The notes under the pieces were generated by a model. That model did not search any database, was not told the origin of the DNA, and saw only the letters and a program-made list of their open reading frames with translations. 64,000 bases of DNA, taken from Octopus sinensis (lineage: Eukaryota). Positions 1 through 64,000 of this stretch are shown in pieces (the stretch's first letter is position 1; each line of letters begins with the position of its first letter). The DNA lies in the NCBI RefSeq assembly GCF_006345805.1, contig NC_042998.1:172360001-172424000 (forward strand), written 5' to 3'. The translations under genes and the position numbers were made by a program.

Positions 1-1805
1 GCTTATTTGAAAGAAAAATAATCCATGTCAAGGATGATCTTTTCTTTTTGTATTTTGTTGCTTGAGACAATATTACTAACACACTCTACTTATGTATGCC
101 AGATTATTATGAATTTTATTAAGCATAATTTACTTTTTAGTTATAAGCAAAATGTTTATACACCAGTTTGGTTCTGTTATTTGAAAATTCTGTCAGATTA
201 TTGACTGATTCCATTGTGATGTGCATCTTCAATAACCTGCCTCATTTTCTTTTCTTTGATTTACTTTTAAAACAAGAATTTTCAGAAATTAAATGTCAAC
301 TCTGAATGTAACAAATTCTAAATTAGCCCCCTACCTTATTTTTTTCCCCCTTTTTTAATGTTTTGTTTGAAGAAACTAATTTGCATGGGATCTCAGTTTT
401 TTCTTTCCCGTTTTGCTAGATAAATTTATTTTGCGTGCTTCTTGATTGCTATTTGGTTCCCTCACTAACCTGTACTAAACTGGCAGCTACATGTATACAT
501 GGTTGGTTCTCAATTACTTTTTTTTTAATGTATAAACATTGATATTTTTCAATTATTTAGTACAATTGAAATTCAAGTTGCCTTTTCCACTATTATTATT
601 TTTTTTTTTTTAGTTTTTTTTCCTCCCCTCTTCTGTCTTTTTACCAATTTTTGTTAGTTGTCATACTTTCTCAATAATACAACTCCCTAAAATTACCATC
701 ATTAATAGCACTTACAAAACATGAAAACTATAACCGCCTAGTCTCTATCTTTCTCCCCACTGAAATTTAATCTTAAATGCCCGAGACTTGTTGGTTACAT
801 GGCTCAACACACTCCATCATAATCTGCCTTGGAAAATGTAGATGGATCCAATTATGCGTCTAAGATAATTTATTAATTATACAGGTTGGTATTTACATCT
901 ATTGCTATTAATTTAAAAACAACTTGTTGAATGAATTCACAAAATCTTCAAGCTTACCCCCTGTTCTGTTAGGTTCTATTTCAAAGTTTATTAGATTAGA
1001 TTTTTAACTAATTCTCTCAAATGTTGGTTAACTAACATATCTTGTTCTTGATAAAATGTAAACTAGTTTAAAATATTAATTAAAGGAGCTTTCTCTTAGA
1101 TTAACACAATGATTCAAACTACTTTTTGCCACAAGGAGAACAAGTTCTCTTTGAAATAAAAGTATTTTTTCATTAAGTTCTTTTGGAATTTTTGTTTGTT
1201 AATTTTTCTCATCTTTTGATTGGTTCATATATTTTTATACTCCAGTATTTTAAAATTGTATTAGTTTAGCATATTGTCAGTCTTTTGAAAAGAGATAAAC
1301 AAATATTTACCCAGCAAAGCGCTGATAATAAGCAGAAGAAACATAGCAAGGCAACATCTTTTTTTTCCCTTATAGTCATTTTGTCTGTTTGTTTGATTTG
1401 CTAACAAATATTAATCCTATGTGTGTCAAGTAGGTCATAGTGTTATAAAACTTTTCTCTGTTTAAAATGTTACTAATATTTGTGGTATAAACTTTCAACT
1501 GTTTTTTTTTTTTTTCCTTTTGTGAAACTGAAGTTCCAGCATTTAAGATGGAATTTTTGGATTCATATACTTTGTTCCTTGGGTTTTACCAATGTTAGGA
1601 AAATATAACAGTATATCATTATATTTAATCAATCTTCATATAAAACCTGTTAACTTTTCTAGACAACCAGCTGCTGAGGTTGTAATTTAAATCTTAGTAT
1701 TTTCTTCAATAAAAGTAAGATGGGTGTGCAAACATTCATCTATATAAAGTATGACTTAGGACAGTAACCTTTCTGCAAATCTTTTTAATAAATATTACCT
1801 ACATC

Positions 1806-1853
1806 CACTGTCATCTTGCAGATGTCCATGCCGACGTCTGCAAGATGACAGTG
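1806..1853. repeat. 21-bp inverted repeat with 6-nt loop
   Basis: CACTGTCATCTTGCAGATGTC-catgcc-GACGTCTGCAAGATGACAGTG, with one U-G pair. Confidence 0.9.
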
Positions 1854-2632
1854 TGGACATTCTAAAATCTCTACAAAGCTTTTCTCTTGGACAATCCTTT
1901 TCATTGATTGTCAGTTTTAAGCGAAATTTATGTGAACTTTATTTCTAAACTGATTTATAAAAAAAAAAAAAATTTTTTTTAAATGATACCTCCTCAGTGA
2001 TGCCCTCTAGAATTCTAAGATTATAGCAATCATCATCATTATTATTATAGAAAGGAAATAAGATTAGTGTGTAGTGTGCACACAGATGAAGTTTACAATG
2101 TACTCTAATTATCACTTATTACCTTTATTGTTACAGTTCATACTCAAATTGCATGCACACTCAACTTCTGGAGAACTAAACTACTAAATAGCAATCTTTT
2201 AATAGCATTTCTTCCCCCAGCTAGTCTTGATGCACTAATGCCCTTGGCCTGTAGATATGTATAACACATTAGCAAAACTGTAGACATTAAGCCAATAATC
2301 ATTCATTTCATAGACCATTACTTTCACTGTATACATTGTCAGGAAATGGTGTGCGCTCACACACACACACATTTCTATTTCAACAGATAACACCTGTTTT
2401 TGTATTTTTCCTCCTCTATAATTAGATGATAGGAGCTGAGACAATTGCACCATAGCTACTTTTTAAACTTCCTGCTCCAAAATATTTCTAACGTTTCTTG
2501 AGCTACAATACGTTCATTTTCATTATTTAGTGATTTGTTCACTTTTACTGCAACAATAGTTCTTTTGGGTTTTATATTGGATTAGTGGTTGCTCAAGAAT
2601 GTATCTCGTTATGAAATTCTTGGCTTCGATGT

Positions 2633-2674
<42 letters not shown>

Positions 2675-5600
2675 GCAAAGATTTGTTGAGTTGGTTGTGT
2701 TGTAAAACCCACTCCATTCTCTATTTTCTGGATCATATTTTGTCCTTGAGCAAGATACTTTATTTCATGTTGCTCTAGTTCACTCAGTTAGTAGATTTGA
2801 GTAGTACCTATATTTCAAAGGGACAGCCTTGTCACATTGTGTCACACTGAACTTCCTTGAGAACTACGTTAAGGGTATGAGTGTATGGAGTGTTCAGTGA
2901 CTTTCATGCTAATTTCATGAGCAGGTTGCTCTGTTGATCATATCAACTGGAACATTTTGTGATTATGAGAATTACTTGTGATTATGAGAATTACAAACAA
3001 ATGCTCTAACCTGGTCTAACATAGCCCCTATTACTTGTGGAATGTTTTAAGTATATAGTCTATTACATGGTAAACATTTAGGCTAGCTCTCCAACATAAG
3101 GATCTCAAATTCTTCTCCCCATTCTCAAATAATCCTAGTGTCATTGCAAAAGGACCTTGGCTGCTACTCATTTTCTTCAAACTATTCAAAAATGATGATA
3201 CAAAGTGATGTTTTATTCCCTTGTAATTTGAATTTCTTTTTCTTTTCGTTATAAAATGAATAAATCTCTCTTCATTAATGTAAATACTATCTGGACACTG
3301 GTTAAACCTTTCTGAATAAGAAATTAGTTTCAAACATTTGCAATAATACTTAAGAAACTATGCTTCACATTGCATTATAAATGTAATCTTTGTTTCACTG
3401 TTGTTACAACTTGGTTTATAGCTCTTTCTAAATTTAATATACATTCTCTCTCTTCCCTCACACTTTTCCTTTTTTCTCTCTAATTTGTTAACTCTATAGT
3501 GTTAAAGTAGAAGAATGTAAAAGAACATAAGCTGACAGTAAGGAAGAACATTTGTTAACGAACAAGCTTATCAATTTAATTATAAAAAGAAAAAAAGGAA
3601 ACATTAGTAAATAAATTTGCTAACTTGAAAAATCTGCCTGTTGATGTTCATTATAATCATCATCATCACCACCATCATCAAGGGAAGCCTACAAATTATT
3701 TTCAACTGTAGTTAGTGTTTTACTACTAAACATTTGGTTGAAGGGCTGGAAATAGCCATTGCATCTCAAATTTCTCTTTTCATACTGTTAGTGTTAAAGA
3801 ATCTACAGTATTATCTCATTTTAGTTATTTCAGGATTCATTGATAATGATTAGAGCCATCTGCCTGAAACGTTTGTTTCAAAGAGACCAAACATTTTCTG
3901 TTTATAAAACATCAGACTGTTTTTGTTTTTTTTTTTCTTTAGCAAGAGGTCAGTTTTGGAGCATTCTTGGTTTATTATCGAAAAAAGTCAGAGTATAGGA
4001 AAATGAGGTAGTACCTATGCATGAGAGTGAGGTGGGAGATATTAGAAATGTAATTAGGCTATTTGATTTATCATAGAGTTGGGAGATAGGGACAATGACT
4101 TGTTCTGAAAGTTCTTTTCTGAAAACTAGATACAAAGATGAGACACACACCATATTGTAATTTCAGCCTTTTATTAAGGCAGCAGTCTGAATTGTATCTT
4201 TAGGCTTTAAAATGTGTCAAAGAGTAAACATCAATCCAAGGTTGACAGAAAGCTTTGAATTCTGCAAGGATTCCTTACTGTGAAGAAACTTTGTAATTTT
4301 TATCAGTCTCCCAAAATTAGACCTTTAACTCAGAAATTCCTTCAAATCAGGACCAACTATGTTCACATCGTTTTTATAAATTCAACAAGTGTGTGATGCT
4401 TTCTGTAATTCATTAAGTTTAGATATATGTAGTTGCATAAGTGTCACTGATAGTAGTTGATAAATCATATTTCTCCTTGATCTTTTCTACATATTTGAGA
4501 GGGTTCTATGGGAAATATAATTTCTACCATTTTTTTTACAAACAGTTGTGCTATTAAAGTTAGCAATAGAACCTGTTTTAGTCACAAATATTTCAACAAA
4601 ACATAATTAATTACACCAATGAAGTTTATAGAATTGATCTAGTATAGTATTCAGTTCTTTTGTACATGTTTGCAAAATAATTTTGTACTATCAGATTTTG
4701 TGACTGTAAAATATTTCTGATAATGAAAGTATACCTAGGAAGCCATTTATACATCACATATTGTAAAGTGATTATTAACCATTATTTACATTATTTGATA
4801 TACCCTCCAGTCTTCATCAGACTGAAGAAGGCTGGAGGGTATATCAGCCAAAATGTTGTATTAACATACAAGATGAGGACAAATATCTGTCAAATGTAAA
4901 TAATGTACATAATTCCCCATCTCTTAGATATAGAACTATATGAGTATTAACTAGTTAAATATTTGATGTTACTAACAAGATTATAATCCCTCTTTTGTTG
5001 ATCTAGTTATACCAGCTTGTTATAAGTTGTCATTTTGCCCTCAAACTATTGTTTTATTGTTAAGCTGTCCTGTTAAATATTCATCAAACCATATCAGTGT
5101 ACTGACTGTGATTGCTTCTTATAATAATTATGAGTTTGAAAATGTAGCTCAGTTAGCAAATTGATAATGGCTATTATTTTTATAGGATTACCCTGCTCAA
5201 GTACAGTTATTCATCAAATGTTTTGTCCACACACTCTTAACTCAATTCATTAATTTTGTAGACTTACAGAGCTTTCAAATTTACTTTATTGTTCAATACT
5301 GTAATGGTGCATGCTATCAATTAGTAGTAATTTGTAGTTGGAATTAATTTTCAAATTTAAGACATTTCAGCTTTATTGAGAATTGTCTGAATTTGATATT
5401 AAGTATCCTCAATAACATAATAGTTGTGTGTACACATTTGCCTGTGTCTGTCCATACATATATATGTACATAGCTATATGTAGTGTGTCTAATTTTTGTT
5501 TCCCTGCAGAAATATTCAAACACCTGTTAGAAATGTGTATTCTGTGTTGGTACACTGGATTATTTTTCTCACACCTGAACAGTTCCTGTAATTCATGTTA

Positions 5601-7501
5601 GTCTTATACATTGTTGAATCTAATATTTCAGAATGATAGACAAGTATGATTGTTTTATATCAGTAGCATTTCACTTAGCTTGGCTTCAGTCCCACTGTAT
5701 TACGTCTTGGGCAGACGTCTTCTCTTATAGCCCTGAGCTGATGAGTTCCTTGTCAGTAAATTGGTTATGGGAAACTCATTGTGCAGAAGATCAAGGTGTG
5801 TGTATGTGTGTGTATGCATGCATATGGCTGTCTTTGTGTGTATATTTGTGTTGACGCTGTTTGGAAAATGGTACTTTGTGTTTATACCTTGTTAATTCAC
5901 TGTTTGGCAACAGTGATGAGTACCAGATTTTAATATAACCACTGGGGTTTAAGGTGGCCTGCTATCAGAATCATTACCATGCCAGGCAAAATGCTTAGTA
6001 TCATTTTGTTTGACTTCATGTTCTGAGTTCAAATGCCACTGGAGTCAACTTTACCTTTCATCCTTTCAGGGTTGATAAAACGAGTACCAGTTGAGCACTT
6101 GGGTTGATGTAATCGATTTAACCCTTCCCCTGAAATTGCTGGCCTTGTGTCTAAATTTGAAAGCAGCATAACTACTTGGGTCAGTACAAGCAACTAAAAA
6201 ACCTTTCAATGTGGTGCTCTACCATAGCTACATTCCAATGGCTGAAACTTGTAATAGTTGTACGTGTATGTGTGTGTGTGTAGTGATATAAGCCACGTAT
6301 AGAAGTGCAATCAGCATTGATTATATTGACAGATTTTGCATGCCAGTTGGGTGAGATCTCAGAGTTCAGTTCCCAACCCAATTCTGTTTGTCTCCAGGCC
6401 ATAGTAGAAGAGTTTGAAGATTAATCTTCACTGTATGTTGATCGTTACAATGGGCTGTTGGATCACTTTGCTGCTGGAGAAATCCAGAATTTATTAAATT
6501 ACTGACACTCAGATGGTTGTGTAGCTTTAACATCATAAAACGATGCATAGTTTGTGCATCGAAATAAAAGTTAGAAAATCTGTAAAATATTCAGTTTCCA
6601 CACACACACACACACACACACAAATTTGAGTTAGTGCTGTATCTTTCCCTATTCAATACCCCTGCCATCTTATTATTCTACCACTTTCCTTTATCACAAT
6701 GCCTTTACTTCCATAACCATCATTTCCTCTCTCATTAACCTTTAGCATTACTATTCTCTCATTACTCTCTCTCTTTCTCTCTCTCTCTCTAGCTCTGTCT
6801 TTTGTTACTCTCTCATTTAGCTCCCTCTTGTGCTAATAATTCTATTCCTCTTGTCATACTTTCGCATTTGTTACTATCTCACCGTAAGCTCAGTTTCTGT
6901 CATCACTCATTCTGTCACTCTTTGGTGCCACAATAAAATGCACCCATTACACAAAATGGTTGGTGAATTGAGCAGAGACAATCTAGGATCAAGATGACTC
7001 TTTAGTCTTGTCAGGGGCATGGCACTTCTCTAATGTGGGTTCCACAATAAAATGCACCTAGTATATTCTGTATAGTGGTTGGTGTGAGAAAGAGCATCCA
7101 GATGTAGAAATCATGCCAAAAGCCAGAATGTGCTGATGAGACATAATCTTCCTACATGTCAAAGAAGGTATTAACTTCGATTAACTTATTTGGACTGTGA
7201 CTACTTGTCCAAGCCATGCCAGTAGAGAAAGCAGACAAAAATATAAAAAGATTTGCATGTTATGTATGTAGGTATATGTGAATGTACGTGTGTGCATGTC
7301 AATCATCATTAATTTTACGTCTACTTTTCCAATGGTAGCAAGGTGGGTGTGACCACTTAAGGTAATATTCTATGGTTGGTTAGATGCCCTCTTTGATGCC
7401 AAACCTTGTTTTCATGTAAGGTAGTTTTTCCAGGGTCTTTATGCATAACTTGTCATGCATAACTTGACATAATTGCGTCACTGGAGCCTAAGTGGTTTTA
7501 A

Positions 7502-7700
7502 CCCTTTAGCATTTAAACAAGCCATATCTGGCCAAAATATTCTACCTGCATTATGTTTGAACTGGCCAGATCTGGCCTCTTACACCAACCTTACAATATC
7601 ATTCTAAAAATTAAGTTGCCCCATCAAAAACTACAAGGTAATGCAGATTAATTCCAAAATAATGAGAATAAATAAACCTTACTTTTGACAGAATAAAGGG
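7502..7700. mobile_element. piggyBac-type MITE family B
   Basis: TTAA|CCCTTT...AAAGGG|TTAA. Homologous to 57148-57460. Confidence 0.7.
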
Positions 7701-7715
7701 TTAATGCGATCACGT

Positions 7716-7748
<33 letters not shown>

Positions 7749-8155
7749 GTGAGTTTTGGTACTGTTTCCTCCAGCCTAATTTCATTCACAAGACATTGAT
7801 CAACTTAGTTATATATAATAGAAGACACCCATGATGTTGCCCAGTAGCATTGAACCCGAAAGACCATGGTTATAAACCAAATCTTAATCATACAGCTATT
7901 CCTGTGTTTACATATATTATTTGTATCATATTTATCATGTATTATATATCTTTTTTCAGTAAGTATAAACATTGCATTGCTCATACAAGTGGATCAATCT
8001 TGTTTTATTGGCTTCATATGTTTTTTTTGTTTTGTTTATATTTTCTTGTCATTACTATGTTCACTTCATTACATTGTCATATTTTGAAACTGCAGTCAGT
8101 CATGCATCCCTGTGAAGATAATAGTGCTGTTAATAAACATTTGTCCTCTTTTCAG

Positions 8156-8314
8156 AGCCTTAACAGTCGAATAAACAGTGGTACTAGCAGCCGGTGCGTG
8201 TCAACATCCGACATCCCTCCGTCCATCACAGACCGCCACAGTCGCTCCGATCGACCAAGTTCTTATGCTGGTTTGAGTAAATCAACACCTTCATTAGACA
8301 TAGATTACAAAAAA
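8156..8314 (+). CDS. PPP1R12A: Internal exon of a MYPT1/PPP1R12-like myosin phosphatase targeting subunit (SLNSRINSGTSSRCVSTSDIPPSITDRHSRSDRPSSYAGLSKSTPSLDIDYKK)
   Basis: Pyrimidine tract + ttcag acceptor at 8151-8155 and gtaagt donor at 8315. 159 nt, phase 0-0, open. Ends in DYKK, which continues as LYE in the next exon (the DYKKLYE start of the MYPT C-terminal coiled coil). The symbol is family-level; the invertebrate gene is likely co-orthologous to PPP1R12A/B/C. Confidence 0.85.
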
Positions 8315-8596
8315 GTAAGTATTGATTGATATTTACCACTGAATATTGCCAATTGCTTGCTTGTGCTCTCTTAATGGTAGCTAGTTACAGGGGGTGCAAG
8401 TGCACCCTGTAAAATTGTTTGCAGGGTGCAAAATCAAAATTTGCACTCCCATTTTTTTTTTTTTTTTCAGGTTTAGAAAATTGCGTAAAAAGTGATTGGT
8501 ATAAAAGCAGCTTGAAGTTAGGTTTCTTTTCAGAGAACAATGAAACACATAAATCCTTGTTTACAGACTTTTGGACTTGTGTTTGCACCCCTTTAA

Positions 8597-8817
8597 CCCC
8601 TTCATTACCAACCCGGCTGAAACCGGCTCTGGCTCTTTAGTATAAATGTCTTGTTTTCATAAGTTTTGGATTCAAATCTTCCACCAAATCTTAGTCACAG
8701 TTTATGTTCCAAACACTAGCTTAATGATAACTAAGTTAAATTACTAGATTCTTTGTTATATTTAAAATAATTGGAAGAAACACAGAGCATCTCAAAATAA
8801 ATACAGTAACGAAAGGG
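8597..8817. mobile_element. piggyBac-type MITE family A (TTAA|CCC...GGG|TTAA), nested in another small element (about 8380-8845)
   Basis: TTAA duplications at 8593 and 8818. An inverted sister copy lies at 58690-58907. Confidence 0.8.
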
Positions 8818-8971
8818 TTAAGCAAATTTCATTCCTGAGCTAGTGGCTAGATAGGAATCTCTGAAAAATAAGTTAGAAGAAAAGAAACATGTAAACATTT
8901 GTTGATTTTTTTTAGTAACTCTAATCATTTCAAGATTGTGTTTAATAAGTGCTGCTTTATTTTATGAATAG

Positions 8972-9118
8972 CTTTATGAAAATGAAAAAGACGACACAAA
9001 TAGGTTAAAGAAAGAGCTTGATACGAGCAAACGGGAACTTTCGGCGATGAAATTAGAACTGGAAAGGTTTCGAAGATTACATGAAGGTAGTTCAATTGAG
9101 TCAAACCAACAGAAAAGG
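8972..9118 (+). CDS. PPP1R12A: MYPT-like coiled-coil exon (LYENEKDDTNRLKKELDTSKRELSAMKLELERFRRLHEGSSIESNQQKR)
   Basis: tag acceptor ending 8971, gtaagt donor at 9119, 147 nt, phase 0-0, heptad-rich. Confidence 0.9.
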
Positions 9119-9689
9119 GTAAGTAACCAGTTCTGTTGTTATGACTATTCCTTTTTGGTTGTAAACACACCAGTGTTTTGTTTAAGTTGTGTAATCAAGC
9201 CATTTAAGTGACCCTTATTATATTTTCCTTCAAGATATTTTTTTATTACTTCAAATAAATTTTTCTTTTAAACAGTTTTGTTAGTGTTTCCAGTAATACT
9301 TGCTGTTGTCACTTTGAAAAATAACACTAATTGGGTTATCTTTTTTATTTATGCCTTATGCTGTAATTTTGATGTCATTGGAAAATATTCTTGTATCAGC
9401 CCATATATTTGTTACTTATTCACTCTGACTCCTACAGTTGTTTGAAAGCTTCATAATTTTTTTGTTTATTATCTTTAAGGAGCCATTTTAGTTGAGAGAG
9501 TTTAACATAGTTATTATTTTTCTTTTGTTTTGTTTTTTCTCACTGTCAGTATTAGATGGTAAAATTTGTTAAGAATATTTCCCAATCAGTTGGGTACTTG
9601 GATTACTAAATCAAAATGTAAATTCAGTTTTGGTATGAGATGGTATCAAGAGGTTTTCAGACTAGATATGTTTAATAAAAGACAACTTA

Positions 9690-10068
9690 GAATAACTTAC
9701 CTCAGTTTAACATCGTCTCCTTCGAAATAGTCACCTTATACAGCAGTACACAAGTCCCAGCTTTCCTGCCACTTTTGGAATCCTGCCTGCAATTCATTTT
9801 CTGTAAGTGAGTTGAGGACCTTCTGTGATTTGTTCTTAGGGAAAAGGCGGAAGTCCGCAGGTGCTAAATCGGGCAAATAGGGTGAGTGCAAAAAACTTGT
9901 CAAAGAATGCTCAAGGTCTCTGTAGCAGACTTCTCAAGTTCAATGCAAAATTTCACACTGGCACTTTGTTCCAACTTCCTGTCCATGAAAATTACAGACT
10001 ACAGCTTACATGATCGCAAGAACACCGATTTTACAACTAGCTAAATAAACAGTGATGTCACTCAACAT
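9690..10068 (-). mobile_element. Deleted mariner-like remnant interrupted by the LINE
   Basis: The minus strand near 9700-9820 reads FQKWQESWDLC..GDYFEGD, a mariner transposase C-terminus. Confidence 0.6.
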
Positions 10069-10075
10069 GCTGCCA

Positions 10076-11727
10076 TGTTAGTTAGTTAGTTAGTTAATTT
10101 GGCTCAAAAGCAAATAGCAAGGCCATGTAGGGGGACATGGAGTTAAGTACAGGGTGGTGTTCATGTAAAGAGTTCAGGCCACTTGAGGTCCAGGGAGGCT
10201 TTGAACAAAGCGGTCGTCGGCATCTTCACCATCTCGTCTGGCAGCTTGTTCCACGGATCCGCAACCCGGACGGAGAAAGCTCCTCTCCTTCGATTGAGAT
10301 GAAATCGTCGCAGGTAGAGCTTTTCGGAATGACCCCGCAGCCGACGCTCCGGAGCAGGAGTGAAGAACAGCTCTTTCGAGAGGTTACACTTCCCGCTTAT
10401 GATGTTGTGGGCGAGAATGAGGTCACCACGGCGGCGGCGTTTTTCAAGAGAATAAAGGTTGAGCGTCTTCAGCCTTTCTTCGTAGGGCAAATTTTTGAGA
10501 CCATGAACCATGCGGGTAGCCAGCCTCTGGACTCTTTCGAGGTGCTGTATGTCTTTGAGGAGATAAGGAGAAGAGGCTTGAATCCCATACTCCAATATGG
10601 GTCTCACCAGCGTGACATAGAGTGGCAGGAATATGGCTGCTGTGAGCATTCCGAATGACCGTCGAATCAAAATCAGAATTCCACGCGCTTTGTTGGCAGC
10701 ATGGACGCACTGGGCCGAAGGCGAAAAGGAGTAATCCACCAAGATACCCAGGTCCTTTACCTGATCGGTCCTCTCCAGCAGCAGACGACCCGGCTCGAAA
10801 TCAAGTTGAGTTGCAGGAGTAGAGCCGACAGGCAGATGACAGCACTTTGACACGTTCAGACACAGGTCCCAATCGTTAGACCACTTCCAAATTTGGTGGA
10901 GGCACCGACGAAGATCCTCTATACTACCGCGAGGAGCGACCAGTTTGATATCGTCGGCAAATAGAAGGGTGTGTTGCGTGAGGTCGTCGGGCAAGTCATT
11001 TATGAAGACTAAGAACAACAAGGGCCCAAGCACTGAACCTTGAGGCACGCCACTGCTCGCACTGGAGACGTCGGACCGCGAACCATTTACTTGAACTTGG
11101 AAGGAGCGATCTGAGAGGAAGGCACCAACCCATCGTACAATATCCGGATGGAAACTATATGCTTGAAGCTTGACAAGTAGTAGACGGTGGTTTACCGAGT
11201 CAAAAGCTTTGGCAAAGTCCAATAAAACGATGTCAACAGCATCACTATCATCGAGGATGCGCATCACCAATTCTTCCATTACTAGTAAGTTGGTCAAGCA
11301 TGATCTCTTCGGCACGAAGCCGTGTTGGGAATCAGTGATCGAGGCTGTGTTTAGGAGGTGGAGCATCATACTTTTCTTAAGGATGGTTTCGAACATCTTG
11401 CTGATTATTGATGTAAGGGAAACCGGTCGGTAGTTAAGCGGGTCTTTGCGGCTCCCTTTCTTGAAAATTGGGCAGATTATCGCTGTTCTCCAGTCTGCAG
11501 GTATAACACCCGTCGCCAATGACATATTGAATAGTCGTGTTAAGGGCTCGCAGATGACCGGAGCCAACGCTTTGATAACCCGTTGGTGTATGCCGTCAGG
11601 GCCGTGACCCTTGTTGACATCGAGGCCTTGAATAACACGTTTGACTTGGTCCTGCGTGATGATTAATCGAAGCATTGGAGGTACCGATCTATCAAATGGA
11701 GGGGGTTCACGACCATCATCTTGTTTG
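10076..11727 (-). mobile_element. Young 5'-truncated CR1/Jockey-group LINE with an uninterrupted RT ORF (10161-11727)
   Basis: About 520 open codons with NYRPVSLTS, LDFAKAFDSV, GVPQGSVLGPLLF and FADD motifs. Short 3' UTR, (TAAC)n tail at 10077-10096, flanking direct repeat GCTGCCA at 10069-10075 and 11728-11734. Confidence 0.95.
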
Positions 11728-11964
11728 GCTGCCAATAAGTAACACTAAATATAATACCGATGACTCATCTCTTCAAAATTTTACGTTGATCCTTATCAAA
11801 AAGGCTTCTGTATTTTAACATTGATTTTCTAGATTATCTCAAATTTTCAATAGAAAAGTATTTCAGTATGAACTCAAAATTTCAGAATAAAAATCTTCTG
11901 TTCCTCTCCTTTCTTTCTGTCTGTCTGTCAGTCATTTTCAGTATTTACATTATTTTATTGACAG

Positions 11965-12015
11965 GAAAAACGGGCTTTGGAGAGGAAATTGTCTGAACTT
12001 GAGTCTGCAATGGTC
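11965..12015 (+). CDS. PPP1R12A: MYPT-like penultimate coding exon (EKRALERKLSELESAMV)
   Basis: acag acceptor, gtaagt donor at 12016, 51 nt, phase 0-0. Resembles the MYPT ERRALERRISEMEEELK segment. Confidence 0.9.
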
Positions 12016-14067
12016 GTAAGTAGAAATGTTACATTGATAAAATCTTGTTGAAGTTGACTGTAATGTTGAAAAATAATTAGATGATAATTTACCAGGGGAT
12101 GGGGTGGGGGAGAAATATCTAATTAATTTCAGCCCCTGTTACTCGTAATATTTTTATTGCAAAAATTTATTACAATATATTTTATTTTTTTAAATGCTCA
12201 AGACTGAAACTTTCTGCAGAATTTTCAGTGTGCTGTGTAAAATATGTCAGTTCACATCCTTATTTCTAAACTACTATTATTATTTAGCACGCCATGCAAA
12301 ATGTTTAGTGGCATTTCATCCGTCTTAGTTCTGAATTCAAATTGTGCCAAGGTTGACTTTGCCTTTCATCCTTTCAGGGTTGATGAAATAAGTACCAGTT
12401 TCACACTGGGGTTGATGTAATTGACTAGCCCTTTCCCCAAAGTTTCAGGCCTTGTGCCTATAGTAGAAAGGATTATTTCTTTTTACCAAGATTATTGTGA
12501 AGTGAACAAAATTGTTCGGTTGCTTCTTCATAAGATTTAGTGTGTCTTTGATGAATGTCACTTTCTCCAGAAACTGGAAAAATATAAAGGGAATATTAAG
12601 TGCTACTGTGAAGAGGAGGAATTTTTGAAGAAAATCTCTGGCAGTATTTCGGCATGGCCACGACTGAATGATTAACAATATTTGTTTTTCTAAATGACTA
12701 TAGTTGGAGAAATGCTTACATTGTTAAATACAGAAATCTTTATTTTTAATCAATTCTCCAGTTGGGTGCCAAACTATATATAGTGTACAGTTTCATTCCC
12801 CTTAGTTTTGCAATGACATTTCACAGGGGTTGATGCCATACTTTTAAGAAATATTGTTTTTCTAAAATCAGTTGTTCATGCCTATATGTACAACTAAAAA
12901 CATTAGAAGAAAATTTGTAAAAGGGCCTATATGATTTAGACCTCAACTTTAATTTTGAGTTGCAGGTTCAATCCTCACTTTATCTTTTCAGTATATTGTG
13001 TTCTCTTGTTGCTGTATACAAGTCCTCATAGAAATTCATATTATAAATGGCACAGGTTGGACAAGCTTGCTGTATTAATTTATCACCAATTGCCTTTGTC
13101 TCTCTCTTTTTTTTTTAATGGAACGTGCAAAAAATTTGTCAATGGGCTTGGAGTTGACATGGAGTAGATCAGACCAAATCACTGTCTGTTGTTCCTTTTT
13201 ATTGAATTCCTCTTATTTGGATGATTTAACAAATAAAAAGAATGCTAAAATATGTGGAAAGATATAACATAAAATAAACTCCTCATCTTGAAGACTTTAC
13301 ATTTCACTTCATATGCACAACCCATATGTCTCTCTATATTTTAGCATTTCAAATATCTTACTAGATTCCTCATTTATTGCATCAATAAAGACAGGCCTGA
13401 AATCAAGAACCTAACTAGACCAATTTTATTTTTATTCTTGTTGTGTCTCTTCATGTTTTCCTTGATCCAGCAGATTTCTATTCAGTGGTGTTACAACTGT
13501 GACCCCATCATATCTTGTTCTCAAACAGTGTTTCTAGGACTACAATAGTCAATGTTACCTTTTCTTTTCTTTTGTGTTTTAAAGAGTGTAGGATGAGGTT
13601 TGAGGGAAATTTACCTGCTATTGTTAGTAGGTCAAGTAACTACATAGAGACTCCAGTTTGTGTTAACAAACAGTATACTGTACTGTTGAGTATGGGTTTT
13701 TTCAACCAAATATTCTTGCTTTTGACAACCACCTACAGAAGCAACTGGCTTTATTTATAGTGCTGCTAACATAAGTGAGGCTGTCATGCAGGATTAAAAG
13801 TTCTCTTTACTCTAAATTAGTTTCTAATTCAGAGTGGTTTTTCTCTAAGATTGATAGAAAAGCCTTTTGTCTAGAATGGGAGAGATAGAGGTGTCTATAA
13901 CATACTACAGTAAGTCAAGGTGATCTGCTCCTTCTCCAGTTAAAGGACTCTGTTGCAAAGTATAAATAGTGGGGTATGTGAGAGGAATTTCTATGAGATT
14001 AAGAGAAATACAAATGACATAAAAGGCTGAGGCTTATGATGTGACCACATAAATTTAATAAAAATTA

Positions 14068-14450
14068 GGCGTAGGAGTGGCTGTGTGATAAGTAGCCTGC
14101 TTATGAACCAAATGGTTCCGGGTTCAGTCCCACTGCGTGACACCTTAGGCAACTGTCTTCTGCTATAGCCTTAAACCAACCAAAGCCGTGAGTGGATTTG
14201 GTAGATGGAAACTGAAAGAAGCCCATCGTATATATATATATATGTGTGTGTGTGTATATGTATTTGTGTGTCTGTGTTTGTCTCCCCAATATCACTTGAC
14301 GACCGATCCTGGTGTGCTTATGTCCCTGTAACTTACTGGTTTGGCAAAAGAGACTGATAGAATAAGTACAAGGCTTACAAAGGATAAGTCCTGGAGTCGG
14401 TGCTCCAGCATGGCCACAGTCACATAACTGAAGCAAGTAAAAAGAGTAAA
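14068..14450 (+). mobile_element. tRNA-derived SINE family; other copies at 32260-32478(-), 50205-50530(+), 55418-55810(+), 61420-61790(-), 62397-62790(+)
   Basis: Pol III A/B-box-like head (tggctgtgtggtaag...ggttcagtcc), central (TA)/(TG) tract and conserved tail. Confidence 0.85.
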
Positions 14451-14809
14451 ATATTGACTATAGCTTTAGCAGAAAGATTTGTGATATTTTTATTTTAGTG
14501 TAAGAAAGAAAAAGCTTTTAACTAGTTTTGCTAGAAATATCTTTAAAAAATAATAATACCATGATAAATTAAATACTAAATTGACAACTCGATTCCAAAG
14601 TTTATTTCAGTTTTTAGCATTAACAATTTATATGAATATGTCTGTTAAGGTGTGTTTACCAGCATGTATTAGTTAACATTTAAAAAACAAACAAGCAAAT
14701 CGGCTAGATAGCGTCAGATGGAATGAAATGTCAGAAAAATGCTTAGTCATTTTCTGCAATTCAAACTATTTTATATATATGTCAGCATTTAGAGTGTTTG
14801 AACCAAGCT

Positions 14810-15232
14810 TTAAAGTAAAAAAAAATCCGCTTTAGTGAATCGAAAAGGAGTGATGTTTCACCAGAACAATGCGCGGCCCCACACTGCAAAGATCACATCA
14901 CAGACGATTTAAAGAGCTTGGTTGGGAAAAAAATTCCTCTGCCACTTTTTTCTCTTGACCTTGCTCCTTCAGACTACTATTTATTTTGTAGTTTACAGAA
15001 TCATTTGGGGGACAACTTTCGCAAGCCAGGAGGAGCTTGATACATTTCAGAGTTCTTCACTTTGAAACCAAAAGTGTTTTACATTGAAGGGATTAAAAAG
15101 CTTGTAAATAGATGGACAGAAGTCATAGATAATCAGGGAAAGTACATTGATGATTAAATTTTAATCAAATATCATTTGATCACTTGTTTTCTGTATTCAA
15201 AATTCGGACAGAACTTATGGGATGACGAGATA
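14810..15232 (+). mobile_element. Degraded mariner 3' fragment
   Basis: HQNNARPHTA and DLAPSDYYLF motifs with stops and frameshifts. Ends at a TA run. Confidence 0.8.
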
Positions 15233-15243
15233 TATATTATGTA

Positions 15244-15294
<51 letters not shown>

Positions 15295-16058
15295 CCACTA
15301 AATAAGTTAGGGGTTGTGGATCCAACCCTCTAAGGGATAATACTTGTCCAATATACTGTTGGTATACTACCCAAATTATTAATACACAAGTGTTTTTAAT
15401 TGCAATGCAATGAACTCATTGTATTAAATGGGTGAAGGTAAAGAAATATTTTACCATTGATTTATATTACAAATAAGAAAATGGAGAAACACATTAGTTG
15501 GTTTATCAGCTTTAGGATATTAGCATGTTGTCTTATTTGATTAACAAAACTACAACCATAATAACATACATATATACAGTATAAAATTCAATACATTTAA
15601 GATAAGAATACAAATAGTTATTAAAAAAACATTAACATTAAATTGTTAGAATCATTAAAATCACTTACAGCTGTTTCAGCTTATGGAAAAAAGTAATTTT
15701 CTGTGCCTATACTTGTCAATTATATTGAGGTTGTTGGCAGTTAAAAATGGGGCACTTATATATATATCCATGGGCCTTGTCAGAGATTATAAGGTACTTT
15801 CAAAATATAAATATATAAATGAAACAGGATACATGTACAATTTAATATATACATATAGATATATATCTATATATACATACACATGTATATACATAAGCAA
15901 AATGTATACACCTATACATGTACATCAATACATAAATAGGCACAATTGAACATACGTACAGGCATATACATATATACTGGAACAATCATATACATATATA
16001 CTGGAACATACACATACATCCATATTCATGAATACACATATAATACTTACAACATTAT

Positions 16059-16543
16059 GACAAATGTGGACGTAATATACCTTGATTTTGCAAAAGCTTT
16101 TGACAAAGTGGATCATGGTATGATATGCCACAATCTGCATGACCTTGGCATAGCTGGAAAACCTGCAGAGTGGTTACATGACTTCCTGAAAATAGGCTAA
16201 TGGAGCCACCTCTATGAACACACAAATAGTGAGTGGTGTTCCGTAGGGCACTGTCTTGGGACCACTGCTTTTTATAGTGGCCCTCTCAGATATGCTCTCA
16301 AATGCCCGGATAGCAACTCTGGCAAGCTATGCAGATGATACGAAAGTCTCGCAGAAAATACAGAACCCCAGCGATGTTGCACACCTGCAGCAGGAGTTGG
16401 ACTCAATTTACAGATGGGCTGAGGATGATAATATGCAGTTTAATGCTGAAAAATTCCAGGCCCTGTGCTACCAGCATCCAAAACTGAATATGAAACTTAC
16501 AGGGTACACCGGTGCACAGGGAATTTCAATCCCAGAGCCATGA
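16059..16543 (+). mobile_element. Degraded CR1-like RT fragment
   Basis: VDVIYLDFAKAFDKVDHG, GVP*GTVLGPLLF and YADD motifs, broken by stops. Confidence 0.85.
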
Positions 16544-17894
16544 ATATGTAGATCAGTTACAAATTCACTTAATATTGTATATTATAATCTTTTCTGTAAA
16601 TCTTACTAAATTCTTTTGTGCAATTTCTAAAGTGACCAGTTTCTTTCGTCTTTGATGACAATATTCAATGCAAATTGTTCCTCATTGTGATTATTTTTAT
16701 CCTATTTTATTTTTTCTGTACAGATACAAGTATTTAACTAAAACTATTAGTTAGTATCAGTTGGTCATTTACTATGTAAGTGTCCACTAGTTAGCATGAA
16801 TAAAAAAACTGTGGCATATATATCCTAATATATCTTTCCACCAAATTTCATACTGCTTATAACATCCTTGTATCTCAATATGATATCCATCATATGTTTT
16901 ATTTATCCTCATCATTATTCCAATTGCTTTACATCTTCATCCTCTACATTAGATCAAGTTGTATTTGTTGTCTCTCTATCTTCATTCTTTGTTTTATATC
17001 TACTTTCAATTAGTAAGGGATTAATCTTTGGTATAATTTGTTTAATGCTTTCTGTTTTTTTCCTTAATAATAAACTACAAATATTTGTTAAAATGATCTT
17101 ATTTTTTGTTTTGAAGTTTTTCACAAATTTTGTATGGTTATTTTTACCCAGCATCGCAACTGAAAAAGGGAAATTTCAATATTTCACCCGGACTGGGATG
17201 TGTTTTTTTTTTTTTTTTTTTTTTTTTTCCTTGTGATTTATTAACAGTTGTACTAAATATTTCCAAAAATTTTCCTGAGTCAGGAAAAGGAAATGGAATT
17301 ATTTTTTTAATATTAAAACTATTTCTCATCTAAAATAAAAATTAAAACAAATTGTTTTTTTCCCCCATTTCTTTTTTGTTTATCTCAATTGTAGGAATGT
17401 CTTTTTTATCTTGACTATCAAAACTTCTGTTAAAATTAACAGAGTTCTGGACATTTCTTTCCCTTGCATGAGTAGCCAAAACTTTTTTTTGGTCTGGAGT
17501 GAACCCTATAGTTTTCCGTTATAATAATATTCCTGACTACTTTCATACAATTTGATTTTAATTGCTCCATATAATTAGCACGATGTTTGCATGGTAGCTC
17601 TCTGATAACCTTGCCACCGAAGCCTGAAGATAAGCCACTCTGATTTCTAATTTCATTACTCAACTATGAAGCTAATGCAGTGTAAATTTTCAAAGTAAAT
17701 ATAACTATTCTATGGTCTTTTAGCTTCTGAGTGCACAGTGTGATTTTAATCCAAAGATAAACAATTAACTGGCTCCCTTCTTAATCAATGTATACAACAA
17801 ATTTTGACTTATTGAATTCAATCCTCAATATTTTTCTGGCAATTAGAATTTATTTTAACTAAGATTACAAATATTACAAATAATTTATTTTAAC

Positions 17895-19375
17895 ATCGAC
17901 TGGCCTCCGTGCTGTGGGCACAACAAACACCATCCGATCGTGGCCGTTCGCCAGCCTCATCTGGCACCTGTGCCGGTGGCACATAAAGACACCATCCGAA
18001 GACCCGGCGACGTAGTCAGTCCACCTGTGCATACCTTCCCTCTTATGACACTTGTGAAGACCTGTTGAGGCAAGTGTGTGACACTTGTGAAGACCTGTTG
18101 AGGCAAGTGAAAATCAAACCAAATCAAAATAGATGAATATCAATGGAATTTGTATCTTTGTGGTTCCAGTACCGGTGGCACACAAGAAAACCATCCGAAG
18201 TGGCCGTAGCTGGTACCGCATCGACTGGCCTCCGTGCTGTGGGCACAACAAACACCATCTGATCGTGGCCGTTCGCCAGCCTCACCTGGCACCTGTGTCG
18301 GTGGCACATAAAAACACCATCCAAAGACCCGGCGACGTAGTCAGTCCACCTGTGCATACCTTCCCTCTTATGACACTTGTGAAGACCTGTTGAGGCAGAG
18401 GCAAGTGTGTGACACTTGTGAAGACCTGTTGAGGCAGAGGCAAGTGTGTGACACTTGTGGAGACCTGTTGAGGCAAGTGTGTGACACGCGTGACACTTGT
18501 GAAGACCTGTTGAGGCAAGTGAAAATCAAACCAAATCAAAATAGATGAACATCAATGGAATTTGTATCTTTGTGGTTCCAGTACCGGTGGCACACAAGAA
18601 AACCATCCGATCGTGGCCGTTCGCCAGCCACATCTGGCACCTGTGTCGGTGGCACATAAAGACACCATCCGAAGACCCGGCGACGTAGACAGTCCACCTG
18701 TGCATACCTTCCTTCTTGTGACACTTGTGAAGACCTGTTGAGGCAAGTGACACTTGTGAAGACCTGTTGAGGCAAGTGAAAATCAAATCAAATCAAAACA
18801 AATCAAAATAGATGAGCATAAATGGAATTTGTATCTTTGTGGTACCAGTGCCGGTGGCACACAAGAAAATCATCCGAACGTGGCCGTAGCCAGTACCGCA
18901 TAGACTGGCCTCTGTGCTTTGGGGACGTAACAAACACCATCCGATCGTGGCCGTCCGCCAGCCTCATCTGGCACCTGTGTCGGTGGCACATAAAAACACC
19001 ATCCGAGCGTGGCCGTCTGCCAGCCTCGTCTGGCACCTGCCAGCCTCATCTGGCACCTGTGTCGGTGGCACATAAAAACACCATCCGAGCGTGGCCGTCT
19101 GCCAGCCTCGTCTGGCACCTGTGTCGGTGGCACATAAAAACACCATCCGAGCGTGGCCGTTCGCCAGCCTCGTCTGGCACCTGTGTCGGTGGCACATAAA
19201 ATCACCCACTACACTCTCGGAGTGGTTGGCGTTAGGAAGGCATCCAGCTGTAGAAACACTGCCAGATCTGACTGGCCTGGTGCAGCCTTCGGGCTCCCCA
19301 GACCCCAGTTGAACCGTCCAACCCATGCTAGCATGGAAAACGGACGCTAAATGATGATGATGATGATGATGATGA
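17895..19375 (+). repeat. Compound tandem array expanded inside an (ATG)n-tailed SINE-like retroposon
   Basis: About 60-nt units (ccatccgatcgtggccgttcgccagcctcatctggcacctgtgtcggtggcacataaaaaca) and about 30-39-nt units (gtgacacttgtgaagacctgttgaggcaa) in higher-order repeats. Ends in the family 3' tail and (ATG)n. Confidence 0.9.
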
Positions 19376-20271
19376 TAAATGAAACTCTTTAAGTAATTGC
19401 AAAGTTTCTTATTCAAGCAACTTTTGACCTCAATTAGCCTGTGGTTATTTGACTTCTATGAATATTCTCTATAATTTCCATTATTAACTTTCTTGTATAC
19501 CAACAGTGCATCTGAACTTTTCAAATATCAATGATTTGTTATTGGTATATTTAAGATAATTTATCTCTTTTATGTAGTCTATTGGTGTGATAAACTGTAT
19601 CTAATAATTATATTTGAAGCAGTAGCTTGTCAGAATTTGGATAAAATAATCCGAAAAGCACTATATTATGTCTTCTAGCATAATGTTCTAAATCCATTAA
19701 AACAATTTAGAGACTGGTTTATTACACTGAATTTTGACTCCCCAACCAGTGTGTCCACATAAAAATTCTTGACAAACTGCTAGTATCTTTTAAATATCTT
19801 CTTGCTCAAATCAGTAAAGTTATTAGTTTTATAATGTTCACTGATCAAGAGCTGCTGCTGATTGAAACATCATTTGTACAAATAAAAGTTGACTTATTTA
19901 TACACCAATGAAGTGGATTAAATTGAATGCATATTTTATAGATGAACATACTTGCAATTTTAGTAATTACTTATATATGCCTTGTCTTCACTATTATATA
20001 CTTTATTGATGGCTTGAAGGGCTGGGGGCAGTGACTGGAGCATTAATGATTTTAAATTTATTGGGGGTTTACATTGAATATATTTTTCTGTTATGGTATC
20101 AAATAGGTGGAAAAGTATTCGATACCATCACAAGTAGTGCCTAAGTAATTTAATTCTGTCACTTGATACAATTGGGCTGAAGCTAAAAGTTTTCATGGAT
20201 TACAAGTTTATCTTTCTTTAGCCATGCAATTTAAAGTTAAAGCATATGACTCCTACTGCTAGAATCACATG

Positions 20272-20380
<109 letters not shown>

Positions 20381-23134
20381 TATTCTAAATACATATAATA
20401 TGGCTGCTTCTGATAAAGATAAATTAGAACACCTGCAAAATTCTTGATTTTTATTTTTTAAAAAATTTACAATAGAAATCCTTTGTTATTTGTTGTTTAA
20501 TGTAGTCAAGTTATACTTTTAAAAATCATAAAAGTTTCTGTTTATATTTATTTCTGTTTTCTCTACATGAAAATTTTAGTTGGTTGAAGGAGAATAGAGC
20601 CGAAATCTGCCAAAAATGAGTTAAAAAAAAAGAAAGCAAAAGTCCGTATTTGGGGTATAATCCATAAAAGTAACTTTTAACTGCAGGAAACAGAGAGTCA
20701 GCAGAAATATGTCCAGACATGCTATTATCTTTCCTACTAATGCTCCCTGCTCTTCTATCTCATAATTTACATGTTTGTTTTTCTATATGTAAATTCATGG
20801 GACAGGGCCTCTCCCACATAATATCTTACCATTAGTTGCCATTACTCATCACTCCTTAGTGAAGTTTATTATTCTGAGATCAGCCATTTCTTCCCCAATC
20901 AAATTTGGCCTTCTTCTACAGGTCCCTACTACTTATATAGCTCCGAACCTTTTTACTCAACTGTCATTTTTCATACAGACAGTACAGTTGCAGTCTCCTC
21001 TTTTGAGGCTTCATCTGATTCTTCTTTTGATGGAATTTTTGTCTCAACTCATTTGAATTCTGTTCATATTTACTAATATTATACATCCAGTGGAGCACAA
21101 TTGCCTCGTTTTTTCCATCCTCAATGCTCATTACCCATTTTGTTAGCATTTGACACCATCATATCTTGCATACATGTATCGTACATTAAATTTCCCTCTT
21201 TACTCATGGATTGAATCACTCTTTTGTTTCATAAACTTCGCCACTATTTTAATCCTAGCTGCTATGATCTTGAAGTACTCACCTCTATTTCTTATTTCAC
21301 TGCTTAGGTGTGAAAATACTTCAGTGGAGCCTTTTGAATATTTGAAAGAATTTATCTTTGACATACATCATTTCCACAGACAGCTGCTCTTTTAAACTCC
21401 ATTGTTATGACCTGTAGAATTATAACAGAGTAGGTGGCTGAAAACCAATCTCTGATGGACTTTCACGTGTTCATTAAAATCATTAATTGTAATTATTGCT
21501 TTCCTTTTGCTGAAAGCTTCTCTTTATATGGGTTGTATGGCTTTCACAAGTTATTCATCTGCTTGTAGCTTTTTGAAAACTTCTATACCACAAAGTGTTG
21601 TACCCTGTCAAACCTTTTAGATCCATGAATGTTAGGTATAGTTACTTGCTCTTTGCTAAGTTTCTCTTGCAGCTGTCTTACTAGAAAGAAGGCTTTATCA
21701 GTGACTTTTCATAGTCCATCAGTTGATATTTCTGCAGTTGCTCCTTTCTAGAAAATTTTCTTTGCCTTTGAAGCAGTTGATGATGAAACTGCTATGCCAG
21801 TCACTGTGTATAACACTATGGTGTACTAATTAACTGTGCAACCCTACTTCACTGAATATTTTCTGTAGCTCAAACTATCTCTGGTGGCCCCTCTACCTTC
21901 TTTAGTCAACTTCTATAGATGATCCCTCTGTTAGGTCTTCTTGGAATATTTCTTCTTTCTCCATGCATTCTCCACATTCAGCAGCATCTGTAAGGGTAAC
22001 TGCACCACTGACATTCAAAGACACTTCTGTGATATCTTGATTCATACTGCCACTGCTTGGAGTTCTCTAGACTTCTAACTCTCTCATGCTAGAATACTGT
22101 CAAACCCCTTACTTTCAGTTTCCCTCTGTGCTACACATATCTGACATCTAGTTTCTCTTATAGATATCAGATATAGTTCCCCCTCTCTCTTTTAATATCT
22201 ACAGGCTTGTATGTTAGCTGTATACCTTTACTGTACTTTCCATCATGTTGTCTGGAAACTTCTAGGTCTCCTCTCTGCTGCAAGTTTGTCTATTTTTGAC
22301 ATATTTAGCTTAGGACTTCTTTGTACTTAGGTCTAACAGTGAGACTTCCCATCTTCTATACTTCTCTTCTCCAGATTATCTAATGTCTCATGGTCTAGCT
22401 CTTATTCTGACATCCATCTACCTTTTATCATACTAGCATAAGTGTTGATATCCCTGAAGTCAAATACCTAACAGGAAAAGGATAGTTTTAGGTGCTGGGT
22501 AGATTAAGGAGATTAGCCCACACTTGTGACAGACAAGAATGAACAAAAAAAACCATCAATTCCATTGCTAAAGTTTTTCAGTAAACCTTTTTTGACATCA
22601 AAAATTTTGTTTACACTTTATAAATATATATATATATATATATATATAATTTAAAAATAGGATAAAACCTTTATAAGAATTTATCAAGTAGTTAGCGTGG
22701 AAAACCTCATAAGAAAAAAAAAACATCAATTTTTCTCTTAAATATATTTATATTATATAGAGGGCATTACTATACATAAATGCCACATGCTAGGAGGGAC
22801 TCTTAAAGTCAAAACTACCAAAATAAATAAGCACACATAGTATAGAATGTGAGGGAATGCATATACATATTACATTATATATATAAATATGTATGCGCAC
22901 ACACAGCTTTAGGCAACTAGCCTGGTTCGCTATTTATATTTTGTAATAACGGTTATATTACTTTTCCTTCTGAAGTGCTTCAACTTTCATGCATTAAAGT
23001 TTTAGTTAGTAGATCACACTCCCCTGTTTGGAGCCTGGTTTTTCTTTTTTGTTTATCCTTGCTTTATGTATAATTGTTTTCTCCTCTCCTGTTTGTTTTG
23101 CTTTCCCCTGTTACAGCTTGTTTATTCTTTCCAG

Positions 23135-23221
23135 CAACATGAAAAGTTAAAAGCGGAGAACGCAAAAGTTAAGGAAGAAAATCGAGCTCTGGCTCGGGTC
23201 ATCTCCAAACTCTCCAGATAG
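23135..23221 (+). CDS. PPP1R12A: MYPT leucine-zipper exon A, proximal and divergent (QHEKLKAENAKVKEENRALARVISKLSR*)
   Basis: Long pyrimidine tract + ccag acceptor, phase 0, 28 codons + TAG, RVISKLS terminal motif. The donor-like gtaaat directly follows the stop. Confidence 0.85.
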   Translation, partial: QHEKLKAENAKVKEENRALARVISKLSR

Positions 23222-23569
23222 GTAAATTCAGTGTATCTCGAGATAACATCAAACAACCTTTCCAATTGATTGTGAAACCCAGCATGATAACCAGTTATTA
23301 TTAAATGGATCTCTCAAGTTTCAGTCTCTAGTACAACTGACAACCAGCATGGTACTTTGACTCACGCTTAGTGTTCCTTGTTTGGTTTACCTCTCTGGAC
23401 CTTAACGATATTCTTTTAGAATGTTCCAGCAATACTTAACAGCTTCCGTGATTCACAAATTGCTCTGTGTCTCTTTTCTATTTACAACACTCAGGTGCAT
23501 TGGCACCAACACAAAATCACCATCACTGCCATTGTCATCACCATCCTCATCATCATATTGATTTCCAGA

Positions 23570-24045
23570 TATATTTATAACATACTGCAGCATAATCCAC
23601 TAGACATGCTATGAAGTCTTCCCTTACTATTGGGAATAAAGGGAATAGAGTTCAACAAGAGTTATAATTATTTTCTAATGAAGCAATTTTGATATTACAT
23701 ATTCTTGATCATAATTATAAAGTCAGAGGATTCACTTTGAATTACTGTTTGCATATATCAAAATATATTTCCCATGCTGTATACATATGAACAGAAATCA
23801 TGTCCACTCTCGACCCTTTTCACATAGAGCCTGTGTACATTTGGCATTGTCATCATCTTTCAGGTAGTGTGATTAAGTTGGTCAATCCTTGCTCGTGTCC
23901 ATTTTAGAATGGATGCACTAGGGCAGACTATAGCAACAGCCCATATGTTGATGGCAATCACAAGATTTCTTTCATTGAGTTTTGACTTTATGACTTCAAA
24001 AGAAGTTTGAGGTGCTTCAAATATGCAAGTGACCTTGTCTTTCAT
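23570..24045 (-). mobile_element. Short degraded fragment of a REL-type LINE
   Basis: LNERNLVIAINIWAVAIV...LKW..IDQL, typical of the post-RT region of these elements. Confidence 0.5.
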
Positions 24046-25047
24046 TTATCTTTATTATTGTTTTTTTTTATCATTATTATTATTGAGCGTCATGCTAGCA
24101 GGATCAATAGAACAAATTTGTTGCTATATTTGTCCTTGCTCTTTAACGTTTTGTTCCTTTGGGGTCAATAAAGTACCAAGGAAGTCCTGAGATTGATTTT
24201 AATCAACTAGCCCTTCTCTCAAGATATCAAGTGTTGTGCCTTTTACCATTATTATAAAGGGTGATAAATTGGCAGAATTATTACAACATCAGACAAAATC
24301 TGCTTTCTTGCAGTTTTTCATTCTTGACAAGACTAGAGTCTTCTTTTTCCTGTGTTGTCTCTCTTTCTTGTCTAGTGAGTTTTAAAGTTGTGCTTAAATT
24401 TGGTATTAGGGTGGTAGATTGTTTTGGATAAAATATCCTGTGGATCTCTTTACATTCTTAGTTCAAATCCCATCGAAGTCAACTTTTTCTTTCATCCCTC
24501 CAGTCAAATATCAAAGGTGATTTAATTGCTTAACCCCTCACTACAAAATTCCCAGCCTTGTGCCCAAAGTAGAAACAGTTGTTGTAATTAAATATGCACC
24601 TTTTCTGTGTGCCATGCAAACTTCCAACATTTCCCCATTATTTCTACAGGCATCTCTTTTAGTCATATTTCATGTGGTGTCACAAAAACAATTTCATTTA
24701 ATAATTTTTATTGTAGCTGTTAGAAATGTCAAATAAATAATGTTCTGGTTTCCATCTAATGGATTGTAAGCTTATATTTTGCTTTTTTTTTTTTTGTATT
24801 CACTTCATTCTATAAAAGAAAGCTACAATGTAAGAGTTGTGCAGTCATCCTTATTGTCATTTGTTCTTAACCATGGCATTTTTGTCATCATTTTACGTTG
24901 GCTTTTCCCTTCTGGTATTCAGTTACTGCCCACCTGAACTGATCAGTAAGTGTGTTGCTTCTCTATTCCATTTTGTTATGGTCTGTGGTTGGATGCTCAT
25001 CCTATCACCAATTACTTCACAAGGTGCACTGGGTGCATTTAATCATG

Positions 25048-26055
25048 TATGAGGGGGTGTTCATTTAAAATTTCTCCTACATAGCCACTACCAAAAGTGA
25101 CACACTTCTCCCATTGCTTTATGCAACTGTGAAAACCTCATCTATAGACATTGGTAGGTTGTTTCTAGAACCAAGACTTTACCTCAGAAAGAAGTTCATC
25201 ATCATCCAAAAAGTGCCTCCCCTTCAAAAAAAGACTTCATGGTTGGAAAGAGGTGGATGTCAGATGATGTGAGGTTGGGAGAGTAATGGGAATGAGGAAG
25301 GATTTCATAGCTGCAGGAGTGTGCTTTCATCTGGGCAACATGTGCATTGTGGACTGAAGTGTTGTCTTGGAGGAGGTGGACTCCTTTGGTCAGTATGCCA
25401 CACCTCTCTGCTTTGATAGCCTCCTGCAATTTCTGCAGCAGAGAGGCATAATAATTGTGGTGCCCTTTGCCAGAAAATCCATCATCACTACTCTACGCTG
25501 GTCCCAAAAGACTGAGCATCACCTTGCCTGTTGAGGTCTGGACATGAGCCTTCTTTGGAGGTGGTGAGTTATCATCCTTCCATTGCTTTGACTAGACTTT
25601 AGTGTCAGGATCATAGTGATGGAGCCATATTTCATCCTGTGTAAGTCTGCTGAAAAAGTCCTTTTCTTGGCACATTGCCAAAAGAGCCTGGGAGCAATTG
25701 ACTTGTTCCTGCTTCTGAAAAGGTGTGAGTATCTGGGGAATCCATCATGCAGACAACTTGTGTGTGTGCAAATGGTCGTGAATGATTTTTTCCATGGACC
25801 CTTCACTTATCTTCACTTTTTGGGCTAGTTGCTGAATAGTTATGCGGTGACCCTCTGAAATGGTGGTTTCCACTTTATGGATGGTGTCGTCATCCAAGAA
25901 TAGGAGCAGTTTCCACCGATGTCCAACCACATTTGAACTGGCAATGCCAGTGCTTGATTACATCATGTGATGGTACATCATCACCATAAACTTCTCTCAT
26001 CTCATCGACAGTTTCTTTTGGTATACGATGAAATCTTAAATGAACATCCTATGTA
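25048..26055 (-). mobile_element. Degraded mariner element with terminal inverted repeats
   Basis: TIR-like ends (gtgttcatttaa / ttaaatgaacat). Translations include LLQDNTSVH, YSPNLTSSDIHLFP and DEIWLHHYDP. Confidence 0.85.
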
Positions 26056-29000
26056 GCTGGTACTAGAGAGATTGTTTTGTTTCTGACAAGACTAGAGAGT
26101 CTTTTTCTGCCTTAGGTTGTTTCATCCCTGACAAAACTAGTGAGTCTGCTGGGATAGGAAGGAGAGACAGCAGAGGGTAAGGGTGATGGAAAGCAAGCAG
26201 GTGAGAACAAGGAGAGTCAGAGCAGAAGTGTAATAAGTGAGAGAGAGAGAGGTGTGTAAATAGTAACATGTTGGCTGATGATGAGGGAATTAGATAGAAA
26301 CATCCCAGAAGCAGCTACATTAGGGTTGTTGGTAAAAATATTGAATAGAAATAGCATGACTAAAAGGATGGAAAGAAGAGAAATGGGGAATAACAAACAC
26401 AAGAGAATGATGGAAAAAAATAAGAATGCAAGTCACAAAAGGGTGTAGAACATGAGAATGGATGAGGAAGTGTATGTGTATGTTAGATAGTTACATGATG
26501 GTGATAATATGAATGTCAATGAATGATAGATGAGGGGGAGTAATGGGAGAGAAAAGTGGAGGAAGTGGTTTAAATTCTTGCTAAATCTAACATAGCATCA
26601 GATTAGATCCTTGCCATTTAGTGACATATATTTCTATAGCAAGGCTCCTTGATACATTCTCTAACTCTGTTCTTACAATTCAAAAGAGTGGCTTATGTTT
26701 ATAAATGGTGTCATAGCATATGCAACCAGAGCGCATCATCTTCACCATAAAATGCTGTCAACTGGAAGAGTTTGAGATCTTGCAATCTCGTTCGTTTTTT
26801 TCTTTTTTCTGGAAAATGAACTCCGTGGGCAGATTATTAAAGTCAGGGGCATGGATTCATATCTTACAGTCTGTTACTTTTTTTAACTAAAGGAAAGATT
26901 TTTAAAAAACCCAGAAAAACAAGATTTTCCTGTGTATAATTTAGAATTCATTAAACTACTGCCACTTAAGATATTCTAATTGGCTACCTGTACTGGGTTG
27001 CAACATTATTTATGTAAGCCACTCAATTTTTTTCTCCATTTTAATATAATTTGAGGCATATCCTTAATTTTATTAATAAAAAATGGAAATAAAATAAAAT
27101 ATATAAATTGTATTTGCAATGAGGTCACAGTCTTTATGTGTATGTGGTCATAAGTTCAAATTTACTGTCCTTTTCCAAAGAATAGTAGATGCCTCTTAAT
27201 TCTAATGCAACTGACTGCCCTCACTTTAAATTGAAGTTTACAATAGTGTATCACAAAAAAATCATATGTAAGTTACAAATAGTGAATGTGTATCTGTGCT
27301 GTATTTTTAATAGTTTGAGCTGGCTGCTCTCCCAGTTGTTCATACAGTTAACAGATAAAAGTTTGTTACACATTCTTCTAGCTTTTGTTTAAAATATGTA
27401 TATATATATATTTTTTCAATACTATTTTGAATGTATGCCCAACAGAAATTCTATATCCAAACTAGCATATGTGTTAGAACTTAGTTTTTAACAACTGTAT
27501 TAACTATTACATTATATTGCAGCTCTGCGTGGTAGCCTTTACAGTAAAGTTTGTAAGTTTTGGTTGAGTTTTTGCCATCCCCCCCCCACACCAAATGAGT
27601 AGGAGAGGGTAATGATGCCTTTGACATTTTGTCTCAGACAAAATGTCAGAATCCTCTTTTCCCACAACATCGAAACTTATCCAGATTCAGGAACTTCACT
27701 CTGTAATTTTGTTGGTTTAGAGCACACCACTTACTTTGGAATTGTTATATATATATATATGTGTGTGTATTTGTGTGTGTGTGTGTGGAGAGAGAGAAAA
27801 AAGGCCTTTTAAGCTATATGTTCCATTTAGAAAATTTTAATTATGTAACCAACTCCAAGTCGTATCACACCCGGATTGAACTGTTTCATATTGATTGTGA
27901 TGTTACATTCACTTTCAGAGTCTATTTTCAAGCTATTTATTCATTCCATTCTGTAATTATCACTATAGTCGCCAATGATCAGTCACTCTGTACACCATGC
28001 ATATGTCCATCTCATATTTGTTCCGTTAACATTTGAGGAGTTATCTTCTTTGCCCATTTTCAGAGAGCTGTTCATTAACACTAATGACATTTCTTCTTCT
28101 TGCAGTTATAGTTGCAGATGATTGAAAATTGTTTTAGACTTGACCACCTCAGCTATATGTTCTTAATGCAGAAAAGCAACAAGGCAACCTTAGGAAATTT
28201 TGATATCTCTCTTTCTCTCTCATGTGTGTGTGGTGTGTGTGTATATATATATATGGTAGGCTGCAGAATTATTAATATTTGACAAAATACCTAGTAGTAT
28301 TTATTTATTTACCTTCCAAATTTCACCTGGTAAAATCTACTGTTCATCTTTCTAGGTTTGATGAAGTACTTTCTCTCTTTCTCAACCCACTCATTCCTCA
28401 CACACACACACTCAGATAGGCTTTTAAAGGCAATGACTCAGCATGGTGACACTTCTATAGTCAATGCATTTTCAGTCTTAGCAAATTTTGGCAAGTTATA
28501 TTGTGGAGGTGTGGTTCTGTTAATTGAATTCCTGAAAACTAGTGATTGGAGAAAAAAAAAATATTGGTTGGGGACGGGGGTCAGAGAAGCAGTTACTTAA
28601 TCACTCTACACCTGTAAAAATTCTGCTTATTTTTATTCAGATATGGTCAGGTATTAGAGTAGTGGATAAACTACAAGCTAATGCTCTTTTTAACTTGCAT
28701 CATCTTGTCAAAAATGGTTTTTGTGTTAGGTCTGGAGTTACATGGCCTTCACAGGCTCTCCAAGACCAACAAAATTGATACTGCTGAAGTATCACGTAAA
28801 CTATTACAAGTTGATATCTATAAAAAAAATGTGCTAAGAGAATTGCAGTTGGTCCACCTTCTTGGTTAGTGTAGGGTCTCTGGTGATGATTAATGGCTGG
28901 GGAGACTATGGATAATAGGAGAAGGAGAGACAAAGGAATTAGGAGTGTGTAAGTGAAAATGGCATAAAAACAGAGGCTGTAATAGTAGTTGTAGTTGAAA

Positions 29001-32000
29001 AGGTAAAGAGAAAAGAGCATGTCTGTGGGGGAAACTTTGTGCCACTTAGTGGATTGATCCTTCTCTGGATGTGGTCTAGATTGTTTGTGTGTATGTATTA
29101 GCAGCACTATCTTAGATGTAGGAGTACTAGTCTATTGAGAGCTTTCCTGAGCTTAGTTGAAAATCAGAGATCGAATTAGTTGGAGGCTGAAGTATTCTAT
29201 GGTTCTGAAAGGAAGGGCTATTCTTTGAGATGCAGTTCTAACCATGTGATGGATGTGCATCCACCATGAGATATCTTCAGTGAATGTGAGGTCTAACATT
29301 TGAAACAATCCTGAAGGCTATAGTTGCATGATTTTCATGTTTGAGGCAAGTTAGGTGTAATGATATTTTTTCTTCTTTTTTATATTAGCTATGCTTACGT
29401 GTATATTGTGATTGACTTTTATTAGTCTTGTTTAAAATGTAAAATGCATAAAGTGCACTCATATTTATCCATATGGAAGCAAATCATTCAGGAAACTTTA
29501 GGTTGGCTCACATTAAAATGCTTTAATTTAGCTGTGAAATCTAGAAATTGACACTGGGATATGTTTTAGGTAAAAGCTTGACTCTGAAGTAGTAAAACCT
29601 TGCTCTATTTTATCTTCGAACACTGTACCAGATTTAGTTTCCTAATTCATTAGCTATATTTATGGCAATATATCTGTTTATCCAAGAAGCCAATACCAGA
29701 ATATTCCTGCTGTCAGGAATCTATTTTAACTCTAATTATATAATGCTTGTCAAAGTAGGAATGGCTAATGAATTCAGGAAAGAATAGACAACTCCATTTA
29801 GTTTCTCCCCACTTTCTTTCATACACACTCACATACTGGCACTGGTTATGATGACGAGGTTATGACATCGATCTGATCGATTAAACAGCCTGCTTGTGAA
29901 ATTAACATGCAAGTGGCTGAGCACTCCGCAGATACACATACACATTCTCTGGGACATTTGGCAGGACACAGTCTGATGAGACTGACTCTCTGAAATACAG
30001 GTACTACTCATTTTTGCCAGTTGAATAGACAGGAACATTGGGAAATAAACTGTTCTTGCTCAAGGACACAACATGCCACCAGAAATCAAACTCACAACCT
30101 TAAGAATGTGTACCAAATACCTTAACCACTAAGCAATGCACCTTCACTCAGCTGGCAAAAATGAGTTGTAACTGTATTTCAAAGGGGCAGCTTTGTCACA
30201 TTCTGTGTCCTGCCGAATCTCCCTGAGAAGTATTTTAAGGGTACACGTATCTGGAGTGTTCACCCACTTACATGATGCGTGTGTGCGCACACACATACAC
30301 ACACAGTTTGATGCTGGTTAGTTTTACAAGAGGAGAATACATTTTTGCCAGGATCTTCCTTTGATAGTTTAAATTAGTTCCATCTGGGCATCAAAACTAG
30401 GTCACTGATTCAGTTCATTTAGAACTCACCACTGTTACATTCTCTATTAAGATAAAGAAGACTGTGCTTGTTATTTTTAGGCTTGCTTTGTTTTTTTTTC
30501 TTTATTTTCTGCTGTTAGCTGTTGTTTCATTTCTAAAATGATCCATGCTGTTATTATTTAATCTATCAGCTTCTTGTGATTATGTTCATCCAGCTATCGT
30601 ACATCATGCTATGTTCTTGGCCTGTTGGTAACTTATTAACCATTGTCGGATTAGTATTTTGTCTTTAAATGTGTATTATATTTAATGTTTCATTTCTTTA
30701 CTCAAAATATTTTGTGGAAACTTTCATTTTGACTTAGAATTTTATTTTGCATATTTTAATCACTTCCTTTGTCTAATTTGGATGTATAAATTATTTAGTG
30801 CATTCATTTAATCTAAAATGAAGTGAAACATTAATTGAACATGTTTCAAGTTATTTAAACTCTACAGCTTTTAGTGCATAGTTACTTATTTATTATTATC
30901 GTCATTATTATGCTGGGAAGATGGCAGAATCATTTGAACATATTTTCATTATGTTCTGAGTTCAAATTTCACTGATTTCGTCTTTGCCTTCCCTCCTTTC
31001 GGAGTTGATAAAATAGGTACTCACTGAGAACTTTCCTCCCCTGCCAAGATATCAAACAATTATTATTATTAGTATTATTTTTACTGTTCATCAATATTAT
31101 TTAGGTAGTAAGCTGGTAGAATAGCATCCTCCTCTCCCCAGTTGTTGGTCTTGTGCTAGAGTTAGAATGCTTTTTATTATTATTATTATGGCAAGTTGGC
31201 ATAATCATTAGTACACAGGGCAAAATGCTTGGTGGCATTTTCAATTTCATGTTCTGAGTTCTAATGATGTCAAGTTTGACTTTGCCTTTCATCCTTTCAG
31301 GGTTGATGCAATTGACTTAAGCCCTCTCACTGAAATTGCTGGCCTTGTGCCAAAATTTGAAACCATTATTATTTAATATTCATCATTATTATTGATGAAA
31401 GGCTGTGAGCTTGCAGGATTGTTAGTGCATGGGGCAAAATATGTTTAGCAACAAATTAAGATGTCCAAATCATATAAGAGAAGTGATTAAAATATTCCTA
31501 GGTGAAGAGCTGGCAGAATTGTTGGCACATGGGACAAAATGCTTAATGGCAGTTCTTCTGGCTGTGTGTTCTGACTTCAAATTCCAAGGTTGATTTTTGC
31601 CTCTCATCTGTTCAAGATGAATAAAATAAATACCAGCTGAGTACTGGGATCACCTCCCCCAAAATTTTAGGCTTTATGTCTATTGTAGAAAGGATCATTT
31701 TTATTACAAGATGATCACATTTTGCAATACTGGTGGAGATAAATTAACTCCAAGCTATATTATTTCCAATAGGGAAAATCTTATATTGACAAAACTAACA
31801 TTGAAGCAACAGTAGTAGTTGTAGTCTTTATAGTAAATACTTAACAGCAGTTCTCTTAGTATTTTAAACTAACAACTAAAATATTTTCTTTTTAACTTCA
31901 AGGTAAGCAATGTTAAAATTTCATGTGTATGCCAAAAATATTTAAAAGAATGTTGGTAGTATTTAATTTCATATCTGTTCTGAAATGGTAATTGTTTAAT

Positions 32001-33433
32001 TTGTTGGAATATTAGAAAAATTTCTATAGAATTTTTTTTTTTTTTTGAAAAGTTAGACATTTTTTTATGTACTATTTTACCTCAAATTTAATTTTCTTTA
32101 TAAGATATAGTACAGTTGTATTGCACATGAAATCGTATGGGTTAGCTATTTCCAATTTCCATTTGAAAATGTCTTAATTCCTAATTTTAATTTACCAACT
32201 CCTAACACAAAATGACTTGTGCAAAGCAAATCTCTTTCCTTGTTGAGAAAACATCATGCACTGTCAAGGCAAGGAAACGGTAACGCATGTGCACATATAT
32301 ATACACATATGTAAACAATGGGCTTCTTTCAGTTTCCATCTACCAAAGCCACTCATAAGGCTTTAGTTGACAAACAGCTATAGTAGAAGGCACTTATTGA
32401 AGGTGTATTGTGAGATTGAACCCAGAACCATGTTACTGGGAAGCAAATTTCTTGCCTTACAACCATACCTGCACCTATGTATAAAAACAGTGTATGTATA
32501 ATTTGTTGGACCAAATTATTCATTAAATTCTGATCCAGTCCTTGTTTATTGTTCAATTTCAACTTCTTCTATCTGCTTGGTGAGTCAGATAGAAGATAAT
32601 GCCACCAAAACATTTTAGTAGTTAAAGGTTTGGTATTTATCTATCCAGCAATTGCAACCTGTTGTTAGGCTAAATCAGGTAAAAGATGTATTTGAATCTA
32701 GACAAACAGTAGTTTAGAACTGATAATATCCTTTTATGGAGTGCATTTTTTTTTAATACATGGCTATATATGTTAAGTTCTCTTCAAGCAAACATTTTTT
32801 TCTGTATTATCTCACATTCCTAAAGTTTAGTCACTTAATAATGAAGCACTTGAGTTTTTCTTAAAATTGTTTGAAGTTAATGCAGTATCTCCAAAGGTCT
32901 ACAGATAGTGCCGTGTTAGTATTTTATCATATCTATTTAGATGAAAGTTATTTTCTTCAACTCAGTAGTTCCATAGCTTGCTTAAGCAGAAGCTTTTTTT
33001 TTTATTTCCAGATTTTTCCCCCGGAAAAGGGTGTGTCTATAACAGTTATTCCATACACTAAAGCTAAAAAGACCACTTGCATTTCAAAATTTGAATTCTT
33101 TGATATTTATAGTTAGAAACAGCTAACTAATGCTTGATGTATTGTTCTATGTGTCATATAATACTTGATAAATGGATTATATACATAATTTTCATTGTCA
33201 TGTGTCTGCTTTCCATGTTGGCATGGGTTGGATATGGATTGTCACAGTTGAAGTCTTTAATACAGACAGATTAGATCTTGCTTATTTGTTTCAGTTTGGC
33301 TTGGTTTCCATGGTGGGGGTACCCTTCCTAACATCAACCATTTTACAGAGTATTAGGTGTATTTTATGGCACCAACAAATTAATGGTCGTCATGTCTTCA
33401 ATTATAATGAACTAGAGTGTATTTTGAACCTAT

Positions 33434-33618
33434 TGCAAAACAAGTAGAGAAATACACTCAATAGAAATGGCTAATGAAGCTGACCAAATGTCAAAAACGA
33501 TACCCAAAATGCATGGATGAAAGCAAAAACAGAAAGACTTAAAATCTGGAAAATTAAAAAAAAAAGTTTCTGCTTCGTTAGCCATTTCTATTGAGTGTAT
33601 TTCTCTACTTGTTTTGCA
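33434..33618. repeat. 47-bp inverted repeat with 91-nt spacer
   Basis: 33434-33480 is the reverse complement of 33572-33618 apart from one U-G pair. Confidence 0.9.
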
Positions 33619-36525
33619 GCCACTTAAGAGTGTATTTGGTGCATTTTATTGTGGTACCAGCACCTGTGTAGTTTACTTTAGCCCCAATGAAACAAAAGGG
33701 TCATCACTGCTGAAAGTTATCACTATCAGCATAGAAGTAAATGAGTATTTGAAATTAATCTATGGATTAGAAAATGTACAAGAAGATTTTATTGAAAAAT
33801 GCTTCAAACTGTGGAGCATTAAGACATTAATTAATGACCAATGCTATTACATACCTTTATGAACCATGTTAAGATGTTTTGTTACTGTAAGTAATTCTCT
33901 GTAGCTTACTTTGTTTAACAAGTTATATAATTGAATCATTCTTGTTGCCTCCCGTCACAGTTTAAGTTCAAATCCCACCCTAGTTGAATATGTTTTCATA
34001 TTCCTGAAGTCAATGATATAAGTAAAGTGGCAAGCTGGCATAATTGCTTGCATGCTGAGCCATATGCTTAGTGGCATTTCATCCTTCTTCACATTCTGAG
34101 TTAAAATTCTGCTGAGGTTGGCTTTACCTCTCATCCTTTTGTACCAGTTAAGCACTGCACTCATTGTAATCGATTTACCCGCTCCCTCGAACTTATTGGT
34201 CTTGTCCCAAAATATTGAAACCAATAATATAATTATTTATCATGAGCTGGGGTAAATACAATTAACTATCTCTTGAATGCAGTTGTTCTAGGATGGTCCA
34301 CAATGCAATTGCTGAAAACCATGAAGGAGTGGAAGAAAAGATTCTTCACTTAAAGTAAAAGAATAACTAATTTTATTAACAATTTTGCTGGCAAACAATA
34401 ATTATCATTATTTCTATTTTGTTTCTCCTTTTGTTGAATAAATTATTACGGCTTTATTTTTTGTTTTTATATCCTTCATTTCTATTCTTAGCTTCTCTCT
34501 CATTTTTGTTAATTAATAATAGCGAACAACAACACTTGAAGCCATTTATTAGTAATTTTATATCATACAGTCTGTTTCAACAATAACCTATTCTTATTCT
34601 CTTCACTTAACTCTATCATTAATATGAAATATATTCAACACGGTTACAGTTTATTTAAACTGGGTCATATGTAAGCACCATATTTTCTTTTTCTATTTTT
34701 GATTTTAATTACTATACCCTTGCATTCTTTATCTCAGCTACCACTCTCTCTTCTGTCTATATCTTATCCCCCCCCCCCCCCATCAATATTCTCTCTTTCT
34801 CTTTCATGAATGTTTTGTTCTTACTTGAACTCTTTATGTTCTCATAGCTGAAACAGAAATTCATCTTGACTAACTAACTAACTAACTAGATGTTGTTTCT
34901 GTCGCTATTTTCTTCAGTCTGTAACAATCAGAATGTTTCCCATTAGTTGTGATATTAGCTTTTAACTCCTAACAATACATCTCTTTCATCCAGTGTCATC
35001 TGTAGTGGGGTTCAGTCACCAAAGCAACAACATACTATCTAATGCTAGTATTTCTATTATTCTATTAGCCTAACAAACTTCTCAACTTCACTATAACCTA
35101 ATGACAGTATCTCTTCAACCTATCATCCACATCAGAAACTTGTAGACATTCCTTAATACAACTGCCGAACCCATCATTAAATGCCATTTATTGTTGATTA
35201 AAAAGAAAAACAAAAGAAAAAATATAAAATGAAATTTTAGAACACTTCCATTTAAATTTTTTAATTATTTCTACAATATTATTTTTAGTCTCTTAATTAA
35301 ATCCTCAAGCATATGTTATTTTCCCTAAAACTGTATATCTTTAATGCACTTTCAGAGCATGGTTCACTAATTTCATAGCCAGTCAATTAGGTGATTCCTG
35401 TCTTAACAGTAGTACTGCATTGTGTCCTTAGCTATGGTTAGTAATTCTCAAATGGATCAGTCTACCTAACAAACAAACAGGCACTACATTTTTGAATGTT
35501 TTGTTAGTTTTCAGTACTGAGTTCAACTTCTCATGTGGACATTATTTAGAGAAGAATGGATTCTGCCCAGCCAACTTGTGCTATATATTCTTTATGAAGC
35601 TGGACTTCAGCGCTACCCTTTTCACATGGGGACTAATGTTACAAACTTATGTTGTACTTTGCTACTTACTATTGTTGGTTGACTTTAAGCAGTGCAGTTA
35701 CGCATAGCTGGAGTACATGCTTTACGGCATTTAGTATGGTAAAGCAAAGCATCGTTAGATCCTGCCTAGCATTTCTTCCTTCTGAAGTGAATTACATAAC
35801 AGTAAAGTTAGTCCTTAATTAAAGTTACCTTGTGTCACTAAGTATGAATGAACTGACTTCTGTTTTTGACTTAACCCATTTATTAGTTGTATAATCTATA
35901 ACAACGTAACATAACATTACAATGGCCCTTAGTATTTCCAGAAACTTTGGTAGTTTTCATAATGCTATTAAATTTAATGGAAATTTATCATGTAGAATTC
36001 TCCGAAGCATTTCAAGAAATCAAGTTAGGCTTAGTGAGAAATGTACAACCCTCAGTTTCATTTAGTGTTGGCATTGTTTTATAGTTTAAGAGGTTTAACA
36101 TGTAGTTATATGCTGTTAGATGTTATGTTGTTATCACTGGTTCTCCCTTCTGAACTTCTAGCTTTTTGTGGCTAATGTAAATTAAAAAAAAAAAAAAAAC
36201 TACTGAGGATGTGTATTATACAATGTGTCTTCATGCATTAATCCTTGTTGTAATAATTTCTGGCTGTTAAGATTGAATATATTTGAAGCATCTTCTGCTT
36301 TGTATTCAGAAACAACGTATTCCAACATTTATTGAATTTTTCCAGTTGTTCATCACCCGAAATTTTTGTTGCTTACTTTTTATTATTATTTATTTATGCT
36401 TTCATATATTTTGTACCATAGGAAGATTTCAAAATTGAGGACAATTTAAATTGTTGGGTTTTATCATTCTTACTTTTAATCATGGAGTTTTGCTTTACTT
36501 ATTGTATGTATTTTCATTTTTGCAG

Positions 36526-36612
36526 GAAATGGACAACTTGCGATCTATAAATGCACGACTGAAAGAAGAGAATGGAGCTTTAATAAGAGTGGTCAGCAAA
36601 CTCTCCAAGTAG
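36526..36612 (+). CDS. PPP1R12A: MYPT leucine-zipper exon B, distal and canonical (EMDNLRSINARLKEENGALIRVVSKLSK*)
   Basis: ttttcatttttgcag acceptor, phase 0, 28 codons + TAG. Matches the conserved MYPT C-terminus RLKDENGALIRVISKLSK. Confidence 0.92.
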   Translation, partial: EMDNLRSINARLKEENGALIRVVSKLSK

Positions 36613-38716
36613 TCAGAACTGCTTTATTATTACATTTTATACACATACACACACATATTACTTATGCCTCTTCTCGTTCTTGTTCTCCTCCCACTTCTCT
36701 GTTTACTTACTACAATTTCTCCCATTACTTTAATTCATCTTTTTTTCCTTTTCATTACTCCATCATCATCATCTTCATCATCATCATGCTCATTATCATC
36801 ACCATGTACATCATAGCCAGGTTCCCCCAACTCCACACAGTTACGTCAAAATTTAAACTTTCTGCTTACACTGGAAGTTCAGTTGAAATCTGATTCTGTT
36901 CTTGTCTTCCAAACTACAGTTCTTGCATATAACCGCCATGCCAACCTTGTTGCAGCTGCTTGGCTCTTGTTGAGTACCTATTTGCATGCCAGCATACACA
37001 ACTATGTAGATATAAGTAATGGTTAAAGATCAACTTAAACTATAGTTTTGAAGGTGATGTTTGTCTAGCTTATATTGAGGAATGAGTTCTTTTCATATCT
37101 CCTGAAAGCTGCCTCCAAAATTGTAAACCATTTTATATAACCTTTTACTGTTTCTTTAAGTATTATTGCACATTTGACACCTGTTTTTTTTTTTTTTTTT
37201 GCTTCAATATACCTTTCTCTCTCTGTCCCTCTCCTCTATCCTTTTTCTCTTTTATTCTTTCGTTTTCCTCATATTCTGCGAATTTTAGTGTCGAGTAAAT
37301 GTGGTGTGTTGTTTCACACAGGCAGAAATAATAATTGATGAAGGAGCTATGAACTGTCCATTTACTCTATTCCACTCTATATTCTTTCTGCTGTCCATTT
37401 GTTTTTTCCTATTAATAACTGTCTTATTTTTGATTTTTTAAAATTTGTTTTAATACTTTTATCATCTTCTCTATTTTATTCATCACTATAACACTTGTTG
37501 GTTATTATTACTGTTATTATTCCACTCCATTCCTCATATTGATTCTTCTGTTGTGAAAGGTGGGACCTACTACCTATGCAATATGAAGAGTTAGAAGTAT
37601 AAAGTCTTAGGCCATCTTCTATAATGTCCATTGTGATGTAAATAGAGCTTGCTATCATTCTTGGACATGCTATCAATTTTTGTTTCTGAAACCTCTTCAT
37701 TTGATTCTTAATTATGTTCATATAATTGTAAACTACCTGCAGTGAATTATTTTATCAAACCCAACATCCCAAAATAAAAGGCATAGATTTTCATGTCTGA
37801 TCCTTTTATTGTTGTTAATTTTTCTTCTTAGATATTGAGTGAAAATGATGGAAAGCATGTAGCTTGCCAACTTTTTGGAACTAATACAGGGAAAACTTTT
37901 TTTTCGTTTTCTTTTTTAAATTTCTTATCAGCTAGAATGTTTTATTTTGAAATAATTTGAAGGAAAGGCAATTCCAACTTTTTAAAGATCAATTTGATAC
38001 GATGTGAAATAATAAGAGAAAAAATTTATATTTGTCTTTTAGTTCAAGCCTACTTTTTTCATTTCAGAATGTACTTCACTTCTGTCTGTATTTATGTGTG
38101 TGTAAAATGTATATAATCTGCACATACACATATACAGCTTGGTATTAGGCTTAAATTTACTCCTAGAATATTTAGATGGTAGAGGGGAAAAATCTATATT
38201 AATTCTTTATATAGTTTTTGACTAATTTTAGACTTTTAATCTTGTTTAAAGAATACCAAATGTTTTTCTTTTATGACCTCACATTTTAATTTTCTGTAAA
38301 TTCATTTTCTTTGTATTTAGTAGGAATCATTGTGTGAATGTTACTGAAGCAAAAGAAAGACGTTTGTACATTACTGCATATACTCTGACAAGTTGTGGTG
38401 CACCTGAGCACTGTATACAATAATTTCATTATTATAAGGAAGTAGTTGACAATCATATTTCATGACCAGGTTTAGAATATACTGAATTTCTCTCTTAAAT
38501 TGTGGTACTTATAGGTTGTGTTTTTATAATAAGAAATTAAGGCTATTTCTTTCTTTTTTTTTTTTTTTTGTTATCTTTCTCCTACTCAGCAATATTTTTT
38601 CCTGTTTTAAAAAAATCATTTTAGTATTTTTAATACACACACACACAGCAAGTATGTATTCTTTATACAAATATTTAAAAAATGCTTAATTCACACTTGT
38701 GCAGATGAGCAGTCAG

Positions 38717-38766
<50 letters not shown>

Positions 38767-39289
38767 TTAGTGTGTGTAGGGAACCAGAAAACCAACACAG
38801 TACTCTACATTCTGGTGTTGTGGCCTTATTCCTCACCTCTTCATTAATCTACTGAAGAATGTAGACATTATGCCAAAAAGTTTAGACAGTATGGAAACTT
38901 AGCAGAATTGATATCTTCCTTTGGCTTCATGCACTTGCAGGAACAAGCATGTCTCTCATGCATATATATATATATATATACATCAAATTTTCTTTCATTT
39001 TCTCAAAAGAAAATTTGTTTAGAATTTCTGTTTTCTATTTAGTACTTATTTTATTTGATGCTGGTGAGATATCAAATGCCTACCAAACGACAGCCAATCT
39101 CCTAGAGTACGCATTGTAGAGTAATGTAATTGTTCAAGTAGCTCCAGTCTTGTTGGTTTTCATTCTTGGTTTTAATAAGAAAAAAAAAAGTTTTGAGAAT
39201 ATAGATTACAAAGACAAGAACTTATGTTGAGTGTGACCTGTATTATTTAGTACTATTTTCTGGATATCATATATGCTAGGTTTTTCTGG

Positions 39290-40620
39290 TATTTTTACAA
39301 GGATATCATTGGAGCACTAAGGGTCATAAAGAAACTAGTCAGTCACAACTGGTATTGTTTCTGTCTTCAGCTATTACATCCTGCTTGTTTCAATTTCAAG
39401 GTCTTTATACCAGGCAAGTTTATCATATTCCTTGGTAAGTACATTTTTTAACAAATGGTATTGTCATATATATATATAGTAGGCAGGTCTTGCTCCGGAC
39501 GTCTTTAACAATAATGTCTGGGTGGTTGGCATTAATTTTGCAATCACTATATACTGCTAAGTCCCTAGCGATGGTAATATCATTACTTTCTACTACTGGT
39601 TTAGTGTTCAGACCAGCTTTACGCATATTCAGTTCCAGTGAATGTATTGGGCCATCTGTGTCATGTCTGGTTTTATATTTGATTGGAGCCAGCATTAGGC
39701 ATCCAGCTACACTATAGTCAATTGTTTTGTCATGGGCATTACTGACTCTGCACATGAGGGTCTGCTCCATTTTTGATGTTGGTTTGATAATTCATAGTTT
39801 ATAGGGAGAAAGAATGAATCCCTCTGGCTTCAACCCTGAACTCTGCAGCCACTGATAGGTTTTTGATTGGTTTACATTAGCTTCCTAGGTATGGAGTGGG
39901 TATAAGCCATAGAGAGGCTTCAGCTGCCATCTATTTTCAAAATTTTAAGTCTTTCTGTTTTTGCTTTCATCCTATGCATTTTGACTATCTTTTTTGGCAT
40001 TTGGTCAGCTTCGTTAGCCATTTCTATTTTTGCAGTGTGTATCTCTACTCTATTTCTGAGCTTCTTTGTTCACTGAATGAAGCATCTTCTGGGTTTCATG
40101 TACTCTCACTCATATCATCATCCAGTCATTGGTCTTGCTTAAGTACTTCTGCAGCCCAGCCTTAGCTCTCTTCTACCTTCTTTCCTTGACAGGTAGAGGC
40201 GGTCTATATCTATCTTTGGATGGTACATTTTATTGGTAGTTATATGTTTTTTGGTTTTTGTCTTCATTCTTAGGTTTCAGTTGATGACATTGAAACCATA
40301 TTATACAAAAGGTACTGCTAAACTTTTAATACCTTCTATGCAATTCTTGGAGCTCACTTTCCAGGACCTACCTTACTCTTCTGTAGCACTCCTTTTAACA
40401 TTGGCAGTTTCGGCTGGGAAAGTTCTTCAAATTCCTTTCAAGGTAACACTGGATGATTTTGTTTCTTTGATTGTGCAAAGAGTTGTCATTCCTGTACTCT
40501 CTATTCTATGGATGGTGAATTGCAGCTCTAACACCAGAGCACCTCCTGACAGTTCTGCCATTTTCAGCCAATAAATTGTGGGTAATATGTCTCAAGCATC
40601 TCCCATGTTTTAATGAGTGA
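39290..40620 (-). mobile_element. Degraded REL-endonuclease (R4/NeSL-like) LINE 3' fragment
   Basis: CR..TID...GC..LAP..Y..RHD and PDIIVKD...CLL...TIP motifs. Boundaries are approximate. Confidence 0.7.
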
Positions 40621-43600
40621 AAATGAATGAGATTGCCAGATTCATCATTCTTATACAAGTTCTTTTGTTTTTAAAAGAAAACCATCTGATACCATACAAT
40701 GTTTTTGAATGGAGATAGTTGGAAGACATGTTGTATCGATGCCATGTGGTGGATTAATATCAGGTTATTGGTGTAGGTATGATCTTACCAGATGAATCCA
40801 AATTTTGCAGCACTGCTACAGATAGTTGGTTTTCTTTCACTTCTTCAGTAGTACTCCTTTATCCTTGGAAACTGGTCAAGGCCTTCACAGTCATTCCATA
40901 ACACAAGGACATTCTTTAGATTGGTATCTGTTTTGAGTTCTAACAACCACTCACTGATAATTAAATTGACAGGCTGAGTCCTGAGTGAAAGAAGCAATAT
41001 TATTATTATTATGATACTTTGGGTCAAAATATTAGTGTCGCACAAAGTCTTAAGGTATTTAGTTTTGATCTTCATATTCTCAGTTCCAAACCTATCAAGG
41101 TTAACTTTGCTTTTCATTCTTCTAGGGGTTTGATTAAATGATTACCAGTAATATCTCAATCAACTTATATATTACGTAATCAATATAACTATTTTTTTTT
41201 TATTGTAGGATGCTCTTACACTTTTTGTTTTCCTTTTCTATCTCTTTCTCCCTCCCTTCCTTTACCTCTCTCTTTCCGTTTCTTATTGTGTATGTATAGC
41301 TGCAGTCCAAGTTAGCAGGTTGGCTAAAGGTTAAACCGCAGTGTGTGCATGCAAATGTGTAAAAAAATTGCATCTTAAATTTTGTTAAAAGTATCCTTCT
41401 CTCAGGTTACTCAATTCTCGATTGTCACATCTAGATTGTATCATCTCGCATGTTGGTTCTTTTTTTTTTTTTTTTAAATTCTTTTGCCATTTTTTAAAGT
41501 CTCTTATTTTTTTTGTTTTGTTTTTCAAACTCTGACACCTAGTGTACATAATGAAACTTCGAGGTGGGCCAATCACAATGGTGCTATCCTGACTTACCAG
41601 TTTTTCCATAATCTTCCGGTTGTTGTTGCTTAGACAATTCTTATATATGAAAGAGTATATGGGCCTCTGTTGATTTTGACGAAAGTATTGTGGGTGTTTG
41701 ATTAACTGAGCCACCTCCTCATTGAATTAGGGTGTGAATGCTTGGGTTTGCCACAGACGCACCTTTTGAGGTAATGATCCTCAGGCAGAATCAGTGTGAG
41801 ACAAGGCTGGCCTTTTTTTTTGATTATAAGTACAGTCCATACAACAAGCTTCCACACTTTCCAACTCAATTCCACTTAGTTTGAGTCAACTTGAATCAAG
41901 TAAACGACTCTTGCCCAAAATGCCACAAAATGGGATTGAGACACATATTGTATACATTGTGTGTATGAATATGAATTGGTGTGTAAGTAGATTCTAAAGC
42001 TTGTTTGGTTTCTGTATGTGTGTGTGAGAGAAAGATTAATCCATACAAAATCGAAATGTATGTGCATAGTAACTTGAATATATAAAAAATAAGCAAAATA
42101 AAGTAATCTTTATGCTGTAATATTTTTTACTGTTAAACTGTTTGCTGCACAGATCAAAGTGTAAATAACCAAAATTGGAATAGATTCTATTTTTGTAGAT
42201 AGTATGAAAATGACTGGCAATCCCTGGTCTGTCACCTGCAAAATAGGGAAATTAACAAACCTTATTTTTGCCACATACTCCACACACATGCATACACACA
42301 CACTTTGGTACACAGTTATTCAGAGTAATTGACAGTGTATATATACATTCGTGTGTGTTTATGTGTGCATATGTCCATGCACACACACACACACATTTAT
42401 TTTAATCTCATTTGGAGACTTGCCTTGTTAATTATGTTTCTCATCATTGAGCTTCAAATCTTTTTGACTTGCCTTAAATTTAAAATAGATTCACGTGTTT
42501 ACAAAATAATATGCCACAAACAACCCTGTGTTGAATTATACTATAAACAAAGTACTAGTTGTATTAGTTTGTGGTTATTCTACAAAGGAACGATGTGGTT
42601 GAATGTGTGTGTTTGTGTGTGTGTGAGCCTGTAAGTAGTAGTCTCTCATTTGAGTATTTTTGCTTATAATTTGAAATTTGATTGATTTTAAAAAGCAATG
42701 TTTTTCTTGTGGGATTCTCCTCCTCCTTCAAAGTGCAACTTCAAATTAATTATAGCAAAAAAATTTTATGTATTAACGATTGTCTCTTCTACAAAATCTT
42801 TCAGCTAGAATACTTTGTTCAATATAGCTGGAAAAGTACAGGAACTTCATTGAAGTTGTGTTGTTTTCTAAAGAATTATTATTCTTACTATAGAATATGC
42901 AATAAATTGTATTTATACTAAATATATATATAATATGTTTGTGTGTGCGTGTGTGAGATTAAGCACATGGTTGTTATATTCTTGCTGGCCATTCCGTGAT
43001 ATTCTATGTAGGGAACTCAAGTAATGTAGTAATTCTTGGGAATATTTAGATGTTTAGATGTGTGATGACTTCGTTCTGCAAGATAACTGAGCAGTAATGT
43101 TAATTTTTCAACATTGCTGAAACACCTATTTAAATTATATATATATATATGTATATATATGTATATATATATATAGGCACCTCTGTAAATATTGGATTGC
43201 TGTGTAAATATTGTACATTTTTCTATGGGGTCTAATTTATTATGTTGCTGTGTTCCTCACCCCTTATGCTTATCAAATGTGTTTGTCTACTCATCAACTT
43301 CTTGATCTCATTTGTTTGTTTTCCTTTTCAATTGAAAAAAAGAAAAAAAATCAGTTATATTCAAATGGTTTCTGATTGTTTCTCGTAATACATCTGAATT
43401 AAAATGCATTTTCTGACGACAATATGTAGCTGTAATAATTACCATCAACAGAATACTCAGAACTTTAAAAACCAAATAAAAAAGTAATTTAAAGTTGTCA
43501 TGTTTTTCTGTTTTTGATAATCGGTATCTTTCAGGAAACCTGCTGATGTACTATTGTAGTTGAGAGATCGTTAGTACCAAGGCATATTGCATTCATCATG

Positions 43601-43690
43601 GTTAGATCATAATTTGTCCAACATAAACTTTGGCAACTTGTCTAAGGTTGTTCAAGGCTTTATTTTTGACATTTTACTGGTCACCTGTTT

Positions 43691-43723
43691 CTCTGGTGAC
43701 ATGTTGGATCAGAGGTTTGCATA
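43691..43723 (+). promoter_or_regulatory. Repeated RNA hairpin element, copy 1 (CUCUGGU-GACAUGUUGG-AUCAGAG + GUU UGCAUA)
   Basis: 7-bp stem with one G-U pair and a 10-nt loop identical to copies 2 and 3. Confidence 0.6.
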
Positions 43724-43866
43724 ATGCTCTTCATATTAGTGACCTCCCCTATGATGGTCATTTGCAGGAGTTCTGTTTGTCCTCACAAGGTGTAAATGGC
43801 TAATTTACACACAGTATTCTCTCTTACTGCTGGAAACATTTTAAAAAAAATTCTTTTATTTTGTCT

Positions 43867-43928
<62 letters not shown>

Positions 43929-44118
43929 AGAGAGAGAGAAAGAGTTGTAATTTTTCTGCAGTAAGATTTTGTGTCAATCAGCCATTTTCACTTTAGTGAA
44001 TACCATTTCTTGTTAGTATACATTCTCTGTACATTCACATGATATTTTGAGTCATGGCTCCTTACTGTAATCAGTCACAATAAGGAACTCTGCCTCACCT
44101 GTCTTGTGTGTTGACAAT

Positions 44119-44151
44119 CTAAGGTGACATGTTGGACCTTAGGGCTGTATA
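44119..44151 (+). promoter_or_regulatory. Repeated RNA hairpin element, copy 2 (CUAAGGU-GACAUGUUGG-ACCUUAG + GGC UGUAUA)
   Basis: Perfect 7-bp stem with compensatory changes relative to copies 1 and 3. Confidence 0.6.
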
Positions 44152-44997
44152 CTAATGACAAAGCGTCTTGCTCGCAGCCAAGCAAGAAATCCAACATCTC
44201 GAGTGATGTGCCTGAACAAAACTATTGAGGTTATTTTTTTAATATTTTCAATCATGTACAAATAGATGGTCTCTTAATTTATGCCTATATATTTCAATAT
44301 GTTTTCTTCAATAACACAAGTGTTGCTTGATTTCTTGCTTCTGTTTGCAAAAAAGACAGAAGTTGTGCCTTATTGTGGAAAGTATTTTGCAGTTTGTTCA
44401 TTATCTTCCTGTAAAGTTTCAGGGAGACAGTATTAGAGTTAAACATTCAGAAACCTTACGAACACTATGAGGGTTGTTGTATTTGTGCACATATTTGTAT
44501 AATGGGTCAGCATGTGTGTAGACCCTGTATATAAAAATGTACACATATCCAACACTCTTTCTCACAGAACCAAGTTTGATAAAGTCACACATCTTCACTT
44601 CAAATATTTGTCCACAGTTTGCTTCATTACTCCCCTCAAAACAGAGCTCTAAACTAGCAACTCATGTCTGATTTTAACATTAAGGTAAGATAACTCAAGT
44701 AAGGTATTTACCTATATATCTAATCATTGGGTGTTGTAGCAGTTGTATGAAAAATATGATAAAGTAAGATATTTAGTTATATTTCATTATAGGGAAATTT
44801 GTCTTGTGATATGGATATGTTAATGTCAAGTTTCTGTGCACAAAAGGCTTATTCTGCGCTGAACTGTTGCTAAAAGCTTTAGATAAGTGAAATAACTTAT
44901 TGACTTTGTCCATGATTTCTTTTTTAGATATGTAGAAACCAAAACACCTGGTATCTACTGCTTTTAGCTATTAACACTGCAGCTCAGGTAATGCTTT

Positions 44998-45030
44998 CTT
45001 AGGTGACATGTTGGATCTAAGTTTTGCACA
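44998..45030 (+). promoter_or_regulatory. Repeated RNA hairpin element, copy 3 (CUUAGGU-GACAUGUUGG-AUCUAAG + UUU UGCACA)
   Basis: 7-bp stem with one G-U pair and the same loop. Confidence 0.6.
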
Positions 45031-46490
45031 GTTTTGCTTCTCTTTAACATCTTCATTTATTTTGTTTAGCTTTTGCTTTAAATCATCACGATAACCTCGT
45101 TAAAAATCTACATTGAAGCTAACATTTTCAGATTTATTTAAAACGAAAAGTATAGGTATTTTTGAAAATATTGTGTGTGTGTGTGTACCTACCTCAATGT
45201 CAGTTTTGCTGTAAAGGGACCAACCTGGAATTGTTGTGAAACTCAATTGAAGAAAAGCTCTTTTCAAATGATTAGAAGATATGCTTGAGTTTTTTTAACA
45301 AACAGCTTTACCACAATCACATCAGCTGATTTTTCTTAAATTTATTATTCCAGTCAGTCTTAACATGTAAACTCTCCCACTACTAAAATGATAAATAATA
45401 ATAATATAAGCTATTTTATATGTCTCCAGGCTGTACTCTATATTACTTATTTATCCTCTCAATAAGTACATTGCCATCAGATATTGACAACTTTGAATTT
45501 ACTTTCAATCCAGTGCTGAACTAAAATTTAAAACCAGCGAAAACATTCCCAAATTGTTTACTTCAGTCTCGCTGCTGTTGACTTCAACCTGCTTGAACTA
45601 GTTGAATCTGCTTTCGATATGAAACCAAAAGGAATATTCTATTCTCGAATGAAGTTTTTGAATTTTCAATAATTTCAGTTTTATAGTATTTGAACATGAA
45701 AACTTGAAGACTAACTATTAAGTAAATTATTGTCACTAAAAGAATTCTCAATTGATAGGAGCTCTGTATACATTTTGTACACACACACACACACACCTCT
45801 ATACTTAATTTATTAATAGATATTGAGGCTAAGCTACTGGACTACAGTTTAAACTAATATCTAATTTCCAGAAGAAACAAACTCATCAGAAATTATATAA
45901 AATAAAGGAAACTTAATAAAAAGAAAGTGTATGATAGGTAAAGGCATATTTTTTTAAATCTTAATTTCATATTTCTATTTGTAAATTAGATGAGCAATGA
46001 GTAAATAAAAAAAAAATCAAAATCATTAGTATATTGGGTATAGTTCAGTTGTAGGGCTCTGTTTGAAGTAATATCACTTCAGTGGCCACATAGAATTATT
46101 CTCTCATTTTCTGTACAGTATATTTTTTATTCTTGCCTTTGACAACAATACAAATTATGGAAAAACTGGTACTTTATTATTAGTTTTTGAAAGTTTTTCT
46201 TTTTTTTTTTTAATACCCCATGTAAATCATTTTCACTATTGCTAAATCAATTTTGTTGATGTCTTTGCATAATTTCTTCTACATTTAGTTATCTTTTGTC
46301 AGCTGATTAGTTGGCAATGGCAGGAAGAGCACCAGTGCTATGACTACTCTGTAACTATGACATTCTACACCCATATGAAAAAAAAAAAAAGTGCACGCAT
46401 GTTACTTGAGGCATTGTTTTCTGAAGCCAATGTCAATCTCCTTATACTGTAAAACTGTAGAATATTAGTAGAAATATAATTTTAGTGATG

Positions 46491-46535
46491 AATAAATTGT
46501 TTTGTTCACATACACTTGTTTTTGTTTTCTTTATT
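46491..46535 (+). terminator. Candidate distal polyadenylation signal of the MYPT-like gene
   Basis: AATAAA at 46491, CA dinucleotides at about 46507-46515, then a U/GU-rich tract. It lies at the end of a repeat-poor stretch. Confidence 0.4.
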
Positions 46536-49500
46536 GTATTTTATATGTTGGGATTCATGTGTTAAGTCATTTAATTTTTTGACCCCCAAGGAATGTGAAG
46601 CATGTATTGTGATTGAAAGGGATCCTCTCAACTAGAAAGGTACAAGGAATTGGGTGAAATGGCTCAGCCGGAAATTGAAACTTCATTGCAAACACAGCTA
46701 AGAGTTTATCATCACCCTACAATGAAGGTGCCCCTAGCCAGTCTCTTACCTATTATTTCAACATAAAACAAAATCCTGTGGGGTTTACCAATCTGGCTTG
46801 TGATTTTTTTTCCTTTTAAATTGTATGTTCTTATATCAAAAGGGCATATGGACGAGTGGTTAGGGTGTTGTAATGCAGACAATCACCATACTATCATTAA
46901 TACAAAGAGTTTGTATAGGTTATGATGAAACACTGTGTATTTTGAGTTGACTAAACCACAATAGTTGAAATGTGTAGTTTGTAGTATTGAATGGTTGTAA
47001 AGAAGACGCAGATATTTCCAAATATTACAAAACAAAAATATAAATTTTGGTAAAAGAAATTAAGACTTACGTGTTAAGTTGAATAACTTAACCCTGGTAA
47101 GCAAATTGAAAATCAAGTGTTCTTTTTTTTTTAAGAGTGTGTTATGTGGGAGATTTCATCTGCTACTTTTACTTGGTCAAGTGTCTGTAGAAGCTATTTT
47201 GGTGGCACATGAATAGTTAAGAGAGTGCTGTTCATTTAAAATAGGGAGCTTAAGTTATATTATCACCAGTTTTAAGCCTATTTCAACATAATTTGGGTGT
47301 TAACTAGACATCCAAACTAGATTCAGTAGATTCTTTGACTTTGTGAGGCCTTAGTAATGCTCTGGAAGTTGGACTTAATGGAATGAAAAACATGGGTGGT
47401 AGTTATTGAATTCATGATGTTAACTGATTTATTTCATCATCGTCATTGTTTAATGTCTGTTTTCCATGCTAGCATGGGTTGGACGATTCAACCGGGGTAT
47501 GGGAAGCTAGGCGGCTGCACCAGGCTCCAGTCTGATCTGGCTGTGTTTCTACAGCTGGATGCCCTTCCTAACGCCAACCACTCCGTGAGTGTAGTGGGTG
47601 CTTTTTACATGCCACAGGTGCCAGGGGAGGCTGAAAACCGATCGGTTGGTGCTTTTTATGTGCCACCGGCACAAGTGCCAGTAAGGCTGCACTGACATCA
47701 GCCACGTTCGGATGGTGCTTTTTACGTGCCACTGGCACAGGTATCACTACTACAATTTCCATTTGATTTTTTATTTTGATGTTGATGTGCTTGACTCTAT
47801 AGGTCCCCTCAAGCACACAGCATAAATCAGATGAAGGGCAACTTCATGACTTCCTGCCTATGAAACTGGTGGAGGAAAAAGAGAATGAAACAATAGCTCA
47901 TGGCAGACATATTCCAAATGCTATAACAAAGAACCGAGACTGCCCTGGTTCTAAGATACAAACTTCCTTTTGTTAAATTCTGTTCCAAATATCAGCCTGA
48001 TTACAACAGTTATTTTACTCGATTCTTCATTTTCAAAATTAACTGAAACAAAGACAGTGTCTTCCAACAGAAATATGGTAACAAAGGAGCTAAAAGCACT
48101 GAAAAGTATACAATGGTATTAACCTTTTTATTAACCACATTTCTGTTGAAATACACTACCTTCGTTTCATTTATGTTTAAATAAATGAAAAGCTTAACAA
48201 AATAATTCATTAGGCTTATCTCTGGAACATAACCTGAAATATTACTGGAAGATTTTGATTTAGATCTCATTAAAACAAGTTTATACCATGGAACCAGTCC
48301 AATCTCAGGGAGATTGGTATCAGAAAAGTTAATGTAGATAATTAATCTGATGATTCAACTGACTGGAACAGACCTGTTAACTGTTACAAGTACTAAATGG
48401 AATTTACTGACTTAAAAGGCTTGTGTACTAGCAAGTAAACTTGCTATCTTTTACCTTTTTTTTTTTTTAGAAATATTCTGTTCAAAGAAGTGTTTCATTT
48501 CCTTCTTTCTAAACATCAAAATACAGGATTTGGTGAATGCTGATCTTCGAAATATCTGTGAAAGTTTTGACAATGACTTTTGGTGACTACCTTAATTGCT
48601 TCTGAAGTGCTTGGTATAAAGGGGTCTCTTAAATTTAACTTGGTCTACAACAGGTTATTTCCACATGCATTTCAAGTCAGCATCATTTTCCATGACTGAC
48701 TCATTAATTTGTTCCATATCAAAGCTGTTGATGCTTTTTATTATTTTTCAACTATTTGATCTAATGAAAAATATTGTATGAAATCTAGTAGAGTAGGGGA
48801 GAATTTAGGACATGGTATTATGTTTTAGTTTTCAGTTTGTCCTCTTAGTGGAACAAAAGCTTGATAGTAAGGTGTGTTTCCAATATTTACGAACAGGATT
48901 TTCTTGAGTATTTTTGACTTCATATCCGCTGTCCGATCCACCTCAACTGATTTAAGGTGTTTTGAATCACACGTTCTCAGCTACAAGGATGATGTTCCTA
49001 AACTTCGCTCACAGTAAAAGGCTACAAATGGTGTATTAGCAAAGCGTATGGAAGTATAAAATTAGCAAAGTGAAACTTAAAGGAACAATTCGAAAAGTTG
49101 CAGCTTCTAATCAAATATGTAAACCATGTATCAAAGACTTGTTTGTTTTTAAATACAACTGTTCCCAATCCATATATGATTATTAATCCTGATTTTCAGA
49201 AGACCATTCAAACAAAAAGGACAATGTATTAGATATTATATGCCAACTTGTGCTAACTTTTCAAATAAACAGTCTATTAGTTTTGGTAACTGTATCGTAC
49301 CGAGTTTGACTTCATGACAGATGACTGTGGTAACATCAATTTGATCAGTGTTTTGTGGAGTAAACTGCAGAAGTCCACACACATGAACATGTATGCACAC
49401 GTAAGTATATATTAATGTTCAGGGATGTCTACTTTATCATCATTTAACATCTGTCTTCCATGCTGGCTTGAGTAGGACAGCCTGACAGGATCTGACAAGT

Positions 49501-50959
49501 CCAAGGATTACACGAAATTCCTGTGTTTTGGCATGGTTTCTAGAGCTGTATGCCTTTTCTAATGTATGTGTGTGTACTGTCAAGGCTACATTTTTGTCCT
49601 ACCTGCTAGCCTCTCATCCATGTAGCTCCTCTCACCCACCTCTTATAAGTTACCTATCTATCACCCGTGCCTTTATCATTCATATCTTTGTTGTCTATCT
49701 CTCAATTACTTCCTCCTCTTCTCACCTTCATTGTACTCTGCTGCTGATACAATTAAAATAGCAGTGGATTTCTTCAGCTAATTGTAATACATTACCTTCA
49801 GTGCAACCGGGGATGTTACATAAACTATCTGACCCTCCCTCCAACATTTTACCTCTTCTTTGCTCATCTTTTATCTTCTTAGCTCTCACACTATTAGAGA
49901 CTGCATTATACTCGGATGTACCTCAAAATTTACCTAAATTCTTAACTGGCCCTTTTGCACTGAAACCCATAGTTCATGGTTGCCATTTATCTACACCTTT
50001 CTTTCCATCATTCTTTTACTACTATTTCATGCAACCAGTACTTTGCTCCAACAAGATCAAATGATCCTCACAATGTAGAGTTGTTTGGTCTTGTTGAAGT
50101 CAGAACAACCTCTCAAGTGTTGGTGCCAGGAAAAATGTACCCAATGCACTCTAAGTTGGTTGGTATTTGGAAGAGGATCCAATTGAAGAAACTAAATAGA
50201 AAATGTTTGGCTGTGTGGCAAGTAGCTTGCTTACCAACCACATGGTTCCAGGTTCATTCCTACTGCATAGCACCTTGGGTCTTCTATAGCCACGGGTCGA
50301 CCAAAGTCTTGTGAGTGGATTTGGTAGACGGAAAATGAAAGAAGCCCGTTATATATATATATATATATATATATAGATGTGTTTGTACCCCCAACATCAC
50401 TTGACAACCAATGGTGGTGTGTCTACGTCCCCCTAACTTAGCGGTTCGGCAAAAGAAACCAACAGAATAAGTACTAGGCTTACAAAGAATAAGTCCTGGG
50501 GTCGATTTGCTGAACCAAGTAAAAGAGTAAAAAAAAAAAAAATAAAAGTTAGGATCTTCCAAACCATCTAGAAGAGCAGAAATGACCAGTCCAACCAACG
50601 CCAGTGGGAAGTGGAAGTGAATTGAGTTTTTGGTGATGATGATGACATACAATATATTTTTTTTCTGTGTTTATTAGTGTCAAGTTGCACCATTTTGTCA
50701 AAAACAGTAACTTAGGCTTTTGATAAATAGATATTGATGAAAATAACAAACTGAACAAAAACTGGGATCAATATAACTGATTAAAAAGCATTGAAGTGGT
50801 GTTTCTGCTTGGACACAGCATAACTAAAGTCAAGAAGAAGGATACTCGGTATTGTGTATATAACCTTGCCTCACAGGTAGTCCTTGGGTTATGAATGAGT
50901 CCTATTAAGTCTCTATAGATTGAAATAATGTACACTTTGCGTTTAGTGTGAGTCAAATG

Positions 50960-51451
50960 CCTGTTTAATATATAATATATAGTTTATTTAAAATATGTTA
51001 GATATTATAATGCTGTAACAATAAACATGCATGTAGTACAAATAAATATGTTGGTATTACAAAAACATTGATGAAACATTTCTGAAATAGTTCAAACAGC
51101 TCTTCTTCTTGATAACAAACCACTCAAAATGTGCAATTTTTCTTTCCAATGTTGTTACATGTGTCACAAAATGTTCTGCCTGTTTGTTATAACCAACTAT
51201 TGCATACAGTTTGAAATATTATAAGGCTTTGCAAAGGTCAGTTTGTCACTATGGATGTTTCTAAGTTAAAAAGTTCGTTTAACTGTCTGTGTAGGAATAA
51301 TTATTTATAATTTCAAATATGGCAAAATAGCTTTATCATATAAGTACCAGCATGGTTTGGTTTTCTTTTCAATGTTTAGTAGCAGCAAAATATATATGAA
51401 GTCACAGACAGATGTGGATTTCTTGAGATAATTTTACATCATACCACAGGC
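50960..51451 (-). other. Candidate non-coding last (3' UTR) exon of the BIR gene
   Basis: Minus-strand acceptor ttattatatttcag at 51452 and AATAAA (tttatt on +) near 50983. Non-repetitive, with no RING-like frame. Confidence 0.35.
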
Positions 51452-52149
51452 CTGAAATATAATAAGAACTGAAACAGTTATATAATCAATATTTAATTTC
51501 ACATCTCAAAGAAGTAATATAGAAGGTTGAATGAAATGAACAATACTTCCTTTTGTTCAACAAATCTGCACCATGTTCATTTGGAGAAAATATACGCAAA
51601 ATACATTAATCAAAGTTGTAGTTTACCCAAAATATAGCATTACCATAAACCTTAGAAATTCTAAATTTGTTGAGACTTACTTTGACAGGTCATACCATTT
51701 CTTCTGAGATTAAATATAATTTTATACAACGTTATAAATCCTATTTAAATCTACAATAGAAAGGCAAGAGTTATTTCCCTTATATTACTATTGTCGGTTA
51801 GACCATAAACCCCGCCTTAATTTCAAAAGTACATATTCAGGAACAAAAGTTTTTACTACTATAAAGCATGTAATATAGGCCCTGTGGTGACCCGCCACCC
51901 TGGATATTGTTTTGGGGAAAAATACATCATTAAATCCGGTATATTTTTGTTTAACAACATTTTGTTCCAACTTTTAAAACAACGAAGAATTTAGTAACAT
52001 AACTTTATTATTAGCATGAGGAAGGGGATTCAGCGGTAGAAACTATACCAAAGCAGACTTTGGTGCATGAGACATGCCTCTGATTTGTCAGACCCTGTTG
52101 AACTATCCAACCCATCATTCCAGTATGGATGACAGATGTTAAAGGATGT

Positions 52150-52602
52150 GTAATTGTAATGATGTTGTGTGTGTGTGTTCGAGTGTGATCGTTACCAGTG
52201 TCGTCTTACTGACACTTGTGCCCCGTGCTAGTAGGGTGCTAAGAGCACCATCCAAGTGTGATCGTTGCCAGAGCAGCCAACTGGCTTCCGTGCCAGTGGC
52301 ACATAAAAGGCACCATTCGAGCGTGACCGTTACCAGCATCGCCTTACTGGCACCTTTGCCGGTGACATGTGTAAAAAGATTCGAGCGAGGTCGTTTCCAG
52401 TACGGCCTGACTGGCCCCCTTGCCAGTGGCACGTAAAAGCACCCACTACACTCTCGGAGTGGTTGGCGTTAGGAAGGGCATCCAGCTATAGAAACTCTGC
52501 CAGATCAAGATCGAAGCCTGGTGCAGCCATCTGGTTCGTGAGCCCTCAGTCATACGTCCAACCCATGCTAGCATGGAAAGCGGACGTTAAACGATGATGA
52601 TG
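52150..52602 (+). mobile_element. (ATG)n-tailed SINE family; other copies at 47437-47815(-), 56511-56694(-), 57324-57430(+), 59983-60366(-), 62012-62130(-)
   Basis: Shared ggagtggttggcgttaggaagggcatccagct...ccaacccatgctagcatggaa tail. Confidence 0.85.
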
Positions 52603-53429
52603 CACAAGCTTGGTAGTGTCGCTATAAAGATTGCTTTACAACCACTCTAGCCCCACTGTGCAACATCTTGGGTTTACTTCTTCTATTATAGCCATGGGCC
52701 AACCGATACCTTGTAAGTGAATTTGATAGCTGAAAACTGCGTGGAAGGTGTATATCTGGGAAAGATGAGAAGTTGTGAGGAGAGAGCAGGGAGAAACGAC
52801 GAAGTAGAGGATGACTGCAGGAGGATCAGTGAGAGGGGAGAGATACTGAAAGGTACCATAACGGTTGGAGGAAGGGGAAGAACAAAGTGAATGTCATGAA
52901 AGCATCCCAAATAACGAGGCAGTGAAAAGAGGTAAAAGAAAAACAATGTATGGCTGCAGAGGGGGTAAGAGAGGCAAGAGGATATCCAAGGTGTAAGGGT
53001 GGTGAGTGAAATGGTAGTAAAAGGTGTTGGGTAGCAACAGAGGTAACTCAGGAGAGAGAGTACTGTGACTGATGAAGAAATGGTTGTCATAGAGAGAAGA
53101 TGTAAAGTGATGGGGCAGGCTTCTTGGCAGAGAGCAAATATGTGTGAGTGTGTATACATTAACATCTGTAAAAACATCCAGAAAACCCTTAGTTGTAACT
53201 TGCAAGAAAATATGACCTGGCTGCATGTACCATGCTTCACTAATTCTTTTAGGTGCTTAGTCATAAGTAGACATCAATACCCCACTTGGCCCTTCCAGCG
53301 GGGCAGAAAGAGAATTGTACTAGTACTTGACTGGGTCAACAGGAAGTGAAGTGCTTTCTACAAAAGGAAAAAAAAATACACCACCCATAGTAATATTCTT
53401 CACATAAGGAACATATGCACTTGCTATAT

Positions 53430-54000
53430 ACATTGGAATGGAGAAAGCCTTTGACAGGGTCCACCGAACCCTTATCTAGAGGTCTATGTGGAAACTAGGG
53501 ATAGATGAATGGTTGGTGAGAGCTGTATAAAGCATTTACAGGGATGCTACTAGTAAGGTGAGGGTTGGCAACGAGTACAGTGAAGAATTCAGGGTACAAG
53601 TAGGGATTCACTAAGGATCAGTCCTCAGTCCCCTTTTATTCATCATAGGCAATAACAGGGGAATTTAAGATAGGCTGCCCATGAGAACTCCTCTATGCTG
53701 ATGGCCTTGTTCTTATAGCTGAATCACTACCAGAACTAGAGAAGAAGTTTCAGGTAATAAAGCAAGGTCTATAATTGAGGGGCCTTAGAGTTAACCTAGC
53801 AAAAACCAAAGTCTTAGTAAGTAGGATTGCAGACAAAAATCCCGAATCCCTTCAGGTAGATGGCCCTGCTTGATCTGTAGAAAAGGCATAGGTAGAAACT
53901 CCATAAGATGTATCTGGTGTAAGCTATGGACACATCAGAGGAAGGTTAACAGGGGAAAATAGCTTTTGTATGTGGAAGATGCACAAGTAAAATAAACACC
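53430..54000 (+). mobile_element. Degraded RTE-clade LINE RT fragment
   Basis: EKAFDRV, KLGIDEWLVRAV, GSVLSPLLFII and LLYADGLVLIAESLPELEKKF motifs, with stops. Confidence 0.85.
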
Positions 54001-54234
54001 GAAAATGTACGGAAATTTTAACCCAACAGAGACTATATAAAGCCAAAGTGAATTCAAATGTACCACAGTCTGATGAAAGCTAAGTAAACTGAAACATCTA
54101 AATCACTCTCAATACAATTCTTGTTTGAGAATAATAAATATGTATTCTGTAAAAAGCATTGAGTAATCCTTCAGTTTGATGTAAAGTCATTTTATTATAA
54201 CTTGACATAAAACCAAACATTAATACATATAATA

Positions 54235-54500
54235 CACATGCGTCATACAATCTACCTTCCACTCTGAGCGAGAGACCCTTTGTCACCAGTAGGGGTAGGA
54301 GCTTTCTAAACTTTGCCCAGGCTATTCTTATTCTAGTGGTAACGCTCTCTGAGCATCCACCCCCACTACTAACTTGACCTTTTGATTCTAAACCTAGCTT
54401 CCACACCCGAAATTTCTTTTCTAGTTCCGGTAGTGATTCTGCTATGAGGGCCAGGTCATCAGCATAGAGGAGCTCCGAGGGGCAACCCGTCTTGAATTCC
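54235..54500 (-). mobile_element. RTE-clade LINE fragment, inverted relative to the neighbouring copy
   Basis: ELLYADDLALIAESLPELEKKF...RIRIAWAKFRKLLPLL. Confidence 0.85.
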
Positions 54501-54871
54501 ACAACAGAGTGTCAAAATGTTTTGTTGTATTTCTGCTACGTATGCATTCACATAATTTCATTGCATTTATTGAAATCTTATTACTGATCACAGTTTTATT
54601 CCTTTTTCTTTTTGTTTGTTTTCTTAATCCCATTTCTCTTGAAGCAGGCAAGTAGTTAAGTTATAATCAGTTTGAAATACAACATATATCTCTTTTATGT
54701 TTTATCAGATCTCATTAGGTGACTGTCCACTTTTTGAACTTTGGTCAGCAACTTATGATAATACTGATATTAATCACAATAATGATAATAAATATAACAG
54801 AGAATAAACTGAAAGGAACAAATGAAGGGAAGAAGTGAAGGGAAATGAAGGGGAATTGAATTTGAAAGCAA

Positions 54872-55128
54872 CAATAATAATAATGAAATTATTGTATACA
54901 GTGCTCAGGTGCACCACAACTTGTCAAAAAGTGCGCATAAAGTATATGCAGTAATGTACAAATATCTGGAAAGCAAACAGTGTATGAGTCAGATACATGC
55001 TTGCATGTGCATGGAGGGGAGAAAATCAGGTGTAGTGTTGGCGAATCTCAGGAAGCATGGAAGTTTTGAAGGATGCAGTGCTCCGACAACTAACAACTGA
55101 TACCGGCTGTCTGTTCCATGCTTCAGCC
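54872..55128 (-). mobile_element. 3' end of a CR1/L2-like LINE with (ATT)n tail; shorter copy at 38386-38435 (+)
   Basis: Shared tgacaagttgtggtgcacctgagcactgtatacaataatttcattatt terminus at both sites. Confidence 0.65.
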
Positions 55129-55949
55129 ACAAAATAGAGATCCACTAGTCCAACCCTCAAAAAGAGGAAGGCCACATACACATAAGAGAGTTACAAACTG
55201 AAAATGTAAAAGAAACATTCATATATTATATATGAAAGTAATATGCAGAAGACAAGGAACCACTTTCATACTTAAGGAGGAATGTAATTAAAAAAACAAA
55301 ACAAACGGAAAAGAAACTTCTGAGAGCAAATGAAATCTGACCAGAAGCTGACTTTTTCAAACAGATACAGTGGAACTGCCATAAAGTTGTTGAAGTGCAA
55401 CAACATTTTTTAAAATAGTAGGTGCAGGAGTGCCTGTATGGTAAGAAGCTTGCTTCCCAACCACATGGTTCTGGGTTCAGTCCCACTGCGTGGCGCCTTG
55501 GGCAAATGTCTTCTACTATAGCCTTGAGCCGACCAAAGCATTGTGAATAGATTTGGTAGATGGAATCTGAGAGAAGCCCGTCATATATATATATAAAATT
55601 TATTTATGTGTGTGTATCTGTGTTTGTCCCCTTACCATTGCTTGATAACTGATGTTGGTGTGTTTCCATCCCTGTAACTTAGAGGTTTGACAAAAGGGAT
55701 CAATAGAATAAGTACTAGGCTTACAAAGAATAAGTCTTGGGGTTGATTTGTTCGACTAAAGGCGGTGCTCCAGCATGATCGAAGTCAAATGACTGAAACA
55801 AGTAAAAGAATAACAGAAAATGGAAAACAAAATAACCATTTCTGTGAAGTCTATGATAGCCAAAAGGACTCCTCCAAAACGTGATTTTCTCTCTCTTTCT
55901 CCCTCTCGCTCTGTATATTATATATATATACACACAATATATATCTATT

Positions 55950-56168
55950 TCTTTATTAACCACAAGGGGCTAAACATAGAGGGGACAAACATAGGTATTA
56001 AGTCGATTACATCGACCCAGTGTGTAACTGGTACTTAATTTATCGACCCCGAAAGGATGAAAGGCAAAGTCGACCTCGGCGGAATTTGAACTCACAACGT
56101 TACGGCAGCCGAAATACTGCTAAGCATTTCGCCCGACGTGCTATCGATTCTGCCAGCTCGCTGCCTTA
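55950..56168 (-). mobile_element. Third SINE family (gtcgactttgcctttcatcctttcggggtcgataaa core), young CpG-intact copy; older copies near 5970, 12290, 24450, 30920, 31190, 31500, 34030, 60690
   Basis: Recurrent core with a B-box-like gagttcaaat. The core resembles the Nin/Deu SINE domain (from recall, unverified). Confidence 0.75.
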
Positions 56169-57147
56169 CACAATATATATCGTCTATGTATCATATGTGA
56201 AAAAGAAGCACGTTGTAAAGCCTGGAAGAGTCCTTACGATCCAATAGTCGTCCAAGGGATAAATCCTTTGTTCTCTCCAGCACACATATAGCTGATCTAG
56301 GGGAGATAACCTGTCCTTGCTATAACGCCAGACTATTCTTGATAACCAAATGACGAATGGCAGTAACAGATTTCTACCTACCAGAGGCGAAGAGTTAAAT
56401 TTGTTTTTGGACTAGAGTCTGATGAGTCGTTCGCGAAGCTACTGCCTTTGTGGATGAGAAACCATTGGTCACTCTATGACCAGACTTTAACTTTATTACT
56501 TTAATAGTATATCATCATCATCATTTAACGTCCACTTTCCATGCTAGCATGGGTTGGACGATTTGACTGAGGACTGGCGAACCAGATGGCTGCACCAGGC
56601 TCCAATCTTGATCTGGCAGAGTTTCTACAGCTGGATGCCCTTCCTAACGCCAACCACTCCGAGAGTGTAGTGGGTGCTTTTATATGCCACCGGTATATAT
56701 GTAATATATATCTATATATTTAGACATAGAAGCACACACGTACACACAGGCACACAAACACTCACGCCCACACAGGGATACATACACCCAATAATAAACT
56801 ACTTTTGTCCTCATGTCTATTTTCATAGAAAAGGTTGCACTATGAAACAGACACAACGTAAACTTCTTTGCAGGTTCTCAGTACTGGGAATGTTATGATA
56901 CCCTTTGACCTGTAGATAATCAGCTCATTAAAAGAAAATTCTAAAAACAATATCTTAGGAATTATTAAAGTGAAGTAACTTTTTCATTATTAAGCTAAAG
57001 TTTGGAACAAATTAGCATGACATTTTCATGGAAGGTTTTTATTGAAAACACTTTAAAAATGCAGGTTTGTATCATAAAACCAAAAGTGATCTCAGCTAAG
57101 TTGGTATCAGGAGGGTTAATCTCTTTTAAGCATGCTTATCATCTTAA

Positions 57148-57460
57148 TCCTTTGGCATTTAAACCAGCCACATCTGGTCCAAATATTCTACCTGTTTTGT
57201 GTTCAAACTGGCCAGATCCAACACTTTACAGCTACCCCACAATGTCATTCTAAAAATTAACAATCACGTCATTGAAATCTCAAAACTATGAGATAATACA
57301 TAATTAATTCAAAACAATGTCAATTGGCGTTAGGAAGGGCATCCAGCTGTAGAAACTCTGCCAGATCACTCAGTCAAATCGTCCAACCCATGCTAGCATG
57401 GAAGGTGGACGTTAAACGATGATGATGATGAAATAACTGATTAATCTGAATGCCAAAGGG
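57148..57460. mobile_element. piggyBac-type MITE family B with a nested SINE tail (57324-57430)
   Basis: TTAA flanks and homology to 7502-7700, interrupted by an (ATG)n-tailed SINE piece. Confidence 0.7.
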
Positions 57461-57600
57461 TTAAATAAAGAGTAATATATTGGACAATGTTGTCTTAAGA
57501 TAACCACAAGATGAATGATAAGAAATATCATTGATCATAAGTCTGCTCAGTCATTGACAATCTGGGGATAAATAATAATAAAAATCTTACTTTTTAGTGT

Positions 57601-57737
57601 TTAGCTTTTCTTTAACTTCTTCTTTATAAATGCACAATCTGGGTAAGTATTGAAATGTTCCATTATTGGATTATCATTTGCAGTCCAATTTTTCAATCCT
57701 CCATCACAATGAAAGCATATGGTACGGTCCTCAGGGC
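57601..57737 (-). CDS. IAP/BIR-domain protein, second coding exon (GPEDRTICFHCDGGLKNWTANDNPIMEHFNTYPDCAFIKKKLKKS*)
   Basis: cttcttccag acceptor in phase 1, matching the previous exon. Exact C-x2-C-x16-H-x6-C zinc ligands. TAA at 57603-57601 and a GTAAGA donor 10 nt later. Confidence 0.9.
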
Positions 57738-58689
57738 CTGGAAGAAGGTTACTTGAAATTATGAACCTGGTACAATTTTAGAAATTATATCTATTATCTT
57801 TATATGTTGATATTTATTTGTGTCATGAAACATTAACACCATTCCTTAATAAATATTTACCAATCTTCACTGGTCGATCCAGATACAACCCAGAAAATGC
57901 CATTGTAATGAGCTCATCAAGAATTGCTGTAACTTTAAACCAAAATAGCAGGTCCATTCTTTCTACTCTTAAGTTGTCATTTAACCTTACATAAAATGAC
58001 AGTCCAGTGTACAATATTAGCAAAGGATTTGGACAGGTCAAGGTATTAAAGCAGGTAAAGCTGATATAAAGAGACAAGAGCACAATGTCTCAAAAAATTG
58101 CATTTCAGGCTCTCAGTCACACCTTATTAGATCTTGGAGGTAATACTAGCATAATGGTTGGAATCAATGCTTTGCTCTGATAATTTCAAGTAAATTCTAC
58201 CAGTCATCCCATTTGTTAATAAGTTGAGAGCATGTCTCAGAGAAACCTATATTTAGAGATAAGAGTAAATACTTAATCTTTCTACTTATATGAACATTGA
58301 ACTTAATAGCTATATCCCAGTAGAACAGTTTGCACAATTTTTATTTCAGTTGGGAACAATAGTCAGTTGACATTGAGACTGAAGTTGTTAAGTAAAATAT
58401 ATATATATAAAAAAAGAGGAACAATAGATCTTCAGTATCTCTCAAGAAATGCTATTGAAATTCTTCTCACAGAATTGTAGAAACCATGAGTAGGAAGGCG
58501 TCATGGAAGGCTGATGATAAATGATGAGTAGCGTTATGACTGCTCCATTCTAACACATAAAAATAGCATTGTGTAGGATATGAACTCCACCATGATTTGA
58601 CAGGTACCAGCCTAATCAAGGTGGTACAAGAGAGTTCTCATTGTAATTGACATTAGCATTGCTGTCAACTATCCAACAGAATTTCTTAA

Positions 58690-58907
58690 CCCTTTCGTTA
58701 CTGTATTTATTTTGAGATGCTGTGTTTCTTTCAATTACTTTAAATATAACAAAGAATTTAGTAAAATAACTTAGTTATCATTCAACTAGTGTTAGGAACA
58801 TAAATTGTGACTAAGGTTTGGTGGAAGATTTTAAATCAACACTTATGAAAACAAGACATTTGTACTCAGAGCCAGGGCCGGTTTCAGCCGGGTTGGTAAT
58901 GAAAGGG
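58690..58907. mobile_element. piggyBac-type MITE family A, second copy
   Basis: TTAA at 58686 and 58908, CCCTTTC(G/A)TTAC terminal inverted repeats. Reverse complement of 8597-8817. Confidence 0.8.
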
Positions 58908-60935
58908 TTAATTCTCTTCAGCTGACTCCCATGTCACCTCTTAATCTGTAGCTGAAAGGAGAAGCACCTATAAAGCTGCTAAGAAATTAGCAAGTATCAA
59001 AACTGTAGCATTACAAGACAAACTAACAAAACTTTTATGTCCTGTGCAATCAATATCACCACACTAGCTAGTTGTGCCAAGGGAGATGCTTTCATTTCCT
59101 ATTAAATATGTAATATCAGTTTCTAGTGATACTGCCTTGTTCAATGAACATGATTTAGTCTCAAAGACAGTCCCATAGGGCTACTATAGTTGAACTAACA
59201 TATTCAAGATTCTGTGATAGTCAGATCTAAGTTGCAAGTTCATGTTAAACTAAGCAGGCATCTTTTCATCAATGCATCAAACAACAGAACAAGGAATATG
59301 TACTCCTGAATTCTTGCTAAATAAACGTATTTCTATTAGAATTGCTTCTGTTTTATGTGTTGCATATCAATTTAGAGATACAAGGCAATATATAAAATAA
59401 AACATAAAAATTATAGATAAACAGTCACAAAAGCTTCCATACATCATAGAAACCTGAAAAAATTCAACTTTTGATAAGTATAAGCATTACAATAAAAAGT
59501 ATGCAAATATAATTCTACGCAAAAGGTACAAACAAAAAAATGGTACTTCTGCTGGCAAATGGTATATGTGCATACATTCATGCATGGGTGCAGGGCAAGT
59601 GTTTATGTCAGATGTGTTCAATTAATTAACTGTAATATCACACAGTTTCTCCCTATCTGCATGTGCATATTTCAGTGTGCAGATGCATATTCTGTGTGTG
59701 TTTGTTTCCAGCACCAAAAAAAATACTGTCACCAACACAGGCTGAATGTCCAAGTTAACCATGCAAAATTGCCAGTGTCCAAATACCAGCACCCAATTTT
59801 TTCCTTCCATCATTTAGAAACATCATCCTACATTCCTTGGATGATTATGGCAATAACTACCATGTGTGCTCATCCCAAAGATATATTCAATATCTCAGCA
59901 TCTATTCCTTATGGCTACCCTACTTTACCTTCAAATCGTTATTGTTTCTTCAATCTCAATAATTGGCCTCTCTCTTTTGGAATCATCATCATCATCGTTT
60001 AATGTCTGCTTTCCATGCTAGCATGGGCTGGACGATTTGACTGAGTACTGGCGAACCAGATGGCTGCACCAGGCTCCAATCTTGATCTGGCAGAGTTTCT
60101 ATAGCTGGATGCCCTTCCTAACGCCAACCACTCCAAGAGTGTAGTGGGTGCTTTTACGTACCACCGGCACGGGGGCCAGTCAGGAGGTACTGGCAACGAC
60201 CTTGCTCGAATGTTTTATCACATGCCACCGGCACAAGTGCCAGTAAGGCAACGCTCGAATGGTGCCTTTTACGTGTCACTGGCACGGAAGCCAATGAGCC
60301 GCTCTGGCAACAATCACACTCGGATGGTACTGTTAGTGCCCTACTAGCATGGGGCACAAGTGCCATATTTTTATTTTCTCTGATCAGCAATTGCCTCTTT
60401 TAAGATGTTTGCTTGACAATTGTTTTGTAATATGAAATGCAAAATATGAGGATCAAGCAAAATTACTTTATGGTTTTCAGTTCTGCCTCTAGAGTTATGT
60501 TTCTTTATACCAAGGCCAGCTGTTTTTTTTGTCCATTTGTTAATCTGCTTGTTTTTTGTCTGTTCGTTAATCTGCTGTTATTTATGAAATTGATAAGTAC
60601 CCGAGAAAGTATGAGAGTTGATATAGTCAATTAAAATCCTTGAAGGTGGTCTGATCATAATGCTTTTTGATTTAGACACAAGGCTAACAACTTTTGGGAG
60701 AGGGTTAATTGATTACCTCATTACTTTATTTTAATAACCCTCAGTGGAATGAAAGCTGAACTCGACCCTACTGGATTTGAAATCTATAAATAAAAACCCA
60801 CAATAAAGTTATTAAGTACCCCAATGATTCTGCCAGCCTGCAACCATCTTATAATGGCATTTTTCTGATGCTCTAATGATTCTATTAGCTCACCACTCTA
60901 GATAGTTCCACCATAATGAAAGAAGAAAAGAATAC

Positions 60936-61107
60936 CTTGAAAGAAGAAACCAGCTTCAGCCAAATTCTTTTTATCAGGTTTGCCAGTTTGGGGCCAAGTA
61001 AGAAATGATTTTAGACGCTCTTCATATTTTGCATACTTGATATGTAAAGGAGGTGGTTTTGAAATACAAGATGAAAGGATTCCATCCATGTTGTCAGTAG
61101 ATTCCAT
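60936..61107 (-). CDS. IAP/BIR-domain protein, first visible coding exon (MESTDNMDGILSSCISKPPPLHIKYAKYEERLKSFLTWPQTGKPDKKNLAEAGFFFQ)
   Basis: BIR N-half motifs RLKSFxxWP and LAEAGFF. The acceptor puts the exon edge at 61167, and the G|GTATT donor is phase 1. The 60 nt upstream of the ATG are also open, so the start is uncertain. Confidence 0.88.
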
Positions 61108-61299
61108 GTTTGTCAATGCTTGCAACCAACGGCGACACACTTGGATATTATTATTATATATATGTAGCTAAAAAGAATAAAAGGAAAAATGTACAAATAG
61201 CTTTTTCATTCGTATATTTCATATAAAATACAGCACTTGAAATTCTGTAGCAATAATTTCAAAATGTCTCTTTATGAAATTAGATGTTTATATATATAC

Positions 61300-61330
<31 letters not shown>

Positions 61331-64000
61331 TTTTTGAAGTGATGTACAGATATTGTATATTTAGAATAATAAGGTAGTCAGAATGTTTGATATTACATAT
61401 ATTTTTTTTATTTACATTTTATATTCTTTTACTTGTTTCAGTCATGTGACTGCAGCCATGCTGGAACACTGTCTTTAGTCGCGCAAATCAACTTCAGGAC
61501 TTATTCTTTGTAAACCTAGTACTGATTCAATCAGTCTCTTTTGCCGAACCGCTAAGTTATGGGAACATAAATACACCAGCATCGGTTGTCAAGCGATCTT
61601 GGGGGGGACAAACACAGGCACACAAACACACATATAGACATATATATGATGGGCTTCTTTCGATTTCCGTCTACCAAATCCACTCACAAGTCTTTGGTCG
61701 GCCCGAGGCTATAGTAGAAGACACTTGCCCAAGGTGCCACACAGTGGGACTGAACCTGGAACCATATGGTTGGTAAGCAAGCTACTTACCATGTCGCCTT
61801 CTCAGATTCATACACTTATTGCAGCAGTCCTTCAGTTGTCCTAACCCTGTAAAAGAACTTGGAAGTTTGGGCCTTCAACTAGGCTCTTTGCAATACCCTT
61901 AAAGCCAGGAACTTTTCAGCACCCCTATATAGGATTACAAATACTGTTGCATAATGCTAGAAATAGAAGCCAAATTTCCCTCAAATCATACCCCACCTTC
62001 TTAAAAAAGGACATCATCATCATTTAATGTCTGCTTCCCATGCTGGCATGGGATGGATGGTTTGACTGAAGACTGGCAAGCCAGGCGGCTGCACCAGGCT
62101 CCAATCTGATCTGGCAAGGTTTCTACAGGATGTACATTATGATTATGTTGGAATTGAATGTGGAAAAAAAAATGGTGGGTGCACATTTACATAGTGATAC
62201 ACATATATCTACAAAATGAAACTTGATATTTTGAAAAATATTGTGAAGTGTGTTCATATGGATGTATGCGCATCCACCTATTTTTTTTTTGTTGTTTTTA
62301 ATTACATTCCTATATATTCATAAACTACACCATCTGAAAGTTATTTGAATAAAACTTAATAGAAAAACATCCGTTTTTCTGAAAGTCATGAAGGTATAGG
62401 TGCAGGCAAGTGGCTGTGTGACAAGTAGCATGCTTCCCAGCCACATGGTTCTGGGTTCAGTTCCGCTGTGTGGCACCTTGGGCAAATGTCTTCTACTATA
62501 GTTGAGAGCCAACCAAAGTGAGTGGATTTGGTAGACAGAAACTGAAAGAAGCCTGGTTGTATATATGTGTGTGTCTTTGTGTCTATGTTTGTTTCCCCAT
62601 CACCGTTTGACAACCAGTGTTGGTACGTTTATGCCTCCATTACTTAGTGGTTCGGCAAAAGAGACTGACAGAATAAGTAGTACTAGGCTTAAGAAATAAG
62701 TCCTGGGGTCGATTTGTTCGACTAAAAACCCTTCAAGGCAGTGCTCCAGCATGGCTGCAGTCCAAATGACCAAATTGAGTAAAAGAATAAAAGTTGTTGG
62801 CTGTGTGTGTGTGGACTTCTGAAGGTATGCCTGAAAGTGTAACTCTGTAAAATTTCATTAACAAAAACATGCCTTTTAAAGAAAATGAGTAAGCTTAAGT
62901 AGGGTAGGACACAAAATTTTTTTTCCCACAAGAGTTCCGGACCCCAGTTATGAACTCATTTGCATACAGCCAATTAGAGCTCTATCAAACTAATTTATGA
63001 GCGCATAACAAGTGATGGGTGATAAGATAAGGTCACTTGTATTGTCCCCCTTTGTAAGCCCTTTATGGGTAATTAAGAATAAAAGATAAGGACATTTGGG
63101 TAAGGAATGACCATGCTTCTTTTCTCTATTAATAATGCTTGTTGTTCTTGTTCTTCTTTCAACCATGGCTGCTTCTCCTTAGTTATTTGTGTTGTTTACT
63201 TTGTAAAGCAGTAAGGGGAGAAGGTGGCTAGCACATCACCCTCTACCAACATTTTTCCCATCCACATCTTTACCACATGGGGCTCTAACAAAATCCAATA
63301 ATAGGTATAGATGTAATTCTATCTAATTACTTGTCTCCTTCTACAATCAGGCATAACTTGGCAATCGGTTGACTTACAACACCGTTCTTCATCTTGAGTT
63401 TACATGGTAGAGTGTTTTACCAAGAGAGTGGTTGTTTTTAGCACATTCATGAATGTTATGTTGGGCTTTGCATCTAGGCATAATCTAAGAGCTGAATGGC
63501 ACCTTTCTTTTCACACTTTTCAAATAGTCCTTCAATGGTCTGCCAGCACCAATGCAGTTTCTGCCACCACCAACCATCTTTCTCCTGAATGCTGCAGTTG
63601 GTTGCACACCAACTGTCTTCATACTGACCAGAGATTTTCGTTTGTGGGAAGAAAACTTTTATTCTAGAGATATTTGTTTTTTCTTGCCAAGAGCATTTGC
63701 CACACCAGAGTACCAACCAAAGCAGTGAAGCATGAAAGCTAACACAGTATCTGCTCCAGAAGTTGCTTGGTGAATGTTTCACTGATTCCTCAACGAATTC
63801 TTTGTCTTGAACATAACATTGTTGTAAAGCAAGAAAAGCTATGTTTAGCCCATTGATTATTGGGTCACTTCCATCCTCAGCACTTGATTTTGATGTGCAA
63901 CTGCGTGTACCAAAATTTTATCGTGTTTCAAATTGGTTTTGAAGAGAGCAGTGTAAAATTTCTAGCCATGGATTTGTCACATCATCGTGTTTGCTATCCA

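What the first reader, a model, noticed from the sequence alone, without database searches (positions are those of the whole stretch)
23135..36612. Duplicated leucine-zipper last exon: a two-zipper isoform switch in myosin phosphatase
Seen: two intact 87-nt phase-0 exons 13 kb apart, QHEKLKAENAKVKEENRALARVISKLSR* and EMDNLRSINARLKEENGALIRVVSKLSK* (15/28 identical, no indels). Both can join the donor at 12016. B keeps all four heptad leucines (5, 12, 19, 26). A has L12V plus G17R and I20A in the otherwise conserved ENGALIRV. Established: in vertebrate MYPT1 this zipper mediates PKG-Ialpha (NO/cGMP) regulation and is switched off by a 31-nt frameshifting cassette exon just upstream of the zipper exon. 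Inference: this lineage may have independently evolved a switch at that junction by exon duplication, tuning partner binding rather than deleting the zipper.
Basis: partly seen in the sequence, partly recalled or inferred. Interest (0 to 1): 0.75.

Follow-up and report, generated by a model that had tools for sequence, protein, structure and literature searches.

The report
Ancient two-zipper switch in myosin phosphatase
This octopus myosin-phosphatase gene can end in either of two related leucine-zipper exons, and database proteins show the same pair in molluscs, a priapulid worm and arthropods, so it is likely an ancient invertebrate switch that is predicted to change which proteins dock on the zipper.

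Summary
Two intact 87-nt phase-0 exons (A 23135-23221, B 36526-36612; 15/28 aa identical) each complete the PRKG1_interact domain of an octopus MYPT1/PPP1R12A gene. RNA-type contigs break exactly at both acceptors (A in 1 of 4 runs, B in 3 of 4, among rows shown), and RefSeq models both ends in two octopus species. The interpretation needs three corrections. (1) The pair is not octopus-specific: A-type ends occur in bivalves, gastropods, a chiton, brachiopod, annelid, rotifer, priapulid, spider, crustacean and insects, with both forms in at least 15 species, so it likely dates to the protostome ancestor. (2) The conserved difference is R/K17 + T/S/A20 (47 of 47 A) versus G/A/S17 + I/V20 (107 of 107 B); V12 and A20 are octopod-only. 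(3) Vertebrate E24 lies one intron further upstream. A has its own read-through 3' UTR and also a donor-like site directly after its stop, so a cassette mode is possible. The zipper core is kept and a surface patch swapped, so partner switching is the likely function (untested). Both isoforms are database-annotated; ten literature searches found no study of the pair.

The parts
8156..8314 (+). upstream coding exon of MYPT1 (159 nt, phase 0), ends at the start of the PRKG1_interact domain
   Evidence: CAG/GTAAGT ends; translation matches P0001/P0002
8972..9118 (+). coiled-coil exon (147 nt, phase 0)
   Evidence: TAG/GTAAGT ends; PF15898 positions 5-42
11965..12015 (+). 51-nt penultimate coding exon, counterpart of human E25; shared donor at 12016
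   Evidence: human E25 is 51 nt with the matching peptide (PMC9367544 supplement)
23135..23221 (+). proximal zipper exon A (28 aa + TAG), R17/A20 type
   Evidence: PF15898; contig X11 record 1 joins the window exactly at 23135 with 30 foreign letters before it; RefSeq isoform X2 of O. sinensis and O. bimaculoides
23222..23227 (+). donor-like GTAAAT directly after A's stop (possible A-to-B cassette splice); use not shown
   Evidence: only 8 sites of this grade in 24,000 nt of flanking intron; the one A contig reads through it
23222..23640 (+). 3' UTR of A (contig cover to 23566); candidate poly(A) signal AATAAA at 23635
   Evidence: the cleavage site is inferred
36526..36612 (+). distal zipper exon B (28 aa + TAG), G17/I20 type, counterpart of human E26
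   Evidence: contigs of X7, X2 and X14 break at 36526 with 1098, 357 and 518 letters from elsewhere
36613..42500 (+). long 3' UTR of B (contig cover over most of about 5.9 kb, up to the edge of the stretch laid)
   Evidence: contig pieces 36526-38392, 38779-42278 and 42407-42500; no single piece spans it all

Best explanation
The octopus MYPT1 gene has two paralogous zipper exons that are spliced as mutually exclusive coding ends, a pair that likely arose once in or before the protostome ancestor and is predicted to swap a partner-binding patch on an otherwise intact dimeric zipper. Shown: both exons are intact and RNA-type contigs enter each at its acceptor; A reads on into its own 3' UTR; both forms exist in species across both protostome halves. 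Inferred: the choice is mainly an alternative-last-exon choice (proximal A with a short UTR, distal B with a long UTR), possibly with a second, cassette route (A spliced on to B, stop retained). In heptad terms both keep the core (Asn at a9 and a16, Leu at d19 and d26, mostly Leu at d5 and d12). B shows a small residue at b17 next to a hydrophobic e20, as vertebrate MYPT1 does; A puts Arg and Thr/Ser/Ala there and is about 2 charges more basic. B would thus keep the vertebrate-like docking surface (PKG-type or other coiled-coil partners) and A would exclude or replace those partners without losing dimerisation.
For: Exons and domain. Splicing: (A: 1 of 4 runs among rows shown; B: 3 of 4); RefSeq X1 = B and X2 = A in O. 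sinensis and O. bimaculoides. Both forms in one species: O. vulgaris, O. sinensis, O. bimaculoides, Mytilus galloprovincialis (same contig), M. edulis, Pecten, Crassostrea, Gigantopelta, Priapulus, Drosophila sechellia, Musca, Dalotia, Cinara, Panulirus, Argiope (15 species). A also in Argonauta, Ylistrum, Patella caerulea, Batillaria, Liolophura, Lingula, Seison, Folsomia. Order A-then-B recurs in chimeric gene models of an annelid, a moth and a cricket. Residues 17 and 20 covary without exception: 47 of 47 unique A (classed by residue 17, chimeric A halves dropped) have T/S/A20; 107 of 107 B have I/V20; net charge +4.0 vs +2.2. Tree: A|B split 100/97; without columns 17 and 20, 44 of 46 rows are still nearer their own class; octopus A is 22/28 identical to priapulid A but 15/28 to its own B. 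Vertebrate zipper-PKG link: passages of PMC13755552, PMC5087845, PMC3329079.
Against: No binding, tissue or functional data for either zipper in any invertebrate was found. The tree has only 28 columns: without columns 17 and 20 the label needs 3 changes (shuffled mean 15.2), and an AU test does not reject an octopod A+B clade (p = 0.095). Octopus A is no closer to fly A than to fly B (15 vs 16, 15 vs 17 identities). The 30 letters before the A contig were not printed, so the 12015 donor is inferred. The runs are 'RNA?' by guess, contigs only, tissue unknown. In fly CNS, Mbs last-exon usage shifted in elav/fne mutants but was scored 'No'.
Confidence: 0.6

Rival explanations
1. Splicing route differs: A is mainly a stop-bearing cassette exon (12015>A>B), so both mRNAs share B's long 3' UTR and only the protein end changes; a stop at the last exon junction would be expected to escape nonsense-mediated decay.
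For: AG|GTAAAT lies exactly after A's stop; 8 such sites in 24 kb of intron. A fly Mbs event of 907 nt is catalogued as a cassette between the 87-nt exon and the last acceptor (PMC8797185 supplement; that it is A is my inference).
Against: The only A contig seen reads through the donor to 23566; no 23221>36526 joint among 15 joint rows shown (399 hidden). Fly Mbs is treated as an alternative-last-exon gene with 3'-seq counts.
Confidence: 0.3
2. The point of A is a phosphorylation switch: R17-x-x-T/S20 is a basophilic kinase motif (own knowledge) at a dimer-flanking e position, letting a kinase control dimerisation or docking.
For: R/K17 with T or S at 20 in 44 of 47 unique A-types; T is replaced by S in 3.
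Against: All three octopod A sequences have Ala20, so it cannot apply in this window; no phosphosite data were seen.
Confidence: 0.12
3. Independent duplications in several lineages (including octopods) with convergent R17/T20.
For: AU test does not reject an octopod A+B clade (p = 0.095); the A|B split weakens without the two diagnostic columns.
Against: It needs the same paired substitutions, the same K4/E8 bias and the same A-before-B order repeatedly; octopus A matches priapulid A at 22/28.
Confidence: 0.08
4. The function is in the 3' UTRs (mRNA stability or localisation); the zipper differences are incidental.
For: A has a short UTR and B one of several kb; neurons favour distal last exons in fly (PMC9470587 and PMC8055025 passages).
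Against: Fixed amino-acid differences at 17 and 20 in all 154 unique sequences imply selection on the protein.
Confidence: 0.1
5. A is a dead duplicate or an annotation artefact.
For: A was seen in 1 of 4 runs at depth 5.
Against: 26-28 of 28 residues kept among four octopods, homologs in more than 20 protostome species, and a contig entering at the exact acceptor.
Confidence: 0.02

Closest known systems
Vertebrate MYPT1 (PPP1R12A) LZ+/LZ- switch by cassette exon E24
   Same: Same gene family and domain, same 51-nt penultimate and 87-nt zipper exon layout; alternative processing decides the C-terminal zipper; B matches the vertebrate zipper type.
   Different: E24 is a 31-nt frameshifting exon one intron further upstream and deletes the zipper; here a paralogous zipper replaces it. 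My rough scan found no microexon candidate in the equivalent octopus intron 9119-11964 (0 hits).
Drosophila Mbs (DMYPT) 3' isoforms
   Same: The same A and B ends are in RefSeq models of D. sechellia and Musca; Mbs is listed as an alternative-last-exon gene (PMC8055025 S2 table); FBgn0005536, which I recall as Mbs, is in a list of fly genes with homologous mutually exclusive exons (PMC7954323 file 5; exon pair not named).
   Different: Arthropod A usually has a C-terminal extension and T20; octopod A ends flush like B and has V12 and A20. No paper found on the function of the two fly ends.
Tandem-duplicated mutually exclusive terminal exons (fly PGRP-LC, pip)
   Same: Homologous 3' exons chosen one at a time after a shared donor (PMC9013439 passages).
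   Different: Those examples are insect genes with several copies and RNA-pairing control; this is a two-copy pair spanning protostome phyla; RNA pairing was not tested.
Par-4 (PAWR) leucine zipper, PDB 5fiy
   Same: Only solved-structure hit for B (E = 0.077); similar Asn/Leu zipper pattern.
   Different: Weak match, different gene; gives no structure for the MYPT zipper itself.

Membership tests
MYPT1/PPP1R12A-C family | N-terminal ankyrin repeats plus C-terminal PRKG1_interact domain | tested here: met
   P0002, whose C-terminal exons match the window, has Ank and PF15898 hits; the N-terminal exons lie outside the window
MYPT1/PPP1R12A-C family | 51-nt penultimate exon and 87-nt zipper exon, phase 0 | tested here: met
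Vertebrate E24-type LZ+/LZ- switch | frameshifting microexon upstream of E25 that removes the zipper | tested here: not met
Vertebrate E24-type LZ+/LZ- switch | isoforms differ in PKG-Ialpha binding and cGMP sensitivity | not testable with these tools
   no binding prediction or assay could be run
Tandem-duplicated mutually exclusive terminal exons | homologous exons, same length and phase, shared upstream donor | tested here: met
   RefSeq models join both to the same upstream exon
Tandem-duplicated mutually exclusive terminal exons | each exon is spliced into mRNA | tested here: met
   contigs break at both acceptors; upstream letters not printed
Alternative last exons | proximal exon has its own poly(A) site and is not spliced onward | tested here: inconclusive
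   read-through to 23566 and AATAAA at 23635, but a donor-like site follows the stop and 399 joint rows were hidden
Regulated isoform switch | tissue- or stage-specific use | not testable with these tools
   runs carry no tissue label; the A contig was listed for 1 of 4 runs in a cut table

The most novel reading that the evidence does not exclude
Protostomes have carried, since before the Spiralia-Ecdysozoa split, their own on/off switch for cGMP/PKG (or other zipper-partner) control of myosin phosphatase: a duplicated zipper exon whose R17/T20 surface blocks the partner that the G17/I20 zipper binds, used tissue-specifically in muscle versus neurons and non-muscle cells. It would be a functional counterpart of vertebrate E24 built by a different route, sitting unexamined in Drosophila Mbs.
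Probability: 0.3. Interest if true: 0.7.

Novelty: new variant of a known kind. Interest (0 to 1): 0.45.

Why it matters
Myosin phosphatase sets contractile tone and cell shape in all animals, and the vertebrate zipper switch is a much-studied determinant of nitric-oxide sensitivity. A second, older way of switching the same zipper, kept with two fixed surface substitutions across flies, crustaceans, worms and molluscs, gives a natural mutagenesis pointing at the docking residues (b17, e20). It also means that Drosophila Mbs transgenes and antibodies may address only one of two ends. It is directly testable in flies. It is not an octopus innovation, and both isoforms are already in public annotation.

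Tried and rejected
Octopus-specific origin: rejected. A as a degenerate zipper through L12V: octopod-only, 3 of 47. 'Same junction as E24': rejected. A-to-B joint: not among 15 rows shown, table swamped by repeats at 30.9-31.5 kb; no verdict. No listed run is on record as RNA; they are 'RNA?' guesses. Deuterostome A-type: none among the 6 named deuterostome rows in the tree, and 0 of 29 A-type representatives with a hit had a deuterostome best match versus 22 of 95 B-type (7 A and 1 B had no hit); this is not proof of absence, and nematodes, flatworms and cnidarians were not identified among the hits. Microexon scans found only weak candidates. No whole genome was held, so other octopus exons and dN/dS could not be examined. 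Solved-structure search gave only a weak Par-4 hit. Mbs was absent from the supplements searched of PMC9470587 (2 files not searched) and from the main texts of PMC8055025 and PMC9013439. Four look-ups of papers by recalled or cited id (a MYPT subunit phylogeny, tried twice; a fly mutually exclusive exome paper; a fly Mbs paper) found nothing held, so these were not seen and may already mention the pair.
Full report
OBSERVATION. Each follows a pyrimidine-rich tract and CAG, is 87 nt with its TAG, and they share 15/28 residues and 52/87 bases without gaps. No other 28-residue frame in the 64 kb matches B at more than 9/28. Both hit PF15898 (PRKG1_interact) at profile positions 75-101, above the curated cut-off. 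Upstream lie three phase-0 exons, 8156-8314, 8972-9118 and 11965-12015, each ending in GTAAGT. The peptides are identical to proteins annotated as PPP1R12A of Octopus vulgaris and O. sinensis. One feature was missed: A's stop is followed directly by GTAAAT, a donor-like site of a grade found 8 times in 24,000 nt of flanking intron.

EXPRESSION. I laid 22600-42500 on contigs of 4 of the 23 listed runs, from four studies; all are 'RNA?' by guess and carry no tissue label. In X11 a 465-nt contig (depth 5) lies on 23135-23566 with its first 30 letters off the window. That is what a splice branch into A's acceptor should look like; the 30 letters were not printed, so their origin at 12015 is inferred. 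The contig reads through the post-stop donor into a 3' UTR, with AATAAA at 23635. In X7, X2 and X14, contigs break exactly at 36526 and carry 1098, 357 and 518 further letters from elsewhere. B's UTR is covered over most of the way to the edge of the stretch at 42500. No A-to-B joint appears among the 15 joint rows shown, but 399 rows were hidden and those shown are repeats. RefSeq already models isoform X1 with B and X2 with A in O. sinensis and O. bimaculoides.

AGE. Searches with the octopus and then the mussel A end, cluster look-ups and a profile search of 1.84 billion representatives changed the reading. Both ends occur as isoforms of one gene in 15 named species: three octopuses, two Mytilus, Pecten, Crassostrea, Gigantopelta, Priapulus, Drosophila sechellia, Musca, Dalotia, Cinara, Panulirus and Argiope. 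A-type ends also occur in Argonauta, Ylistrum, Patella caerulea, Batillaria, the chiton Liolophura, the brachiopod Lingula, the rotifer Seison and Folsomia. Chimeric gene models of the annelid Lamellibrachia, the moth Operophtera and the cricket Gryllus run part of A and then B, the octopus order. In 8 of 43 A-type representatives the 28-mer is preceded by unrelated residues ending in Gln, as expected when a CAG acceptor at the same boundary is read in frame. A tree of 46 zippers splits A from B at 100/97, but the label was defined on column 17. With columns 17 and 20 dropped, the label needs 3 changes (shuffled mean 15.2), 44 of 46 rows remain closer to their own class, and an AU test does not reject an octopod A+B clade (p = 0.095). 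Octopus A is 22/28 identical to priapulid A and 15/28 to its own B, though no closer to fly A than to fly B. One duplication in or before the protostome ancestor (more than about 540 million years, own knowledge) is the simplest account; 28 columns cannot prove it. No A-type turned up in deuterostomes: 0 of 6 named rows, and 0 of 29 A-type representatives with a hit had a deuterostome best match, against 22 of 95 B-types. This is limited sampling, not absence.

WHAT DIFFERS. Among unique 28-mers, all 47 with R/K17 have T (41), S (3) or A (3) at 20, and all 107 with G/A/S17 have I (101) or V (6) (chimeric A halves dropped). A also prefers K4 and E8 and is more basic (+4.0 vs +2.2). The core is shared: N9 (46 of 47), N16, L19 and L26 (47 of 47), L12 (43 of 47). 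V12 and A20 belong to the three octopod sequences only. In the register that puts the leucines at d, residue 17 is b (surface) and 20 is e (flank). So A is not a broken zipper; it is the same zipper with a different face.

MECHANISM. Shown: two intact, spliced, mutually exclusive coding ends, conserved across protostomes with fixed surface differences. Established from papers (passages only): the vertebrate MYPT1 zipper binds the PKG-Ialpha zipper and its loss lowers cGMP sensitivity (PMC13755552, PMC5087845); one discussion notes that PKG can also bind the upstream coiled coil (PMC3329079). Inferred: B keeps the vertebrate-type small-b17/hydrophobic-e20 patch, and A's Arg and polar or small e20 would exclude or replace its partner while dimerisation stays. 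I put this whole account at 0.6. The splicing route is probably an alternative last exon, with a real chance (0.3) of an added cassette route through the post-stop donor. A phospho-switch on R-x-x-T/S fits 44 of 47 A-types but not octopods.

COMPARISON WITH KNOWN SYSTEMS. Human PPP1R12A has the same 51-nt E25 and 87-nt coding E26; the 31-nt E24 lies before E25 (PMC9367544 supplement). The vertebrate switch is therefore one intron upstream of this one and deletes the zipper; PMC5087845 words it as just before the last exon, but the sequence listing shows otherwise. In Drosophila the event is catalogued but not discussed in what I could read. Mbs is in an alternative-last-exon table, with a wild-type versus elav/fne log usage ratio of 0.74 (replicates 0.70, 0.82, 0.69), scored 'No', and no shift on ELAV overexpression in S2 cells (PMC8055025 S2 table; which last exons were compared is not stated in the rows). 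A 907-nt Mbs exon is listed as a cassette before the last acceptor (PMC8797185 supplement). FBgn0005536 (Mbs by my recall) is among fly genes with homologous mutually exclusive exons (PMC7954323 file 5). Ten library searches returned no paper, by listing or by the passages read, on two paralogous MYPT zippers or their spread. Subscription papers, including an MYPT phylogeny and early fly Mbs papers, were not seen and could mention it.

VERDICT. It is a new variant of two known things: tandem-duplicated terminal exons, and zipper switching in MYPT1. The octopus-innovation claim fails and the isoforms are in public annotation, but the protostome-wide pairing with two fixed surface residues seems unremarked and is cheap to test in flies. 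Interest 0.45.

Noticed in passing
window 10164-11744, minus strand: A 527-codon open frame in the GC-rich part of intron 9119-11964; by my reading it looks like a LINE-type reverse transcriptase (not scanned against Pfam).
   Followed up: no
window 36591 and 48527-48586: An O. vulgaris model (P0049) splices from inside exon B to an AG-preceded exon at 48527, truncating the zipper before L26; the peptide matches 19/19. No RNA was laid there; it may be a prediction artefact or a third, zipper-short end.
   Followed up: partly
protein P0008 (O. bimaculoides isoform X8); not found in this window: An isoform that drops the whole PRKG1_interact domain and ends in a hydrophobic tail; tblastn found no matching exon in the window. 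D. sechellia P0249 also ends before the domain. A zipper-less form may exist by another route.
   Followed up: partly
window 23117: A second CAG acceptor 18 nt upstream of exon A, in frame; the one A contig uses 23135.
   Followed up: partly
window 36526-36612: Octopod B is itself divergent (I8 where 105 of 107 B-types have D/E; V23), with a long branch like octopod A: both zippers sped up in octopods.
   Followed up: partly
window 36613-42500: B's 3' UTR appears to be about 6 kb or longer, with higher depth in its distal part.
   Followed up: partly
window about 29900-34500 and 37900-38500: High-copy transcribed repeats (contig depths in the thousands) in the A-B intron and in B's UTR.
   Followed up: no
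proteins P0246, P0248, P0255, P0256: Fly models skip the 87-nt exon before the zipper and join the previous exon to either A or B, giving four C-terminal combinations.
   Followed up: no
arthropod A-type proteins, e.g. P0242, P0268: Most arthropod A ends run 1 to more than 20 residues past the zipper, whereas mollusc and priapulid A ends stop flush like B.
   Followed up: no

Follow-up and report, generated by a model that had tools for sequence, protein, structure and literature searches.

Three copies of a hairpin lie downstream of the coding exons of the PPP1R12A/MYPT1 gene of Octopus sinensis, and the pattern of substitutions in their wider family makes it close to certain that this hairpin is a functional RNA structure. 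The reading that we favor is that the conserved stem-loops, within a 9.9-kb MYPT1 3' UTR, would act as repeated sites for one sequence- and structure-specific protein; to this whole chain of argument we give about even odds (a probability of roughly 0.5). The sequence, covariation, strand, and clustering of the copies are direct observations, and the link to the transcript and to a protein builds on them. The window, i.e., the whole stretch of DNA that was analyzed, comprises 64,000 nucleotides of contig NC_042998.1, and all positions refer to it. The copies are placed as follows.

43690..43715, + strand: hairpin copy 1, with a predicted 8-bp stem (core 43691-43714; 46.8 bits, as a training sequence of the model)
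43698-43707, + strand: loop of copy 1, GACAUGUUGG, with the conserved flank YYUG on its 3' side at 43716-43719
44118..44143, + strand: hairpin copy 2 (core 44119-44142; 42.5 bits)
44126-44135, + strand: loop of copy 2, with the 3' flank GCUG at 44144-44147
44997..45022, + strand: hairpin copy 3 (core 44998-45021; 50.8 bits)
45005-45014, + strand: loop of copy 3, with the 3' flank UUUG at 45023-45026

A first-pass annotation had placed the copies at 43691, 44119, and 44998, and all three positions are exact and on the + strand. Its description of them also holds: the stems change in a compensatory way (CU/AG, AA/UU, UA/UA), a third pair alternates between G-U, G-C, and G-U in copies 1 to 3, the 10-nt loops are identical, and the flanking sequences do not align. 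The outermost position of copy 3 is a U-U, leaving it seven pairs. A further element of that description, UGYAYA 3 nt after the stem, is present in the octopus copies but does not extend to the family, where YYUG alone is conserved and AYA is not. Allowing up to three mismatches, the hairpin pattern has three matches in the window, a number reached by none of 100 shuffles (mean 0.01). A degenerate fourth copy near 44505 was absent with two models, the next-best match in the window scoring 10.9 bits. The octopus hairpins in isolation are modest in folding energy (z of -1.3 to -2.5), and their predicted probability in context varies with the size of the folding window, several sizes giving copies 1 and 3 no more than 0-0.05. 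The complement of the 3' half of the loop, TCCAACA, occurs three times in the putative UTR, at 43617, 44190, and 44548 (+), all among the hairpins (1/3000 shuffles). As an anti-loop partner common to the family it was rejected, since the other sources have one occurrence where 1.09 are expected.

The family extends beyond octopus. Scanning 25 of 64 parts of a collection of metagenome contigs with a 16-mer gave at least 128 matches in at least 122 loci. The pattern says nothing about the four outer stem positions, and all four are Watson-Crick pairs in 8 of the 128 matches listed (7 distinct), against none of 85 matches in a viral control. The viruses have no match to the full hairpin pattern, and in the 51 of 64 viral parts scanned, none of the 33 distinct contexts has five or more pairs. 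Among the metagenome matches listed, same-strand clusters are found in nine loci from seven contigs; these represent six sources, because L108 and L112 are 98.6% identical and were counted as one. Each cluster has two to five copies, all on one strand: four in L106, two each in L108 and L112, five in L128/L129, five in L144, four in L195/L196, and two in L207. Composition and repeats suggest that these sources are animal sequences. No MYPT match was found among the 122 metagenome loci listed. A seventh source, L226, is an 11-kb contig with 37% GC and transposon fragments, in a record titled Candidatus Thiodiazotropha. As Candidatus Thiodiazotropha are symbionts of lucinid clams, this contig is likely bivalve host DNA that contaminates a symbiont record, and the family would then be common to octopus, a bivalve (likely), and six other sources. 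The remaining 113 metagenome loci were taken as chance matches: the best of them scores 28.9 bits, versus 32.7-50.3 bits for the members, which are the training set of the model or duplicates thereof. A possible further member, L156, has a perfect stem and no 3' UG. In prokaryote genome records, six of the seven matches are bacterial and lack the full stem. Three contigs in records titled Bifidobacterium breve (L227, L228, and L230) have a matched stretch that is nearly letter-identical to those of the actinobacterial L225 and L231, possibly a case of binning contamination.

An alignment of 26 copies over 46 positions (alignment A3; 3 from octopus, 22 from metagenomes, and 1 from L226) gives the anatomy of the family. 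A copy was admitted if it had five or six of six pairs and differed from the 12-nt core at no more than one position; L112, the L129 copies that recur in L128, and the inverted L226 copy with its mutated loop were omitted. The stem is not a product of this filter, since 22 of the 23 distinct matches found in the positive metagenome loci without it, at up to two mismatches, carry the stem, all on one strand. There are eight pairs, including an eighth outer one, and two-sided changes at seven of them; the count of two-sided changes alone is not significant, given that 51 of 500 shuffles reach seven, nor are related copies independent of one another. For covariation the score is 0.82, versus 0.28 for shuffles (0/500 reach it) and 0.03-0.23 for slid registers. 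Similarly, 94.7% of the 208 stem cells are paired, versus 16-53% in slid registers. G-U cells number 27 and A-C cells 3 across these stems, which indicates an RNA transcribed in the + direction, and the 26 copies have no indels. The selected + strand RNA stem-loop proposed from the three octopus copies is thus sustained in 26 copies by the two-sided changes and the excess of G-U. Beyond the eighth pair, a lower stem shows no covariation above shuffles, save for 2 of 99 column pairs at P < 0.02.

The loop, UGACAUGU(U/C/A)GGA, varies at a single position in the 26 copies. In the form UGACAUGUNGGA, the loop region is invariant save for N, which is U in 22 copies, C in 3, and A in 1. The near-invariant family loop is UGACAUGUYGGA, in which U, GG, and A, outside the ACAUGU palindrome, are no more variable than the palindrome itself; part of this invariance is built in, because an exact-match seed was used. 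The flanks were unselected: UG at the third and fourth base 3' of the stem is found in 19 of 22 metagenome copies versus 9 of 103 chance matches, and U immediately 5' of the stem in 17 of 22 versus 25 of 103. A two-pair fold within the loop would cost +1.4 to +4.2 kcal/mol.

Could the hairpin be a piece of a mobile repeat? The 16-mer GGTGACATGTTGGAYC has three matches in the 2.72-Gb octopus genome, all at this locus, and its reversed control has one. The 14-mer core has 14 matches versus 15 in the control, and the other 11 lack the full set of seven pairs. Looser patterns revealed no second cluster in this genome: GTGACATGTYGGAY has 47 matches versus 40 in the control, with stems checked for a minority, and CTGACATGTYGGAG has 20 versus 7, none with six of six pairs. 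A run of matches on C15 is a 20-nt minisatellite that has the loop letters and no stem (G000:C15:21914450-21915150, L259). The first-pass annotation had named a dispersed transposon fragment as what would overturn its reading; what we find is one same-strand cluster in 2.72 Gb, the remaining loop matches being minisatellite or lacking the full stem. A DNA-level element or a piece of a MITE, Helitron, or SINE, with its symmetry kept by template switching, could account for L226, where two copies lie on opposite strands of an 87%-identical, 157-nt inverted local duplicate and one loop is mutated. It could also account for the enrichment of the words GTGACC and AGGTC upstream of copies (for GTGACC, 6/25 versus 2/201, borderline after testing many words). 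Such an origin is nevertheless very improbable, given the single cluster in the whole octopus genome, the unrelated flanks around a fixed loop, the excess of G-U over A-C, and the single strand within each cluster.

The features that are fixed and those that are free suggest how the hairpin might be recognized. The stem sequence is free, whereas its length, the loop, and the distance to the 3' UG are fixed, and we therefore favor a protein that spans the loop and the base of the stem. The hairpin copies would be part of the mature MYPT1 mRNA, and a candidate protein would read the loop together with the stem base, so that stem length and pairing would matter and stem sequence would not. MAT2A hairpins, iron-responsive elements (IREs), and the histone stem-loop offer analogues of such a reading mode. 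That one RNA has several copies points to avidity or a graded response, through which the two to five copies might set mRNA stability, translation, or transport. The long hairpins often found just upstream could add partners of the Staufen type, which bind double-stranded RNA, and the loop palindrome may also let bound copies pair with one another.

Known systems resemble this arrangement in part. IREs are present in five copies in the TfR1 3' UTR, and each has a CAGUGN hexaloop and a C bulge. As in the octopus family, a short stem-loop is repeated with its loop and geometry constant and its stem sequence free to vary; one protein reads the IREs, as is proposed here. An identity with IREs was rejected, since the octopus family has a 10-nt loop, an unbroken 8-bp stem, and no Rfam match. 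The MAT2A hairpins hp1-6 are sites of METTL16, whose nonamer is UACAGARAA. The likeness here lies in several hairpins that share a loop and cluster far into a 3' UTR, a placement that is inferred for octopus. In contrast to MAT2A, the octopus loop is not the METTL16 nonamer, there is no match to Rfam MAT2A, and the upstream gene is MYPT1 and not a SAM synthetase. A METTL16 site was rejected on the absence of the nonamer from the loop and of an Rfam match. A study of MAT2A describes hp2-6 as clustered at a long distance from the stop codon and as controlling the stability of the mRNA (PMC10578476).

The palindrome raises a different possibility: the hairpins could be kissing-loop stickers, in which ACAUGU, lengthened to an 8-bp duplex by G-U or G-C pairs, would join copies within or between molecules to give dimers, networks, or granules, much as the single oskar SL2b loop acts. 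A palindrome is improbable by chance in a 10-nt loop (7.6% for 6 nt, 1.7% for 8 nt), and a pure protein-site model leaves it unexplained. It is intact in 26 of 26 copies, and the sole variable base of the loop, which faces the first G, is U or C in 25 of 26, preserving the 8-bp self-duplex. The flanking purines are invariant, as they are in the HIV DIS according to one report (PMC7357161). Since an extended duplex between different octopus copies would gain merely 0 to -2.6 kcal/mol, contact between them would be loop to loop. The oskar SL2b/OES and the HIV-1 DIS share with the octopus family a six-nucleotide palindrome in the apical loop, adjacent invariant purines, and long stems nearby. They differ in being GC-rich and single-copy, while the octopus-family palindrome is AU-rich (2/6 G/C) and present in two to five copies with a conserved 3' flank. 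The oskar and HIV kissing loops are described as GC-rich in two papers (PMC11567897, PMC7357161), one of which associates lower GC content with less dimer (PMC11567897). The AU-rich core is accordingly weaker, at -4.6 (6 nt) or -7.2 (8 nt) kcal/mol, versus -10.7 for oskar CCGCGG and -7.9 for HIV GUGCAC. Furthermore, no double change that preserves the palindrome occurs in the 26 copies, U to C is also the commonest type of mutation, and kissing would need neither a fixed stem length nor the 3' UG. We regard the sticker model as the main rival, at clearly lower odds than the protein-site reading. A more elaborate version is a shade less probable still. It supposes a palindromic kissing-loop array, kept for more than 500 million years across molluscs and probably other marine invertebrates, that would cross-link molecules of one RNA, by RNA-RNA pairing, into multimers or granules, the loops once paired being recognized by a dedicated protein. 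Should this hold, a widespread family of multivalent RNA stickers would be seen in animals for the first time, carried by a transcript that encodes a myosin phosphatase regulator. The protein-site and kissing-loop readings can both hold.

The protein-site reading presupposes a host transcript, which in octopus is probably that of MYPT1. The gene and the features that define its 3' end are these.

23135..23221, + strand: alternative, duplicated proximal terminal coding exon of MYPT1
36526..36612, + strand: distal terminal coding exon, with the leucine-zipper tail of PPP1R12A/MYPT1 and the stop codon (PF15898 at 36526-36609, E of 2.7e-10, above cut-off)
36613..46511, + strand: putative 9.9-kb 3' UTR (terminal exon) with the three copies, based on word cover, unspliced contigs, and a skew of T over A
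46491..46496, + strand: AATAAA followed by a U/GU-rich tract, a likely poly(A) signal with cleavage near 46511

That the upstream gene encodes a MYPT had been proposed from the letters alone, and exon matches to proteins, together with PF15898, identify it as PPP1R12A/MYPT1. Of 23 protein matches to the exon at 8972-9118, 11 are PPP1R12A of Octopus sinensis and O. vulgaris, with 100% identity, and the other 12, from O. bimaculoides where the name is legible, have 94%. The distal terminal exon matches the tail of 18 of the 23 proteins at 100%. The two duplicated leucine-zipper exons are 60% identical to each other, and O. bimaculoides proteins have both. The proximal stop codon is immediately followed by GTAAAT, a possible donor, and both isoforms might therefore share the distal UTR.

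The hairpin copies lie 7.1-8.4 kb beyond the distal stop codon. According to one study, the median octopus 3' UTR is 350-380 nt (PMC9699675), and a MYPT1 UTR of 9.9 kb would therefore be extreme. In 14 small contig sets (46-199 million letters), whose status as RNA is a guess, a fraction of 0.86-0.94 of the words of 36500-46499 is present; the largest set, with 0.93, is on par with them. Contigs of 4 of 20 runs (X1, X5, X11, and X17), none of the 20 being on record as RNA, were aligned over 43942-50330. Those of the RNA-like X1, X5, and X11 extend from 43942 to about 46.5 kb and run through copies 2 and 3 without splicing, joint, or listed variant. Contigs end at 46511 in X5 and at 46490 in X11 (two studies), beside the AATAAA at 46491, while the 2.2-Gb X17 covers all 30 bins. 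The last X1 contig departs from the reference at 46452, and its further 420 letters fit nowhere on the stretch. X1, X5, and X11 have no cover past 46.7 kb, a weak hint at most; the contig ends hint, weakly, at a + strand 3' end near AATAAA 46491. The RNA-like contigs likewise give a weak hint that the three hairpins lie within the 9.9-kb MYPT1 3' UTR, as we infer. In X5 and/or X11, A>G differences from the reference are found at 44432, 45969, and 46053, where an allele and editing are indistinguishable. In one protein (P0007), a donor inside the distal exon is joined to an exon at 48527-48583 (+), giving a tail without the leucine-zipper end and splicing out all three hairpins; the RNA-like X contigs have almost no cover at 48527-48583.

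Alternatively, the hairpins could belong to a separate conserved and structured lncRNA, a scaffold or sponge of the roX or NORAD kind, that would lie just downstream of MYPT1 and end at 46511. Several AATAAA (37773, 40570, 42097, 42901, and 43475) could end MYPT1 sooner. The positive loci from elsewhere abound in long hairpins, and over 0.6-2.7 kb none of them has a protein-like open frame. Some modules, flanks included, are found in more than one source: L196 and L207, for example, share a long hairpin and copy module (76% over 111 nt). The first copy in L129 is preceded by about 400 nt by tandem TTACGTG/CGTCA units and a TATA-like box (L129:2391-2320, -), which represent either a promoter or an assembly break at a minisatellite. 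In the latter case the repeat would mark nothing but that break. RNA-like contig sets have 86-94% of the words of the entire 10 kb that begins at the MYPT exon, so that a gap between two transcripts is hard to fit in, and we consider a separate lncRNA unlikely. roX, Xist repeat A, and NORAD are noncoding RNAs with repeated short structured motifs amid long hairpins. The octopus region is alike in interleaving repeated structured motifs with long hairpins, but unlike them it appears continuous with the last exon of a coding gene and has strong covariation across distant animals. The hairpin shared by L196 and L207 (L196:335-402, L207:217-284) has GACCUUG/CAAGGUC basal arms and lies directly 5' of the copy, and similar GUGACC stems occur in L128/L129.

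Long hairpins also accompany the octopus copies.

43593..43689, + strand: long hairpin with an irregular predicted stem, abutting copy 1 on its 5' side
43783..43999, + strand: (AT)n tract flanked by the arms of a long imperfect inverted repeat, in the interval from copy 1 to copy 2
44469..44559, + strand: predicted 36-bp hairpin between copies 2 and 3 (-34.7 kcal/mol), of pre-miRNA size

The 100-nt stretch upstream of copy 1 has a z of -4.1. The region 43776-44005 folds at -86.7 kcal/mol, partly because of the microsatellite, and the hairpin at 44469-44559 has no Rfam match near the cut-off. The latter and the repeat at 43783-43999 are possible substrates of ADAR or Staufen. Across the family, structure exceeds background in the 100 nt that precede a copy (7/23 versus 5/83 windows at z < -2, P of 8e-5) but not in the 100 nt that follow it (1/26 windows at z < -2). 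Energy models often place copies 1 and 3 in other folds. In particular, GGUCACC, the 3' foot of the hairpin at 43593-43689, can invade copy 1 by pairing with its GGUGAC. These alternative folds may be errors of the model or a real switch.

We take the hairpin to represent a new RNA family, although RNAs of this general kind are known. The first-pass annotation did not recognize it as a described family, and Rfam agrees, with no match on any copy (the octopus copies were tested to E 10). No published description of the hairpin was found in full-text literature, mostly the main text of non-subscription papers, and matches to the loop letters there look like primers in unrelated work. Other classes were considered and rejected. 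H/ACA and scaRNA 3' hairpins have an ACA box after the stem and, in scaRNAs, a UGAG CAB box in the loop. Here, columns 41-43 show no conservation, the loop has UGAC instead, and the copies have no Rfam match. A mimic of the U11 snRNA stem-loop was dismissed, as the best two of five U11 matches in the octopus genome lack such a loop. Mimicry of a tRNA anticodon or TGT substrate, considered because the variable base follows UGU, was set aside, since covariation fixes a loop of 10 nt and not 7. To our knowledge, animals have few short cis-regulatory RNA families that show real covariation: the IRE, SECIS, the histone stem-loop, and the MAT2A hairpins. Each of these led to a dedicated protein and a regulatory circuit. 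The family described here implies an RNA ligand or an RNA-RNA contact conserved in non-model invertebrates, and with its 46-nt model one can directly test which gene hosts it, how far it extends among taxa, and whether its loops kiss.

Two further features of the window lie away from the hairpins. On the - strand of a MYPT1 intron, positions 10161-11744 hold an open frame of 527 amino acids that, from its translation, resembles a LINE reverse transcriptase. Also on the - strand, 60901-61164 is a BIR-domain exon (PF00653) of a convergent IAP-like gene.
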